From positions 576,001-640,000 of the forward strand of contig OZ219753.1 of NCBI GenBank assembly GCA_964291315.2: a stretch of 64,000 nt of DNA, given 5' to 3'. The position numbers were made by a program, and so were the translations under genes. The notes beneath the pieces were generated by a model, which was not told where the DNA came from, did no database searches, and was given only the letters and a program-made list of their open reading frames with translations. Numbering within the stretch: the stretch's first letter is position 1; each line of letters opens with the position of its first letter. The stretch is from Candidatus Poribacteria bacterium (lineage in GTDB: Bacteria > Poribacteria > WGA-4E > WGA-3G). Shown one piece after another: positions 1 through 64,000 of this stretch.

Positions 1-987
1 ATTCAGAAAGCGTTGGCATGTGGTAATGGGAAACAGGCGTATGCGTTGATGCATGAGGTACTCAACGCGGTATGGAATGAGATATTTAGAGTTTTAAAGG
101 TGGGCAGGTTTGCCTGCGTCAATATCGGGGATGCGACTCGGAAGGTAAGAGATGATTTCTGTTTATATCCAAACCACGCGAGAATTTTGGATTACCTTTT
201 AAGGATAGGGTTCTCAGCATTACCGGATATCCTGTGGCGGAAGCAGGCGAATTCGCCGAATAAGTTTATGGGCTCGGGCATGTTGCCTGCTGGAGCTTAT
301 GTGACGTTGGAGCACGAATACATTTTGATAGTGAGAAAAGGCCCGAAAAGAGAATTTAAAACAGAAGTAGAAAAAGAAAATAGACGTGAGAGTGCTCTAT
401 TTTGGGAAGAGAGAAATATCTGGTACTCAGATGTTTGGATGGATATTAGGGGAATAGGTCAAAAACTACCGAGGACAGTGTCGCGATTGAGAAGTGCAGC
501 ATTCCCGTTTGATCTAGCGTATCGACTCATCAATATGTATTCTGTGAAGGGTGATGTTATACTTGACCCATTTCTCGGGACAGGAACCACAACTGCGGCT
601 GCGATGACATCGGGGCGCAACAGCATCGGTGTTGAAATCGAGGACAGTTTTCAACACGTTTTAGAGCCGATTGCTAGCCATATCGTCAATTTTTCAAATG
701 ATTATTTGCGCAACAGGTTGATAAGACATTTTGAGTTTGTCAAAAACCGGATCCAAAACTCAGGAACGTTAAAATATACAAATAAGTACTACGATTGTCC
801 GGTTGTGACGAGCCAAGAGCAGTCTATTTTGCTAAACGGCTTAAAAGAGGCTTATGCACACAGAGATAATATCTTTGATGTTGTATATACAACGAAACCG
901 TGTCCCTGGAATTTGGAGCAAGTCTCAGAGTCTGTTGTCGATAATCAAACGGAGCCGCACACAAAACCTATTCAATTCATCAAGTAA
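1..987 (+). CDS. Site-specific DNA methyltransferase (beta-class N4C/N6A), 5' end beyond window
   Basis: Frame open from base 1. C-terminal motif I 'VILDPFLGTGTT', 'SAAFPFDLAYRLI' and 'HEYILIVRK'. The catalytic SPPY would lie upstream of the window. Confidence 0.85.
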   Translation: MQKALACGNGKQAYALMHEVLNAVWNEIFRVLKVGRFACVNIGDATRKVRDDFCLYPNHARILDYLLRIGFSALPDILWRKQANSPNKFMGSGMLPAGAYVTLEHEYILIVRKGPKREFKTEVEKENRRESALFWEERNIWYSDVWMDIRGIGQKLPRTVSRLRSAAFPFDLAYRLINMYSVKGDVILDPFLGTGTTTAAAMTSGRNSIGVEIEDSFQHVLEPIASHIVNFSNDYLRNRLIRHFEFVKNRIQNSGTLKYTNKYYDCPVVTSQEQSILLNGLKEAYAHRDNIFDVVYTTKPCPWNLEQVSESVVDNQTEPHTKPIQFIK

Positions 988-1025
988 AATGCGTAGTGAC
1001 TCTATATTCAAAAAAAGGGTTGTAC

Positions 1026-1608
1026 ATGAAAATCAAATTAAAAAATGCTGATATTCAGGAATATGTGAATGCCCCTATGTCTGATTTTCCAAAGTACACG
1101 ACTCAATTAATGAATGTCGCAAATCAAAATTCTCAGGCGACGCGCCCGAGATATGTTGGCCAATTAAGCGAACTGATTCAGGAATTTCCAGGGAAAACTT
1201 TCGAAGAGTGGGTTACGTGGTATCAAGAACAATATCCTAATGCGATTGATGATGCCACAGATAGAATAACCTCAATGATAGAAAACTTCAATGAGGCTAT
1301 CGGCAAAATTGACCGAACCTTGATTAAATCATGGGTAGAGGATTTGGTTCTTGTTAAGACATTCACTGGGCTTAAATTTCAGGAGTCAATTTTAAAAAAG
1401 CTGTCAGAAATAAAAGGGCTCTTATCGTTTGGCAGAACCTCATGAAGAATCCCAAGGCATAGATGGGTTCGGGGGCGAAGAAGCGTATTCTATCAAGCCT
1501 AGTACTTATGATTCAATGTCAACTGTAGCAGAATCTATAGAGGTTAAGACGATTTTTTTTTACGAAAAAAAGCCAGATAGCATAGTGTTTGAAATACCGG
1601 AAGAGTAG
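1026..1608 (+). pseudogene. MjaI-family type II restriction endonuclease, frameshifted near 1415
   Basis: N-terminus 'FPKYTTQLMNVANQNSQATRP..VGQLSELIQEF' is MjaI-like. The frame ends at 1445, but the +1 frame continues 'SYRLAEPHEESQGIDGF..YSIKP..IVFEIPEE*' to TAG 1608 and carries the likely catalytic D/K residues. Confidence 0.75.
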
Positions 1609-1618
1609 GAATCCATAT

Positions 1619-3427
1619 TTAATTTCGTTTTCTCTCCTGCTCTTTGTATTGCAGCTGATATAACCGGTGATAGATACCTGCCTGCTGTAACAGCTCCTTA
1701 TGCGTACCTGTCTCCCGAATTTCCCCGCGATGCATCACGATAATTTTGTCTGCGTTCTGGATCGTTGAAAGCCGGTGTGCAATAACAACGGAGGTTCGGT
1801 TCGCCATCAAGCGTTTGAGGGCATCCTCTATCAGGATTTCAGTTTCCGTATCAACGCTGGAGGTTGCTTCATCAAGAATCAGGATGCTCGGATCGGATGC
1901 CAATGCGCGCGCAAAGGCGACTAACTGCTTCTGCCCGACAGACAAGCCCGCGCCATCTTCTTTGATCTCTGTGGCGTAGACCTTCGGCATCTTCTGAACG
2001 AAACGGTCTAAATGGACATCTTGCGCTGCACGTTTCACTTGTTCAGATGAGATTGAGGGATTGCCTAAGCTAATATTGCGTTCGATGGAATCAGAGAAGA
2101 GAAAGATATTCTGTTGTACAATACTGATTGCCTCGCGCAGTTCTTCTAAGTTCATGTCTCGGATATCCATGCTGTCAACAAGGATCTGTCCTTTGTTGAT
2201 ATCGTAGAATCGACAGAGCAGGTTGATGATAGAGGTTTTCCCTGCACCAGTATGGCCGACAAGTGCGACCTTTTCGCCCTGTTTCACTGTGAACGAGACA
2301 TCCCGCAGAACATAGTCGTCATCATTATAGGCGAACCAGACGTTTCGGAATTCAATCTCGCCTTTTAGGGTGTGTTTATCTTGTTTAGGAGCGACAGAGG
2401 CGATAGACGGCTGTGTATCGAGTAGCTGGAAAATGCGTTCGGAAGATGCCATGGCGTTTTGGAAGATAGTATATTTCTCGCTCAGTTCACGGATGGGCCA
2501 AAAGAAGCGTTCAGCGTAACGGATAAACGCTAACAGCACCCCGAATGTCAGGGCATCTTGCACGACTTGCCCGCCGCCGTACCAGATAATCACTGCTGTT
2601 GCAAGAGAGGCGGTCACCTCAATCAGAGGATGGAATATAGAAAAATAGAAGATACTCCGAAGGTTGGCTGCGAGGTATCTCCGGTTGCGTTCGTTGAAAC
2701 GGAGATGGCTCCGCCGCTCTTGTGAGAAAAGCTGCATCGTTGTCATACCGACGATATTCTCTTGCAAAAAGGCGTTGATTCGTGCCAGCTGCTTACGTTG
2801 CTCCCGAAACGCCCGGCGCGAATAAATCTGATAGACCAGCGTTGCGCCGAAGATAATCGGTATCACCGTGAACGTGACGAGGGCAAGTTTCCAGTTATAA
2901 AGCAGCATCGCCACCATGATCCCAAAAATCTGGAGCAGATTCGCGAAGACTGTAATCACGCCGGAGGCAAAAAGTTCGTTGAGGACCTGAACGTCTCCCA
3001 TGACGCGGGTCATCAGTCTACCCACCGGATTTTTATCAAAAAATTGAACGTCTAAACGTTGCAAATGTGAGAAGAGCGTCTGTCGCAGATCGTGCATCAC
3101 GTGTTGCCCAATCATTTGCATGCGATATTCCTCAAAGTAGCTCAAGACAAACTCGCTTATCAATGCCACTACGTAAAAAATTGCGATCGTAGTGAGTCCA
3201 GTCAATATGCCTGGGGTAATGTGTTCGTCAATTCCACGCTGCAGTAGGTAGGGGCCCGCCAAGCGTGCAAGGGTATTCCCGACCATAAGAAACCCGATGA
3301 TAAGTAGTTGGAATTTGTACGGTTTGAGATACGCTAAGAGCCGCCTCATCAGGACTCGATCGTAGACTTTTCCGAGGTCTTGCTCCTCATCGCTATATTC
3401 GTATAGGTCGCCTCCGGTGCCAAACAC
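1619..3427 (-). CDS. ABC exporter ATP-binding/permease (MdlB/YheH-like half of heterodimer)
   Basis: TMD plus Walker A GHTGAGKT, signature LSVGQKQ, ILILDEATS, IAHRLST. Confidence 0.92.
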   Translation of the reverse strand: MFGTGGDLYEYSDEEQDLGKVYDRVLMRRLLAYLKPYKFQLLIIGFLMVGNTLARLAGPYLLQRGIDEHITPGILTGLTTIAIFYVVALISEFVLSYFEEYRMQMIGQHVMHDLRQTLFSHLQRLDVQFFDKNPVGRLMTRVMGDVQVLNELFASGVITVFANLLQIFGIMVAMLLYNWKLALVTFTVIPIIFGATLVYQIYSRRAFREQRKQLARINAFLQENIVGMTTMQLFSQERRSHLRFNERNRRYLAANLRSIFYFSIFHPLIEVTASLATAVIIWYGGGQVVQDALTFGVLLAFIRYAERFFWPIRELSEKYTIFQNAMASSERIFQLLDTQPSIASVAPKQDKHTLKGEIEFRNVWFAYNDDDYVLRDVSFTVKQGEKVALVGHTGAGKTSIINLLCRFYDINKGQILVDSMDIRDMNLEELREAISIVQQNIFLFSDSIERNISLGNPSISSEQVKRAAQDVHLDRFVQKMPKVYATEIKEDGAGLSVGQKQLVAFARALASDPSILILDEATSSVDTETEILIEDALKRLMANRTSVVIAHRLSTIQNADKIIVMHRGEIRETGTHKELLQQAGIYHRLYQLQYKEQERKRN

Positions 3428-3448
3428 AGGTAGTTCCTCCTTTAACCT

Positions 3449-5212
3449 TTAAAGTTCTTCAAGCTGTTCTTGCAAGAGTTGTGTTTCGTAGATACCGGCA
3501 TAAATTCCGCGATGTTCCAATAGTTGCTCATGTGTGCCAGCTTCAACGATGCTGCCCTCATCGAGGACGATAATATGGTCAGCATTTTTGACGGTAGAGA
3601 TTCGGTGCGAAATAAGAAGAGTCGTCCGGTTTTTCATAATTTCAGCGAGGCGCCTGAGGATGGTGTCTTCGGTTTGGGTATCCACGTTCGCGAAGGCATC
3701 GTCAAGGATGAGAATTTTGGGTTTGATGATAATTGCGCGTGCAAGTGCACTTCGTTGGCGTTGCCCGCCTGAGATTGTTATTCCACGTTCACCGAGGAAG
3801 GTTTCCAAGCCGTCAGGGAATTCTTCGATTTGATCAAGTAGATCCGCGCTATATGCAGCGTCTCTTACTGCCTCATCGTTGGCGACCTCAAGTCCATAGG
3901 ATATGTTGTTCCGCAAATAATCAGAAAAGAGAAAGGGTTCCTGTTCGACAAATCCAATATTGGAACGGAGAACCTTTAGGGGCACGTCTTGAATGTCCAC
4001 GTTGTCGATAAAGACAGTGCCGCGTTCGGCTTGACGAATGCGCGGAATTAGGCTGACGAGTGTAGATTTACCCGAGCCCGTCGCGCCCACGATCGCCAGC
4101 GTCATACCGGGTTCAATTTTAAGGTTGATGTTTCTGAGTACAGGTGTTCCATCTGGGTAGTCAAAGTTGAGGTTTTTAAATTCAATCTTACCTTCAATCT
4201 CTTTAATTTCCCACTTTACATTTTTACCATCAAAGATTTCTGGTTTTTCATCAAGGATTGCTTGAATCCTTTTCATAGACGCTGCTCCGCGCTCGAAGGT
4301 GTTAACGATGAAACCGAGAGTAATCATTGGACGGACAAGCATCATAAGATAGGCGCTGAAGGCAACAAAATCACCGAGTGTAATTTTCCCTTCAATTACA
4401 TGAAACCCGCCCATCCAAAGAAGGACGACCCCGCCGATGCCGGGTAGAAATCGGAAGAGCGGAAAAAAGAAGGTCATAAGCCTGATTTGGCGATGGTTAC
4501 GATCGACAAATTCTCGGTTCAATACCTGAAAATGCTCAATTTCACTTGCCCCAAGTGTATACGCTTTGACAACACGGACACCAGACAGATTCTCCTGAAC
4601 CTTGGTATTCAACGTTGAAAACGCCTCTTGGATGCTTTCGTAGTGGGCATGTAACCGCTTGCCAAGGTAGCGAATTAAAACCGCAAGGATCGGATACGGG
4701 AGCAAAGCAACAACCGTTAGCGTTACATCAATCCGCAGCATGATGGCGAGCGCGAACCCGAAAAACACTATCGCATCAGCGGTGTACATCACAGCACTGC
4801 TCAGTACCATTCTAATGGCGTTTAGGTCGCTGGTTGCACGCGTCATTAGATCACCGGTGCGAACGTTATCGTAATACGCAGTGGAAAGTTTTTGGAGATG
4901 CAGAAAGAAGTCGGCACGGAGGTGAAATTCCATCTGCCTTGCGACCCCTTGGATGATGCGCCGTTGGATAAAACGTAGGATACCAGCAAAGAGCGCGACT
5001 CCAAAAACGAGCAGTGCAAAGAAGAGAATCCGTCCTGAAGATACGGCAAAGCTTGGGTCCTTGAAGGCACGTTCCAACTCATCAAAAACCAGCTGGAGAA
5101 TCTTTGGGCTAATCAAGAGAAGTACATTCGTCACAATGACAAGGCAAAAGCTAATTACAATCGCATACCGATACCGAATGATGTACTTCTTGAGACCAAG
5201 TAGGCTGTGAAT
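3449..5212 (-). CDS. ABC exporter ATP-binding/permease (MdlA/YheI-like, degenerate Walker B). Start probably ATT at 5212; ORF track extends to 5296.
   Basis: GATGSGKS, ISGGQRQ, ILILDDA. SD AAGGAG lies 7 nt before in-frame ATT-CAC-AGC (I/M-H-S-L-L-G-L-K-K-Y). Confidence 0.9.
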   Translation of the reverse strand: MHSLLGLKKYIIRYRYAIVISFCLVIVTNVLLLISPKILQLVFDELERAFKDPSFAVSSGRILFFALLVFGVALFAGILRFIQRRIIQGVARQMEFHLRADFFLHLQKLSTAYYDNVRTGDLMTRATSDLNAIRMVLSSAVMYTADAIVFFGFALAIMLRIDVTLTVVALLPYPILAVLIRYLGKRLHAHYESIQEAFSTLNTKVQENLSGVRVVKAYTLGASEIEHFQVLNREFVDRNHRQIRLMTFFFPLFRFLPGIGGVVLLWMGGFHVIEGKITLGDFVAFSAYLMMLVRPMITLGFIVNTFERGAASMKRIQAILDEKPEIFDGKNVKWEIKEIEGKIEFKNLNFDYPDGTPVLRNINLKIEPGMTLAIVGATGSGKSTLVSLIPRIRQAERGTVFIDNVDIQDVPLKVLRSNIGFVEQEPFLFSDYLRNNISYGLEVANDEAVRDAAYSADLLDQIEEFPDGLETFLGERGITISGGQRQRSALARAIIIKPKILILDDAFANVDTQTEDTILRRLAEIMKNRTTLLISHRISTVKNADHIIVLDEGSIVEAGTHEQLLEHRGIYAGIYETQLLQEQLEEL

Positions 5213-5430
5213 GGTGGGACTCCTTTCCGGTGAGCATGTCTGGCCGCTCAATCTATTTTTAGTTTTGACGTTAATTTCGCATATCTGTTTAATCAAGTTT
5301 TTGGTGGTCAGCAGTCAGTTAACTCTTGCGACGGTTGCATAATATGTCAGTGCGGCACCCCGGGCCTGTTGAGATTTCTGATGTTTTCCAATAAATGATG
5401 TCTAGCAGCCGACATCTATCCAAAAATATA

Positions 5431-5459
5431 TTGACACTATTTCCTCTGCGTTTTATCAT
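5431..5459 (+). promoter_or_regulatory. Sigma70-type promoter for gnd operon
   Basis: TTGACA(5431)-17 nt-TATCAT(5454), upstream of SD AGGAGG. Confidence 0.6.
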
Positions 5460-5494
5460 ATATAAAATGACTCTATCATAGGAGGAACACAAAT

Positions 5495-6958
5495 TTGGCG
5501 GCAAATATTGGACTCATCGGATTAGCAGTGATGGGCGAAAACCTTGTACTAAACATGGAGAGCAAAGGTTTTGAAGTAGCGGTCTTTAATCGGACTATTT
5601 CACGCGTCGACGCCTTCATATGCGGGGCTGCGAGGGGGAAAAAAGTAGTAGGGGCACACTCCATTCCAGAGCTCATTGGGAAACTGGAAACCCCGAGAAA
5701 AATCATCTTGATGGTCAAAGCCGGAGAACCTGTTGACGCGTTTATTGCGCAATTAGTTCCACACCTCTCAAAGGGTGATCTTATTATCGACGGTGGGAAC
5801 TCCAACTTCAGGGACACCGTCCGTCGGCATGCTCAGTTAACCGAGCAGGATATTTTGTTCATCGGCACGGGCATTTCCGGTGGGGAAGAAGGTGCTCTGA
5901 AGGGACCGGCCATGATGCCTGGGGGGTCAGCGGAGGCTTACGCCCTTGTAGAACCGATCTTCACGAAGATTGCAGCAGAAGTAGAAGGCACGCCCTGCTG
6001 TTCCTACATCGGCCCGGACGGGGCGGGGCATTATGTTAAGATGGTGCATAACGGCATCGAATACGGGGACATGCAGCTCATCTGTGAGGCCTACTCGTTG
6101 ATGAAAAGTGTCCTCGGGATGAGTGCCGAGGAGGTGCATAAGGTCTTCAGCGAATGGAATCGCGGCGAACTAAACTCGTATCTCATTGAAATTACGGCTG
6201 ACATTTTCACACAAATCGATAGTGGTGGGATGCCTTTGGTGGATGTCGTTCTAGATCAGGCAGGTCAAAAAGGGACTGGTAAATGGACGAGCATTTCGGC
6301 ACTTGACCTCGGTATATCGGCACCGACTATCGCAGAAGCGGTTTTTGCGAGATGTATCTCGGCAATAAAAGACGAGCGGGTTGCAGCGGAACGGGTTATC
6401 CGGGGCCCCTCCGGTACATACAGAGGGAGCCGAGGGGAAGCACTGCAAGCGATCCACGACGCTCTTTACGCTGCGAAGATCTGCTCTTATGCTCAAGGGT
6501 TCGCCCTAATGCGAGAAGCGAGCGAAACGTTCGAATGGAATTTGGATCTCGGCCAGATCGGACTCGGCTGGCGAGGCGGATGTATCATCCGGGCGAAATT
6601 TCTACATCGGATTGCAGAGGCGTTTGAACGCAACCCAGCCCTGCCGAATTTATTACTCGATTCGTATTTTCGAGAAGTGATCGAAGCAGCACAACCCAAC
6701 TGGCGACGTGTTATCAGCACGGCCACGGAACTCGGTGTCCCAATTCCAGCATTCAGCTCGGCTCTAGCATATTTTGATAGCTATCGGAGCGGGAGACTCT
6801 CTGCCAATCTAATTCAAGCGATGCGTGACTATTTCGGCGCACACACTTATCATAAATTAGACGCAGACGGCAACGTAATCCTCGGAAAAGACCGACAACC
6901 GACAGTGTTCCATACCGAATGGATGCTCAAGGGTCGCCCAGAAGTTATTGTTAACTAA
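5495..6958 (+). CDS. gnd: 6-phosphogluconate dehydrogenase, decarboxylating (NADP)
   Basis: GLAVMG, IDGGNS, GISGGEEGA, VKMVHNGIEYGDMQ, GQKGTGKW, QAMRDYFGAHTY. Confidence 0.97.
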   Translation: MAANIGLIGLAVMGENLVLNMESKGFEVAVFNRTISRVDAFICGAARGKKVVGAHSIPELIGKLETPRKIILMVKAGEPVDAFIAQLVPHLSKGDLIIDGGNSNFRDTVRRHAQLTEQDILFIGTGISGGEEGALKGPAMMPGGSAEAYALVEPIFTKIAAEVEGTPCCSYIGPDGAGHYVKMVHNGIEYGDMQLICEAYSLMKSVLGMSAEEVHKVFSEWNRGELNSYLIEITADIFTQIDSGGMPLVDVVLDQAGQKGTGKWTSISALDLGISAPTIAEAVFARCISAIKDERVAAERVIRGPSGTYRGSRGEALQAIHDALYAAKICSYAQGFALMREASETFEWNLDLGQIGLGWRGGCIIRAKFLHRIAEAFERNPALPNLLLDSYFREVIEAAQPNWRRVISTATELGVPIPAFSSALAYFDSYRSGRLSANLIQAMRDYFGAHTYHKLDADGNVILGKDRQPTVFHTEWMLKGRPEVIVN

Positions 6959-6967
6959 GGAGAACAC

Positions 6968-7864
6968 ATGGATCAAAGACCACAACAAGCTTTACACGAT
7001 TTTCAACCGCAACATGAGTTTTTCGTCGGAATTGATTCGGACGGTTGTGTCTTCAACAGTATGGAGGTCAAACATAACGACTGCTTCAGCGTGAACCTTG
7101 TCAAGCATTTCGGCTTAGCATCTATCTCACGGCAAGTTCATCAGGCATGGGACTTCGTGAATCTCTACTCAACAACGCGCGGGACCAACCGGTTTAAAGC
7201 AATTCTGCTGGTATGCGATTTCTTACGTGAGATGCCGCTTGTGCAGAACATGGGTGTTGCGGTGCCAGAATTGCGTCATTTAAGGATTTGGTCTGAAACT
7301 GAAACGAAACTTGGAAATCCGGCGCTACAGGTGGCGATTGACAATGCCGCAGGTGAGCGGCGTGATGAACTGAGTCAAGTTATGAAATGGAGCCTTGGTG
7401 TGAATGAAAGCGTTGCAGAGATTGTTTATAATCTGCCCCCATTTCCCGGTGTGCCGGAGGCACTACAACGGCTCCAGAACAAGGCGGATGTTATTGTTGT
7501 ATCTGCAACGCCCGATGAGGCGCTGCAACGGGAATGGGCGGAACACAAGATTGATGCTTATGTTACGGTGATCGCCGGACAAGAGATGGGAACGAAAACG
7601 GAACATCTTACCATAACAACGAAGGACAGATATGCGGAGAACTGTGTTCTCATGATCGGGGATTCTCCCGGCGACCTGAAAGCTGCACGAGATGTCGGAT
7701 CCCTATTTTTCCCTATTAACCCGGGTGCCGAGGACGCATCGTGGCAACTTTTCCTCAACGAAGCGATGGAAAAATTTCTTAAGGGCGAATACACTGGTAC
7801 TTACGAATTGGAATTGATTGACCAATTCCAAGAATTGTTGCCTGCCACACCGCCTTGGCAGTAA
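6968..7864 (+). CDS. HAD-family hydrolase
   Basis: Motif I 'GIDSDG', motif II 'VVS', motif IV 'MIGDSPGD'. Confidence 0.85.
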   Translation: MDQRPQQALHDFQPQHEFFVGIDSDGCVFNSMEVKHNDCFSVNLVKHFGLASISRQVHQAWDFVNLYSTTRGTNRFKAILLVCDFLREMPLVQNMGVAVPELRHLRIWSETETKLGNPALQVAIDNAAGERRDELSQVMKWSLGVNESVAEIVYNLPPFPGVPEALQRLQNKADVIVVSATPDEALQREWAEHKIDAYVTVIAGQEMGTKTEHLTITTKDRYAENCVLMIGDSPGDLKAARDVGSLFFPINPGAEDASWQLFLNEAMEKFLKGEYTGTYELELIDQFQELLPATPPWQ

Positions 7865-7979
7865 TTCGTGCTGTATTGCTGCCAAACTAACAGTTTATGC
7901 TACATGCCCAGCACTGTGTTATCCTTCCACTAACCACCAAAGTGACTTTAGTTCACATCATGAAAGGATTCTGTAGTTT

Positions 7980-8927
7980 ATGAAAATTTTACTTCAAGGA
8001 AGTATTGAAGGCGCACTTCTCGAAAGATTGGAAAACATCATTGGCGATAAACATACCTATGTTGTTCCGAGCTCACGGGCGGAACTCATTGAAGAAGGGA
8101 AAGACGCGGACATCTTCTTCGGCTACTGCAGCGAAGATATTTTCCCGCATCTGCCCAATATTAAGTGGGTTCAGGCCTCCAGCGCCGGTATGGACCGACA
8201 CATGTATCCTGCGATGCGTGAGAGCGATGTGATTCTGACGAATGCTGCAGGACTCTACGCAAAGCATGTTGCTGATCAAGCCTTCGCGCTTTTGCTGGGT
8301 TTGGCGCGCGGTATCCACGACTCTGTGCGTAACCAAGACAAACATCAGTGGGGGCGCGGCAAGTCTCCGATGATTGAGATCGATGGGTTCAAGATTGGGA
8401 TCGTCGGCATGGGCGGTATCGGGATGGAAATGGCAAAACGTGCAAAAGGGTTTGACATGCAGGTGATGGCTGTGGATGCCTACCGCACGGATAGACCTGC
8501 AAACGTGGATGAACTGATGCCGATGAATCACCTCTCAAATATGATGAGTCAGGTGGATGTTGTCATGGTTGCGTGTCCGTTGACAGAAGAAACACGCGGC
8601 TTGATTAATAAGGTTAATCTCTCGGTGATGCAGCCGACAGCGTTTTTTATTAATGTTGCGCGCGGCCCGATCGTCAATGAGCCTGATCTTATTGAGATTC
8701 TGCAAGCCGGTAAAATTGCGGCTGCGGGTTTGGACGTTACTGAAGTAGAACCGCTCCCCACAGACAGTCCGTTGTGGGACTTTGATAACGTTATCATTTC
8801 GCCGCACTCCGCAGGCGGATCTCAACACAGGATGCGCCGCGTGACGGAGTTCTTCTTGGACAACTTGGAACGGTATCTGAAGGGCGGAGAACTGAAAAAC
8901 GTTGTGAACAAGCAACTCGGTTTTTAA
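7980..8927 (+). CDS. D-2-hydroxyacid dehydrogenase family
   Basis: GIVGMGGIG, FINVARG, AGLDVTEVEP, SPHSAG. Confidence 0.92.
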   Translation: MKILLQGSIEGALLERLENIIGDKHTYVVPSSRAELIEEGKDADIFFGYCSEDIFPHLPNIKWVQASSAGMDRHMYPAMRESDVILTNAAGLYAKHVADQAFALLLGLARGIHDSVRNQDKHQWGRGKSPMIEIDGFKIGIVGMGGIGMEMAKRAKGFDMQVMAVDAYRTDRPANVDELMPMNHLSNMMSQVDVVMVACPLTEETRGLINKVNLSVMQPTAFFINVARGPIVNEPDLIEILQAGKIAAAGLDVTEVEPLPTDSPLWDFDNVIISPHSAGGSQHRMRRVTEFFLDNLERYLKGGELKNVVNKQLGF

Positions 8928-9061
8928 CAAAAATATTCGATCTACACATATGTAAATCTAATGTGGGGTATCGCGCCTAGCGGAAAGGGAAATACTGCTG
9001 GAAAAATGGAACGGGTATAAGGTTTTTGGGAAAAGGAAATTTAGAATTACAGAGATTTTAC

Positions 9062-9090
9062 TTGACTTTTGCCTTAAAATATGCTATAAT
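9062..9090 (+). promoter_or_regulatory. Sigma70-type promoter with extended -10
   Basis: TTGACT(9062)-17 nt-TATAAT(9085), preceded by TGn. Confidence 0.65.
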
Positions 9091-9170
9091 GCAGAGAAAC
9101 TTAACAGGGTTTTATAGGTTTCTGTTGACTTTTCATAAATCTACAATTTTTCTATAAAAAGGAGACAATA

Positions 9171-11234
9171 ATGTTAACAATAGTTTCTCTTCAACACGCA
9201 GAACGGCGCTTGACCCCGTTAGAAATTAAACGCCAGCACATCAAGATTGATGTTAAAAACCAACTCGCTACAACACAAGTAGACCAGATTTTCGTTAATC
9301 CAAACCCTTTTGAAGTTAAGGGGATGTATCTCTTCCCGGTACCAGATAATGCGGTAGTTTCAAATCTCGCGCTGTCTGTTGATGGAAAGTCGATGAGTGG
9401 AGAGCTTCTCTCCGCAGCAGAATCGCGCAGAATGTATCAGAACAGTGCACATTACGGGGATAACCGGGCGATTTTGGAGCATATAGGCACGCGGGCATTT
9501 GCAGCACGCGTGTCGGAAATTCCAGCAAACGCGGTCCGGAACATCCGTTTTGAGTACTCTCAGGTTGTCCCTGTAGATAGCGATCTGGCCAAGTATACCT
9601 ATCCATTGGCGCTTGCAAAATCTGCATCTGGGCTGATCGCAGAGCTCCGTATCGAAATGGAGATTGAAAGCAGCGATGCACTTAAAACAGTTTTTTCACC
9701 GTCACACGACATCGTTTCTACACGCAAGGGAGATCGCCAGGTTCACGTCAGTTATGTAGATAAAAATGTAGACCCGGACGACAATTTTCACTGTTACATT
9801 TCTACTTCAAACAAGGATTTTGGAATCACTTTACTCACGCACCGCGCCGAGGAGAACGAAGATGGATATTTTATGCTCGTCATCTCCCCCAAGTATGAGG
9901 TGAAGAAAACGGATATTGTCGAGAAGGATTTCATCTTCGTTCTGGATCGTTCCGGCAGCATGGCAGATCGGAAAGTTGAACAAGCAAAGGAAGCCCTCCG
10001 CTATTGTGTACGGAATTTGAACGACGGTGATCGTTTCAACTTAATCCTATTTAACGAGGGCATTACAACGTTAGCTGATAGGTTGAGCAGAGGCGAGGAG
10101 TGGTTCGATGGCGAGCGCTGGCCAGATTCTACCGCTCTATCTCACAAGCTGCTTGATGTGAAGGATGGTCGTGACAAAGCCCTTGCGTTCATTGAGGATA
10201 TTTACGGTCGGGGAGGGACAAATATCAATGACGCGTTACTCACAGCGTTACGGGAGAGCCCGGATCCGAATCGTCCTCGGACGGTTGTTTTTCTTACAGA
10301 TGGCCAACAGACAGTCGGTACAAGGAATCCCGCGCGGATCCTTGAAAATGTAGCGAAAGCGAACGAAAGGCAATCTCGTATTTTCGTTTTCGGCGTGGGG
10401 TACGATGTCAACGATCATTTGCTTGATAAATTAGCAGCGGATAATCGGGGTTCACGTAACTATGTAACGCCGGATGAAGACATTGAGGTCGCTGTGTCGA
10501 CGCTCTTCAGAAAAATGAATGAGCCGGTGTTGGTGGATGTAAGTCTCGATTTCGGACACGTTCTGACGAAGGATATGTCGCCCCGTAAACTTCCAGACTT
10601 GTTTCGTGAGGAGCAGCTCACTCTTCTTGGTCGCTATGAAGGGCATGGTGACACCCGACTGACAGTTGCTGGAATAGTTGGTAAAGAGCGGCAGGAGTTC
10701 TCTGAAAGTGTTCATTTCTCGAAGCTTGAGTCGGACAACGATTTCTTACCGCATCTCTGGGCGCAGCGTAGAATTGCGGAATTGGTGGATGAAGCTGCGC
10801 TGAGCGGTGGGAGTGAAGAACTGGAGAAAGAGATTGAGCGTATCAGCACAGAGTACGGTGTACTAACGCCTCATACATCATTCGTTACGGGGGACGACGG
10901 TTCACGCCGGTATATGTCGCGTATACGAGATGCCTACTATGAGGCACCTATCAATAGGCGGATTGAGCATACGAGGGAAATAGAATCAAGAAAATCTGCT
11001 TTGCATATGCAGCAGTATGATGATACGAAATATATCGCGGGCAAGGCTTTTCACTATTGGAACGGTATATGGGTAGATAACCAGTACGACGGGAAATCGA
11101 AACGACAGAAAGTTGTGCTTGGCAGCGATGCGTATGATCACTTGATAGAAGGTTTTCCAGAATTGAGAAAATACGTAAGGCTGGGTTCGGTGATAATCTG
11201 CTACAAAGGTGTGAACTATGAAATTACGGGGTAG
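9171..11234 (+). CDS. VIT + von Willebrand A domain protein (inter-alpha-trypsin inhibitor-like)
   Basis: VIT 'QIFVNP..GMYLFPVP', MIDAS 'FVLDRSGSM', 'GGTNI', 'FLTDG', C-terminal 'YGVLTPHTSF'. Confidence 0.88.
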   Translation: MLTIVSLQHAERRLTPLEIKRQHIKIDVKNQLATTQVDQIFVNPNPFEVKGMYLFPVPDNAVVSNLALSVDGKSMSGELLSAAESRRMYQNSAHYGDNRAILEHIGTRAFAARVSEIPANAVRNIRFEYSQVVPVDSDLAKYTYPLALAKSASGLIAELRIEMEIESSDALKTVFSPSHDIVSTRKGDRQVHVSYVDKNVDPDDNFHCYISTSNKDFGITLLTHRAEENEDGYFMLVISPKYEVKKTDIVEKDFIFVLDRSGSMADRKVEQAKEALRYCVRNLNDGDRFNLILFNEGITTLADRLSRGEEWFDGERWPDSTALSHKLLDVKDGRDKALAFIEDIYGRGGTNINDALLTALRESPDPNRPRTVVFLTDGQQTVGTRNPARILENVAKANERQSRIFVFGVGYDVNDHLLDKLAADNRGSRNYVTPDEDIEVAVSTLFRKMNEPVLVDVSLDFGHVLTKDMSPRKLPDLFREEQLTLLGRYEGHGDTRLTVAGIVGKERQEFSESVHFSKLESDNDFLPHLWAQRRIAELVDEAALSGGSEELEKEIERISTEYGVLTPHTSFVTGDDGSRRYMSRIRDAYYEAPINRRIEHTREIESRKSALHMQQYDDTKYIAGKAFHYWNGIWVDNQYDGKSKRQKVVLGSDAYDHLIEGFPELRKYVRLGSVIICYKGVNYEITG

Positions 11235-11276
11235 AGCGTACAAACCTCTTATCAATTTAGATAGACACCGATATTC

Positions 11277-11301
11277 AAACCCCCTTCATTAAAGGGGGTT
11301 T
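11277..11301 (+). terminator. Terminator-like hairpin after VIT-vWA gene
   Basis: Perfect 10-bp stem AAACCCCCTT/AAGGGGGTTT with 5-nt loop; short U tract. Confidence 0.6.
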
Positions 11302-11406
11302 ATTGCTATGCGGTGTGTTCAGAGTTAGTTGGTTTACAACAATTATGAGAAGCCTGGGCGTTTGAATATGAGATCATTCCTTTAGATGGATTCTAAGGTC
11401 AGGCGG

Positions 11407-11457
11407 GGAGACATCATGAAAATCACGTCTGTTAGTTAAATGGAGAGCGGTGTTATA
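11407..11457 (+). repeat. Degenerate duplicate of the 5' end of the downstream Mod gene
   Basis: ggag..ATGAAAATCACGtCTGTTA(gtta)AAtGGAGAGCG matches 11739 ATGAAAATCACGcCTGTTAAAgGGAGAGCG. Confidence 0.7.
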
Positions 11458-11553
11458 GGTGAACTGAATGGCGCCTAAGCATCTCCAATATTCAGTTGGC
11501 GTTTGCTGGATAGATGTGGTATAGTTTCTAAGGAAATGTTGTTAGGACACTCA

Positions 11554-11709
11554 ATGATTCAGAACGGTCAAGAACTTGAGGCAACGTTAGCATGCATTCG
11601 TCACTTTCAAAGGCAGGTCGGAAAACTGTGAGAGGTTGAAACTGATCCGCGAAATTATCGCTTGTCGGTCGGAGGTTTTCTTGCCCATGGAGACCTTGCC
11701 TACGTGTGA
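11554..11709 (+). pseudogene. Small helical hypothetical protein remnant with internal TGA (11629)
   Basis: MIQNGQELEATLACIRHFQRQVGKL*EVETDPRNYRLSVGGFLA... resembles small conserved hypotheticals from memory; the stop is consistent with CGA>TGA. Confidence 0.45.
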
Positions 11710-11738
11710 AGTGGACGCGAAAACGATGGAGAACCTTT

Positions 11739-13421
11739 ATGAAAATCACGCCTGTTAAAGGGAGAGCGATGCTGCACTGGGTCGGCAAACGCCCTATCGA
11801 CGCAGTCAACGCCTATCCCGCACAACTCATAGAAACCTATAACGTTGAAAATCCAGAGAAAGAGCCGACTTACAATAAATTTTTGGAAGGCCCCAACCTG
11901 ATTTTTCACGGAGATAACAAGGAGATCCTCTCCACACTTCTTGTGCAGGGTTTCCGTGGGAAGATAGACCTTATTTATATCGACCCTCCATTTGACAGTG
12001 GCGCGGATTACGTGCGAAGGGTGAAACTACGCGGCGGATAGAGGAACTTAGAAGGTGAAGGCCACACTGTTATTGAGCAAGCACAATACACCGACATCTG
12101 GGCAAATGACAATTACCTCCAATTTATGTATGAGAGGCTGATTTTGATGTACGAATTGCTATCAGATAAAGGTTCAATTTATCTACATTGTAATTATAAA
12201 AAGAGTCACTATCTAAAAGTCCTCATGGATGAGGTATTCGATAAAGATTTATTTCAAAATGAAATCATTTGGTACTACAAAAACGCTTCACGTGGTAAAA
12301 AGAGATTAGCCCATGCCCATGAGTCTGTTTTTTGGTATACCCGATCCCCGGAAGAATATATTTTCAACCGTGATGACATCTTAGTACCTTTTGAAAGTGG
12401 CATGACGGAATGGCGATACAGTAAGGGTGGGCAAGCAGGAAACGCCGTACCCAAAGGTAAAACCCCTGATGATGTTATCATTCTCCCTTCCCTTAACACT
12501 ATGGATGCAGAACGTTCCAACTACCCTACCCAGAAACCCGAAGCACTGATAGATCGTATTATCAAGGCATCAACTAACGAAGATTCCATTGTCCTCGACT
12601 GCTTTGCGGGAAGCGGCACAACCCCCGCTGTATCTGACAAACTCGGCAGACGCTGGATCGCCGCTGACCTCAATAAAGGCGCTATACAGACAACTCTCAA
12701 ACGAATACAAAATAGCAGCCACCAACCGCGCGGCATCGCACACTACCGCATCAATAACTACGATTTTCAGACCCAGCACGAACTCAGACAGATCCTCATC
12801 GCTAAATACGGCGTGCAAACCGACAGGAAAGCCGCCTTCTTTGATGGCACCCTGGATGGCACGCTGGTCAAAATCGCTGATCTCGGAAAACCGCTCACAC
12901 GCTTGGATATCCAGCTCATCAAAGACGAACTCCGAAACTCGCCAGACGAGACCCGCAACATCACAGTCTTGTGCAACGGCAGTGAAGTCGGCATACAAGC
13001 GGAGTTGGACAGAGCCAACCGGCACCGTCCGATTAACAAGATCATTGTTCGCGATATTCAACGCGAAGGTATCACGACCTATGCTCCAGCGGAAGCAGAG
13101 GTTAGCTTTGCGAGAGAGGGGCTCATCGTCAAGATTACGCTGTCAGATTACCTAAGTCCGAGTATCTTGGCACGGATGGAGATAGATCGCACTGTCTTTG
13201 ATGAACAGCTGGGTGACTTTCGGGCACAGATTGATTGTGTTCTGATTGACACAGACTACAGTGGTGAGCATTTCACAATTGTTGAGAGTGATGTGCCGGA
13301 GAGAAAGTCCGATTTTATTGAGGGGTGCTATACGGTAACACTTCCGCGCCCTGATGCCCGTGTTGCTATTAAGATTATTGACATGCTTGGTGAGGAGACA
13401 GTTATCGCTCAGTCTGTGTAA
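11739..13421 (+). pseudogene. Type III Mod-like beta-class adenine DNA methyltransferase interrupted by in-frame TAG (12039-12041)
   Basis: ORFs 11706..12041 and 12126..13421 share a frame. 'IDLIYIDPPF' precedes the stop; 'YPTQKPEAL' and 'VLDCFAGSGTT' follow it. C-terminal 'VAIKIIDMLGEET'. No Res gene adjacent. Confidence 0.82.
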
Positions 13422-13526
13422 TAATCCGATGCTGCTGCGATTTGGGGCATCTGTCGGTTTTCTGTCTTGGCTCAGGTGCCCGGGAGCATCGAGGGGAAGG
13501 TAGATCAACAGTGCCTATCTTCGCGC

Positions 13527-14189
13527 CTACCTGCGTTCGATAGCATAGATAGAAACTTGCGGAGTTTTTTCGTTCAACCTAACAGGATGGATGGATTTTT
13601 GATAGGAGAAACCGTTGTCGTTGATCAGTTTGAAAAACCCGAGGGCATTGTTCCGATTCGGTTCGGAGAAGAGAGCGATACCGTTGGGGGCAAGATACGC
13701 TTGAAGTAAAGTTAAAATCGGCAACCAGTGAGATTCTTCATAAACAACATCGGCAGCGAGAATGTAAGAAAACTGACAATTGAAACAGGGATCACGCCAG
13801 TCCATTTGGACAAACTCGGCGCGTTTGCTAACACCGTTTTGACCTGCATTATGACGCGCGAAATGGAGAGCATCCTGTTCAACATCAATGAAAACAGCTC
13901 GGGCTCCCAGCTGACATGCGACAATTCCGGTGAGTCCGAACCCGCATCCGATTTCTAAGACCTGTGCGCTTTTTAACGACATCCCGATTTTCTCTATATG
14001 TTGGGCAAGTCCTAGGGAAGCCTCCCAGAGATAAGTCCAATACGGGAGATAAAGCTTGCTTTCGTTGTCTACTCGACTCAGTTGATCAAAAAACCAGTCG
14101 GGTTCTTCTATAAGCGTGAGGTGAACGTGACGGGTTTCCAAAACGATGGTAGTGGTAGTGAGTGGATAATTTTGCAGTCGGGTTTTCAT
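13527..14189 (-). CDS. Class I SAM-dependent methyltransferase (lysine-MTase/PrmA-like)
   Basis: 'PYWTYLWEAS', 'VLEIGCGFG', 'ILAADVVY'. Confidence 0.85.
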   Translation of the reverse strand: MKTRLQNYPLTTTTIVLETRHVHLTLIEEPDWFFDQLSRVDNESKLYLPYWTYLWEASLGLAQHIEKIGMSLKSAQVLEIGCGFGLTGIVACQLGARAVFIDVEQDALHFARHNAGQNGVSKRAEFVQMDWRDPCFNCQFSYILAADVVYEESHWLPILTLLQAYLAPNGIALFSEPNRNNALGFFKLINDNGFSYQKSIHPVRLNEKTPQVSIYAIERR

Positions 14190-14198
14190 CTGTAGGAT

Positions 14199-15233
14199 TC
14201 AACAGGCGTTGCTCCTAAAAAGTTTAGCGATTTCATCTGTCTCAAAAACAGGGAGCGGTTGTCTTATGCCGGTGGGACCCTCTAACCACAATCCGTGCTC
14301 GGGTGCCAAAAATTTTCCAATAATGTCGGCGTTGATATTAGCCGTGCGGAGGGCTCTGCAAATTGTTTCGCCTTTTTCGGGCTCTGCAGCAATTAACATG
14401 GCACCAGATGAAATAACACCGATCGGATTGATCTGGAACATATTACACAGTGTCCGCGTTATGTCGCTGTACATCCCTGGTGAGCGGAGAAGTTTTTCCG
14501 CATAGGCAACCACTCCTAGCTCGGCTGCAGTCGCCAACTCATAGATGGCTGTCGCGACACCGCCTTCTGTGACATCGTGCATAGCGTGTACGCCACCTGT
14601 AGAGACCGCAATCTGTGCATCCTTTAGTACAGAGATTCCCGGATCTATGAGGTAGTTCCTTGCTTGTTCTAAGAATCGGGTCCCACATTTTTCATATAAC
14701 TGTGCCTCACGCTCGCGGGCAATGATTGCGGTTGCTTCTATACCGAGGCCTTTTGTGAGAATTAATGAATCCCCGACACAAGCCTCTACTGAAGTGAACA
14801 AGGTATCTTTACAAGCAGTGCCCATCATCTGTCCTACGATAACCGGTTGCGTTACGGCTGGCGTAACTTCGGTATGTCCACCACAGAGCGCGATGTCAAA
14901 GGCTGTACATGCGTGTATGAGCTGGTCCATGATGTTTTGGATTGTTGCATGTGTGGTCGCGTTTTCGGGTAACAACAGGGTTACGAGCAGCCACTTTGGA
15001 ATTGCACCCATTGCTGCGATGTCGTTGCTATTAACGCATACAACATACCAACCGATATCTTCAGTCGCAAAGGTGATTGGATCACTGGTTGCAACGAGAT
15101 AGTTGTCTCCGAATTCGATGACTGCGGCATCCTCACCGATTTGGGCACCAACAATCACATCTGTACCGCTATTACATGTTGGCAGAAGCTGCCTTAAAAA
15201 ATCGTGTTTTAGTTTCCCAACCGGTAGATTCAT
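14199..15233 (-). CDS. AIR synthase family protein (HypE/PurM-like)
   Basis: 'GEDAAV', 'SDPIT', 'NDIAAMGA', 'GGHTE', 'MHDVTEGG'. Confidence 0.85.
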   Translation of the reverse strand: MNLPVGKLKHDFLRQLLPTCNSGTDVIVGAQIGEDAAVIEFGDNYLVATSDPITFATEDIGWYVVCVNSNDIAAMGAIPKWLLVTLLLPENATTHATIQNIMDQLIHACTAFDIALCGGHTEVTPAVTQPVIVGQMMGTACKDTLFTSVEACVGDSLILTKGLGIEATAIIAREREAQLYEKCGTRFLEQARNYLIDPGISVLKDAQIAVSTGGVHAMHDVTEGGVATAIYELATAAELGVVAYAEKLLRSPGMYSDITRTLCNMFQINPIGVISSGAMLIAAEPEKGETICRALRTANINADIIGKFLAPEHGLWLEGPTGIRQPLPVFETDEIAKLFRSNAC

Positions 15234-15431
15234 GTGTTTCCCTTGGCGTTGCAGGCTTGAAAAAGGAGCGTTGAATTCGCCGCAAAATTTTTATGTATCG
15301 GCTCAGTCAGAGCACCTTCACATGTCACAGATTCCGTCTAACCCAATTTGGGTTGTTTTTAAGTATAGCATCTTATCGGGAAACTGTCAACCCTTGAAGA
15401 CTAGACGATACTCCTTTGCCAAGCAAAAGAT

Positions 15432-15461
15432 TTGACATAGACACCACCGATTCAGTATAAT
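15432..15461 (+). promoter_or_regulatory. Consensus sigma70 promoter upstream of Type IIG RM gene
   Basis: TTGACA(15432)-18 nt-TATAAT(15456). Confidence 0.65.
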
Positions 15462-15613
15462 TAATGTGAGCTTGATAAATGTTTAGCTCCTCTTTGAATA
15501 AAGAGAAACTTTCGAGGTGCTGAATTGAAAAAATTGCCTACCTAGTTTTAAGGTGATCCTAGCAGAAGGCTTTTTCTGTTGCCTTCTATTCCGAGAGCTG
15601 CTATTCTACCTTC

Positions 15614-18600
15614 ATGCCGAAAATCAGTCTCAAACCTACTCATAAACCGCTCCGCGACTATTACGCCACGCTGCAGGCATACGACCAGCACGACATCAGA
15701 CATGAAGGCGCGGTGAGCTCTCCATTCGAGACACTCCTGCACGTCTGCGCGAAGCAGATGAAAGCGACGCTCATCCCGCAATATCAGATGCACGCCCCCA
15801 CCGGAAACCGCATCGTTATTGACGGCGCAATCTTGGACGAATACAGCCTGCCGCTCGCCTATTGGGAGGCAAAAGATATAGATGACGATCTCCCTAAAGC
15901 CGTTGAGGAGAAACGCGCGGCGGGGTATCCGCTCGACAACATCCTGTTCCAGAACCCACAGCGCGCTATTTTGTATCAGAACGGAGCAGAGGTGCTCTAT
16001 GTAGACATTACTGCCTCGGTCTCTCTGATCGCCGCTCTTGAATGTCTATTCGCTTATGTGCCGCCCGCACTGGAAAATTGGCAGTCGGCTGTCAACGACT
16101 TCAAGGAACATGTACCGGCTCTCGCAGGCAAGTTGAAAGAGCTCATTAACCAGCGACACGCGGTGGATACGGCATTCCAAACGGCGTTCGCTAACTTCTA
16201 TGAGACCTGCCGCACGACGATCAACCCCGAGCTCTCACGCGATGCCGTGGAGGAGATGCTGATCCAACACATCCTCACCGAACGGATCTTCCGCACGGTG
16301 TTTAATAATTCCGCCTTCACTCGTCGGAACATCATCGCCCGCGAGATTGAAAACGTGGTGGATAAACTGATCCGGCAAGCCTTCAGCAGGGAAGATTTTC
16401 TTGCACCCCTAGATCGTTTCTACAGCGCTATTGAGCAGGCGGCGGCACTCTGCAAAGACTTCTCACAGAAGCAGAGCTTCCTCAATACATTCTATGAGCA
16501 GTTCTTTCAAGGGTTCTCGGAGGATGTAGCGGACACACACGGCATCGTCTACACGCCGCAGCCGATCGTAGATTTCATGGTCAACAGCGTGCAGCATCTA
16601 TTAGAGACCGAGTTTGGCCGTTCGCTGTCGGATAGTGGTGTGCATATCATAGACCCGTTTGTCGGCACGGGCAACTTCATCGTCCGCCTCATGCAGGACA
16701 TTCAAGGCACTGCACTGGAGGCGAAATACCGCGAGGAGCTGCACTGCAACGAGGTGATGCTGTTGCCATATTATATCGCGAGTCTGAACATCGAGCAGGA
16801 ATACTTCCGTCGGACGGGTGCGTATCTGCCGTTTGAGGGTATCGTGCTGGCGGATACGTTCGAGCTGCTTGAGCAGGAGCAGGGCCAGCTCTTCACGCGC
16901 GAAAACACGGAGCGCGTAAAGCGGCAGAAGTCAGCGGACATGTTCGTGGTGATCGGCAATCCGCCCTATAACATGGGGCAGGCGAATGAGAACGACAACA
17001 ATAAGAATAGGAAGTATCCGCTCATGGACGCACGGGTTGCGGAGACGTATGCTAAGGACTCCGCGGCAACGAACCGAAATAAGCTCTACGATCCGTATGT
17101 GAAGGCGATCCGCTGGGCATCGGACCGGATTGGTGCAGAGGGGATGGTTGCCTTCGTGACGAACAACAGCCTCTTGGACGGGATTGCGTTTGACGGTATG
17201 CGCAAGCACCTTGCGGAAGATTTTGATGCGCTTTACGTTCTCGACTTGGGCGGAAATGCCCGGAAGGGATTAAAGGTCTCTGATGCCAATGTGTTTGGGA
17301 TCCGCGTAGGCGTGAGTATCAGTCTATTCGTGAAAAAGAGAGAACGTTCATCAGGGGAGCCGTGCATCTATTATTATCGCACGGATGAGATGTGGAATAG
17401 AGAGCAGAAGTTTGCGTTTCTGAATAAATGTCAGCATGTGGGCGGTGTTGCGTGGCAGCCTATTGAACCCGACGCGCGCCACACGTGGCTCACGACAGGG
17501 CTCCGTCCAGAATTTAGCAGTTTCATCCCGATGGGCAGCAAAGGCGCAAAATCGGCAAAAGGTGAGGTGACAGATGTCCTTTTCAAAACCTATAGCAACG
17601 GCGTGGTGACGGCTCGCGATGCATGGGTCTACAATTTCAACCAAAACGCCCTCGCTGAAAATATAAGCAGCATGATTGACACTTACAATGCAGAAGTGGC
17701 TCGATGGACGCAGCGGACAAATAGAGAGGTGAACGTTGATAATTTTCTGATTTCTGACGATATGAAGATTAAGTGGAGTTCCACGTTAAAGCAGAAACTA
17801 CAGAGCGGTCAGCTAGCGGCGTTTACAGATGCAAACGTCCGTTCCAGTCTTTATCGTCCCTTTACGAAATCCAATCTCTACTTTGATCGCATGATGAACC
17901 AGAGGGTAGGAGGATTCTCATCTATTTTTCCTAGACCAGAGACAGAAGCAGAGAATCGAGGCATTTGTGTCAGCCGTCCGGGCGCAAATTCACCTTTCCA
18001 TACGCTGATAGTTGACGCAATTCCAGATGATCATATTACAAGCGCTGCTCAATGTTTCCCTTTCTACATCTACGACGAAGACGGCACAAACCGCCGCGAA
18101 AATATCACCGATTGGGCATTGACAGAATTCCGCTCTCACTACAAAGGCGATAGCATCAGCAAATGGGACATCTTCCACTATACCTACGGGCTCCTGCACC
18201 ATCCCGACTACCGAGAGAAATATGAGGTGAACCTCAAGCGCGATCTGCCGCATATCCCGTTCGCGACAGACTTCTGGGCGGTCGCTACCGCAGGCGCACA
18301 ACTCACAGAGCTCCACATCAACTACGAAGCCGCACAGCAGTTCGAGCTAAAATACAGAGAAACGCCCGACACGCCGATAGACTGGCGCGTCGAGAAGATG
18401 AAGTTGTCTAAAGATAAGACACAGTTGAAATATAACGAGTTCTTGACGTTGGACGGTATTCCTGCCGAGGCGTTTGAATATCGGTTAGGCACTCGTTCGG
18501 CGTTGGAGTGGGTGATAGATCAGTATCGCGTCAAGACGCACAGTCGGAGTGGATTGGTCAACGATCCAAATCGTTCGGATGCGCCGCGGTATATTGTGGA

Positions 18601-18709
18601 TTTAGTGGCGCGCGTTATCAGTGTCAGTCTAAAGACGGTGGAGATTGTTAAGAGGTTGCCGGAATTGTCTTTAAACTCTAAGGGAAAAGATAAAACCGTT
18701 CGGATTTGA
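15614..18709 (+). CDS. Type IIG / Type ISP-like fused restriction-modification enzyme (nuclease + gamma N6-MTase + ISP C-terminal specificity domain, no helicase)
   Basis: N-terminal 'IDG..YWEAKD' PD-(D/E)xK; 'GIVYTP', 'IIDPFVGTGNF', 'GNPPY'; C-terminal 'YRPF', 'DIFHYTYGLLH', 'SALEWVIDQY'. Confidence 0.85.
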   Translation: MPKISLKPTHKPLRDYYATLQAYDQHDIRHEGAVSSPFETLLHVCAKQMKATLIPQYQMHAPTGNRIVIDGAILDEYSLPLAYWEAKDIDDDLPKAVEEKRAAGYPLDNILFQNPQRAILYQNGAEVLYVDITASVSLIAALECLFAYVPPALENWQSAVNDFKEHVPALAGKLKELINQRHAVDTAFQTAFANFYETCRTTINPELSRDAVEEMLIQHILTERIFRTVFNNSAFTRRNIIAREIENVVDKLIRQAFSREDFLAPLDRFYSAIEQAAALCKDFSQKQSFLNTFYEQFFQGFSEDVADTHGIVYTPQPIVDFMVNSVQHLLETEFGRSLSDSGVHIIDPFVGTGNFIVRLMQDIQGTALEAKYREELHCNEVMLLPYYIASLNIEQEYFRRTGAYLPFEGIVLADTFELLEQEQGQLFTRENTERVKRQKSADMFVVIGNPPYNMGQANENDNNKNRKYPLMDARVAETYAKDSAATNRNKLYDPYVKAIRWASDRIGAEGMVAFVTNNSLLDGIAFDGMRKHLAEDFDALYVLDLGGNARKGLKVSDANVFGIRVGVSISLFVKKRERSSGEPCIYYYRTDEMWNREQKFAFLNKCQHVGGVAWQPIEPDARHTWLTTGLRPEFSSFIPMGSKGAKSAKGEVTDVLFKTYSNGVVTARDAWVYNFNQNALAENISSMIDTYNAEVARWTQRTNREVNVDNFLISDDMKIKWSSTLKQKLQSGQLAAFTDANVRSSLYRPFTKSNLYFDRMMNQRVGGFSSIFPRPETEAENRGICVSRPGANSPFHTLIVDAIPDDHITSAAQCFPFYIYDEDGTNRRENITDWALTEFRSHYKGDSISKWDIFHYTYGLLHHPDYREKYEVNLKRDLPHIPFATDFWAVATAGAQLTELHINYEAAQQFELKYRETPDTPIDWRVEKMKLSKDKTQLKYNEFLTLDGIPAEAFEYRLGTRSALEWVIDQYRVKTHSRSGLVNDPNRSDAPRYIVDLVARVISVSLKTVEIVKRLPELSLNSKGKDKTVRI

Positions 18710-18713
18710 GAAC

Positions 18714-20147
18714 ATGCCACAAGACTCTCAAGAACATTGGTATGACCTTACCTTGATGGATACCAAGATCGGTTACATGCACATATCTGCTGAGAAAACA
18801 CTGTATCAAGGTGAACAGATGATTCGGTACAAAAGCGATATCGTTATGAATCTTAAGGCACTTAGAACCGACCTAGTACTTGAAATTACCAATATCGAAT
18901 ACGTCGACGCTGATTTAATACTGCGCTACTTCCTTCATACCTCTAACCTGTCGGGTTTAAAGCAGGCGGAAGGCCGGATTTCAGATGGCACTGCCTATGT
19001 TAAGACAACATTTAACAGTGAAACCACTGAATCAGAAATCACTGTGCCGCCGGATACAATTTCTCAATCAACGGGCGTGGAGTCTTTGCTGTCTCAAGAG
19101 GGGCTTAAAATAGGTGATAAACGGGTGTTTCACGTGTTTAGTTTCGACTTAATGAAGCCCGTGAGGGTGGAAATTGAGGTTGTAGGACAAGATACCTTAA
19201 CCTATCAATCAATGGAAAGACAGGTTTACGTTTTGGCGGGTAGACTGGATGTCATGGGTGGTACGGCTCTGAAACAGTGGATATCTCCAGACGGTGTAAA
19301 TTACCGCACCGAAACGGTATTGATGGGAGTGTCTCAAGTAGCCACGAAAACGAACAAGGAAACTGCACCTGACGATATTGAAGAAGTTGACCTCATTCTA
19401 AAGACCCGAATCCTTCCCGCTGGGAAACGTCCGAATCCAAAAGCAGAGCATCTTGAGGCAGATGTGAGACTGACCACGGGCAACATCGCTGAAGCGGTTA
19501 GGTCGGGTCCTCAACAGAAATTGGTGTTAAGTGGTGCGCGGTCAGGTAGACTCTCTATCCAGGTACCAACGGTTGTTGCCGAAAGCTGTCCTGAACTCCC
19601 AATTCAGAATGCAGAAAGCGAATTTCTCGATGCAAGTGCTTATATCCAAGCTGCCCATCCCGACATCGATGTGAAAGCCAAGGAAATCTTGGTAGGCGAA
19701 GTTAATTCATGGCGCGCGGCGGAAAAATTGTGTCAATGGGTTTATAAATCCATTATAGATAAAAGCGTTAGGGCTGGATTCAGTTCGGCCTTAGATACAT
19801 TAGCTTCACTCACAGGGGATTGCACAGAACACACTGTGCTATTTATTGCTTTGGCACGCGCCGTCGGTATTCCGGCTCGAATCTGTTCCGGGCTTGTATT
19901 TTCAAAAGATGCTTTCTACTACCACTTCTGGCCCGAAGTCTACGTGGGCAGATGGGTCCAGATGGATCCGACATTAGGTCAGAGTATCGCGGACGCGAAT
20001 CATATTCAACTCTGCGGAGGGTTATTAGAGTCAGATACAATAATGGAATTTGCTGAAGGTGTTTACCGAACCCTCAATCGTCTTGAGATTGTTGTTATTG
20101 ACGGAGCTCTCTCCGCACCAAAGGGCGTTGGAAAAGCTTACCAATAG
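18714..20147 (+). CDS. Transglutaminase-like domain protein
   Basis: Triad motifs 'GDCTEH', 'YHFWPEV', 'WVQMDPT'. Confidence 0.88.
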   Translation: MPQDSQEHWYDLTLMDTKIGYMHISAEKTLYQGEQMIRYKSDIVMNLKALRTDLVLEITNIEYVDADLILRYFLHTSNLSGLKQAEGRISDGTAYVKTTFNSETTESEITVPPDTISQSTGVESLLSQEGLKIGDKRVFHVFSFDLMKPVRVEIEVVGQDTLTYQSMERQVYVLAGRLDVMGGTALKQWISPDGVNYRTETVLMGVSQVATKTNKETAPDDIEEVDLILKTRILPAGKRPNPKAEHLEADVRLTTGNIAEAVRSGPQQKLVLSGARSGRLSIQVPTVVAESCPELPIQNAESEFLDASAYIQAAHPDIDVKAKEILVGEVNSWRAAEKLCQWVYKSIIDKSVRAGFSSALDTLASLTGDCTEHTVLFIALARAVGIPARICSGLVFSKDAFYYHFWPEVYVGRWVQMDPTLGQSIADANHIQLCGGLLESDTIMEFAEGVYRTLNRLEIVVIDGALSAPKGVGKAYQ

Positions 20148-20210
20148 TGTTGTAATTCTACTAAAATACATTTCTCTTCTTCACCCTATAGTGCAAGGAT
20201 AAAACTAAAG

Positions 20211-22490
20211 TTGGCCTTTCTTAATCCGCTTTTTCTTTTCGGTCTTCTCGCTGCTGGCATTCCGTTAATTATACACCTTTGGAACCGGCGGCGTGTCCTG
20301 ACAATCGATTTTAGCAGTCTTATGTTCCTCACGGCGGCCCATCGTGAAAATGCCCGCCGGTTCCAGCTCCGACAACTCCTCATTTTACTTCTACGGATGG
20401 CAATCCTTACACTTATTGCCCTCGCTTTGGCACGCCCATTTTTGACACTTGGATTGCCGCTTGCTTCCATGCGTGCGAAAACCGATGTGGTCCTTGTTTT
20501 AGATAATTCTTACAGCATGGCGTATCAAGACGTAGACGGTGTGAGGTTTGAGAAAGCGAAAATTCTGACAACCGATATTCTTGATACATTGCGGTCCGGT
20601 GATAGGGCTGCATTTATATTAATGTCTGATAACCCGAAACCTGTTTTCCGGCAATTCACGCCGGACATTGAAAGCGTCAGGGCAGCGATCAACGAAGCTG
20701 CGATCTCTTATCGGACGACGAACGTTCAACCGAGCTTTGAGCTTGCTCACGAAATTCTTGCCGATTCTGAGCAATTGAACAAAGAGCTTTATCTCATTTC
20801 GGACTTTGCCCAGAATGGATGGAAAAACTGGAGTCGGATTCCGAATCGATCAGGTGCTCACATTTCTCTGATTCCTGTTGCCGAAAATGAGGCACATAAC
20901 GTAAGTATTGAAGAAATTCGTCCCTCTAATCAACTAATAGGTGTGAATTTGCTGCTTCAATTGAATGTACGTATCGCCAATCATTCGGCTGCACCTTTAG
21001 CAGAGAATATATTGGCTCTGTTTATTGGAGATGAGAAGCAAAAAACCGTGAACGTTTCATTCGATCACGCGGACAAAACATTAAATACTATTTTAACACT
21101 CAACTTTTCTACGCCCGGCACACATGTTGGTTATCTTACACTAACAGAAGATCGGCTTAATATTGACAACCGACGCTATTTCGCTTTCGATGTTATCGGT
21201 GAAGTGCGAGTACTCTGTGTAGGAGAGCAGACCGAACACTTAATGTTAGCACTAAACCCAAATAATTTGGGTAGCCCTCTGCCGGTCATTAGGAGCGGTG
21301 TTCCCGAGGATGTGCGTCAACATGAAAGAAAAGCGGGCGGTTTGATGATTATCTCCACGGAGTGTACACCTGCTGAGTTCGAGATGTTTCCATTGGAAGA
21401 CTACGATGTTGTTATCCTTGCAGACGTGCCGAAGATTTCCTCCCAGATCGGCACACAACTTCAAGAATTTATCCATCATGGCAAAAGTGTTATAATTTTT
21501 GCAAGTAGCCAGAGCGACATAACAAGTTACAATGAAGTCAGTAATACTTGGCTGCCCGCTGAATTGGGTGACACATTGACATGGACACCCCCACAGCAGA
21601 TTGGTACCTACCAAGTCTCGCATCCTATTTTTGATATTTTCCCGAGCGGCGGATTCTCTACGCAGTACGCCCCACAATTTTACAACGGCTTGACTTTGCG
21701 ACCAACTCCTGGATCGGAGGTGATTGCCCGCTTCAATAATGCCACCCCGTTTCTCGTTGAACGAATTCGCGGGACAAGTGCCGTGCTACTTTATAATTGC
21801 GGATTATTCACGCAACAGGGGGGGGTTGCTACCGAAAACGGGACATCTGCTGGTACCCCGAGATGGACAAATGATCTATTTGTTAATCCATATTTCCTCC
21901 CGATGCTCCAACAGAGCGTCCTTTACACCGCTGTGGCAAGCAGTAATTCAACATGGCTCGGACATGTTGGCGACACCTATACAGCGTATTATCCTCGCAG
22001 CGCAGGCGGGAAGGCCTCTATTCGTTTAATAGCTGACAACCGTCAGCCGAGGGCCGTCGGCCAAGAGCAATCTGCGGTGGCAGATCGTGCACAACCGCTA
22101 CAAACTCCGAAGCCCGAGGATCACTCCACAGTGGTACCTATCGATGAAGACGGTAAACTTCGATTTCAAGGCACAGAACGTCCGGGCATCTATGAAATTG
22201 AGGTGCAAACGCAAGGCAGAATTCAGCGAGATTTTTTTTCAGTTAACGTTGATGCCAACGAAGCCGATTTAGCGCAGATTCCACTCCAACAGGCAGCGTC
22301 ACGAGTTGGTGCCCAAACAAAAGCGACCGATAAAACCGAAGGGGCAGCGGCGACAGGGGCCCCTTACGAGGTCAGAAGACACGGTAGAGAAATCTGGGGT
22401 GAATTGCTTATCATAGCCGTTTGTCTTCTGATGCTCGAAGGTTTTCTTTCAAATCGAGAAGGGGTGCTGGCTGCAGGTGAAAAACAATGA
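20211..22490 (+). CDS. BatA N-terminal + vWA domain membrane protein
   Basis: 'FLNPLFLFGLLAAGIPLIIHLWNRRR', MIDAS 'VLDNSYSM', 'ISD', C-terminal TM 'REIWGELL'. Confidence 0.85.
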   Translation: MAFLNPLFLFGLLAAGIPLIIHLWNRRRVLTIDFSSLMFLTAAHRENARRFQLRQLLILLLRMAILTLIALALARPFLTLGLPLASMRAKTDVVLVLDNSYSMAYQDVDGVRFEKAKILTTDILDTLRSGDRAAFILMSDNPKPVFRQFTPDIESVRAAINEAAISYRTTNVQPSFELAHEILADSEQLNKELYLISDFAQNGWKNWSRIPNRSGAHISLIPVAENEAHNVSIEEIRPSNQLIGVNLLLQLNVRIANHSAAPLAENILALFIGDEKQKTVNVSFDHADKTLNTILTLNFSTPGTHVGYLTLTEDRLNIDNRRYFAFDVIGEVRVLCVGEQTEHLMLALNPNNLGSPLPVIRSGVPEDVRQHERKAGGLMIISTECTPAEFEMFPLEDYDVVILADVPKISSQIGTQLQEFIHHGKSVIIFASSQSDITSYNEVSNTWLPAELGDTLTWTPPQQIGTYQVSHPIFDIFPSGGFSTQYAPQFYNGLTLRPTPGSEVIARFNNATPFLVERIRGTSAVLLYNCGLFTQQGGVATENGTSAGTPRWTNDLFVNPYFLPMLQQSVLYTAVASSNSTWLGHVGDTYTAYYPRSAGGKASIRLIADNRQPRAVGQEQSAVADRAQPLQTPKPEDHSTVVPIDEDGKLRFQGTERPGIYEIEVQTQGRIQRDFFSVNVDANEADLAQIPLQQAASRVGAQTKATDKTEGAAATGAPYEVRRHGREIWGELLIIAVCLLMLEGFLSNREGVLAAGEKQ
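22033..22067 (+). repeat. Degenerate heptamer array inside CDS
   Basis: ctgacaa|ccgtcag|ccgaggg|ccgtcgg|ccaagag. Confidence 0.5.
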
Positions 22491-24481
22491 CAGGTTTTTG
22501 GTATGTTGCGCGATCGTTTCAGATGTTGCGCTTAATTGCGCTATTTAGTATAGGTGCGCAAGTTGAAATTCTACCGGCATCCGCTGATTTAAAAGTATTA
22601 GAAGTAAGGTCAGTCTTAGAGAAAAATATACAGAATTTAGCAGATGAAGCGAATATTGTACGTAGCCTCGTAATCAGTGGAAATGGTTCATTTTCGGATG
22701 AACAAATTCGTGCATTGATGCAGACGGATGTATCGAGTGTTTACGATGAAAGCGTTTTAAAGGCGGATTTTAAGGCGGTTACGCGTTTCTATCAAGAGAA
22801 CGGTTATCGGTTTGCGCGTATCGTTGAAGAACAGCTCTCCGTGAAGAAATTCGCAGATGGTATTTATCTCGGTGTTGAAATTGATGAAGGTAGCATCGGG
22901 CGGATTCTCGTAAGCGGTAATATACAGACAAAGGAAGAGATAATTTACCGCGAACTCCTGTTTGCAAAGGGTGATATCTATACTGAAGCGGACAGAGAAG
23001 AGAGCGAACAGATTCTCCGGCGTAAGACGTATATTGGTGCCGCAAAAGTTGAAGCACAGTGGGATGAACTATCAAAAACTGTTATCATTCATGTGAGCAT
23101 TACAGAACTTTTGTCTTTCCCGCTCGGGGCGGATCTGAATATGAACAGCCAGAAAAGGTACTGGATGCTACAATTTCGGGATCCAAACTTATTCGGGTCG
23201 GGTCAAAGTACTTTATGGCGTTACGAAAGGATTAGCGAAATCGGTGAAAGGGCGCGGAGTCTTGTGAGAGGTAAATATTCTAACCCCCGCCTCTTCAATT
23301 CACATTGGAATTTTGATGGTGAATATATCCAGAGGCAAAATGGTGACGCTTTATTTGTGTCGTTAGATCGCCCGCAATACACATTAAAAAGTCTATGGAG
23401 TGCAAGTGTGCGTTTCTCTGAATCGGTGAATCCTATATCTTGGTACGAGAATGGAAGTGAAACTGATAGCTTTGAGCAAAATCTACAAAGCTCTTCTGCA
23501 AATGTCCAGCGATATTTCGGGGACAGACACCAACAAACTTATATAGGACTATGGGCGACTTCACGACGTTTGAAATATGTGCTACTTAACAAATCAGTCG
23601 AATCTGGAGCAATGTTGGAGGAACGTGATGTAAAACGGATTGGCTTTACGGTCGGTAGAAAACACACAGCGTACCACAAGACTCGGTTCCTCCAGCGCAT
23701 GGGGCAAGAAGAGAATTTTCTTGTTGGTGCCCAATACGCACTCTCTCTCGGATATTCTTCGCCACTATATGCCTCTGACCGATCAGAATCTTATGCTGAA
23801 CTAGCTATCGGGTCGGGATGGATGAAAGACAATCGGTTTTTCGGTCTTACAACAGTAGCAATTAACACAAACTTGACAAGTCGCATCGAACGGTCTGTTC
23901 TGCAAGCACGGACCTCTTGGTTTTATACAGATGTATTTAATACCGGTGATATCTATACGCTTGAGTCCGGTTTTAGAAGGAACGGGCTCCTTGATTTTCA
24001 TCAGACGTTTGTTGCACAGCTAACAACAGAGATGCAGTTTGGCTGGAGTCGGCGGAGCCAGGTCCTTTTGGGTGCCTTTAACGGTCTGCGCGGTTATGAC
24101 TATAGACAATTCGATGGAGAGAAGATGATCCTGTTGAATCTTGAAAGTCGAACCGTATTTGGTGGAACAATTTTCCACAAAATGGACGAAGCACTCGCGG
24201 CGGTTGCGACATTCATGGCAAGCCCGTTCATCGATAGACCAGTCCATCTCGGAGTCATATTAAGCGGTGTCGTATTTGCCAATATTGGATATATTTGGAA
24301 CGGAAAGAACCCTTTCGATTTGACAGTACCAAAGCGGAGCGTGGGATTTGGGCTGCGGAGCAGTCTATCTCAATTCAGTGGCACTGGCATTATTCGGTTA
24401 GAATTCGCATTTCCTCTTGATCCTCCGTTCAGGCCATCGCTTAGACCACGGATTTTCTATGGTCAGGAACGCCCGTTTTAA
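22487..24481 (+). CDS. Omp85/BamA-superfamily outer membrane protein with ~2 POTRA domains
   Basis: POTRA 'ISGN..F' and 'SGNIQTKEEIIYREL'; barrel 'DPNLFGSGQ'; L6 'GLRGY'; terminal Phe. Confidence 0.8.
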   Translation: MTGFWYVARSFQMLRLIALFSIGAQVEILPASADLKVLEVRSVLEKNIQNLADEANIVRSLVISGNGSFSDEQIRALMQTDVSSVYDESVLKADFKAVTRFYQENGYRFARIVEEQLSVKKFADGIYLGVEIDEGSIGRILVSGNIQTKEEIIYRELLFAKGDIYTEADREESEQILRRKTYIGAAKVEAQWDELSKTVIIHVSITELLSFPLGADLNMNSQKRYWMLQFRDPNLFGSGQSTLWRYERISEIGERARSLVRGKYSNPRLFNSHWNFDGEYIQRQNGDALFVSLDRPQYTLKSLWSASVRFSESVNPISWYENGSETDSFEQNLQSSSANVQRYFGDRHQQTYIGLWATSRRLKYVLLNKSVESGAMLEERDVKRIGFTVGRKHTAYHKTRFLQRMGQEENFLVGAQYALSLGYSSPLYASDRSESYAELAIGSGWMKDNRFFGLTTVAINTNLTSRIERSVLQARTSWFYTDVFNTGDIYTLESGFRRNGLLDFHQTFVAQLTTEMQFGWSRRSQVLLGAFNGLRGYDYRQFDGEKMILLNLESRTVFGGTIFHKMDEALAAVATFMASPFIDRPVHLGVILSGVVFANIGYIWNGKNPFDLTVPKRSVGFGLRSSLSQFSGTGIIRLEFAFPLDPPFRPSLRPRIFYGQERPF

Positions 24482-26389
24482 ATGGATACTTCCTCCCGCA
24501 CATCAACCGAAAATATTACATGGCGAGCTATTCTGTTAGGGACGCTGGCGCTCCCGCTCAACATTTACCTCGTTGTTCAGACAGAGACAGTTTGGACAAC
24601 ACAGTACCCTACTACGATGGCTATTTTCTTCAACGCCATTTTTACGCTCTTCCTCATTGCAATTTCCAACCTGCTCTTAACACGTTATCTCCCGAAATGG
24701 CAGCTCACACAAGCAGAAATGCTGACAGTCTATCTCATGGTAACCTTGGCATGCGTCGTCTGTGGACACGACCTCTTGCAAGCAACGACGTGTGTTTTAG
24801 GGCATGCAGCGTGGTTCGCCACACCAGAGAATGAATGGCAGACGCTCTTCTTTCGTTACATTCCAGACTGGATTGCTGTAATGAATCGGCGCGCCTTAAC
24901 CGGCTACTACGAAGGCACCTCAAATCTATTTGAGATGGAGCATATTCAAGCATGGCTCACACCGGTGCTAGCTTGGCTCGTATTTTTCTCCGCGCTGGCG
25001 TTCTCTATGATGATGCTGAGCGTGATTCTTCGTAAACAGTGGATTGAACACGAAAAGCTAAGTTACCCGATCATCTTGCTTCCTTATGAAATGACGAAGC
25101 ACACTGATTTCTACCGAAATCGATTGATCTGGATAGGTTTTGCTATCGGCTGTGGGATCGATTTGATCAACGGCATTAGTTTTCTCTACCCTTATATACC
25201 GAGTATTCCGATTCGCCACGACATTGGAAACTTATTCACAGAGAAACCGTTGAGTGCTATCGGATCAACGCCTATCCACCTAAACCCTTATGCCATTGGG
25301 CTAGGTTTCTTAATGCCGTTAGATTTGTCGCTCTCTTGTTGGTTGTTTTACCTTTTTTGGAAAGCACAACTTGTCTTTGGTGCAATGACAGGTCTGAATC
25401 AGACACCGGGTTATCCACATATTGACATGCAGTCTACGGGGGCGTACTTCGGACTCTGTTTCTTCGCTCTTTGGATAACACATAAACACCTCTGGCAGGT
25501 TGTTTGCAATATCTTAGGGTTGAAAACGAGCCTCGACATGACCAATGAACCGATCGGATACCGGAGCGCGTGTGTCGGTTTTTTGATCGGTATTGCAGTG
25601 GTATTCGGATTTTGCCTGAAGGCCGGGATGTCATGGTGGGCGGTACTTGGGTTCTTCAGTATCCAATTCATACTTGTTTTAGCGTTCACCCGGATGCGTG
25701 CTGAACTTGGAACCCCTACGATGGATTTTTATCGTGCCGGTCCAGGGCTCTTTCTTACTTCGCTTGTTGGATCCAGGAAAATTGGGCCTGCAACGTTGAC
25801 AGGCTTTGCCTTTCTTTACGGTTTCACCCGCAACTACCGCTCACAACCGATGCCGAACCAATTGGAAGGTTTTAAACTTGCTGACAGAAGCAGCATTAGC
25901 TCACGCCAAATTCTTTGGGTGATGTGGGGCGCGACAGTAATTGGAATGGCTATCGGGTTTGTTGCCTTCCTTCAAGCCGGTTACCGACATGGAAACCTGG
26001 GAACATGGCGCGGACAGGAGGCTTTCAGCGATCTACAACGCTGGTTAACTCTTCCAAACGACACAGATTGGGGACGTCTCGGATTTTTTGGATTCGGTAC
26101 CACTCTAACACTCACGACGCTTTTTATGCGTTTGCGGTTTATCTGGTGGCAGCTGCATCCGCTTGCCTACCCGCTTGCAGGGAATTGGAACTTCGGTAGA
26201 CTCTGGTTTCCAATATTTCTGGCATGGGCGCTAAAATCCATACTGATTCGCCATGGCGGAATCGGTACGTATCGCCGAACACTACCCCTGTTTTTAGGAA
26301 CAATGCTCGGCGAATTTGTGATGGGAAGCATCTGGGCAATTTTAGGACTCTCTCTCGGACAACGGATGTATTCATTCAAACACTGGTGA
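24482..26389 (+). CDS. Polytopic membrane protein, DUF6785/DUF6784-like (OPT-like putative transporter)
   Basis: Many TM helices; 'LRKQWIEHEKLSYPI', 'RMRAELG', 'WWQLHPLAY', 'LRHGG'-like C-terminus. Confidence 0.72.
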   Translation: MDTSSRTSTENITWRAILLGTLALPLNIYLVVQTETVWTTQYPTTMAIFFNAIFTLFLIAISNLLLTRYLPKWQLTQAEMLTVYLMVTLACVVCGHDLLQATTCVLGHAAWFATPENEWQTLFFRYIPDWIAVMNRRALTGYYEGTSNLFEMEHIQAWLTPVLAWLVFFSALAFSMMMLSVILRKQWIEHEKLSYPIILLPYEMTKHTDFYRNRLIWIGFAIGCGIDLINGISFLYPYIPSIPIRHDIGNLFTEKPLSAIGSTPIHLNPYAIGLGFLMPLDLSLSCWLFYLFWKAQLVFGAMTGLNQTPGYPHIDMQSTGAYFGLCFFALWITHKHLWQVVCNILGLKTSLDMTNEPIGYRSACVGFLIGIAVVFGFCLKAGMSWWAVLGFFSIQFILVLAFTRMRAELGTPTMDFYRAGPGLFLTSLVGSRKIGPATLTGFAFLYGFTRNYRSQPMPNQLEGFKLADRSSISSRQILWVMWGATVIGMAIGFVAFLQAGYRHGNLGTWRGQEAFSDLQRWLTLPNDTDWGRLGFFGFGTTLTLTTLFMRLRFIWWQLHPLAYPLAGNWNFGRLWFPIFLAWALKSILIRHGGIGTYRRTLPLFLGTMLGEFVMGSIWAILGLSLGQRMYSFKHW

Positions 26390-26402
26390 TAATATCTACC
26401 TT

Positions 26403-26486
26403 TTAATCTTGAAATGCGTTTAATTCCTCGCACTTTGTAAGCAGAGATCTCCGCCCGAGGCCTGTAATTTCAGCTAGTTTTGGCAT
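26403..26486 (-). pseudogene. Possible remnant of addiction-module antidote HTH
   Basis: 'MPKLAEITGLGRRSL(L)TK' resembles the 'MxxLAxxTGLxRESLYK' motif; short and degenerate. Confidence 0.3.
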
Positions 26487-26817
26487 GTCCGTCAATCGCG
26501 ATGCCCAGAGTGAGTTCAACAGTTATATTGCCCCTCGACATGTTAAAACTACATTCATCTCGGAGCTGCTCCCTTGCCCACAACATGTACCTCATCCGTT
26601 AGGGCTGTCTAACAGTCAATAGTAAAAAAACAGCCCAGTACTGAGAGGGAAGTAGTTAACGTAACAGAGCGATTGATAAGACTCCTCAACGTTTTTCTCT
26701 CAGGTTTCTGCTAAAGGACAGGTTCCGTTGAGCCTTATTATTTGCTGTACCTATATGCTACCGAACAGGCAAACATAAGCTGAAAAAGCGCAACAGCTTT
26801 TCCCAACATCCGTTTTT

Positions 26818-27390
26818 TTACAGTTCTTCGTTCTGCCTGACCTGCTGTGTCCTAATCTCTTGAAGGATATCTACAACCGTTTCCATCTGGACCTCAAGTC
26901 TGGCGATGCGCTGCTCGACAGATGTTGATGATACTACCTCCTCTTCCTCGTCCGAGATGATCTCAACTGTTTCGACCGTATCAGCCTTAGATTTTTCTTG
27001 GGTTCGTTCCCCCCAGAAATCTTTGAAGAAGTCAGGCATCGATTGGCGCACAGTTTCACCGAAATCTTTGAGTTCATCACCGACTGTTTTCTTCATGTGC
27101 GCGAAGTCAAAATCGTCAGCACATCCGTCTCTAACGTATGCAGTAACTTGCTGACAGACGAAGCCAATATCACTAAGATCGGCATGTGTTTCTATAGGTT
27201 CAAACAAATCAGCAGGAATAGCACCGAGTTCAGTTAGGCGATTAAGTGCGTTGTTGAATTGCCGTGCACATCGTTCCTCACTGCCCTGTGGAGATTCCGT
27301 AATTGCTGCTCCTTCTATGATGCGAGCAGTCGTTTCTAACAGCCGTAGAATTCGGCGGATTTCCTTTTGGGTTTCATGTTCTTTAGACAT
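26818..27390 (-). CDS. Hypothetical helical protein with acidic linker and C-terminal coiled coil
   Basis: 190-aa ORF with SD AAGGAG; 'VEQRIARLEVQMETVVDILQEIR' heptads. Confidence 0.7.
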   Translation of the reverse strand: MSKEHETQKEIRRILRLLETTARIIEGAAITESPQGSEERCARQFNNALNRLTELGAIPADLFEPIETHADLSDIGFVCQQVTAYVRDGCADDFDFAHMKKTVGDELKDFGETVRQSMPDFFKDFWGERTQEKSKADTVETVEIISDEEEEVVSSTSVEQRIARLEVQMETVVDILQEIRTQQVRQNEEL

Positions 27391-27412
27391 AATTGTCTCC
27401 TTTTTATCTGCA

Positions 27413-27631
27413 TTTGCCTATATAGAGTCTCTTAAGGTTAAAAAGATAGTAAAAAATATAAGGATCTATGAATTACCGGTTGTTAGTTGTGCGCGTAGCA
27501 AGCAAAAGCGTTCACAACTACCATAAGACATTATTACTAATTGATAACTATAAAAAAGTGACTCAAATTGGCCGTTTGTCTATATAGAGTCACTTGAGGC
27601 TAACAAGGATAGCAGAAAATGCAAATAAGGA
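27413..27631 (-). repeat. Two ~55-bp imperfect direct repeats (27413-27464, 27575-27631) upstream of hypothetical gene
   Basis: tttgcctatatagagtctcttaaggttaa-aaagatag vs tttgtctatatagagtcacttgaggctaacaaggatag. Confidence 0.7.
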
Positions 27632-27655
27632 GAGCAGCTTTTCCATATTTGAACG

Positions 27656-28870
27656 TTAGGGGTTTTTGGGCTTCAGCTCAGCAACATTTCGGCGGATTTT
27701 GATGGCTGCTTTGATAATGTCCTCTATATCTTCCTCGTTAGCCATTAGGACGTTTTGACTCAAAGAGATACTTGTTTGACATATCTTCTCAGTCTCAGGG
27801 CAGTGGACACCGGTATAGTCGAGGTTTTGACCAAACAGGTTGGAAGCAAGCAAAGGGGCACGATACATCGGTGTCGTATACCAATATCCGAGAGGTATTC
27901 CCTCTGCGCGGATCGCTTTGAGAAATGTCTCGCGTGAGATATCTTCAAATTCTTCTGAATCAAAGAGTGCCTTATAGCCGTGGCACCCACCGCGAGTTGC
28001 TCGTGGATCCAGCGGCGTGACTTTTATGCCGGGGATCTCACCGAGCCATCCATCTAACCATCTCATGTTTTTATGTCGATAGTTCGTTTCAGCTTCAAGT
28101 CGAGTTAGCCGCGAAAGGAGGAGTCCGGCTTGCCATTCGGTCATGCGGAAATTGCCACCGAAGGGGGCTACTTCTCCAAATTCAGCGTCGGGTGGTGTTC
28201 GTCCACAATTATGAAGTGCCCATGTCTGTTCGTAGAGTTTCCGATCGTTAGCGAGAACGATGCCGCCTTCACCGGCACAGAGGTTTTTTGATGACTGAAA
28301 GCTGAAACATCCGAGGTGTCCCCAGCTGCCGACACCTCTTCCTCGCCACTCGGCACCATGCGCCTGCGCGCAATCTTCAACAATTTTAAGGTTGTGTTTC
28401 TCCGCTATGTCAACCAATGCGTCCAGATCTGCCGGATATCCGGCGATATGAACAGGCAAAATCACTTTCGTCTTTTCAGTTATAGCGGCTTCGACTTTCG
28501 AAATATCCAACAAGAAACTGTCTGGGGCGGTATCTACAAAAACTGGGACGGCGTAGGTCATAAGAATTGCGACAACTGTTGCTTGAAAAGTATAACCAGT
28601 AGTGATGACTTCATCTTCCGGACAAACGCCGGCGGATTTCAAAGCAATATAGAGTGCCGATGTCCCACTATTGACACAGACACCATACCTTGCACCTTGG
28701 AATTCAGCAAATTGTTGTGCAAATTCGGGAACGTTTGTACCACCAACGCCCCACTGCCCACTTTTGTAGGTACGTTCAAATGCTTTGATATCAGCAGGAT
28801 CCTGTGTCGGCCAGGGGGGATAAGGATCGGTACGCGTAGGTTCGCCACCGTTTATTGCTAATGTCGCCAT
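27656..28870 (-). CDS. DegT/DnrJ/EryC1/StrS PLP aminotransferase
   Basis: 'MATLAINGG', 'NSGT', 'IVEDCAQAHG', 'FSFQSSKNLCAGEGG'. Confidence 0.92.
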   Translation of the reverse strand: MATLAINGGEPTRTDPYPPWPTQDPADIKAFERTYKSGQWGVGGTNVPEFAQQFAEFQGARYGVCVNSGTSALYIALKSAGVCPEDEVITTGYTFQATVVAILMTYAVPVFVDTAPDSFLLDISKVEAAITEKTKVILPVHIAGYPADLDALVDIAEKHNLKIVEDCAQAHGAEWRGRGVGSWGHLGCFSFQSSKNLCAGEGGIVLANDRKLYEQTWALHNCGRTPPDAEFGEVAPFGGNFRMTEWQAGLLLSRLTRLEAETNYRHKNMRWLDGWLGEIPGIKVTPLDPRATRGGCHGYKALFDSEEFEDISRETFLKAIRAEGIPLGYWYTTPMYRAPLLASNLFGQNLDYTGVHCPETEKICQTSISLSQNVLMANEEDIEDIIKAAIKIRRNVAELKPKNP

Positions 28871-28891
28871 TTCGGCATCTCTGTCCAATTG

Positions 28892-29446
28892 TTAAGGTAA
28901 AGATCTTATATGATCCCGTAGATTTGTGAATTGCGTTCTACACACTGTGTCTTGTACTCGACGTTCTAAGAGTCCTGCTTCAACTTCAGCGATTAATGTT
29001 TTCATGGCCTTCCACACTTTTTTTTCTAATTCACAGTCTATCACACCACCTCGCACCGCCCCTGCAAACTCGTCCTCGTCTTGAATTTCGTAAGTGCTAT
29101 CCGGATTTATCCAGAGGTCCAAAAATAGATCTGTTATTTCAAAACAATCGAGATTGCCTGTTGCATTTACATACCGCTTGACAGGCTTCATAATATCACA
29201 ATAGTAACCTGTCCACTCATTATCCAGATTATAAACTTTACCGACATCGTGCCAAAGCCCTGTAAATACAAACCAAACCACAGCGAAGTTATCTCCTAAC
29301 ACAGTTTTATTGTTTTGAACTATCGGAGAGGATGGTTTGACGCGTTGAGATGTGACAATAACGTCGTTGTCTACGTAGAGTAATTGCTGTTGAAAGCGAT
29401 TAACTCGGTTGGGGGGTCTCTTATAGGTGAGTGTTATCGTCCGCAT
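28892..29446 (-). CDS. DUF402 domain protein
   Basis: 'GYYCDI', 'TDLFLDLWI', 'DEDEF'. Confidence 0.8.
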   Translation of the reverse strand: MRTITLTYKRPPNRVNRFQQQLLYVDNDVIVTSQRVKPSSPIVQNNKTVLGDNFAVVWFVFTGLWHDVGKVYNLDNEWTGYYCDIMKPVKRYVNATGNLDCFEITDLFLDLWINPDSTYEIQDEDEFAGAVRGGVIDCELEKKVWKAMKTLIAEVEAGLLERRVQDTVCRTQFTNLRDHIRSLP

Positions 29447-29481
29447 TCCACCTCCAAAAACTTTCCGTTCATTAGTTGTTT

Positions 29482-30045
29482 CTATGAATCAATTCCCAAA
29501 ATAAGGACAGGGATATCAATGTCAGCGACCCCTCGTTGGTCTAAATCCCAGACGAACTGCTCAAAGTATGAGACTCCGATAGACATGTCATTAGCAAAAC
29601 ACTTGACTGGGACGACCTCAATGCCGGCATCGATGTAACCCAAGTTGCGAAAAATGGTCATTTTGGCACACACGTTGTAAACCATAAATGCATACTTTCC
29701 AAACTGTATCTCTACTCCAAGGCGCTCCTTTAAAAAGTCCATTTCTCGGTATGCTGGACGCATCTGTTTTGGCGAATATTCGGGTCGGTAGTATTCTGTC
29801 GAATAATGACACATTACGCGTTTCTTCTGCCATCCTTTGGATCCGAAGCCCTGGGCAAAAGCACGGTTAAGATCTGAGGGGCTATACAACTTTTTACCCG
29901 GCATTGTGAGTTCCTTACTTTCCTTAATTTTGTAGAGCGAGGCATCAACACCCGCAATAATTTGTTCCACCTCTTGTAATAAATAAGTGTGTGTATTTTC
30001 AATAGAGCGCCCGCCGTTAAATGGATATTCGGCAGCAATAATCAT
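29482..30045 (-). CDS. BglII/BstYI-family type II restriction endonuclease
   Basis: 'EMDFLKERLGVEIQFGKY' D..ExQ motif; 'DAGIEVVP'; 'IDIPVLILGI'; SD GGAGGT before ATG 30045. Confidence 0.85.
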   Translation of the reverse strand: MIIAAEYPFNGGRSIENTHTYLLQEVEQIIAGVDASLYKIKESKELTMPGKKLYSPSDLNRAFAQGFGSKGWQKKRVMCHYSTEYYRPEYSPKQMRPAYREMDFLKERLGVEIQFGKYAFMVYNVCAKMTIFRNLGYIDAGIEVVPVKCFANDMSIGVSYFEQFVWDLDQRGVADIDIPVLILGIDS

Positions 30046-30064
30046 GACAATTCTACCTCCAATT

Positions 30065-31051
30065 CTATTTCCATTCCAAAGGTATCTGTGCATTAAGATC
30101 TTTTTTGGTTGGCTTATGGATAGGTTTTCCTAAGGGCCGGAGTCGCAATACTCCTTGTGAGAACCTCTGGATTCTTTCCCGGGCAATAGAGACATACTTT
30201 GCATCTTGTTCAGCAGCAATCGCTTTTCGATTATGGTGTAAGGCACCGATGATAGTCGAGGCGACTCCACAATATGGGTCTAAAACAGTTCCTCCCGGTT
30301 CTGTGAGAGCTAAAACACATCGTTGGACTAATTCGACAGGGAATTGGCAGGGGTGTTCGGTTTTTTCTGGATGGTTTGCTTTGACATTTGGAATGTCCCA
30401 AATTTCATTCTCCCAGTCTTGCGTGACGACATCCCAAATATCAGAAGGATTCTTGCCGAGTGGGTTCCCCGAGAGTTGTCCTTTTTTCGGTCCTTTGAAA
30501 TGTCGCTTACCTGGGTATTTGGAAGGAACCCTCACTGGATCGAGATTGAAAATGTATTCATCCTCCTTGGTAAACCATAAGATAACTTCATAGCGCCCAC
30601 AGAATCGCTTTGTGCAGTGCAAGCCGTGATTAAATTTCCATATGATGCGATTTCGCAACTTTAAGCCGAAACGTTTGAAAATCTCATAAAAGTAGATATC
30701 AAGCGGGAACACCTCTCCCTTTTGGACGTAATTTCCTACTTGCCAGCAGAGACTTCCAGTAGAAGCAAGTACCCGAATCATTTCCTTGATGACAGGTTCC
30801 TGACTTTTTAGGTAGGCCTGTAATGATGTCACTTTCTCATACTTTTTACCTATGTTGTAGGGTGGAGATGTGATGACCAACTCAACCGAATTTGATGGAA
30901 TGTTCCTCAGTAAGTCGCTACAATGTCCATGGCAAAGAACAACGTCCATATTCGTATTGTAGGTCTCTGAAACTGTAATCTGACGCGGTTCATTAAACAT
31001 ATCCACCGTACAGTCAATTTTTTCAATGTGAGAAGGCTTTTTGTGTTCCAT
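30065..31051 (-). CDS. Beta-class N4-cytosine DNA methyltransferase, cognate of BglII-like REase
   Basis: 'VITSPPY', 'HPCQFP', 'VLDPYCG'. Confidence 0.9.
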   Translation of the reverse strand: MEHKKPSHIEKIDCTVDMFNEPRQITVSETYNTNMDVVLCHGHCSDLLRNIPSNSVELVITSPPYNIGKKYEKVTSLQAYLKSQEPVIKEMIRVLASTGSLCWQVGNYVQKGEVFPLDIYFYEIFKRFGLKLRNRIIWKFNHGLHCTKRFCGRYEVILWFTKEDEYIFNLDPVRVPSKYPGKRHFKGPKKGQLSGNPLGKNPSDIWDVVTQDWENEIWDIPNVKANHPEKTEHPCQFPVELVQRCVLALTEPGGTVLDPYCGVASTIIGALHHNRKAIAAEQDAKYVSIARERIQRFSQGVLRLRPLGKPIHKPTKKDLNAQIPLEWK

Positions 31052-31073
31052 GTAAGTAGCCTCAAAATCTATC

Positions 31074-31187
31074 AGGACTTTCGCAAATTGGACATATTCG
31101 CCTTACCCTTAACAGCATCCGCTTTCCGATACGAAGGCCGACATCATCCGGTATGAGAGGAGCTTTAAGAGAAGATGCGTAAGTCCT
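31074..31187. mobile_element. 114-bp MITE-like element
   Basis: TIRs AGGACTTTCGCA / TGCGTAAGTCCT (11/12 match), flanked on both sides by ATC (3-bp direct repeat); no ORF. Confidence 0.62.
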
Positions 31188-31235
31188 ATCTGTTATTTGA
31201 CAAAAACTGGCTATTTATGACATCGTTAGTTGATA

Positions 31236-32252
31236 TTAAGTCCCTGATTCTGAACAATAGGACGACATTGCCTTACGAAAATCTTTGATGTGCATAGGTG
31301 TTGTACCGCAACATCCGCCTACTAAGGAGGCACCGGCTTCAAGGAGTTCGGGAACATAGCTCGCCATTTGTTTGGGGGTTTGTGTATAGAAGGTTTTATG
31401 GTTCTCATCAAGCTTGGGCATGCCGGCATTTGGATACGCCATCAGCCACTTGCCCTGAACGTCCCTGTCAGTCAGTGCTGTCTGGAGCTGCTGGGTACCG
31501 GTAATTGCATAACGCATTCCAGTATGTTCATCACGTCTGGATTCAGCACCGCAGTTTACACCTATGATGCTAACTGCATCTAATAGCGAATTACCAGATG
31601 AAAGTTCACTATTCGTGAGGATATCGAGCAAATCTGCTGGAGAATTACCCCAATCTGTTCGATAAACAATATTGTCGCTTCGCCGTTCTTTTGTCCATTT
31701 GTATGTTAAATTCACTGCGATAGGCAGATTTGTATGACTCGCGACCTCTACAGCAATTGCTGCTTCTTTAGCGGAGAACATTGTTTCCAAGCAGAGGAAA
31801 TCCACACCTTCTTCTGCAAGGGTATGGATAACTAGCTGATGCGCCTGCGCTGCGTCTGCGTTTGCAATCCCAAAGGTCGTATCGCCGCTGTCTGCTTCAA
31901 TCGCGCCAGGGGAGGGCCCCACGGAACCTGCGATATAAATCTCCTTACCGCTCCGTTCGACAGCAGTTTTTGCGTGTTGAACAGCCAACCGTATGAGGCG
32001 TTGGGCATCTGATGGGCTTCGACCTGCCATTTGCAGATGAAGTGGCGATGCTACAAACGTGTTTGTTCCAATTACCTCAGCACCCGCGTTGATGTAATTC
32101 GAATGAATGTCAATAACAGTAGCAGCGTGTAGCTCATTGGCAAGTGCACTATTTGCAAGTTCTATACTGCGCGTGAACAACTGCGAACCGAATCCGCCGT
32201 CACACAAAATTGGTTTGTCAGCATTTAATCTGTCTTGAAAAGAAGTTTTCAC
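31236..32252 (-). CDS. Homocysteine S-methyltransferase family (stand-alone MetH Hcy domain)
   Basis: 'LCDGGFG', 'AGSVGP', 'LETM', Zn ligands 'GVNC' and 'GGCCG', 'YPNAG'. Confidence 0.88.
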   Translation of the reverse strand: MKTSFQDRLNADKPILCDGGFGSQLFTRSIELANSALANELHAATVIDIHSNYINAGAEVIGTNTFVASPLHLQMAGRSPSDAQRLIRLAVQHAKTAVERSGKEIYIAGSVGPSPGAIEADSGDTTFGIANADAAQAHQLVIHTLAEEGVDFLCLETMFSAKEAAIAVEVASHTNLPIAVNLTYKWTKERRSDNIVYRTDWGNSPADLLDILTNSELSSGNSLLDAVSIIGVNCGAESRRDEHTGMRYAITGTQQLQTALTDRDVQGKWLMAYPNAGMPKLDENHKTFYTQTPKQMASYVPELLEAGASLVGGCCGTTPMHIKDFRKAMSSYCSESGT

Positions 32253-34184
32253 TTACGTTTCGTCTCCATGTTTCTTGTTGCGCCCGTATGTGAATCTCAC
32301 CGGCATGGGTTTGAATTGACAACCTTCTACGAATACATCAAAGAAATCGGGCGTAGTCTCCAATTCAACGTGCTCAATATTCTTAACGAGTGCTTCGATA
32401 TAGGTGCGTTTTTTGCCGGAAAGGAGTACCGCAGTTGCCCCAGCTGCAGCAGCGTTGCCAATTTTGACGACATTCGCCTCTGGAGCAGGTGCTAGGAATC
32501 CGATATCAACAGCGTCTTGTCTGTCAACGTAATTGGCGAACCCGCCCGCTAGAAAGAGGGTGGTAATTTCTTCTGGAGCGCAACCGAAGTGCCTTAAAAC
32601 AATATATTGCCCGCAATAGTTTGCAGCTTTCGCTTGTGCCAGATTACTAGCATCCTCGCGCGAGAACGTAATACCGTATTCTGGCAAGACAGATATAACA
32701 CGTTGCTTTCTGTCTGAAAAAACCCCCTTCGGACTCATCAGATCATTTCGCCGGAGTTCTGCGAGAAGCGAAATCAATCCGGAACCGCATAGACCTTGCG
32801 GAGTCTCTCCATCAACTGTATCACAATTAAATTGATGACCATCCCATTTTACGGACTCAATAGCACCGGGATAAGCGGGCATTCCGTATTCAATGCCGCC
32901 GCCTTCAAATGCTGGGCCAGCCGGACAGGATGCTGCGACCATCCGCTTTGCGTTTCCAACGACTACCTCCGTGTTTGTCCCGACATCAACTAACATGATG
33001 ACCTCATCTACTGCCGGTATGTCAATCGAGACCAAATCAGCGGCAACATCTGCTCCAACGTGGCTTGCGATTAAGGGTAGACTAGACACCATCGCTTTCG
33101 GATTCGCGCGGATACCTAACCGACGTGTCTTTTCAGTCAGAGAAGTGGTTGAACGGATGCCGTCCCGGTACTCATGCTCAATCAGAGATTTATACGGTTT
33201 TTGTCCAATGCTCTGGACATCCTGTTTAAAGAAAATATCGCGCATTGTTGTATTACCGACAACGACGATCTCATAAATCTCCTGTCGGGCAAAATTATGA
33301 CGAGTACACATTTTCATGATTTCGCTGTTCAAGGCGGCGATCAAGGAACGGCGCAGCTCTCCATGAAATTCACCATCATAACTGATTCTATTCATAATAT
33401 CGCTGCCACCAAAACGCTGTGGATTTTCAAAGGAACTGACAGAAACGGTTTCCGCATTCTCTAAATCCACGAGATTTACCACTACGGTTGTTGTCCCAAT
33501 GTCTATGGCTAACCCATAAAGGTGTCCTCGGTAGCGATCAATAGCTTCGTTATCGTAATAGACAACGGCATCGCGATGGGTGACCCGTGGATCGAGTCCC
33601 GGCGTTTCATTGTTATTCGTAACTGCCCGGGTCAAAATCCTCGGTGTGCGCCGAAGAGGTGTAAATTCAATGTCTTTATCGACATCCAGGACAACAGCTT
33701 GGCAAGCGAGACGGTAGTTATCTCGGAGGAAATTTTCCGCTTCGCTCGGTGGCTGGATGGAGTCCATCCCACGTTTGATTTCAACAATGCATTCATGGCA
33801 TTGTCCAGTTCGAAAACAAGAGGTAGGTACCTGTACGGCTAAATCGTCTGCGTAATCAAAAATCGTTTTTCCGGGGGTGAGTTGATAAGATTTCCCGTTA
33901 CATGTAATCGTGCCGGCACTGTGTGCTCCTGCTTCTTCGCCTGGATCGTCAATCTCCCACGCGCTTCGATAATCCAATTTATCGTCGCCGGCACAGAGAA
34001 GTCCCGTTCCTTCATCAATTTTTCTCTGATTTTGACAACCAAATTTCGCTGTGCAGTGGTCAAAGCGGTTTTTGTAGGGGCATCGGTAGGTGGCTTGAGC
34101 ATCTGCGTGGACAACCAATCCCTCGAATATCTCGGTGATTTTATTCAGGCGTTTTTCGTATTCCGTTTTGTCTATCTTTTTCAT
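32253..34184 (-). CDS. ASKHA ATPase corrinoid reductive activator (RACE/DUF4445) with 2Fe-2S domain and extra Cys-rich N-terminus
   Basis: 'CFRTGQCHEC..RLACQ', 'AIDIGTTT', 'NPQRFGGSDIMNRI', 'DVGTNTE', 'AGPAFEG', 'LAGGFAN'. Start set at MKKID (34184). Confidence 0.87.
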   Translation of the reverse strand: MKKIDKTEYEKRLNKITEIFEGLVVHADAQATYRCPYKNRFDHCTAKFGCQNQRKIDEGTGLLCAGDDKLDYRSAWEIDDPGEEAGAHSAGTITCNGKSYQLTPGKTIFDYADDLAVQVPTSCFRTGQCHECIVEIKRGMDSIQPPSEAENFLRDNYRLACQAVVLDVDKDIEFTPLRRTPRILTRAVTNNNETPGLDPRVTHRDAVVYYDNEAIDRYRGHLYGLAIDIGTTTVVVNLVDLENAETVSVSSFENPQRFGGSDIMNRISYDGEFHGELRRSLIAALNSEIMKMCTRHNFARQEIYEIVVVGNTTMRDIFFKQDVQSIGQKPYKSLIEHEYRDGIRSTTSLTEKTRRLGIRANPKAMVSSLPLIASHVGADVAADLVSIDIPAVDEVIMLVDVGTNTEVVVGNAKRMVAASCPAGPAFEGGGIEYGMPAYPGAIESVKWDGHQFNCDTVDGETPQGLCGSGLISLLAELRRNDLMSPKGVFSDRKQRVISVLPEYGITFSREDASNLAQAKAANYCGQYIVLRHFGCAPEEITTLFLAGGFANYVDRQDAVDIGFLAPAPEANVVKIGNAAAAGATAVLLSGKKRTYIEALVKNIEHVELETTPDFFDVFVEGCQFKPMPVRFTYGRNKKHGDET

Positions 34185-34191
34185 ATTTTGA

Positions 34192-34311
34192 CCGTTATTA
34201 GTTAAGAGACTTTTCGTTCCAATCTGCACTTGCTTGGAGTGACAGGCAATAAATTGCAACAAAGAAAACCTTTTAACCGATAACTGATAGTTGTCAAGCA
34301 ATAGCTGTCTA
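34192..34311. repeat. Intergenic inverted-repeat element with heptamer tail
   Basis: Left arm ccgttattagttaagagacttttc (34192-34215) vs reverse complement of 34264-34286 cagttatcggttaaaaggttttc; heptamers ccgataa|ctgatag|ttgtcaa|gcaatag|ctgtcta. Confidence 0.55.
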
Positions 34312-35067
34312 CTATCCCTCATTTTCTTCTAAAAGGAACTGTTTAGCTAAGGCGACACAGGCGAGAGCATCCTTACCGTATCCATCAGCTCCCATATCAT
34401 CAGCGAATATCTGCGTGACAGGGGCACCACCTACCATAATTTTTACGTCTTCCCGCAAGTCCTCGTCAATGAAGGCATCAATTGTTTTTCCCATATTCGG
34501 CATTGTCGTTGTCAGGAGAGCGGACATACCCAAAATAGGGGCTTTGTATGCTTCAACCGCTTCAATGAATTCATCCTCAGAGGTATCGACCCCCAAATCG
34601 TGTACGACGAAACCGGCACCGCGGAGCATCATGATACACAGATTTTTGCCGATATCATGGAGGTCCCCCTTGACAGTACCCATGATCACAGTGCTGATTG
34701 GGTCAATGCCTGAGTCGGAGAGAATGGGTTCTATATGTTCCATACCGGCTTTCATTGCGCGTGCACAAGCTAAGACCTCAGGCACAAAAATGAAGTTCTC
34801 GCGGAACTTGATGCCGACGATACCCATGCCAGCGATAAGCCCATCATCCATAATCTCTAATGCTTCCGTTCCGTCTGCCAGGGCTGCCGCCGTCAATTCA
34901 TCAACAGTATGATGGTCACCATCGATAAGCGCGGCGGCGATGTCTTGCATAGCTGCGTTCGCTTGTGCAAACCTTTCAACAGTTAATTCTATTTCATCGG
35001 GCAGTTCGATGTACTCTTCAATTTCTTCTCGGATCAATTCATTTGCGATGTCATTAATAGATGCCAC
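34312..35067 (-). CDS. Corrinoid (B12-binding) protein, MtbC/MetH cap + B12 domain
   Basis: 'GMGIVG..F', 'GDLHDIGKN' (DxHxxG), 'SALLTTT', 'MVGGAP'; SD GAGGAGG before GTG 35067. Confidence 0.92.
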   Translation of the reverse strand: MASINDIANELIREEIEEYIELPDEIELTVERFAQANAAMQDIAAALIDGDHHTVDELTAAALADGTEALEIMDDGLIAGMGIVGIKFRENFIFVPEVLACARAMKAGMEHIEPILSDSGIDPISTVIMGTVKGDLHDIGKNLCIMMLRGAGFVVHDLGVDTSEDEFIEAVEAYKAPILGMSALLTTTMPNMGKTIDAFIDEDLREDVKIMVGGAPVTQIFADDMGADGYGKDALACVALAKQFLLEENEG

Positions 35068-35204
35068 GTGTTTTGAATTCCTCCTCAGAAAACATAAGAT
35101 ACCACAGACAGAGAAAAATAGCAATGAATTTCGTGAACGCCAACACAGTCAGTGTGCCCCATGATTTCTAGGAATGTTCATATATTGGGTCGGATCAGTT
35201 CTTC

Positions 35205-36251
35205 CTAATTCTTCTCGCGGTACTCTTGCAAGAGAGTGTTAATTTTGTCAAGAAAGGTTTGGGAATAAATTTGACCCACCAATGCGCTGTGGGTTTCCGC
35301 GGCAATGACATCCCATGCTTTTCGAGAATCTTCATCGAATTCTACTACCTCAATCCCGGCCTTCTTCTGAAGTGCGTCAAGTGCCCTATCATTATCCTTG
35401 CGGATATTCTGAATTAAATCGCCCTGAAACGCTTTGGCGACTTCGCGCACAACCTTCTGTTGTTCTGGCGAGAGTTGATCAAATTTCTCTCTTGTCATGA
35501 CTGTAGCCCCGATCCCGACGTTAACTGGAAGATCGCTCATGTACTTAAATTTATCATACCATTGCAGCGCAACAGCGACATAGGGGGAGGCAACTATAGT
35601 GTTGATCTGGCCTGAGTAGAGGGACGGTAGGACTTGTGTAACTTCCCTTGGTACGGTTGCGATCTCCGCGTTTTCGTAAAATTCGAGGGCAATTTTGTCA
35701 CTCGTACGCGCCCACATCTTTACATCGGCGGACTGAAGATCGGCAATAGTGCGGATAGGGCGATTGCTAAAAATAAAATAATAGCCGATGTCCCCCATAC
35801 CCAGCAAAATGTATCCAGCCTCCATAAAGGCTTTTTCAAGATCCGCCTGAAGATAGTCGCGCACATAGTCAAGTTCATCGTAGGTTTTGAACATTCGAGG
35901 GAGTTGAAAAATTAGGACCTCTTCTTGTATTTCACCGAGGCCGGTAGCTGTCATAGCTCCTGCGTGGATTAGGCCCGCGCGCATCTTTCGGACAACATCG
36001 AGCTCGTCTCCCTGAACCCCATTTGGATAGATACGAAGCCGAAGCTTACCGCCCGTTTTTGCACGAATCTCTTTTCCCATCGCTTCAAAGTTGTTCATCC
36101 AGGTTGACCCCTTCGGGGCGAGGGTTGCAAACTTAATGGACTCAGCGGCGAGATATGTTAGCGGTAAACAGAGCATCCCTAAACAGATCAGAAACATTCT
36201 CAGAAACCTAGCCGCGTGTATCTTAGAGTCTATTTTCTTCTCTTGCATCAT
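35205..36251 (-). CDS. TRAP substrate-binding protein DctP (TatP-like)
   Basis: Signal peptide; 'IKFATLAPKGS', 'YPNGVQGDE'. Confidence 0.85.
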   Translation of the reverse strand: MMQEKKIDSKIHAARFLRMFLICLGMLCLPLTYLAAESIKFATLAPKGSTWMNNFEAMGKEIRAKTGGKLRLRIYPNGVQGDELDVVRKMRAGLIHAGAMTATGLGEIQEEVLIFQLPRMFKTYDELDYVRDYLQADLEKAFMEAGYILLGMGDIGYYFIFSNRPIRTIADLQSADVKMWARTSDKIALEFYENAEIATVPREVTQVLPSLYSGQINTIVASPYVAVALQWYDKFKYMSDLPVNVGIGATVMTREKFDQLSPEQQKVVREVAKAFQGDLIQNIRKDNDRALDALQKKAGIEVVEFDEDSRKAWDVIAAETHSALVGQIYSQTFLDKINTLLQEYREKN

Positions 36252-37156
36252 TCAGTTCCTCCTTCTTCCATTTCCAAATCAAAAAGCATATCAATCTGGT
36301 CAAGCCATCGTTCTGCGCGCGATTTCGCCAAGGCGGTCGCGGCTTCCTCACCAGGGAAAATGTCCGAAGGTGCGTCAAGCACTTCCTGCAAAGCCTGCCT
36401 GTAGAGTTCTGCGTCCTGCTTAGGATAGGCATAATAGCGCGCGAGGTAAAATTTGCTCATCAGGAATTTGCCATCATTAATTTCATTTACACGCTCGATG
36501 TGTTCCTTCGCCTTCTCTGGATCACCACCGATGGACGTTGATCGGTCACCGTAATAGACTGCGTAGAACAGATGCGCGCTGCCAAAATAGAAAGTTTCAT
36601 CTAACTCAAGTACGCGTTGCATCATCAGTTCGACCCGAACTAAGTCAATTACTTCCATTGGATCGTCCTTCTGGAGGCTAATGCCGCGAGCTACGGCGTA
36701 CGCTGCCCAAAACAGCGGTTCCACCTGCTTTTTCTTAAGGGTCTGAAGTGCTTTCTCGAATACAGGGATATTGACAGTTCTCGGTTCTCTGAACGCCCTA
36801 TTAGATTTCGCGAGCACTTTGAAGGCGTATCCCTCAGCCTGCTTGTAGTGGTCAATGGCCTGTGTACGCATTTCCAACGCAATTTCATAGGCTCCATTGA
36901 TCTCAGCTTCCTCCATTCTATCCTCAAGAAACCCGGCGTACGATGAATGAGCGCGGGCGGTTTTAATAATGAGTCCTGTATTCCCAAACCTAGCGAGTCG
37001 GTCAAGTGTACCGAGGTTACCTTCTAGGGTAGACTCTACAACAGTTAGATTGCCTTCACTCTGAATCCCAGACAGCTTGGCGAGCCCACACCCTCCAAGG
37101 AGTATCAAAAGAAATAGTAAAACGGGTAGACAAAAACAAGGTTTATTGCATATCAT
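36248..37156 (-). CDS. TRAP transporter TatT component (TPR-like lipoprotein)
   Basis: Lipobox LLGGC; 'LELDETFYFGSAH', 'GGDPEKAKEH'; overlaps TatP start. Confidence 0.82.
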   Translation of the reverse strand: MICNKPCFCLPVLLFLLILLGGCGLAKLSGIQSEGNLTVVESTLEGNLGTLDRLARFGNTGLIIKTARAHSSYAGFLEDRMEEAEINGAYEIALEMRTQAIDHYKQAEGYAFKVLAKSNRAFREPRTVNIPVFEKALQTLKKKQVEPLFWAAYAVARGISLQKDDPMEVIDLVRVELMMQRVLELDETFYFGSAHLFYAVYYGDRSTSIGGDPEKAKEHIERVNEINDGKFLMSKFYLARYYAYPKQDAELYRQALQEVLDAPSDIFPGEEAATALAKSRAERWLDQIDMLFDLEMEEGGTE

Positions 37157-37233
37157 AGGTTTAAATTTGCCTCCTACACGTGCTATATGTTTTTACTATA
37201 GCCACTATGAAACCACCACAATGCTCCATCCTA

Positions 37234-38073
37234 TTAATGGTAGAGAAACAGCGGGACTGTTGTCTCTTGAATCAGATGTTGTGTAACACTGCCGACGAAG
37301 AATTCGCGAACACTTTTTCTGCCGTAAGATCCCATTACCAACATGTCAATGTCATTTTCGGTGATGTAGGATTTGACGACGGTATCAGGATGTCCACTTT
37401 GTATGACAAGTTTCGGCTTAATACCGTAACTCTCAAAGAATCCCGCCAGATTTTCTAGGAGTGTCTGCCCCGCTTCAGTATCATTATTAACAGTGAGTAG
37501 CGTTATGTCACAGGCGTTCCATATACCGAGAAGGAGAAACATTTGTACTGTCTTGGAAGCGGGGGCACTGTTATCATAAGCGACAAGGACTTTCTCAATT
37601 TTCCGGACTGAATCGGGGACAGCCAAAACGGGAGCAAGACCGTTCTTCAATATCCGTTCAAGCGTTCCATACGTTTCGTTGGCTGTATGCTCAAAGAAGG
37701 TCCGTTTCCCCATCAGAATAAAATCGTGGAATTTGGACTCCTCAATAATCTCGGAGAAAGGTCTGCCGGTAGCGGCATGTAAAACAGCCCTCACTTGTCG
37801 TTCTTCACAGATACGGGCAAAATCGTCAAGAATCGATTTTGCTTTCTCTTCCGTCTCCGCTAACTTCTGGTCTTCAAGTTGTACGTCATAATGTGTGCTA
37901 CCGATTGGTACTGGACCGCTTGAAGATCTAATCCCGGGAAGGTCAATGATAACGACACCGGTAATCAATGTGTTGTAAGTACGCGCAAATTGACAGGCAT
38001 ACTCTATTGCTGCTTGCGCGTAAGGGGACCCATCTAAACCGAGTAAAATTTTGGAAAAACTTGAATGTTTCAT
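37234..38073 (-). CDS. Universal stress protein (tandem USP)
   Basis: 'ILLGLDGS', 'VLVAYDNS', 'LVMGSYG..GSVT'. Confidence 0.9.
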   Translation of the reverse strand: MKHSSFSKILLGLDGSPYAQAAIEYACQFARTYNTLITGVVIIDLPGIRSSSGPVPIGSTHYDVQLEDQKLAETEEKAKSILDDFARICEERQVRAVLHAATGRPFSEIIEESKFHDFILMGKRTFFEHTANETYGTLERILKNGLAPVLAVPDSVRKIEKVLVAYDNSAPASKTVQMFLLLGIWNACDITLLTVNNDTEAGQTLLENLAGFFESYGIKPKLVIQSGHPDTVVKSYITENDIDMLVMGSYGRKSVREFFVGSVTQHLIQETTVPLFLYH

Positions 38074-38205
38074 CGTAGGAATTCCTCCTTTGCGGTTTTA
38101 CTAGTGCGCCTATAGGGCAAAATTCAGAAGAAATATATTGCATAGCGCACTGATCGTAATCCCATTTTAATGCTTTAATATAGCTTGTATTCGGAAACCG
38201 GCAAG

Positions 38206-39309
38206 CTATGCCGTAAAGGGTAAAAGCGCAATCGTACCACTGACTTTGCCTTCTAATGTCTCAATTTGAACGCGGCTGCCAGCTTCGGTAACTGCCATCC
38301 GAACGTAAGCCATTGCGATCGGTTTTCCGAGCGTTGGGGCGAAGGTGGTACTGGTGATCCAACCGACTTCTTTATCGCCATCGAAAACGCTCGCCCCTTG
38401 GCGGGTCTCAGCTGATGCAGGACTGCCCTCAATTTCAATACCACGCAATAGGCGGTTGGGATGTCCTCGATATTTCATCCTCGCGATAATTTCCTGCCCA
38501 ATATAGCATCCCTTTTCGAAGTCAATAGCGTGTTCCAACTCCGCCTCAAGCGGGATGACAGTATTGGTTAACTCCGCTCCATATCTGGGGACACCTGCCT
38601 CAATCCGGAGGGATTCAAGCGCGTTCCAACCGATAGGCTGAACGTTAAACGGGGCATCTTTACACATCAGCTTTTCCCAAAGGGATTCTAATGCCTCGGC
38701 GGGGGTGTAAAGCGTGTAACCAATCTCACCAGTGGTGTCTGTTCTCACACATACAGCATCATAGTTGAACAACGTATCCGCTTCATGAAAGTAGTTGTGG
38801 TATTCAGGTAGACCAACGAGGTTACTCATACCGAATACACACTGGACGCAGTCTGATGCCTGCGGCCCGTGAACGGCAATTGCACCGGTCTCATCGGTTA
38901 AATCAGAGATTTCAACATCGTCAGCAATTAGATATTTGTTCAATTCGTCGAAGAGGCTTTCTCTAGTCTCAGCGGAGGTGTCAATACCAATCATATCTTT
39001 GAGAATATAGACATTAAAATCGGCAATAATTTTACCTCGATGTGTTAAGAACGTAGTATATGTGCCTTGCCCTGGTGAAAGGTTTTCAACATCGTTAGAG
39101 ATGATGCGGTTCAAAAATTTTGTCCGATCCTCTCCTATTAACCGGTATCTACCGCGATAGGATACATCAGCAATGCCGACACTATTCCTCACAGCCTGAT
39201 GTTCAGAAATTGCATCGGTAAACTGTATAGCTACATCCCAATTGTTGTGCCTTTTTGAAAAAGTTGCTCCTAACCGCTTATGAATGTGATAGAGTGGTGT
39301 TGTTTTCAT
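38206..39309 (-). CDS. YgfZ/GcvT-family folate-binding protein
   Basis: 'KTTPLY', 'LRIEAG', YgfZ signature 'KGCYIGQE'. Confidence 0.88.
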   Translation of the reverse strand: MKTTPLYHIHKRLGATFSKRHNNWDVAIQFTDAISEHQAVRNSVGIADVSYRGRYRLIGEDRTKFLNRIISNDVENLSPGQGTYTTFLTHRGKIIADFNVYILKDMIGIDTSAETRESLFDELNKYLIADDVEISDLTDETGAIAVHGPQASDCVQCVFGMSNLVGLPEYHNYFHEADTLFNYDAVCVRTDTTGEIGYTLYTPAEALESLWEKLMCKDAPFNVQPIGWNALESLRIEAGVPRYGAELTNTVIPLEAELEHAIDFEKGCYIGQEIIARMKYRGHPNRLLRGIEIEGSPASAETRQGASVFDGDKEVGWITSTTFAPTLGKPIAMAYVRMAVTEAGSRVQIETLEGKVSGTIALLPFTA

Positions 39310-39412
39310 ATTTTGTCATATTATCTTTCTTGAGGCTTGCGTTCCTGCAACCTACATTTAACAACTTGTAACATCAAACTCAGGTTATATAATATACATT
39401 TTACTAAAATTA

Positions 39413-42400
39413 CTAGAAAATACGATCCAAACGTAAAACAATTGATGGATTCTGTAAAGAGAACGAGGCATCAAGCGGTTCTGCTATCTCAAGAGCAATA
39501 CTCACAGGCGCGAGATCTTCTGGAGGATCTATAAACACGGAACAACCTACGCCAACTGAGGTTCTGAATTGTGCTGTGAGTGGGGCAGAGTCGGAAAATA
39601 GGGAATCTCCATGCCACCATACCCTACCGGCATCCAAGAAGCAGCTAAGTGTCCAACCCAATGCAGCACCGGACTCCTGGGGAAGTATCTCCTTGATAAA
39701 GCGATACTCAAGGTTAAGCAGCAACCGATTATCCCCAGCAAACCTATTGAAACCATAACCGCGCAGCGTTGCATTACCTCCAAGGTGAAGGAGCTGTTGT
39801 GTTGGCAAAGGTGCATTTGAAAGGTCACCAGCGACTCGGACATGCAGGTGATGCGGGCGGAAAAATGGCGTATAGCGTATCAATTCAAATTGATAGAGGT
39901 TGAATGCATAGTCTCCGCCTGCGATTTCCATCCCGAATCGTCCGCGCCACCCATGTTGGGTTCGCTCGTTTGCAGAAGATAGGGTATGGAAATGCTGCCG
40001 GGTCGTCGATGTATGATCCCGGGTATCAAAGGCATAAATCAGTGAGAGACCTTCCAGTTGCCCGCGATCAATCCGGGCATTACCTCGCTTGATCTGATTT
40101 CGATTTAAGTAACTCCAGTCCGTTGATTTAGAGAGGTTATCATGCGCCTCTGTTGTGAGTGCCAGCCTGAGATAGTTCCATTCCGAAGGCTCGTAGGTTA
40201 TCCACCCTTGAATGCCCTGGCGTTGGTAATAATCCTGAAGCGCGAAGCCGTAGTAGGCAGCACTCAAGGTGATATTACCGGGACGCAGAGAGGCATTCGA
40301 GCTGATGTTTGTGATCTTATACACACTTGCACCCAATCTGAGATGCCGCCGCTGAAAGAAAACTTTCTCGATGCCCCCGTAATAATTCCATATTTTACTT
40401 GAAAATCCACGGCTCACTGAACCCAAAATTTGTTCTTTACCCGTGAACTGGGTTGCGATCGTTCCGCCGGCTCCAAGCATTAATCCGTGAACACGGTTGA
40501 ATTGAAGGATCGGAAAAACGGAAGTTTTCGTGAGAGGTTGCTCCTCAATTTCGACAACCAGGATATTTTTTCGTCCGTCACGCTGAACTTGCCAGCTTTG
40601 GATAGATTTAAAGTGTTCATTTTCTGCTCTGAGTCGCTTTTGCATTAGGTCTATTTTTGATTGTCCGAGGGTAGCATGGTAAATATCAGGACCCTGTGAA
40701 CCGCGTTTTCCATCGGCATTTGTCGTCTTTATATTAAGTGCAGACAAAAGTTCGGTACGAGATATCCGGGTGTTTCCAACGAAACGAACTTCGTGCAATG
40801 TCCCCTCATTAATGCTAAATGTAAGCACATCGTTAGCGAATTCATAGGTAACTGTAGCGAATTCATATCCTCGGTTCACATAGAAATCAGCAATCAGCTG
40901 TTGCTTCAAACGAACGGTATCAACTGCAAGATAGCCACTATCTAATTGAAACCACCGCTTGATAAATGTAGATGGAAAGGTTCTGTTTCCCTTAATTTTA
41001 ACATGACGGGCAAATATTACCGGAGCTTCTGTAACTTGAATAAGTACGCCTATGGCAGTAAGGGTGCCAGATTCCTCATTATCGATAGCATCAATAGTTC
41101 CTTGTTTCGTTTCCAAACGGACTTCTTGAAACCAGTCTCGGTCCCGTAATTCTGCAAGCAACCAAGATAGTTGTGTGCTTGTGATAATGTCTCCGGACCG
41201 AAGAGGGATTTGTTGCTGGACAACCGCAGTTGGAATTACCGCATTTCCCTCAACATCAACCGCTTTAACTCGGAATTGTACTTCAGTTGCAAAGGTTTGA
41301 GAAAAAGAGGGTGAGCGTTTTACAAAATGTAAGGCTCCCATTGCTGGAGCGATGTACTCAGAAAGTGGTGCCGCGTATACATGTGGAGAGTGGGGCCACC
41401 ACGGATGCTCGTTATCGTAGGTCGGTAACCAATAACTGTATTCTCTTTGTATGTTAGAGACGAGGTGTTCTGTACTCTTAACGGTAAGGTGTATCTTACG
41501 GTGGATGTTAAAAAGCGTTATATTTTTAGAGGAGCGCGACGTTTTCAAATTCATCTGCGGAGGTTTTTCCAGAATTTCGAGCGGGATCGCAACTTCGAGG
41601 CTCCAAAAAGTGGCGTTAATTTGTGTTCCAACTTTCGCGTTTGAGTTCCATGCTTTATTCGCTTCGAAGTCCGTCTGCAGCGTTTCCTTGTTTAAAGCAA
41701 GTTGGACATCCCGCGGGGCGAACGGGTAACAGGCCTTCCCGGGCTTGCTGACCTGCTGGTCAAAGAGCGCACGAATCGGGTTCACAACGAGGTGATAATA
41801 CCCATAGGTTTGAGGATTGGTGTCAATTAAGATTTCAATACATTCGTCCTCCCAAATAGGTGAATCGTGCTGCGTCTGCGAGATATGTGGGAGCTGCGCG
41901 TTTGAAATATGTGCCTTCACGCCAATATAAAAATTTTGTGCGTCCCACATTAAGAAAGTTTCAGTCAAATTGTTGGGTGCCTCAGTCCCGTCAGTATTCT
42001 GAAGGGGAGGGAGCGGGCTCGCTGCTTGCCACACAATTTCGGATAAATTGCCATCAATAATAGGTGGACTCGATGTTTCAGGCACGCGCTGGGCAGATTC
42101 CAGAAACAAACTCTGTTCTGTATCTGCTTGAGCACTTGCTTGATCATTGATAAGCATATTTTGTAGAAGCGAAATTGAGTCGGTAGACTTCAAACGAAAT
42201 AGAGGGCCGCCGTCGTTTACGATCGCTAGTGTCGTGTCATCCTCAAATTGTACAGGCAGATTAACAACAACTTGTTGCTTCTTGCTCTCAAGCACAGCAT
42301 CAATAGCATAACCCTCAGGAAGCCGTAGTATAATGTTTCCGTCTTGTGCGGTTATGTCCATCGGTGCTGCAACGGGGTCCAAAACAGTTAAATCAATTGT

Positions 42401-43120
42401 GCCGTGTTTTGTTTCTAATGTGTTCTGACCTCGCGTTAGCAAGATTTTGCCTTTGATGTCTCCATTCGTTAGGGTCACATTATAGTTTCCTGATGTTTCA
42501 TTTAAATAGACATCGCCTGACGTTGTTGCAATTTCTATCTGCCCTCGAATCCCGTGGAGGCGTACATTCCCCATTTTTGACTCGATCCTAACAGAGATAT
42601 CTGAAGGGCTTTTAATGATACACTTCAACCTGAGTTGTTCATGAAGTGTCATTGGTAGGTCTTCAACACTGGAAGATCGGTTCAGCGCCGCTGGGGAGCC
42701 GGCACCCTCGGGATGTTGTATTTTCAAGTGAAGTGTACTATCAGATCGAGTTCCTGTTACAGAGATATTATCGAGATAAGTCTGTAGGGTAGCATCGGGC
42801 TCAGTAGGTATTGCTGGCGCCTGTCCTTCAAAAATGACTTTAATGACCCCACCCTCAGTAGCGATAAATTCAATGTCCGCGGATATATCTAAATGCAAGT
42901 CTATTTCAAAAACGTCTTCAAAATTGAAGGTATGCACCGCCGTGGGCTCCGATGTCAATTCTTGTGCCGCGCCCCCTGATTTTTCTGCAGTTGGGTTGGA
43001 TATTTGTTCTTGAACTTCATAATTCGCTGCGCCGGCAGTTTGGATAGGCAAATTCAGCATGATCATAGTGATACAAAACAGATATGAATAGGATAAAACG
43101 ATGTAGGGTAGGAGTGGCAT
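39413..43120 (-). CDS. Large outer-membrane fusion: DUF4097-like beta repeats + CBM9/DOMON-like domain + ~3 POTRA + Omp85 barrel
   Basis: 'TTSGDV/LTNGDI/TKHGTI' repeats; 'PPIIDGNLSE..W..WEDECIEILID..EVAIP'; 'VEGN/IKGN/FVGN' POTRAs; 'FNRVHG', 'TLRGY', terminal F. Confidence 0.75.
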   Translation of the reverse strand: MPLLPYIVLSYSYLFCITMIMLNLPIQTAGAANYEVQEQISNPTAEKSGGAAQELTSEPTAVHTFNFEDVFEIDLHLDISADIEFIATEGGVIKVIFEGQAPAIPTEPDATLQTYLDNISVTGTRSDSTLHLKIQHPEGAGSPAALNRSSSVEDLPMTLHEQLRLKCIIKSPSDISVRIESKMGNVRLHGIRGQIEIATTSGDVYLNETSGNYNVTLTNGDIKGKILLTRGQNTLETKHGTIDLTVLDPVAAPMDITAQDGNIILRLPEGYAIDAVLESKKQQVVVNLPVQFEDDTTLAIVNDGGPLFRLKSTDSISLLQNMLINDQASAQADTEQSLFLESAQRVPETSSPPIIDGNLSEIVWQAASPLPPLQNTDGTEAPNNLTETFLMWDAQNFYIGVKAHISNAQLPHISQTQHDSPIWEDECIEILIDTNPQTYGYYHLVVNPIRALFDQQVSKPGKACYPFAPRDVQLALNKETLQTDFEANKAWNSNAKVGTQINATFWSLEVAIPLEILEKPPQMNLKTSRSSKNITLFNIHRKIHLTVKSTEHLVSNIQREYSYWLPTYDNEHPWWPHSPHVYAAPLSEYIAPAMGALHFVKRSPSFSQTFATEVQFRVKAVDVEGNAVIPTAVVQQQIPLRSGDIITSTQLSWLLAELRDRDWFQEVRLETKQGTIDAIDNEESGTLTAIGVLIQVTEAPVIFARHVKIKGNRTFPSTFIKRWFQLDSGYLAVDTVRLKQQLIADFYVNRGYEFATVTYEFANDVLTFSINEGTLHEVRFVGNTRISRTELLSALNIKTTNADGKRGSQGPDIYHATLGQSKIDLMQKRLRAENEHFKSIQSWQVQRDGRKNILVVEIEEQPLTKTSVFPILQFNRVHGLMLGAGGTIATQFTGKEQILGSVSRGFSSKIWNYYGGIEKVFFQRRHLRLGASVYKITNISSNASLRPGNITLSAAYYGFALQDYYQRQGIQGWITYEPSEWNYLRLALTTEAHDNLSKSTDWSYLNRNQIKRGNARIDRGQLEGLSLIYAFDTRDHTSTTRQHFHTLSSANERTQHGWRGRFGMEIAGGDYAFNLYQFELIRYTPFFRPHHLHVRVAGDLSNAPLPTQQLLHLGGNATLRGYGFNRFAGDNRLLLNLEYRFIKEILPQESGAALGWTLSCFLDAGRVWWHGDSLFSDSAPLTAQFRTSVGVGCSVFIDPPEDLAPVSIALEIAEPLDASFSLQNPSIVLRLDRIF

Positions 43121-43354
43121 TCTGAGAAAATCCCTCTATAATCCGGGTGTGCATAGCAGCACACTATCGGTTTGAAAATTGTCCCACAGGTTTTCTTGAC
43201 ATATTTAAAATAATACTTTATACTTATTAGAAAAGTCAAGCAGTTTTTTCGTAGTTTTCCTAACGATTGAAACGTTTTTGATTGATTTGAGAATATGACT
43301 ATCGTGATATAATGAAGAAGCCGATCCGAAAACACTGCGGGCAGGAGAAGCAAG

Positions 43355-44407
43355 ATGAGTGAATCTTTCAAAAAGGCAACAGAATACTGTTTCTCTTTTG
43401 GACCATGGAATATACACGAGGGAGCAGATCCTTTTGGGCCGCCTGTTCGGGAATCGTTCAATTTTGACCAGAAAGTTGGTTTTTATCGGGATCTCGGTTT
43501 TGTTGGGATTCAATTTCATGATGATGACATTGTGCCCGATATTGATGAGAAGTCCCATGCACAGTTAATAGCACAAACGAAAAAGGTTAAGACACAACTT
43601 GGTAACCATGGATTGATAGCAGAGGTGGTAGCGCCGCGTCTGTGGGAATCTCCGAAGACCATTGACGGTGCTTATACATCGAATTTGCCTGAGGAACGGC
43701 GATACGCCCTCGAACGCTCAAAACGATGTGTAGATATTGCTAATGAAATCGGTTGCAAAAACTTCGTTCTGTGGCTTGCGCGCGAAGGCACTTATATTCG
43801 AGAAACTAAATCATCGACAGATGCAGTAGGGCAAATCCTTGATGCTATTAATGCGCTCCTCGAATATGATCCAGAAATCCGAATCCTAATTGAGCCGAAA
43901 CCGAATGAACCGATGGACATCGCCTACATTCCAACGATTGGGCACGCTATCGGTCTAGCATACGCGAGCGATGCCCCGGAGCGTGTCGGCGGGTTAATTG
44001 AAAGTGCACACGCTATTCTTGCGGGGTTAGAGCCGTCTGACGAAATGGGGTACGCACTCCACCACAAAAGACTCTGGAGTGTACATCTCAACGACCAGAA
44101 CGGGCTAAAATTCGACCAAGATAAAGCGTTTGGCTCAGTTAATTTGCGCCGGGCGTTCAATCAGGTCCGAGTCCTTGAAGAAAACGGATACGGCAACAAT
44201 GGTGAATTCATCGGGTTAGATGTGAAAGTGATGCGAACACAACCGCGTGATATTTCAACAAAACACCTCCTGAGTAGCCGCCGAACCTTCCTTAACTTAC
44301 TTGAAAAGGTGCGAACATTTGACAAAAATGTCGAACAAGAATTTATCGATGCCCGAGATTATGAAGGCTTAGATTTCTATATTCTTGGACACCTTCTCGG
44401 GACGTAA
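43355..44407 (+). CDS. xylA: Xylose isomerase (short type)
   Basis: 'FHDDD', 'W..REG', 'EPKPNEP', 'HLND', 'FDQD'. Confidence 0.75.
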   Translation: MSESFKKATEYCFSFGPWNIHEGADPFGPPVRESFNFDQKVGFYRDLGFVGIQFHDDDIVPDIDEKSHAQLIAQTKKVKTQLGNHGLIAEVVAPRLWESPKTIDGAYTSNLPEERRYALERSKRCVDIANEIGCKNFVLWLAREGTYIRETKSSTDAVGQILDAINALLEYDPEIRILIEPKPNEPMDIAYIPTIGHAIGLAYASDAPERVGGLIESAHAILAGLEPSDEMGYALHHKRLWSVHLNDQNGLKFDQDKAFGSVNLRRAFNQVRVLEENGYGNNGEFIGLDVKVMRTQPRDISTKHLLSSRRTFLNLLEKVRTFDKNVEQEFIDARDYEGLDFYILGHLLGT

Positions 44408-44488
44408 GTTTGTTGAGCGAGTCTGAATTGTTCATGTGAGAACACTCATTTAATATAAAAATAAAGGTGTCAGAGGACAAAAACAGAA

Positions 44489-45139
44489 ATGAGAATGGAT
44501 AAAAGCCTTCTACATGAGGCGGACGGGCCTTGTTATCAAGCAGTGCTACTTGTTGGGCCCCCGGGCGTTGGTAAGGGAACACAAGGGAAAATGCTGGCAC
44601 AAATCCCAGGTATTTTTCATATCTCTAGTGGGGACATGTTTCGCGCGCTTGACAGTAATTCAAAATTTGGACGAATTTTCCAAGAATATGCAGCCGTTGG
44701 TAAGTTAGTTCCAGATGAGGTCACAATCAAGATCTGGAAAGACTACATGGCAACGAAAGTCCGGGAGACGGTATACAAGCCAAAAACGGACTTGCTGATT
44801 CTTGATGGTATCCCACGTAACATCACTCAAGCAAATCTAATCGCCCCTTTTGTAAATCTTTTCAGAGTTATTTACATGGTCTGTGAAAATCGGGAAGTGA
44901 TGTTCAAACGGATCCGGGGCCGCTCACTGAAAGAGCATCGCATTGACGATGCCGAAGAATTGGTGGTCCGCTACCGGTGGGATGTTTACAAGCGGGAAAC
45001 CGAACCTTTGATAAACTACTATCCACAGGAACGGATCCGGATTGTAGACGCAAATACGATCGCGTCTGATGTGCTTCACCAAATTTTATCAACAATCGTA
45101 CCCATTCAAAAAAAGTATTTCGAACCACCCCTGATGTAA
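44489..45139 (+). CDS. adk: Adenylate kinase family (short LID)
   Basis: 'GPPGVGKGTQ', 'SSGDMFR', 'GKLVPD', 'LDGIPRN', 'RIDD'. Confidence 0.8.
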   Translation: MRMDKSLLHEADGPCYQAVLLVGPPGVGKGTQGKMLAQIPGIFHISSGDMFRALDSNSKFGRIFQEYAAVGKLVPDEVTIKIWKDYMATKVRETVYKPKTDLLILDGIPRNITQANLIAPFVNLFRVIYMVCENREVMFKRIRGRSLKEHRIDDAEELVVRYRWDVYKRETEPLINYYPQERIRIVDANTIASDVLHQILSTIVPIQKKYFEPPLM

Positions 45140-45199
45140 CAACAACTTCCAGAAGATACGAGACGCGGCTTGTATAAACCTCATGTTTTATAGGGCTGA

Positions 45200-46936
45200 T
45201 CAGTTGTAGCGGCGATAAATCCGGATTTCGGGATGTGAGAGGGCACGCATCGGAAATGGGGCTCCACTATCAGATATCTGAATGCCCCAAAATTGCGGTT
45301 TACATTGGAATGTCTTGTGCAATACATACGGACTTCCCTCCGCCAAAATCCGCTCATAAAACGCCGACGTTTCTTCTACTTCCACTTCATTGAGAGGGTA
45401 CCAGTCTTGTTTTTGATAATGCTCCGGATATGTCTGATATTTTTGGAATACCTCCAGGTCCGGCACGAGAACAAGTACCCATTCTGCTTCTTCTTCTGCC
45501 ACCTCTAAAGCTATTTCGGGAAGGAGCCAGTCAAATAAAACTTCTGGTGCTCTGGAGATAATTTCTTCTTCTGGAATGTGTTCTGCTATCCACTCAGATG
45601 CAGCAATTACGGTGGGTTGTTTCGTTAAGACAAGCGCGAAAGCGACCGTATAGATCGATGTCCAAAGTACTACAACACTCCCAATAACTCCGCCGATCCA
45701 TTTTCCAAATAGGCAGGCCAGGGCTTTCGATGTTTTGCTGAGGCACTTCTCGACAAAGAAGAAGCGTTTTTGCAAAATGCCAGTCACTAAAGGTTGACCA
45801 CTGAAGGATTTTCCAAATAGATACGTGAAAAGTGCCCCTATGGCGTAAGGGAAACGAGCAAGGGCCGCCGCGGCAAGCACCATGAGCGCTGGATAGAGTA
45901 TGAGTAGATGGCGTGCGAACTTAACCTTATGTGCCCCGATAAATAGTAGATAAAAGATAACAAAGGCAAGTAAAGTGACTTCGAGTGTTAGAAACTTGCC
46001 AGTTCTCGGTGTCAGCGAAAGGACACTTCGTAAAATACCGAAACCGGCAAGAAGTGCAAGAGGCATCCCCATACCCCACTTCAGGAGGGGCCATAAGTAG
46101 ATAAACCGATCCAACCAACCCGCCTCCGCAGTTGTAATGAGACCGAAGTGCCCCCGGTGATAGTGAGTAGCTTCATACCAGAAATCGTCAAAGAAAAGAT
46201 TCCATTCGGGTGAAATCAGATCGATGAGCCAATACGGACAAAGAACTGTGAAGGTTAGGACAGAAACACAAATGACAGTCGAGATCCCCCTATAAAATTT
46301 GTTGCTATCGATGAAACATAATAAGGAAAATCCGACGAAAACAGTTGTAAATTTGACAGCAAGGCCCAACCCCATAATTCCTCCAAGCCAGACTGCAGTT
46401 TGAAACGTAAGCGTATCTGAAGAAGAACGTGAACGGACTACAACCAAAAGAAAAAGCACCACGGAGAAGGTCGCTGGGATGTCAACAAGCGCGAAGCGCG
46501 ATTCGTTGGTAGCGTGTAACATTGCGATGGCGAGGAGTCCTGCTGCTATTTGTCCAACACGTCTGTTGTAACACCGCAGCCCAATGCAATAGGTAAACCA
46601 AAGGGTTGCTGTAGAGAGTAGAGTATTGATGCATCGCGCCAATAAAATTACATGTGTTTCCGTTAGATATAAGCCTCCAAGTGACAGCAATTTACCTATC
46701 GCAGCAATTAAGTAAAACCATGCTGTTCCGGGCCAGTTATATGTATCAGGGACTGCGGTAAGGTGAATGAGGTTCAGGACATCGTGGGCAATGATTATTT
46801 CACGTGGGTCTGGGGAATCAGGCAAACCGACGTTTATACCGATAAGACGGATAACGAGACCAATAATAAGGATGGCGAAAATAATATAGTTACCGGGGAA
46901 ATTGAAACTAGTTTTGAGTGCTCGAAGTAATCTCAT
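45200..46936 (-). CDS. GT-C fold glycosyltransferase (GT39/ArnT-like)
   Basis: Polytopic membrane protein; N-terminal 'PDPRE' acidic loop; 'GLAVKFT'; 'KFARHLL..YP'. Confidence 0.8.
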   Translation of the reverse strand: MRLLRALKTSFNFPGNYIIFAILIIGLVIRLIGINVGLPDSPDPREIIIAHDVLNLIHLTAVPDTYNWPGTAWFYLIAAIGKLLSLGGLYLTETHVILLARCINTLLSTATLWFTYCIGLRCYNRRVGQIAAGLLAIAMLHATNESRFALVDIPATFSVVLFLLVVVRSRSSSDTLTFQTAVWLGGIMGLGLAVKFTTVFVGFSLLCFIDSNKFYRGISTVICVSVLTFTVLCPYWLIDLISPEWNLFFDDFWYEATHYHRGHFGLITTAEAGWLDRFIYLWPLLKWGMGMPLALLAGFGILRSVLSLTPRTGKFLTLEVTLLAFVIFYLLFIGAHKVKFARHLLILYPALMVLAAAALARFPYAIGALFTYLFGKSFSGQPLVTGILQKRFFFVEKCLSKTSKALACLFGKWIGGVIGSVVVLWTSIYTVAFALVLTKQPTVIAASEWIAEHIPEEEIISRAPEVLFDWLLPEIALEVAEEEAEWVLVLVPDLEVFQKYQTYPEHYQKQDWYPLNEVEVEETSAFYERILAEGSPYVLHKTFQCKPQFWGIQISDSGAPFPMRALSHPEIRIYRRYN

Positions 46937-47087
46937 TTTTTGAGATGCCTTGTCAAAAACACGTCGCCAACGCTGTTTATGGCATTCATACCTGATAAGC
47001 TCGGATACGATAGCTGTCAGGAAATCAGAGCGTCAGTAAATTTTCCAAATCGCGCTGAATCGTTATGAGCTGATCTTCCATTTACCT

Positions 47088-47684
47088 TTAAGATGAAACT
47101 TTTGTCCAGAGATTATCAGGGAGCATGCTTCGGAGGTTTTCGATCTGTGCGGACATCAACGGGAGTTTTAGTTTCTCAAAAACGTTTTGCCACCGTTCTC
47201 TATGTACTTCCTCCACATAAACGGGTATGAATCCTAAATTTAGATAGGTTTTAATAGCCGGGATACGAAAAACGTCGGTGTCCAGCATAGCACATTTGAA
47301 TCCATGGTCCCGGAGATAGTAGAGGACAGCGAGTGAAACCCATTTTCCGAGTTTATGTCCAGTATGTTCGGCGAGGACACCAACCATATGGACGTACCCA
47401 ATCTCCTTTTCATCAGTAGATTGCCTCCACGCGCAAGCAGTGCCGACCGGGATACCGCTATGCGTTGCGAAGTAGAAACCCTCGGGAAGAAACGCCGTTC
47501 TGCTGGTAACCTGTTCCCGCGTATCTTCTGCAGTGCGTTCCTTACCACCAAACGAATCACTAATGATGCGTGCCCAATGCATTTCATCCCCTTCAAGGTA
47601 AGTGCGCAGACTGTAGCCTGCTGGAAGTTCGAGTTCAGGTAAATGTTTTAAATCAGGGCGTACCATTCTGAGTTGTCGTGACAT
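47088..47684 (-). CDS. GNAT acetyltransferase
   Basis: 'VGVLAEHTGHKLG', 'AIKTYLNLGF'. Confidence 0.85.
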   Translation of the reverse strand: MSRQLRMVRPDLKHLPELELPAGYSLRTYLEGDEMHWARIISDSFGGKERTAEDTREQVTSRTAFLPEGFYFATHSGIPVGTACAWRQSTDEKEIGYVHMVGVLAEHTGHKLGKWVSLAVLYYLRDHGFKCAMLDTDVFRIPAIKTYLNLGFIPVYVEEVHRERWQNVFEKLKLPLMSAQIENLRSMLPDNLWTKVSS

Positions 47685-47778
47685 TTGCTGCTCCTCTTCT
47701 CTCAGGATTCCTGCGTTTGCGATAGGCTCGCCAGTTATGCCATAATTGTATCATACCTTAAGAATTCTTGCAAAAACC

Positions 47779-47807
47779 TTTACAATATTTCTCAAAAGTG
47801 CTATTAT
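47779..47807 (+). promoter_or_regulatory. Sigma70-type promoter for aroK operon
   Basis: TTTACA-17 nt-TATTAT with TGn, overlapping TATAAT. Confidence 0.45.
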
Positions 47808-48074
47808 AATAAAAATTTTTTATATAAAGCAATATCTCTGTCAACCATTTGAGGGGCGTTGGATAAATATGGATCCAATCTGGATTGGAGCTCTACTATA
47901 GCGTGTTGCTTAGCCTAGAGAGTAAGAAGCTACTATCCGTAATCGTTCAATCCACAGATGGGAATACCGTATCAGTTAGCGGAGGCTGCGAATGTCCACA
48001 TTTCTAACTACAGCAGTGAATGGTCCATTAGTATTGACAAAGAAACATTCACTCACAGTAAAGGCGGGAAACAG

Positions 48075-48620
48075 GTGAAACGATCGTTCGTAAGAAAGCC
48101 TAACATTGTGCTTGTCGGTTTTATGGGAACCGGGAAGACCACTGTTGGCAGACAGCTTGCCTCACAGTTATGGATGTGCTACATAGATACAGACGACATC
48201 ATTGAGCGGGATAGCGGATGTTGCATCAGCAACATCTTTGAGGAAAATGGTGAACCAGCTTTCCGAGATATTGAAAGTGAAGCGGTTCGCAAAACGTCAA
48301 GGCTGTATAATCATGTTATCTCTACAGGTGGCGGTGTCGTCTTGAGAGAAAACAACATAGCAACGCTAAAACACAATGGAATTGTTTTCTGTCTAACGGC
48401 AACACCAGAAGAGATATATCGGCGGGTTCGACATCAGATGCATCGTCCGCTGCTCCAAACGCCCGATGCACTCGCCAAAATTCGGATGATGTTGGCAGAA
48501 CGACAGCGATACTATGCAGAAGCTGATTATAGGGTAGAGACGACGGGGCGTTCGTTTGGAGAAATCACCGGATACATAAGACAAGTCTATGCGAAAAAGA
48601 GTAGGTGGGGAAAACGGTGA
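48075..48620 (+). CDS. aroK: Shikimate kinase
   Basis: 'GFMGTGKT', 'GEPAFRDIE', 'STGGG', 'RPLL'; start GTG 48075. Confidence 0.95.
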   Translation: MKRSFVRKPNIVLVGFMGTGKTTVGRQLASQLWMCYIDTDDIIERDSGCCISNIFEENGEPAFRDIESEAVRKTSRLYNHVISTGGGVVLRENNIATLKHNGIVFCLTATPEEIYRRVRHQMHRPLLQTPDALAKIRMMLAERQRYYAEADYRVETTGRSFGEITGYIRQVYAKKSRWGKR

Positions 48621-49702
48621 AAACTTTACGTGTGGAACTCGAGGATAATAGTTATCCGATCATTGTCGGAGCAGATTTCCTCGAACGAGTCGGCGAGCTG
48701 CTGTTGCCCTATATCAAGTCGCATAAGGTGTTTATTGCTTCGGACACCTACGTTCAAAGGCATTATGCACCTATCGTTCAGCGGAGCCTTGAAGCTACTG
48801 GACTTGATGTTTGCACGATTGAAGTGCCCGCTGGAGAAGAGAGCAAATCGTTGGAGCAGTTTTCGCATATATTGGACAGTTTGGTAGATCATCAATTCGA
48901 CCGAGCTTCAACTCTAATTGCCCTCGGGGGCGGTGTCATCGGGGATTTAGCGGGGTTTGCAGCGGCGGTGTACATGCGCGGTATACCTTATATTCAGATT
49001 CCGACCACACTACAAGCACAGGTTGATGCCAGCGTCGGTGGCAAGACAGCAATTAATCATTCAAAAGGCAAAAATCTTATTGGGGCATTCCACCAACCGA
49101 AGTTGGTGCTTATTGATGTGCGGACGCTCGAAAGTCTACCGCAGCGGGACATCCGAGCGGGGCTTATTGAAGTTATTAAAATGGGCGTTATCCGAGACGA
49201 ACCCTTATTTGAGAAGATCGAGGAAAATCTTGATGCCATCTTGAATCTGGAGAGTGCTATACTCAGTGAGATGATTGCCTGCGCGTGCATTAACAAGGCG
49301 GAGATCGTCGCGAAAGATGAGAAAGAGAGTGGGGTGCGGATGGTGCTCAACTATGGTCATACCTTTGGCCACGCGCTTGAAGCACTGACACATTACAACA
49401 GATATCGGCACGGTGAAGCGATCTCTATCGGTATGAACTGCGCGGCACAATTAGCTGTTCATTTGGGGATGTTCTCTGATACCGATTTTCAGCGGCAACA
49501 AGCCCTTCTGAAACGGGCGAACTTGCCAATTGCTTTCCCGCTGGATATCGCTTCTGAGGTACTGTGTAAGGCTCTGTATTTGGACAAGAAAACATTAGGC
49601 GGCAAACTCCGTCTCGTTTTACCAACCCGTATTGGAGAAGTTGTTATACGAAATGATGTTGATGATCAGGACATTATGGAAGCGGTTTCACAATGTTTCT
49701 GA
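48617..49702 (+). CDS. aroB: 3-dehydroquinate synthase
   Basis: 'GEESKS', 'LGGGVIGD', 'VDASVGGKT', 'LNYGHTFGHALE', 'HGEA'. Confidence 0.96.
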   Translation: MKTLRVELEDNSYPIIVGADFLERVGELLLPYIKSHKVFIASDTYVQRHYAPIVQRSLEATGLDVCTIEVPAGEESKSLEQFSHILDSLVDHQFDRASTLIALGGGVIGDLAGFAAAVYMRGIPYIQIPTTLQAQVDASVGGKTAINHSKGKNLIGAFHQPKLVLIDVRTLESLPQRDIRAGLIEVIKMGVIRDEPLFEKIEENLDAILNLESAILSEMIACACINKAEIVAKDEKESGVRMVLNYGHTFGHALEALTHYNRYRHGEAISIGMNCAAQLAVHLGMFSDTDFQRQQALLKRANLPIAFPLDIASEVLCKALYLDKKTLGGKLRLVLPTRIGEVVIRNDVDDQDIMEAVSQCF

Positions 49703-49758
49703 GCGGCTGCTAGACATTATGAGTTGCCGGCTATCAGATAAACAAGGAAACATAATTT

Positions 49759-50904
49759 ATGAAAAAAAAGATTCAGTCCTTAGTTTTCTGCTGGGTTTTG
49801 TGTCTAAGCGTTAGCATAGGGTTTAGCCAGGTGCTTACGTCTCCTTCAAACGTGACAGCAGTGGATACTCCGAACGATGATGGAAGCAGTATCACTATTA
49901 AGTGGGATGCAGCCCCGGAGGATAGCAGTATCAGCGAATACCAAATTCTGCGCCGGGTTGCGGGAGGCGGTCTCGAAGAGGTTGGGGAGCTGTTGCCTTT
50001 TGAGACAACAACTTATGTTGATTCCACGATCGAGAAAGGAAGGGCGTATGCCTATATTGTGCGAGCAATTAGCGAAACAGAAGCAACAGTAGAATCCGAA
50101 GAGACTGCACCTGTGAAAGGGTCAGGTGAGTGGTTTCACACGGGTAAAATTCCGCTGTTCATTGCGATGTTGGCCTTTTCGGTTGCGATTGTTGTGAGTA
50201 TTTATCAGGCGCGCAGTGGCGCAGATGTTTTCATTCGACGAATTCCAGGGCTGGAAGCCGTAAATGAAGCCATTGGCCGCGCTACGGAAATGGGACGCTC
50301 AATTCTCTATATCCTTGGGCTCGGTGGCGTGAGTGAGGCGGCTACGATCGCGAGTATGAACATTTTAGGACAGGTCGCTCGTCGAACTGCAGATTATGAA
50401 ACTCCTTTGCATGTGCCCTGCCGGGATCCGATTGTGATGAATGTTGTGCGCGAGATGGTAAAAACGGCATATCTCAACGAAGGGCGTCCGGATTCTTATA
50501 ACGAAGACAATATTTTCTTCCTCACTGATAGCCAGTTTGCTTATGCCGCGGGTGTGGACGGCATAATGTTACGCGAGAAACCAGCAGCGATATTTCTACA
50601 AGGGACTTTTTATGCCGAATCACTTATCCTCGCGGAAACTGGGAATTCTATTGGTGCAATCCAGATTGCGGGGACAGATTCCGAGCATCAACTCCCGTTC
50701 TTGATCACAGCGTGTGATTATACTCTGATTGGGGAAGAACTCTATACTGCAAGCGCTTATCTTTCTAGAGAACCCATGCTTCTCGGCAGTATAAGAGGGC
50801 AAGATTGGGGGAAAGCGATTATTTTCGCTGTCATTGTTTCAGGTGTGTTTCTTGAATTAGCGGGTTTTAACTGGATCACAACACTTCTACAGCGGGTAAG
50901 TTAG
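49759..50904 (+). CDS. Fibronectin type III + DUF6754-like membrane protein
   Basis: Signal peptide; FN3 'PSNVTAVDTPND..W..Y..YIVRA'; TM; 'IRRIPGLEAVNEAIGRATEMGR', 'QFAYAAGV', 'FYAESLILAETG', 'LIGEELY'. Confidence 0.78.
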   Translation: MKKKIQSLVFCWVLCLSVSIGFSQVLTSPSNVTAVDTPNDDGSSITIKWDAAPEDSSISEYQILRRVAGGGLEEVGELLPFETTTYVDSTIEKGRAYAYIVRAISETEATVESEETAPVKGSGEWFHTGKIPLFIAMLAFSVAIVVSIYQARSGADVFIRRIPGLEAVNEAIGRATEMGRSILYILGLGGVSEAATIASMNILGQVARRTADYETPLHVPCRDPIVMNVVREMVKTAYLNEGRPDSYNEDNIFFLTDSQFAYAAGVDGIMLREKPAAIFLQGTFYAESLILAETGNSIGAIQIAGTDSEHQLPFLITACDYTLIGEELYTASAYLSREPMLLGSIRGQDWGKAIIFAVIVSGVFLELAGFNWITTLLQRVS

Positions 50905-50912
50905 GAGGTCTT

Positions 50913-51563
50913 ATGCGCCGACAAGTTCCTTTAATTTTTTGTTTCGTTTTTGGGATTACGATGATCTTCACACACTTCATACCACATTCGGCCGCTCAAA
51001 ACCTTTACCGAGAAGTCACTGAGTGGGCATTGATTATCACTTCTTTCGCACTTATCTTAAGTTCACTCACACTCATCCGAACACACCTCACGCGGATTCA
51101 CCGTCGCGTAGAACATTGGCAATATAGTATTTTTATATTTGTCGGGATTCTGGCGATGGTGGTGATAGGTATCCCCTTTGGACCGCAAAATCCTATCTTT
51201 GAGTGGTTATTCAACAACATTCAAGTTCCTATGGAAGCGACGATGTTCTCACTCCTCGCTTTCTTCGTTGCCTCAGCGGCATACCGTGCTTTTCGAGCGA
51301 GAACGATTGAGGCGAGTTTGCTGTTGATCACGGCTCTCATTGTAATGCTGGGTAACGTTCCAGTAGGGGACCTAATTTGGAACTCACTGTTCTCTTGGTT
51401 GCCCTGGGATAATGGTGCCTCAATCATGCAACAGTGGATTTTGGATAACCCGAATCTATCCGCAAGACGTGGAATTATCCTTGGTATCAGCTTAGGGGTT
51501 ATCTCACAATCCATCCGGATCATCTTGGGAATTGAACGCTCGTATCTTGGTGGAGGAGACTAG
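50913..51563 (+). CDS. Conserved hypothetical polytopic membrane protein
   Basis: ~6 TM; 'ATMFSLLAFFVASAAYRAFR', 'RGIILG..LG..IRIILGIER'. Confidence 0.75.
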   Translation: MRRQVPLIFCFVFGITMIFTHFIPHSAAQNLYREVTEWALIITSFALILSSLTLIRTHLTRIHRRVEHWQYSIFIFVGILAMVVIGIPFGPQNPIFEWLFNNIQVPMEATMFSLLAFFVASAAYRAFRARTIEASLLLITALIVMLGNVPVGDLIWNSLFSWLPWDNGASIMQQWILDNPNLSARRGIILGISLGVISQSIRIILGIERSYLGGGD

Positions 51564-51566
51564 CGA

Positions 51567-52382
51567 ATGTTTGAAAGATTGACGAATATAGACCGTCGGA
51601 TCATCTTCATTCTCGTGACTCTGTCGGTTATCGTACCGACACTGGTTCCAGTGAGCATGCCGATCCCGGTATCAGAACCTACACAACAACTCTACGATTA
51701 TATTGAAGCTATACCGGCCGGCGGAACGATCATGCTCGCCTTTGACTATGGCCCCTCTTCCTTAGCAGAGCTGAATCCGATGGCAAGGTCGATCATGAAG
51801 CAGTGTTTTGCTAAAGATATAAGGGTGATTGCTCTCACACTTTATCCGGAGGGCACGACTATGGGTAGCGCATTGATTCAAGAAGTTGTATCGGAAACAG
51901 GTGCGGTTGATGGTGAGGACTATGTTTTCTTGGGTTATCGTTCTGGAAATCAATTAGTTATTCTCGGCATGGGAACGGAAATTGCTAGTATTTTTGACAC
52001 AGATTACAACGGAAAACCGATCTCGGAAATCCCGTTGATGCAAAATGTTATCAACTATGATCAAATTGATCTCCTTGTCGATTTGTCTTCTGGGCAGCTC
52101 ACGGAAACTTGGATTACCTATGCAAACGGACAATTCAATCTACAGATCGCAGCAGGTGTCACCGGCGTTATTATCTCACAGATGTATCCGTATTTGCAAA
52201 CTGGACAATTAATTGGTCTGATTCGAGGGATTGCTGGGGCTGCGGAGTATGAATGCTTAATAGATGCACCGGCAAAAGGGACATTATGGATCAACATTGA
52301 ATCGTTTGTTCACTTACTCATTATAGGTTTAGTCGCTATTGGAAATATTGCGTTCTTCATTCAGCGAGGGCGAGAGGAGTAA
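51567..52382 (+). CDS. Conserved hypothetical membrane-anchored alpha/beta protein
   Basis: N- and C-terminal TMs; 'FDYGP..AEL.P', 'GEDYVFLGY', 'YPYLQTGQ..G..GAAEYE'. Confidence 0.75.
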   Translation: MFERLTNIDRRIIFILVTLSVIVPTLVPVSMPIPVSEPTQQLYDYIEAIPAGGTIMLAFDYGPSSLAELNPMARSIMKQCFAKDIRVIALTLYPEGTTMGSALIQEVVSETGAVDGEDYVFLGYRSGNQLVILGMGTEIASIFDTDYNGKPISEIPLMQNVINYDQIDLLVDLSSGQLTETWITYANGQFNLQIAAGVTGVIISQMYPYLQTGQLIGLIRGIAGAAEYECLIDAPAKGTLWINIESFVHLLIIGLVAIGNIAFFIQRGREE

Positions 52383-52386
52383 ATTG

Positions 52387-53037
52387 ATGGAACTTTTTGG
52401 CATCTGGATTGCCGCATTTTTGACCTTCTGCATTTACAGTTTTCTGTACCGAGAGAATCCATTTTACCGGTTTGCGGAACATCTCTTGGTAGGTATATCC
52501 CTCGGATACAGTATTGTGATCTCGATTCATCAAGCATTTATTCCGTTCGCGTGGCAGCCTTTTTATGAAGCGGTAAGAGGCGATTCTCTAGCTGGTCTCA
52601 TAAAATTGATTCCTATATGGATCGGTTTGCTGTATTTTTCAGGGTTGTCGCCGCGGCATACCTGGTTAATTCGGTGGCCTAGTGCGATCCTTATAGGTAT
52701 TGGGTCGGGGCTGGCCATTCCGAATGTGCTGCGTGCTAACATTTTTGAGCAGACCCGGGGAACAGTTGAGCCTTTCGGTGCTATTCATGCTGGAACCCTC
52801 TCTGGCTGGGATATTTTCGACGCTGTTCTGATGGTGATCGGGGTGATTTGTACACTCACTTATTTCTTTTTCTCTGTAGAACACCGGGGTCCTATTAAAT
52901 GGCTTTCAAAGGTAGGTATCGCCTTTCTTATGATAGGGTTCGGTTCAGCATTCGGTAACACGGTCATGGGACGTGTTGCACTTCTCATTCAACGCATCGA
53001 TTTTCTGCTAAACGATTGGCTCGCTACAATTTTTTGA
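52387..53037 (+). CDS. Conserved hypothetical polytopic membrane protein
   Basis: 'YSFLYRENPFYRFAEHLLVG', 'YFFFS', 'FGSAFGNTVMGR'; SD GAGGAG. Confidence 0.75.
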   Translation: MELFGIWIAAFLTFCIYSFLYRENPFYRFAEHLLVGISLGYSIVISIHQAFIPFAWQPFYEAVRGDSLAGLIKLIPIWIGLLYFSGLSPRHTWLIRWPSAILIGIGSGLAIPNVLRANIFEQTRGTVEPFGAIHAGTLSGWDIFDAVLMVIGVICTLTYFFFSVEHRGPIKWLSKVGIAFLMIGFGSAFGNTVMGRVALLIQRIDFLLNDWLATIF

Positions 53038-53101
53038 TACTGTTATAGGGCAGTCAGGTAGTTCGGGCCCTTTTCCTCATTAGACCTTGGGAGAAAACTG
53101 T

Positions 53102-53944
53102 ATGAAACTTGGATATAGCACTTGGGGTATGCCTACTGTGCCTATAGATACTGCTGTTTCTCATATAGCGGGGCTCGGATACGATGGACTTGAACTCACT
53201 ATTATCCCTCGCTTTACGACCGAACTCAGCACACTTGACGCTGCGCAGAGGAAACGGATCGCGTCTCTTCTGAAAGAGCATGATTTGGCGTTACCCGCAA
53301 TCGCTGCACACTCAAGTCTGTTGGAAACTGATCCAGACAGGCATGCCCAAAATATGTGGAGGCTGAAAGGTGGCGTTGATTTAGCAATAGAACTCGCTCA
53401 AGGTGATGAACCTCCCGCGGTAAATACAACGCCAGGTGGCAAGCCAGAGGAGTGGAACACCCGAAAAGAGCTCCTCGTCGAACGGGTCGGAAAACTCATA
53501 GATTATAGTGCCTCGCGCGGTATCATCATTGCTATGGAACCACACGTCGGCGCAATCATCGATACGCCTACGAAGATACTAGAACTTCTGGCAATCATCA
53601 ATTCTCCATACCTTAAAGTTAACTTCGATATTAGCCATTTTGATATTGTTGGTATGTCCACGGAGGAGACGGTAGCAGCGTTAGCTGCGGTATCGATACA
53701 TACACATGTCAAGGACCAACACGGCACTGCACCTAACTACGAGTTTCTCATACCTGGTGAAGGCCAGTTCGACTATGTAGAATATCTCAAACAGATGCAG
53801 GCACACGGATATGATGGGTTCATCACTGCCGAAATAAGTTTTATGGTGCAAGCGCGTGAAGATTACGATCCGCTCGCTGCTGCGTCTCTTTCTTACGAAA
53901 CATTATCGCGTGCCTTTACGGTGGCTGGAATTGAAAGGGGATAA
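53102..53944 (+). CDS. Sugar phosphate isomerase/epimerase (AP endonuclease 2 TIM barrel)
   Basis: 'GYDGLEL', 'MEPH', 'FDISH', 'HVKD', 'GEG', 'YDGFITAE'. Confidence 0.88.
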   Translation: MKLGYSTWGMPTVPIDTAVSHIAGLGYDGLELTIIPRFTTELSTLDAAQRKRIASLLKEHDLALPAIAAHSSLLETDPDRHAQNMWRLKGGVDLAIELAQGDEPPAVNTTPGGKPEEWNTRKELLVERVGKLIDYSASRGIIIAMEPHVGAIIDTPTKILELLAIINSPYLKVNFDISHFDIVGMSTEETVAALAAVSIHTHVKDQHGTAPNYEFLIPGEGQFDYVEYLKQMQAHGYDGFITAEISFMVQAREDYDPLAAASLSYETLSRAFTVAGIERG

Positions 53945-53946
53945 CT

Positions 53947-55329
53947 ATGCAAACCCCGAATATTCTTCTTCTGATGACCGATCAGCAGCGATGGGACGCG
54001 ATGGGCTGCAGCGGTGACTGGGTGCGAACCCCGAATTTGGATCGTATCGCGAGTGAAGGAATTAGGTTCACCAACTGTGTCACGACATCCCCGGTCTGTA
54101 TTCCGACGCGTCTTAGCTTGGCAACAGGTTTATATCCACATAATACCGGTGTTTGGGATAATATGAATCATCAGATGCCTGCTACAACACCGACCTGGAT
54201 GCAAGCAGTGCGGGCCGCGGGTTACCGGACGAGCCTATTCGGCAAAACGCATCTTCACCCACACAACGGCGATCTGCGAGAACGTGAAGGGTTAATGAAC
54301 GCTTATGGATTGGACGACGTGAACGAGATCGGTGGCCCCCGGGCAAGTGCTACTGTTCTGTCACACATGACATCGGAGTGGGAAGCAAAAGGGGTATGGA
54401 ATGCCTATCGTACCGATTATCGCGAACGGTTCAGAACGAAACCGCACCTTGTGCGTCCGTCTGTCCTCGGACTTGAGGACTATGCTGATGTCTATGTAGG
54501 ACAACAAGCGAAACAATATCTACAGAACTACGGCCGATCAGAACCTTGGTTCTGCTGGGTGAGTTTTGGAGGACCACACGAACCATGGGATACCCCGGAA
54601 CCCTATGCTAATATGTACGATCCGGAAGAGATGCCATCTGCTATTCTACGCCCACCTACAGAAGAACGTCCACATGGACACTTAGATAGACTGATGGATC
54701 GGGTGAAACCGACGTTTGAACCCGGCGAGGTTGGGAAACTGCGTGCCAATTATGCGGGGAATGTGACGCTCATTGATGCACAGGTTGGCGACATTCTCGA
54801 TGCAATTGAGGCTCGCGGTGAACTTGAGAACACAATCATCGTTCATACCTCCGACCACGGTGAAATGAACGGAGATTATGGACTTATCTACAAAAGTAAC
54901 TTCCTCAACGGCGCAGTCAGGATACCGTTACTTGTTCGAACACCGGATAAATCGAATGCTGGAGCGGTCTGTGAGAATCTAGTCGAATGGATAGACATTG
55001 GTCCAACACTCGTTGAAATGGCAGATGGTGAATTGCAACACCCTCAGTTTGGCAAGTCGTTGTGCCCGGTGTTAGCAGAACCGCAATCTGTGCACCGAGA
55101 TTTCGCAATATCTGAAATACATGGAGAGATTATGTTGTTAAATCGAGAATGGAAGGCTGCTATCAACTCGGATGGCACGGTTTACCTTCTCTTTAATGTA
55201 CAAAACGACTCGAACGAAACAGATAACCTCGCCGGTAGACAGGAAGTTGCAGATGTAGAAACAGCCTTGCGCCTGCAGATTTTAGAGAGAATCGTGCAGA
55301 CGCAACTGCAAAAGCCGTTTCGCGAATGA
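53947..55329 (+). CDS. Cys-type sulfatase
   Basis: 'PNILLLMTDQQR', CxPxR 'CIPTR', 'GKTH', 'SDHG'. Confidence 0.92.
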   Translation: MQTPNILLLMTDQQRWDAMGCSGDWVRTPNLDRIASEGIRFTNCVTTSPVCIPTRLSLATGLYPHNTGVWDNMNHQMPATTPTWMQAVRAAGYRTSLFGKTHLHPHNGDLREREGLMNAYGLDDVNEIGGPRASATVLSHMTSEWEAKGVWNAYRTDYRERFRTKPHLVRPSVLGLEDYADVYVGQQAKQYLQNYGRSEPWFCWVSFGGPHEPWDTPEPYANMYDPEEMPSAILRPPTEERPHGHLDRLMDRVKPTFEPGEVGKLRANYAGNVTLIDAQVGDILDAIEARGELENTIIVHTSDHGEMNGDYGLIYKSNFLNGAVRIPLLVRTPDKSNAGAVCENLVEWIDIGPTLVEMADGELQHPQFGKSLCPVLAEPQSVHRDFAISEIHGEIMLLNREWKAAINSDGTVYLLFNVQNDSNETDNLAGRQEVADVETALRLQILERIVQTQLQKPFRE

Positions 55330-55479
55330 TTAGGTTATGGCCATCCGCCATCCCTTTATTCCTTGCAGATGAGTGAATACTCGTTCTGTACCTCGAAAGT
55401 GGAAATCACCATTCATGCCGCTTTTGTATGCTTTCTTCCAACCGGCAGCAAAATACGATTATACAACGTAATTACGGCT

Positions 55480-56680
55480 CTATAGATCGATGAAAGCGGA
55501 TATTTTCGTCCATAATGGTGTTGATAACAGCACCTTTGATTGCATGCCGGTTTTCATCAAAATATAACAGTGTTGTTGCCCTCTGTAGTTTTGTGTCACC
55601 TGAATTTGGTCGCAAATTGACACGGGGGTCAGTTGAGATGTGCGTTTCATCGCTGCAATGAGAATGTTAACGGCATCATATCCTAGTGCTGCTGGGCCAT
55701 CCGGGGGCATACCAAACCGATCAGTATAGGCATTGATAAATAGCCGTGCTCTTTCATCTAACTGTTCCGCTGTTCCATCTGGTGAGAAATGATTCACAAA
55801 TAAGCTCCCGTTAACCGCCTCTCCAGCGATGTCAGCAAGATCGGGTCTGTCCCATCCATCACCCCGAGGAATGTTGCGGTGATGCCGATATGAGTGTCTT
55901 TCGCTTGCTTGACAGTAAGTGGAAATTCAGGACCCAAGCCGGGTAAAAATATAACATCCACAGGCGGATCCACGGCAGCAATCCCGGTGAGTTGCTCGGT
56001 ATAGTCTGTCGTTCCTGCTTCGTAAAGTTGGCGAATTGCAACTGTACCGCTGCAGTAAAGGCTTCCACAAAAACCTCTGTCAATCCTTGGGAATAGCTAC
56101 TATTTATTTCTGTTAGCGTAGCGGCAGTTGCTGCGTTCAACTCCTGAATAGCGAAATTTGCCATTATGTTTGCCTGATAAGGGTCAGTATATGCCGTCAT
56201 GAACACGAAATCGCTGTTTTCTGGGACCCGCGGATTTGTCGGGTAGGTCGTTAGCAGGGGTATTTCATGCTCGCGGATGACTTTACTAACTTCCATTGCG
56301 ATTGTAGAATAGTCTGGACCAACAATTGCTGATACCCCAAGATCGATTAATTCTTCTGCATGTTGAACGCTGTAGGCGGATATTTTTTGTCGTCTCGGAC
56401 GAGAAGGTATATTGGTGCCCTTTTAATTCCTCCACCCTCATTTGCGAGAGCAACTGCTAATTCCGCACCATTCCGGGTCGTGCCAGGGTCAGGCGGGCTA
56501 TAAATGAACCCGATTCTGATACATGGCATACTGGCAGGTTTTTCTAAATCGGTGGAGGTAACACCTGGTTGAAGGCGATCACGTCCGACTAAACAAAAAA
56601 GGGCTATGGTGAAAAACAGGGTAAGCTTCTGCCAATAAAGATAGGTTTGAGAGTCGTTCCATTCTGTTTAAACACAAAAA
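55480..56680 (-). pseudogene. Branched-chain amino-acid ABC substrate-binding protein (LivJ-like), multiply frameshifted
   Basis: Fragments 56347-56529 ('GAELAVALANEGGG'), 55859-56296 ('TNP..F..D..Q', 'YSQGL') and 55480-55797 ('ALGYDAV'); lipobox reads LVGR instead of LVGC. Confidence 0.8.
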
Positions 56681-56892
56681 ATCACCCTCCTATTGTTCAA
56701 TCTTGTATTGTAACTTTCATATGACAGGAACCGTCACCTTCACTGTCACGCGAGCAGCACTAGCTGGTATCCGTAGACGAGAGCATAGAGGACCGCACCT
56801 ATTCAAGGTATTAGATTTTTGGATAGGTTTAAACAGGCTACTTTTCTATAAGTTTTATGAAAAGGCCAGTCATTATGGGGCCATTCACGCGC

Positions 56893-57606
56893 CTAGGCTC
56901 TGCCGTAAACAGGAATGGCGGCACCGTTAATGATAGTTGCATCATCAGAAGTAAGGAAGCAAATAACCTTGGCAACATCGGCAGGCGCAACCCACCGGTC
57001 GTGGTCTTCGCCCGGCATAGTCTCTCGATTGGCGGGAGTATCCATAATACTTGGCATAATGGCGTTGATATTGACCCCTGAATCCATCACCTCGGCAGCT
57101 AGTGCCTCCGTTAAGGTGCGAACCCCGCCTTTGGAAACACAATATGCACTTAAACCGGCTTCACCTTTTAAGCCAGCGCGCGCAGAGACATTAATGATTT
57201 TACCATACGCTTGTGCGGTCATATGTGGAATAGCTGCCTTGCAGCAGAGGAAAACAGATTTGAGGTTAAGGTTCATCATGAAATCCCACTTATCTACATC
57301 AAGTTCTGCGGTCGGGATTCCTCCAACAAACCCTCCGACGATATTTACCAAGATGTGCAATCGGTCAAATTGGAAAAGAAATTCTTGAATGCTTTGTTGG
57401 ACATCCGTTTCCTCGGTAACGTTTGCCGGCAAGAAGGCCACTTCTTCGCTGAGCTCAAGGTTGAATTTTTTGAAGCGTTCAACTTCATTTTCAAACAGAT
57501 ACGTGACAGCAACGCTGTCTCCTTGAGCGAGGTAGGCTTTAGTGACAGCGCTGCCTAATATACCGGTGCCGCCGGTGATGAGGACGTTGCGTTTGCGTTT
57601 TGTCAT
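56893..57606 (-). CDS. Short-chain dehydrogenase/reductase
   Basis: 'TGGTGILG', YxxxK 'YCVSK'. Confidence 0.92.
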   Translation of the reverse strand: MTKRKRNVLITGGTGILGSAVTKAYLAQGDSVAVTYLFENEVERFKKFNLELSEEVAFLPANVTEETDVQQSIQEFLFQFDRLHILVNIVGGFVGGIPTAELDVDKWDFMMNLNLKSVFLCCKAAIPHMTAQAYGKIINVSARAGLKGEAGLSAYCVSKGGVRTLTEALAAEVMDSGVNINAIMPSIMDTPANRETMPGEDHDRWVAPADVAKVICFLTSDDATIINGAAIPVYGRA

Positions 57607-57631
57607 TGTTAGTTTCTCCATTTTGTTTGAG

Positions 57632-58669
57632 TCATTGTTTGGCCGACGTCGAAACCTCTTTTGAGTTAACGCCGATGCCGGGGTGTTCTGGTAGTATCAG
57701 TTTCCCTTTGTCAAGTGTTACACCGGTGTATGGATCGTTTACAACGAGCAGATTCCCGTCCAAATCGGCATAATCTACGAGTGGGGTTAGGTGTGCCGCT
57801 GCGGTGATAGCGAGGGAGGTCTCTATCATACACCCGAGCATAACACTCAAACCGTGAGTACGTGCGACGTTTATCATTCTGTGTGCTTCAAGTAAGCCGC
57901 CACATTTAGTAAGTTTAATATTGATTCCGTCAACACATTCGGCCAGTGCTGGGATATCAATTGCGCGCTTGACGCTTTCATCGGCAATAATTGGTAACTC
58001 TGAATGTTGGCAGACGAACTTGAGTCCCGACAGATTTTCGGGTTTTGTCGGTTGTTCCACCAATTCAACGCCATATCGGGCAAGTGCACGAATCTTATGA
58101 ATGGCTTCTTTGGGTGTCCAAGCTGTATTTGCGTCAACATAGAGAGGTTTGTCCGTTACTTCGCGGAGTGCTTGAATTATTTCAATATCACGAGATGTAC
58201 CGAGTTTGACTTTGAGGATAGGATAGTCCTCAGCTTTTCTGACTTTCTCTGCCATCACCTCCGGTTCATCAAGTCCAATTGTAAAGGATGTGTAAGGGGT
58301 CTTATGTGGGTTAAGGCCCCAGAGTTGATAGAGCGGCACTCCAAGTTTCTTAGCAAGTCGATCGTGGAGTGCCATATCAATAGCAGATTTTGCGGCATAA
58401 TTACCACCGAGCTTTGCCTCAATAGTCACCATTACATCCTGGATTGCGTCGAGATTTTCGGGGAGTTCTGATCCAATAACCTTCAATGCCACACAAACCG
58501 TTTGGACAGTCTCACCGTAAAAACGTGCTGGTGCTGTTTCGCCGATTCCACCGTCAATTTCTACAGAGATGACTTGCCGATATGTGTCCGTTGTACGACG
58601 AGCAATTTTGAAAGGGTACTGGAGCTGTAAATCTATGATATTGGAGACAATATGCATATTACTTTCCAT
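57632..58669 (-). CDS. L-Ala-D/L-Glu dipeptide epimerase (enolase superfamily)
   Basis: 'KVKLG', 'DAN', 'EQP', 'ADES', 'NIKLTKCGG', 'DLDG'. Confidence 0.88.
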   Translation of the reverse strand: MESNMHIVSNIIDLQLQYPFKIARRTTDTYRQVISVEIDGGIGETAPARFYGETVQTVCVALKVIGSELPENLDAIQDVMVTIEAKLGGNYAAKSAIDMALHDRLAKKLGVPLYQLWGLNPHKTPYTSFTIGLDEPEVMAEKVRKAEDYPILKVKLGTSRDIEIIQALREVTDKPLYVDANTAWTPKEAIHKIRALARYGVELVEQPTKPENLSGLKFVCQHSELPIIADESVKRAIDIPALAECVDGINIKLTKCGGLLEAHRMINVARTHGLSVMLGCMIETSLAITAAAHLTPLVDYADLDGNLLVVNDPYTGVTLDKGKLILPEHPGIGVNSKEVSTSAKQ

Positions 58670-58934
58670 GCTCCTGTTCTAAGCACGCGATAAAACAGGG
58701 GTATTAATCGCATTATCGTGAAGCGATACAAAATTAACACCCGTTTCATCGGCGCTCTGATTCTGCCTTGGTAGACTTACATAGGAATTATCGACCCGTG
58801 TCATGATAGAGGCAATTCGGCGCAGAAAAGAAGCGGTTGTTCGGTAACTTCTTGATGGCAGAAAGAGTCGGTGAACGACAGAAAGACCAAGGAGATCAGA
58901 AAAACTTTACAAAAGAGACGAATCAGCAGAAAGC

Positions 58935-59384
58935 TTATATTTCTCTATTTTGGAAAGGTGCACCGCGTTGGCGTGATCTGGGGCGCCCAAGGATCTCTCG
59001 AAGGATGACTCCTTGGCGAAACGTTTGTGGTGACAAATCTAGCAGCGCCGTAGCAGGAACTGAGCGTATTCCTGAAGAAGATTCAACAGGCACAGGAGGC
59101 GGTTGCGGTTTTGGAGGCTCAACGGGTTCTTGGACAGCAACAACCACTGGTTCCTCGGTGATCGGAGGTTTGCCAGCTTCTTCCTGTTGCGGTATCATGT
59201 CCTCGAGCTGTGTCTCGAACGGAAAGTTTTCCATGAAAGGTGGTGGCGTGACTTCGCCTTCTGGCACAGTATTTTCCCCCTTTTCAGTGTCCTCTTCTTG
59301 TCCGCGCCGACGCGAACTACGTAAGGCAAACGTTAAAAATATAGCAAGTGCTACCAGTATCTGAGTGATCTCTTCCATCGACAT
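58935..59384 (-). CDS. YqfB-like protein (N-terminal TM, Pro/Glu-rich linker)
   Basis: C-terminal 'RQGVILREILGRPRS'; located after floA. Confidence 0.6.
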   Translation of the reverse strand: MSMEEITQILVALAIFLTFALRSSRRRGQEEDTEKGENTVPEGEVTPPPFMENFPFETQLEDMIPQQEEAGKPPITEEPVVVAVQEPVEPPKPQPPPVPVESSSGIRSVPATALLDLSPQTFRQGVILREILGRPRSRQRGAPFQNREI

Positions 59385-59414
59385 TCCTCCTTTGAAGCAT
59401 TGTAAGCGTACAAA

Positions 59415-60446
59415 CTATGACAATCCGAGCGAATGTGCGGATCGGGTTGTGTCCACTTCTTGTGTGCCGCCTGGTGAAGCGATAGATTGACGCATTTCCG
59501 TATCCGCAAGGATATTGCGGAGGGTATAATAGTCCATAACACTCATTCTCTGCGAATCAAACGAGTCCGCAATAGATCGCGGGATTTCTGCTTCTGCTTC
59601 AATCAGTCCAACGGTCTTTTCTTCTACAAGTGCCTTATTTTCTTCTTCTTCGGCTTCGGCGCGAGCCCTCCGCTCTTCTGCTTTTGCGCGCGCTATCTTG
59701 AGTTCAGCCTGTGCTTGGTCTGTCTGTAATTTAGCCCCGACGTTTTCACCTACGTTTATATCGGCAATATCAATAGAGAGGATTTCGAAGGCAGTGCCTG
59801 CCGATAACCCTTTTGATAGGACTGTTTCCGAGATGAGAACCGGGTTCTCCAAAACCTGTTTGTGGCTTGCAGCCGAACCGATGGTTGTAATAATTCCCTC
59901 TCCGACTCTGGCGCGGATAGTGTCTTCAGTCGCACCGCCGACCAACCGGTCGATGTCAGCTCTTACTGTAACACGAGCTTTAACAATCAACTGAATGCCG
60001 TCGCGAGCAACTGCAGTGATGCCGTTGTTGGCCTCGCTTTTTTCAGGGATGTCAATAATCTCTGGTGTAACACTGACTTGAACAGCTTGCAAGACATCAC
60101 GTCCTGCAAGGTCAATTGCGGCAGCCTGTGCAAATCCGAGGTCAATGTTAGCTTTATCTGCAGCGATTAGTGCTGCTACAACGCTACCTACGCGTCCTCC
60201 AGCGAGATAATGTGCTTCGAGGTCATCAAGTGACAAAGTCAAGCCTGCTTTTGTTGCGTTAATCTGCGGTTCGACGATTGCAGCCGGCGGTACTCGCCGC
60301 AAGCGCATCGCAACGAGGTCGAAAATACCTACCTTCACGCCCGCTGCAATAGCAGTGATCCACAGACCAACTGGAACAAGCCAAGTGATAATAATTATGA
60401 ACAAAACCACCAGAACGGCAATAATTGCGATCATTATTGGTGCCAT
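59415..60446 (-). CDS. floA: Flotillin-like protein FloA (YqfA), full length
   Basis: 'LEAHYLAGG', 'AIDLAGRDV', 'ARVGEGI', '[10 protein letters not shown]', 'MDYY..ADTEMR'. Confidence 0.92.
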
Positions 60447-60503
60447 GTGTACGATTCTCCATTAATCCAGCGCCACCATCTGACAGCGCTTAGGTAAGTT
60501 GCG

Positions 60504-61400
60504 TTATTGTTCCGTCATGTTTAAATTGCCTTCCCGGAAAGCACTAGCAAGTGCTCGGGGGACCAATGCTTCCGCTTCAACGACTTGGGCACGCTTCTTT
60601 TGTACATTAGCGGTCATTTCCTGTTTTTGGGCTACTGCCATTGCTCTCCGTTCTTCCGCTTTTGCCTGTGCTACAACTAAATCAGCTTCGGCTTGTTCTG
60701 CTTGGAGTTCCGCCCCGATATTTTTGCCGACGTTGACATCAGCGATATCAATAGAAAGGATTTCAAAAGCAGTACCAGCATCAAGTCCGCGATCAAGGAC
60801 CGTTTTTGAGATAATATCTGGGTTTTCTAGAACATCTTCATAGGTCTCAGAGGCGCCAATAGCACTGATAATGCCTTCGCCAACGCGTGCAATGATAGTT
60901 TCCTCGCCCGCCCCTCCAACGAGCCGATTGATGTTGGTCCGTACTGTGATACGCACAGTCGTGATCAATTCCACACCATCCAGAGCTAGTGCACTGATAC
61001 GGGGGGTAGTGATTACGCGAGGGTTAACACTGACTTGAACCGCTTCAAACACATCACGGCCCGCCAAGTCGATAGCGGAGGAGCGTTGAAAAGTGAGTTC
61101 AATTCTAGCTTTATCTGCCGCAATGAGCGCACTAACGACATTAAGGACATTACCTCCAGCGAGATAGTGGGCTTCTAAGGCTGCAGTTGCTAACTTCAAC
61201 CCAGCCTTGTGGGCACTGATCAACCCTTTGACAATGATATTAGGATTGACTCGCCTTAAGCGCATCCCAATCAGATCAATAATCCGAAGTGGAACCCCTG
61301 CGGCGACAGCGGCTATCCAGAGCCCAACAGGGACAAACCAAAAAAACGCAATAATAACAATCAGAACAACAAGGGCAATTCCCCCTGTAAAAACATCCAT
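60504..61400 (-). CDS. floA: Flotillin-like protein FloA paralog lacking C-terminal DYY tail
   Basis: Same core motifs; ends '[12 protein letters not shown]'. Confidence 0.9.
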
Positions 61401-61513
61401 TATTTTTCTCCTACGAATAGTTGTCAGTTTTCCGTTATCGATTTCGAGAACTTTATTGTGGGTTTTGGTATTTAGTACGAGGTTGTTAGTCCTTAATTAA
61501 TTTGATCTACAAC

Positions 61514-61738
61514 TTATAACCTACAACCAATACCCATTCTGTTGTAAACTGTGAACAGCACTACTGCTTTTGACAAAATCACCGCAATCTCAGTTTTAGC
61601 GCGGACAAATTCACCTTGTGTGACAATATCAACGCGGTGTTCACCAATCAGGGGATCACCGGCCAGTTGTAAAGAGGTGATTACCGTACCAGGTTTTCCT
61701 ACCAAATCTACCAATGATGAGAAAAAATTAGAAACCAC
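61514..61738 (-). pseudogene. NfeD C-terminal OB-fold fragment
   Basis: 'LVGKPGTVITSLQLAG..RVDIVTQGEFV' aligns with 'YLGKPGTALTPLRPSG..RVDVVTVGDFI' of the upstream NfeD. Confidence 0.6.
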
Positions 61739-61880
61739 ATGGTTTACTCTATATCGAGCACATGGACGCTATGTAGCAGTCGGATCTGTCACACGGTACC
61801 GAATGAACCGGAATATCCATCTAGTAAACACGATTTCGTATACTAAGGCTCCGAACCGTTACTGGCAGAGCACGATAGAA

Positions 61881-63392
61881 TTAAGTGTCTTCAACTGCTT
61901 CCACAAAGACCTTGGAGCCCTCCACTTCTATGACTCTAATAGCACTGTTTTGCGGAATGAAATCACCAACCGTGACAACGTCCACCCTTTTATTTTCGAT
62001 CCTTGCTGTTCCAGAGGGGCGCAAGGGAGTCAGAGCAGTACCGGGTTTCCCGAGGTAGTCTTGAAAATCCTCAGGACTAGACGAATGGTACCCCATTTGA
62101 GCGTCCATGACCGTCGATAGTGCAAATTTTCGGAAAAGCTGCGTTTCAGGGAGTAAAACTACAGCAAGGATGCTCAATGCAGCGCTTAAGATTACAGAGA
62201 CTGAAAGCCATAGGATTGCATTTCGAAAATCGTAAGCCTTATCGAAAACGAAAAAGGCACTTGCTAACATGAACGTAATTCCGAAAATGCCTGCGATACC
62301 GAAACCGGGAACAACAAAAATCTCCAAAGCGATTAGCGCGATTCCAAGGAGAAAGAGCAAGAAGGCCCATTCTGCCCCGATTTTTGTTAGCATGTGTCCT
62401 CCGAAGAAGAGGCCGACGCAAAGCAGTCCAAGGAACCCAGGGATCCCGAAACCGGGAGTGCGAATTTCTATGAAAATACCGAGAAGTCCCAAGGAAAGTA
62501 GCAGCGAGCTGATGAGCGGGTTTGTGAGAAAGAAAACAATTTTATCCGCTAACGTCGCCTCAACTGCGACGACCCGGGCATCTGTGAGAGTTTTCAGGGG
62601 TGTTACTTCTGAAAAACCGTAGGTGCGCTGTTGTTTCTTAATACCTTCTTCTGTGAGAGGTAGTTTAGTGCCGGCAACCTCAACAATTTGGTATTGTGCC
62701 AACAGTTCCGTGACAGTTTCGGCTTGTGCATCCGCAAAATTGTATTGGAGGGCTTGTTTGGTAGAGAGCGTGAGCAGTTTCCCTTGTGCGCAGAGGATTT
62801 CCATTTGCTCCCCGTCTCCCTCACGCGTGGCGTATTCTTCAGGGCGGAGCTTGACAATCTGTCCGTCTGAGAGTTTGACAAGAACGAGCTCTTTGTCTAC
62901 CATTGCTTCAGCGATATCAGGGTTCCGATTCTCCCGTTCAGCGGTTGAGCGGATGGTTCCTTGGATATACGATATTGCCTTTTCACCGGCTTCCTGTCCT
63001 TGGATATCAACAGGCGCGGAATCACCGATGGTTCCACCCGAGGTCATCACAATCTGATTACAAGCGATAGAAATCATTGCCCCTGCCGAAATAGCCTGTC
63101 TATTGACAAAAGCGATCGTGGGCAGCTGCGTATCTTGAATGGAGCGGATGATATTGACAGCAGAATCCACCCGACCCCCTGGTGTGTCTACATCGAAGAC
63201 AATAGCATCAGCACCGGCTTCTTCAGCCAACTGAATACTATCGCTAATGTAGGTGCCAAGACCGCTTCCGATCTCGTTTCGGATATCAATCACGTAAACC
63301 AACGCGTTGTCTTGTGCAGACAGATCTCCTCTCATGACGAGGCATACGATTAAAAGGATCACACAGCCTACAAGCATCGTTTCGCGTCTCAT
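61881..63392 (-). CDS. nfeD: NfeD long form (ClpP-like protease + TM + OB fold), YqeZ-like
   Basis: 'DTPGG', 'AISAGA', 'TPGFG..G', 'LRPSG'. Confidence 0.9.
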   Translation of the reverse strand: MRRETMLVGCVILLIVCLVMRGDLSAQDNALVYVIDIRNEIGSGLGTYISDSIQLAEEAGADAIVFDVDTPGGRVDSAVNIIRSIQDTQLPTIAFVNRQAISAGAMISIACNQIVMTSGGTIGDSAPVDIQGQEAGEKAISYIQGTIRSTAERENRNPDIAEAMVDKELVLVKLSDGQIVKLRPEEYATREGDGEQMEILCAQGKLLTLSTKQALQYNFADAQAETVTELLAQYQIVEVAGTKLPLTEEGIKKQQRTYGFSEVTPLKTLTDARVVAVEATLADKIVFFLTNPLISSLLLSLGLLGIFIEIRTPGFGIPGFLGLLCVGLFFGGHMLTKIGAEWAFLLFLLGIALIALEIFVVPGFGIAGIFGITFMLASAFFVFDKAYDFRNAILWLSVSVILSAALSILAVVLLPETQLFRKFALSTVMDAQMGYHSSSPEDFQDYLGKPGTALTPLRPSGTARIENKRVDVVTVGDFIPQNSAIRVIEVEGSKVFVEAVEDT

Positions 63393-63621
63393 GATACACT
63401 CCTTATCCTACATTTGTTGGAATTGCCAATTCTATATCTTTTGACTCTGGCATGTTTTTAGCACAAATCGTTTAAAAGAGAAGATTGGTTGTCAATTTAT
63501 TATATCTTAAGATAATTCTATGCGTCAAGGTGTATTGTCATTTAGCTGTCATTTGTCTAGCTAACAGCATTCGGAACTTGGAAATCCCTTCTGAAACAAC
63601 AGGATGGAACGCCCTCTCGCC

Positions 63622-64000
63622 TTAGTTGGAGGCGAGTTCTTCTTGGATCCACGCGTGGAGAACATGATTCAGAATCAGATGGACATCTTCTATGGGTCCA
63701 TAACGATCGCTCTCTACAACAACATTGACATCACAAATAGATGCTAACTTGCCACCGCCAAATCCGCTCCATCCGATCGTTTTGCAGCCGATGTTTCTGG
63801 CGTGCTGCATCGCACGAAGGACGTTTTCGGAATTTCCACTTGCACTGATAGCAATAATGACATCTTCAGGATTCACAAGGTTTTTCAGCTGCTCCATGAA
63901 AACATCCTCGTAGGCGATATCATTGGACCAGGCAGTCATTGTTGCAACGTTGTCGGTTAGACTGATGACTCGAAAACGAGGCTTACCGCGGACACTCGTA
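63622..64000 (-). CDS. gmhA: SIS-domain phosphoheptose isomerase (GmhA-like), 5' end beyond window
   Basis: 'TAWSND', 'ISASGNSENV', 'GFGGGKL', 'EDVH..H'; frame open to window edge. Confidence 0.75.
   Translation of the reverse strand, partial: TSVRGKPRFRVISLTDNVATMTAWSNDIAYEDVFMEQLKNLVNPEDVIIAISASGNSENVLRAMQHARNIGCKTIGWSGFGGGKLASICDVNVVVESDRYGPIEDVHLILNHVLHAWIQEELASN

Follow-up and report, generated by a model that had tools for sequence, protein, structure and literature searches.

We analyzed a stretch of 64,000 nucleotides (hereafter the window) from a Candidatus Poribacteria genome (assembly GCA_964291315.2, contig OZ219753.1), in which four tightly packed genes, A to D, follow each other on the forward strand. 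In the list of open reading frames (ORF), A spans 49759..50904 (381 aa), B 50913..51563 (216 aa) and C 51567..52382 (271 aa). Gene D is listed at 52339-53037 with a TTG start; we take as its start the ATG at 52387 (52387..53037, 216 aa), which is preceded by GAGGAG and agrees with the starts of the homologues, and regard the TTG at 52339 as an alternative. With this ATG, the intergenic gaps measure 8, 3 and 4 bp. The flanking genes lie on the same strand and were identified with Pfam: upstream, shikimate kinase (aroK, 47958-48620, SKI) and 3-dehydroquinate synthase (aroB, 48605-49702, DHQ_synthase); downstream, a xylose-isomerase-like TIM barrel protein (53087-53944) and a sulfatase (53947-55329). 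Scans for promoters and terminators gave counts not above those of shuffled sequences (17 against 13.8 +/- 3.6, and 9 against 6.9 +/- 2.8, respectively), and Rfam had no match within 47000-56000.

The protein encoded by A begins with a signal-like hydrophobic segment after KKK (residues 1-24, 49759..49830; hydropathy peak at 5-26, helix at 2-20 in the AF2 model), and hydropathy predicts two transmembrane (TM) helices in addition. Residues 28-115 (49840..50103) form a fibronectin type III (FN3) domain, predicted to lie outside the cell membrane. As a single sequence, this segment matches PF00041 below the 25-bit gathering score (20.8 bits, E 0.00047); the FN3 beta-sandwich fold is established by the family profile, which matches the FN3 of titin with E 1.4e-28, and by the AF2 model (pLDDT 81.1), whose FN3 part aligns with 2ibg_A in VIA (Z 13.6, rmsd 2.2, 100 residues) and with numerous further FN3 chains (Z 12-13). 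TM helix 1 (residues 128-152, 50140..50214), supported by hydropathy, alignment and model, is followed by a conserved ARxGxxLFIRRI motif. From the positive charges after this helix and the positive-inside rule, the domain that comes next should face the cytoplasm. It belongs to the DUF6754 region (residues 123-376, 50125..50886), which consists of an alpha/beta domain (165-336), with six strands alternating with helices in the AF2 model, and the last TM helix (339-367). The match to Pfam DUF6754 (PF20539) covers model positions 3-256 of 257, with E 1.7e-119 and 398.1 bits against the curated cut-off of 27 bits, so that A is a member of the family over the whole model. An alignment of 26 sequences has 62 invariant columns in this region. 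DUF6754 is catalogued without function, and its entry covers only the TM-domain-TM part of A. The Foldseek and VIA lists for the A model, which was searched whole, were filled by FN3 matches, and the ESM Atlas gave no usable match for the domain.

Gene C encodes an alpha/beta domain with a Rossmann-like fold (residues 37-231, 51675..52259) between two TM helices (10-26 and 237-270); its AF2 model has a pLDDT of 92.4 and a pTM of 0.87. Since the N-terminal tail carries DRR before the first helix, and an R/K-rich tail of RRR type follows the second, the domain should lie outside the membrane, on the side opposite to the DUF6754 domain of A. The best fold match, 1kjn_B (Z 10.3, rmsd 3.4, 140 residues), is generic. 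Next to it stand 3l4b_A (Z 9.4, rmsd 3.4, 127 residues) and RCK/KTN and SDR domains (Z about 9), and Foldseek TM-scores are about 0.3. The domain thus aligns with Rossmann-like domains of many kinds (MTH777/1kjn, RCK/KTN, SDR, GT-B halves) at Z 8-10; it differs from them in that identities are 4-14%, no match rises above the rest, and its predicted location is extracellular. Nucleotide cofactors are not expected outside the cell. A profile search of the PDB with C gave only chance-level matches (E 0.26 and 1). The profile of the domain reached 4552 cluster representatives (50% identity) at E<=0.001, and the C family numbers roughly 3400 of them at E<=1e-10. A first metagenome scan with the query P0019 found nothing, and a word-based search, which is weak evidence on this point, returned no longer forms of C; a Pfam scan of 20 longer members of the C family gave one CARDB match and two sub-threshold matches.

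Genes B and D encode polytopic membrane proteins, with six hydrophobic segments in B and five to six in D. The conserved motifs of B include ATMFSLLAFFIASAAYRAFRAR and LGIERSYLGG. Neither protein had a PDB relative by profile search, the ESM Atlas had no usable match for B, and comparison at the sequence level with characterised secondary transporter families (MFS etc.) in Pfam, NCBIfam and PDB profile searches gave no match to either. B, C and D matched nothing in Pfam at E<=0.1, and none of the four proteins received an NCBIfam name. Among the Pfam and NCBIfam matches at E<=1 there was no ABC family; as the unit has neither an ABC ATPase nor a permease of a recognised ABC family, we rejected an ABC transporter. 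A full-text search of the literature found no paper that uses the terms DUF6754, PF20539 or PF13941, and what A to D do is accounted for neither by a curated family nor by a solved structure or a paper. This picture agrees with an initial annotation of the same DNA, which had described four co-oriented genes with these gaps between aroKB and a sugar isomerase/sulfatase pair, without assignable function: two polytopic proteins of about six TM helices and two membrane-anchored ones with an alpha/beta domain, the first with a signal peptide and FN3. The motifs that it quoted from A and C are present in the translations.

The initial annotation had also set a survey of gene neighbourhoods as its test beforehand, and the four genes do co-occur in other genomes. 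The order A-B-C-D was found in 33 of 35 Poribacteria loci, the remaining two being cut by a contig end. Outside this phylum, it followed 42 of 53 A genes (in 43 loci); five more were cut by an end, and six A genes, in WOR-3 and others, stood alone without B to D. The carriers belong to about ten phyla, mostly uncultured, among them WOR-3, Zixibacteria, Coatesbacteria, Stahlbacteria, Nitrospirales, Binatia, Edwardsbacteria, Eiseniibacteriota and Armatimonadetes, and loci frequently have two or three tandem copies. Identity between the proteins of the window, where all four genes are present in this order, on one strand and with short gaps, and the homologues of other phyla is 44-53% for A, 42-52% for B, 31-43% for C and 36-47% for D. 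Judged by sequence, A to D are one conserved unit under strong constraint. Within Poribacteria, PF20539 is near-universal (172 of the 176 species genomes of the phylum), and among the gene sets that are near-universal in these sponge symbionts, the module is one of few to which no function is assigned.

The flanking genes do not share this distribution. In Poribacteria, aroB lies upstream of the unit in 33 of 35 loci, and the TIM barrel protein and the sulfatase are each found in 30 of 35; in other phyla, neither aroK nor aroB was near the unit in any of the 43 loci. These four genes are thus lineage-specific neighbours, outside the module, and because the synteny is confined to Poribacteria, we rejected a functional tie between the module and either aroKB or the sulfatase pair.

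Both a deep Poribacteria lineage and other phyla have a different set of neighbours, with the module placed directly after three genes: E, a small protein of about 100 aa; F, a GlmL-like ATPase of the ASKHA (actin/Hsp70-fold) type, matching PF13941; and G, a soluble protein of 377 aa. In the 43 non-Poribacteria loci, F was found at most 6 kb from A in 19, G in 22 and E in 16. Locus L114, from a deep Poribacteria genome, has the seven genes side by side on a single strand, and so does a metagenome locus (L117). Beyond these seven, the neighbouring genes differ from locus to locus and offer no hint of a substrate. Across 71 genomes of the class Nitrospiria, related ones included, so that kin do not count as independent, both DUF6754 and PF13941 were found in 18, PF13941 alone in one, DUF6754 alone in none, and neither in 52; in 15 of the 18 carriers, the two matches lie on one contig within about 3.6 kb.

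E, F and G are absent from the operon of the window, and in none of the 35 related Poribacteria loci does any of them adjoin ABCD. The genome does contain all three, at three other places on the contig that carries ABCD (C4): F at C4:1934263-1935693 (PF13941, E 2.1e-128), G at C4:340527-341654 (53% identity to the query, E 1.9e-114), and E as an intact ORF of 98 aa (E 2.4e-16). Here the ancestral operon would have been split, leaving ABCD between aroKB and the sugar-isomerase/sulfatase pair, and it is co-occurrence that suggests a joint function with E, F and G in this genome. PF13941 is present in 170 of the 176 Poribacteria genomes; because both families are near-universal there, their co-occurrence in this phylum says little by itself.

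Since A to D stand beside an actin-fold ATPase in other bacteria, they are probably the membrane half of an ATP-coupled machine. The initial annotation had proposed instead that A and C are distant paralogs forming a pseudo-symmetric complex, possibly a secondary transporter of a new class, since no ATPase is present. Part of this proposal stands: the operon in the window has no ATPase gene, and the soluble domains of A and C do share a layout, with an identical order of secondary-structure elements in the two AF2 models (a TM helix, six strands alternating with helices, and a last TM helix). The kinship, however, was not recovered by hhalign, which gave A and C a probability of 0.9% as whole proteins and at most 0.5% as domains alone (in local, global and low-mact modes), and B and D a probability of 0.6%. 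The charge distribution also speaks against pseudo-symmetry, as it places the DUF6754 domain of A in the cytoplasm and the domain of C on the outer face. Lastly, F and G, although unlinked to the module here, adjoin it elsewhere, and the association is strict in Nitrospiria, where all 18 carriers of DUF6754 have PF13941. A secondary transporter independent of an ATPase and built from paralogs therefore appears highly unlikely, the least probable of the readings considered here.

The identity of F bears on what an ATP-coupled machine might do. The match of F to PF13941 runs the full length (428 bits), and that to the Hydantoinase_A families is weak. Its closest named relatives are Or-4 and GlmL/MutL, the accessory protein of glutamate (methylaspartate) mutase. 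F differs from these proteins in several respects: it scores below all three NCBIfam cut-offs (GlmL NF040745, 238.2 against 475; Or-4 NF040744, 224.5 against 600; TIGR01319, 177.7 against 204.05), it exceeds the length of these models (about 450-460 positions) by about 150 residues, and in other phyla it lies beside membrane-module genes and not beside a mutase. With scores below the cut-offs, F need not share the activity of these relatives. GlmL and Or-4 are regarded as accessory proteins of enzymes, a role that fits a soluble-enzyme function equally well and in this respect counts against a transport machine.

These relationships allow for a group-translocation-like scheme, in which ABCD would be a facilitator admitting a compound, and F and G, bound to A, would act as an enzyme from the hydantoinase/oxoprolinase branch of ASKHA proteins, using ATP to convert the compound at once. 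The matches of F to PF13941 and Hydantoinase_A and its place as a GlmL relative below the cut-offs are consistent with such metabolic trapping, as is a barrel-sandwich hybrid (lipoyl-like) segment in G, together with the position of E in this genome, 136 bp upstream of a gene for a lipoyl-bearing E2 acyltransferase. The segment in G, however, is below threshold (E about 0.01), the link to the E2 gene is a single observation, and no enzyme genes related to a substrate recur beside the system; we consider trapping unlikely. G also gave a weak barrel-sandwich signal of RnfC_N/NqrA_N type (E about 0.01), which had raised the idea of an Rnf/Nqr-like complex. We rejected this idea, since neither B nor D matches an Rnf-Nqr family and invariant cysteines are absent from both.

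The preferred reading, a membrane half driven by F and G, draws support from the modular make-up of the outward parts. In the 120 longer forms of A listed, a hand count found FN3 ahead of DUF6754 in 24 and PQQ-like beta-propellers in 38. The C-type domain is also found in the outer region of A (P0010 in locus L117, E 1.6e-72), and in locus L118 it is inserted in the outward loop of B between TM3 and TM4 (i-E 4.4e-38); both placements are reported here for the first time. The outer region of A is thus modular, with exchangeable FN3, PQQ-like beta-propeller or C-type domains placed before a constant DUF6754 domain. Variable outer domains on a constant cytoplasmic one would also suit a transmembrane sensor, whose outward domains bind a signal and whose DUF6754 domain controls F and G acting on a cytoplasmic target, and one locus (L109) has a response-regulator gene downstream. 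We regard a sensor as very unlikely: that regulator is found in one of 43 loci, output domains such as a kinase or cyclase do not recur, and a sensor would not need as many as 15-16 TM helices or two polytopic subunits.

The architecture can also be compared with that of type VII ABC systems (MacB, LolCDE, FtsEX) and of auxiliaries of ABC-2/GldG type, in which periplasmic domains are held by TM helices and the energy source is cytoplasmic. The module is alike in having periplasmic domains between TM helices and a candidate cytoplasmic energiser; it differs in lacking an ABC ATPase and any match to ABC, FtsX or MacB families, and in that the candidate energiser has an actin fold. This resemblance in working, not in sequence, raises the option of mechanotransmission without transport, in which ATP turnover by F and G would move the outward domains (C and FN3) to extract, assemble or remodel a component of the envelope, with nothing crossing the membrane. 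A cytoplasmic domain suited to ATPase docking would fit, and so would the outer region of A, which is made of scaffolds that bind proteins or glycans (FN3, beta-propellers), and the CARDB match in one C-family member. Pfam, NCBIfam and PDB profiles, however, show no similarity to families of MacB/FtsX type, and no conserved envelope gene lies beside the module. On balance, mechanotransmission alone seems fairly unlikely.

Our best explanation, which we hold tentatively and somewhat short of an even chance, is that A to D are the inner-membrane half of a seven-gene E-F-G-A-B-C-D system, an ATP-coupled transport or transduction machine. F, with G as its obligate partner, would dock on the strongly conserved cytoplasmic DUF6754 domain of A, and ATP turnover would be relayed via a membrane core of B and D to the outward parts, namely the Rossmann-like domain of C and the exchangeable outer domain of A (FN3 here). 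These parts may capture something extracellular, which would then be moved across the membrane or acted on at it. The most likely job would be ATP-coupled uptake or translocation of a substrate. The sequences show directly the domain architecture, the co-occurrence with F, and the content, order and conservation of the genes; membrane topology (read from charges and the placement of domains), assembly, ATP coupling and transport are inferred. Because we found no annotated relative, solved structure or experiment for A to D, E or G, transport is a guess. In modelling of the complex from alignments of A 118-381, B, C and D, C as the scored partner gave 0.80, 0.81 and 0.80; the values were 0.00 and 0.00 when C was replaced, and 0.78 when A was replaced by an unrelated protein, and we give these scores no weight for or against assembly.

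We know of no transporter driven by an ASKHA ATPase, which weighs against this explanation. With still greater reserve, we suggest that ABCD with E, F and G may be the first machine for membrane transport or force transmission to run on an ASKHA in place of a P-loop ATPase, with exchangeable outward capture domains. If so, this would be a whole class of membrane machine, gone unstudied because it is found almost only in uncultured lineages, and its likely actin-fold energiser would bear on the number of ways in which cells couple ATP to membrane work. The contiguous seven-gene versions in L114 and L117 could serve directly as constructs to express the system and study its structure.

Genes A to D form a co-oriented run on the forward strand of the window (49759–53037). 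A (49759–50904, 381 aa), B (50913–51563, 216 aa) and C (51567–52382, 271 aa) are given by their ORFs; the ORF of D is listed from a TTG at 52339, and we took its start to be the ATG at 52387 (216 aa), which is preceded by GAGGAG and matches the start position of its homologues. With D read from this codon, the gaps of 8, 3 and 4 bp described in the initial annotation were borne out. Protein A belongs to the Pfam family DUF6754 (PF20539; 398 bits, E = 1.7e-119) and has a sub-threshold FN3 match (20.8 bits vs a cut-off of 25); Pfam reached no family for B, C or D, and NCBIfam named none of the four. By hydropathy, the N-terminus of A is signal-like and the protein has two TM segments; B has six segments, C two and D five to six. 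The flanking genes encode shikimate kinase, 3-dehydroquinate synthase, a xylose-isomerase-like TIM barrel protein and a sulfatase (Pfam). On the minus strand nearby, three consecutive ORFs of 60, 145 and 105 aa (55480–56529), each matching another part of Peripla_BP_6 (profile positions 21–57, 85–162 and 252–311), look like the fragments of a disrupted gene for a periplasmic binding protein, and a 578-aa polytopic protein (45200–46936) has a sub-threshold match to PMT_2 (glycosyltransferase family 39-like; 24.1 vs 26.1 bits).

Scanning species genomes with protein A gave 205 stretches encoding a relative, of which we used the best 80, corresponding to 78 loci (35 from Poribacteria and 43 from other phyla), on which A to D were placed by tblastn. 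The order A-B-C-D was found in 33 of the 35 Poribacteria loci, a contig end cutting the module in the other two (L052 and L064); in L053 and L058, B and C share a few bases, and both C and D are present. The other loci are titled WOR-3, Zixibacteria, Coatesbacteria, Stahlbacteria, Nitrospirales, Binatia, Edwardsbacteria, Eiseniibacteriota, Armatimonadetes, Zipacnadia or plain “bacterium”, and contain 53 A genes: 42 have B, C and D behind them, five are cut by a contig end, and six stand alone, one of these being the third copy in its locus (L076). Several loci carry two or three modules in tandem, and in L075 three unrelated ORFs separate B from C. The four genes thus co-occur in other genomes, as a conserved unit without assigned function that keeps its gene order across phyla. 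Within the phylum, PF20539 was present in 172 of 176 genomes (132 of the 133 high-quality ones). The module lies downstream of aroB in 33/35 Poribacteria loci and upstream of the isomerase in 30/35, and likewise of the sulfatase (30/35); since neither aroK nor aroB was found in any of the 43 other loci, these neighbours are lineage-specific. The solitary A genes are at L076 (9715–10482) and in five WOR-3 loci, where the gene behind A is radical-SAM/HemN-like (L079, L090) or encodes a TonB_C protein on the opposite strand (L077, L086, L091). In the Poribacteria locus L048 (7213–7863), B ends three residues short at an in-frame stop (YLG-stop-GD-stop), which is a harmless natural variant and leaves the gene unbroken.

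The module is under strong constraint. Extraction by script yielded 85 ORFs for A, 76 for B, 75 for C and 77 for D; greedy clustering at 72% identity reduced these to 29, 24, 28 and 25 representatives, which were aligned with the window proteins. The window proteins share 44–53% (A), 42–52% (B), 31–43% (C) and 36–47% (D) identity with those of other phyla. About 60 columns of A are invariant, nearly all within the DUF6754 part, including R160, R174, T176, E177, D267, R272, E287, E293, Q302, T306, Q311, C319-D320-Y321-T322 and E326-E327.

The initial annotation had proposed that A and C are distant paralogs sharing a layout. The layout holds for the order of elements: both AF2 models have six strands alternating with helices. 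In A (pLDDT 81.1) these span 165–336, after a helix (2–20), an FN3 sandwich (30–112) and a TM helix (128–152), and before a long last helix (339–367); in C (pLDDT 92.4, pTM 0.87) they span 37–231, between a TM helix (10–26) and a long helix (237–270). Paralogy is not detectable, given the low hhalign probabilities: 0.9% for A vs C, no more than 0.5% in any of three modes when only the domains were compared, and 0.6% for B vs D. The structural matches of C are generic Rossmann-like domains (best 1kjn_B, Z 10.3, rmsd 3.4 over 140 residues; RCK/KTN, SDR and GT-B halves at Z 8–9.7), with Foldseek TM-scores of about 0.3. The match lists of A were filled by FN3 chains. Against all PDB sequences, the family profile of A hit FN3 only, and those of B, C and D gave no meaningful hit. 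Confidence in the A model is lowest at 265–272 and 287–296, both among the most conserved stretches, and these may be interface or mobile loops.

Sidedness was read from the charges in the alignments, using the well-established positive-inside rule. In A, a KKK signal-like start is followed by FN3, the TM helix and a conserved ARxGxxLFIRRI, which suggests that FN3 lies outside and DUF6754 inside. In C, TM1 is preceded by an almost invariant D-R-R and followed by an acidic stretch, and the tail behind TM2 is rich in R/K, so that the domain of C is probably outside. B would have its N-terminus inside and six TM segments, with the positive loops 2 and 4 inside and the TM3–TM4 loop outside.

Residues 150–381 of A are also matched in 802 longer proteins of 668–2000 aa (E ≤ 1e-10). 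Among the 120 of these that were listed, a hand count gave PF00041 in 24, PQQ-like beta-propeller families in 38 and PF20539 only in 58; the DUF6754 part is always C-terminal in the longer forms (median of five residues after the match). In three of the 120, the C-domain profile matches the N-terminal outer region (P0010, E = 1.6e-72; P0019, 1.3e-29; P0002, 7.2e-19). One metagenome locus, L117, has the order E-F-G (a small protein, a GlmL-like ATPase and a 377-aa partner), a 1428-aa A (5995–10281) whose outer region is made of C-type segments, B, a separate C, and D. One segment pair in this A is in swapped order (profile positions 120–203 ahead of 4–122); this may reflect circular permutation, or there may be two partial copies. 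In another, L118, a single 455-aa B ORF (7902–9269) carries a C-type domain between TM3 and TM4 (i-E = 4.4e-38), with a separate C and D behind it. The C-type domain is therefore a recurring module, found in the place of FN3 in A and in the outward loop of B, which agrees with an outside location for C. It matches no curated family, and its cluster representatives number 4552 at E ≤ 0.001, 3399 at E ≤ 1e-10 and 844 at E ≤ 1e-30. The module combines a constant, predicted cytoplasmic domain with exchangeable outward domains.

A Pfam run on 149 ORFs from the flanks of the 43 non-Poribacteria loci found a sole recurring neighbour, F, a PF13941 “MutL” protein of ~605 aa (GlmL-like, ASKHA fold), accompanied by G (~377 aa, without family) and E (~116 aa). 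By tblastn, F was present in 19/43 of these loci, G in 22/43 and E in 16/43, and none of the three in any of the 35 Poribacteria loci. The window genome keeps them on the same contig but away from the module: F at 1934263–1935693, G at 340527–341654 (53% identity to the query) and E as an intact 98-aa ORF. A genome from another family of the same class has all seven genes side by side on one strand, in the order E-F-G-A-B-C-D (L114, 2636–9265); this arrangement is thus probably the ancestral one in the phylum, the split having occurred in the lineage of the window. Since both families are near-universal there (PF13941 in 170/176 genomes), co-occurrence was tested in a group with variable presence, the class around a Nitrospirales carrier. 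Of 71 genomes from this class, 18 carry both, none DUF6754 alone, one PF13941 alone and 52 neither, a pattern rather than a statistic because kin are not independent. In 15 of the 18 double carriers, a single contig holds both matches, no more than about 3.6 kb apart. Adjacency and co-occurrence thus tie the module to the ASKHA ATPase F, its partner G and the small protein E. Together with the presence of F in the window genome, they speak against the ATPase-free, pseudo-symmetric secondary transporter of the initial annotation, which we regard as scarcely probable; its conserved unit is real, and is neither detectably paralogous nor, by these links, ATPase-free.

F of the window genome is a relative and not an equivalog, its scores falling short of the NCBIfam thresholds for GlmL (238 vs 475), Or-4 (224 vs 600) and the GlmL subfamily (177.7 vs 204). 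G gave barrel-sandwich signals, all sub-threshold (Biotin_lipoyl, E = 0.013; RnfC_N, E = 0.014). Tentatively, and with somewhat less than even confidence, we favour a scheme in which the proteins would assemble, F and G would dock onto the DUF6754 domain of A, and ATP turnover would be coupled via B and D to the outward domains, for uptake or translocation of a substrate. Of the alternatives, mechanotransmission without transport is unlikely, a facilitator with F and G as a trapping enzyme is quite unlikely, and a sensor is very unlikely. Beyond the seven genes, the neighbours in the 43 non-Poribacteria loci vary (peptidases, Tll0287-like and TonB_C proteins, Memo, acyl-CoA dehydrogenase) and indicate no substrate.

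Full-text literature searches listed no paper using “DUF6754”, “PF13941” or “PF20539”. The system matches no characterised kind, and the family of A is catalogued by Pfam as a DUF. At the unlinked sites in the window genome, the 98-aa E homologue (L116, 4484–6266; contig position about 2.24 Mb) lies 136 bp upstream of a gene for a lipoyl-bearing 2-oxoacid dehydrogenase E2 acyltransferase. Behind F (L111, 8202–12701; about 1.936–1.941 Mb) are two paralogous secreted proteins of ~280 aa without family, followed by a TPR protein, a BatD-domain protein, and then Cas6 and another CRISPR-associated gene.
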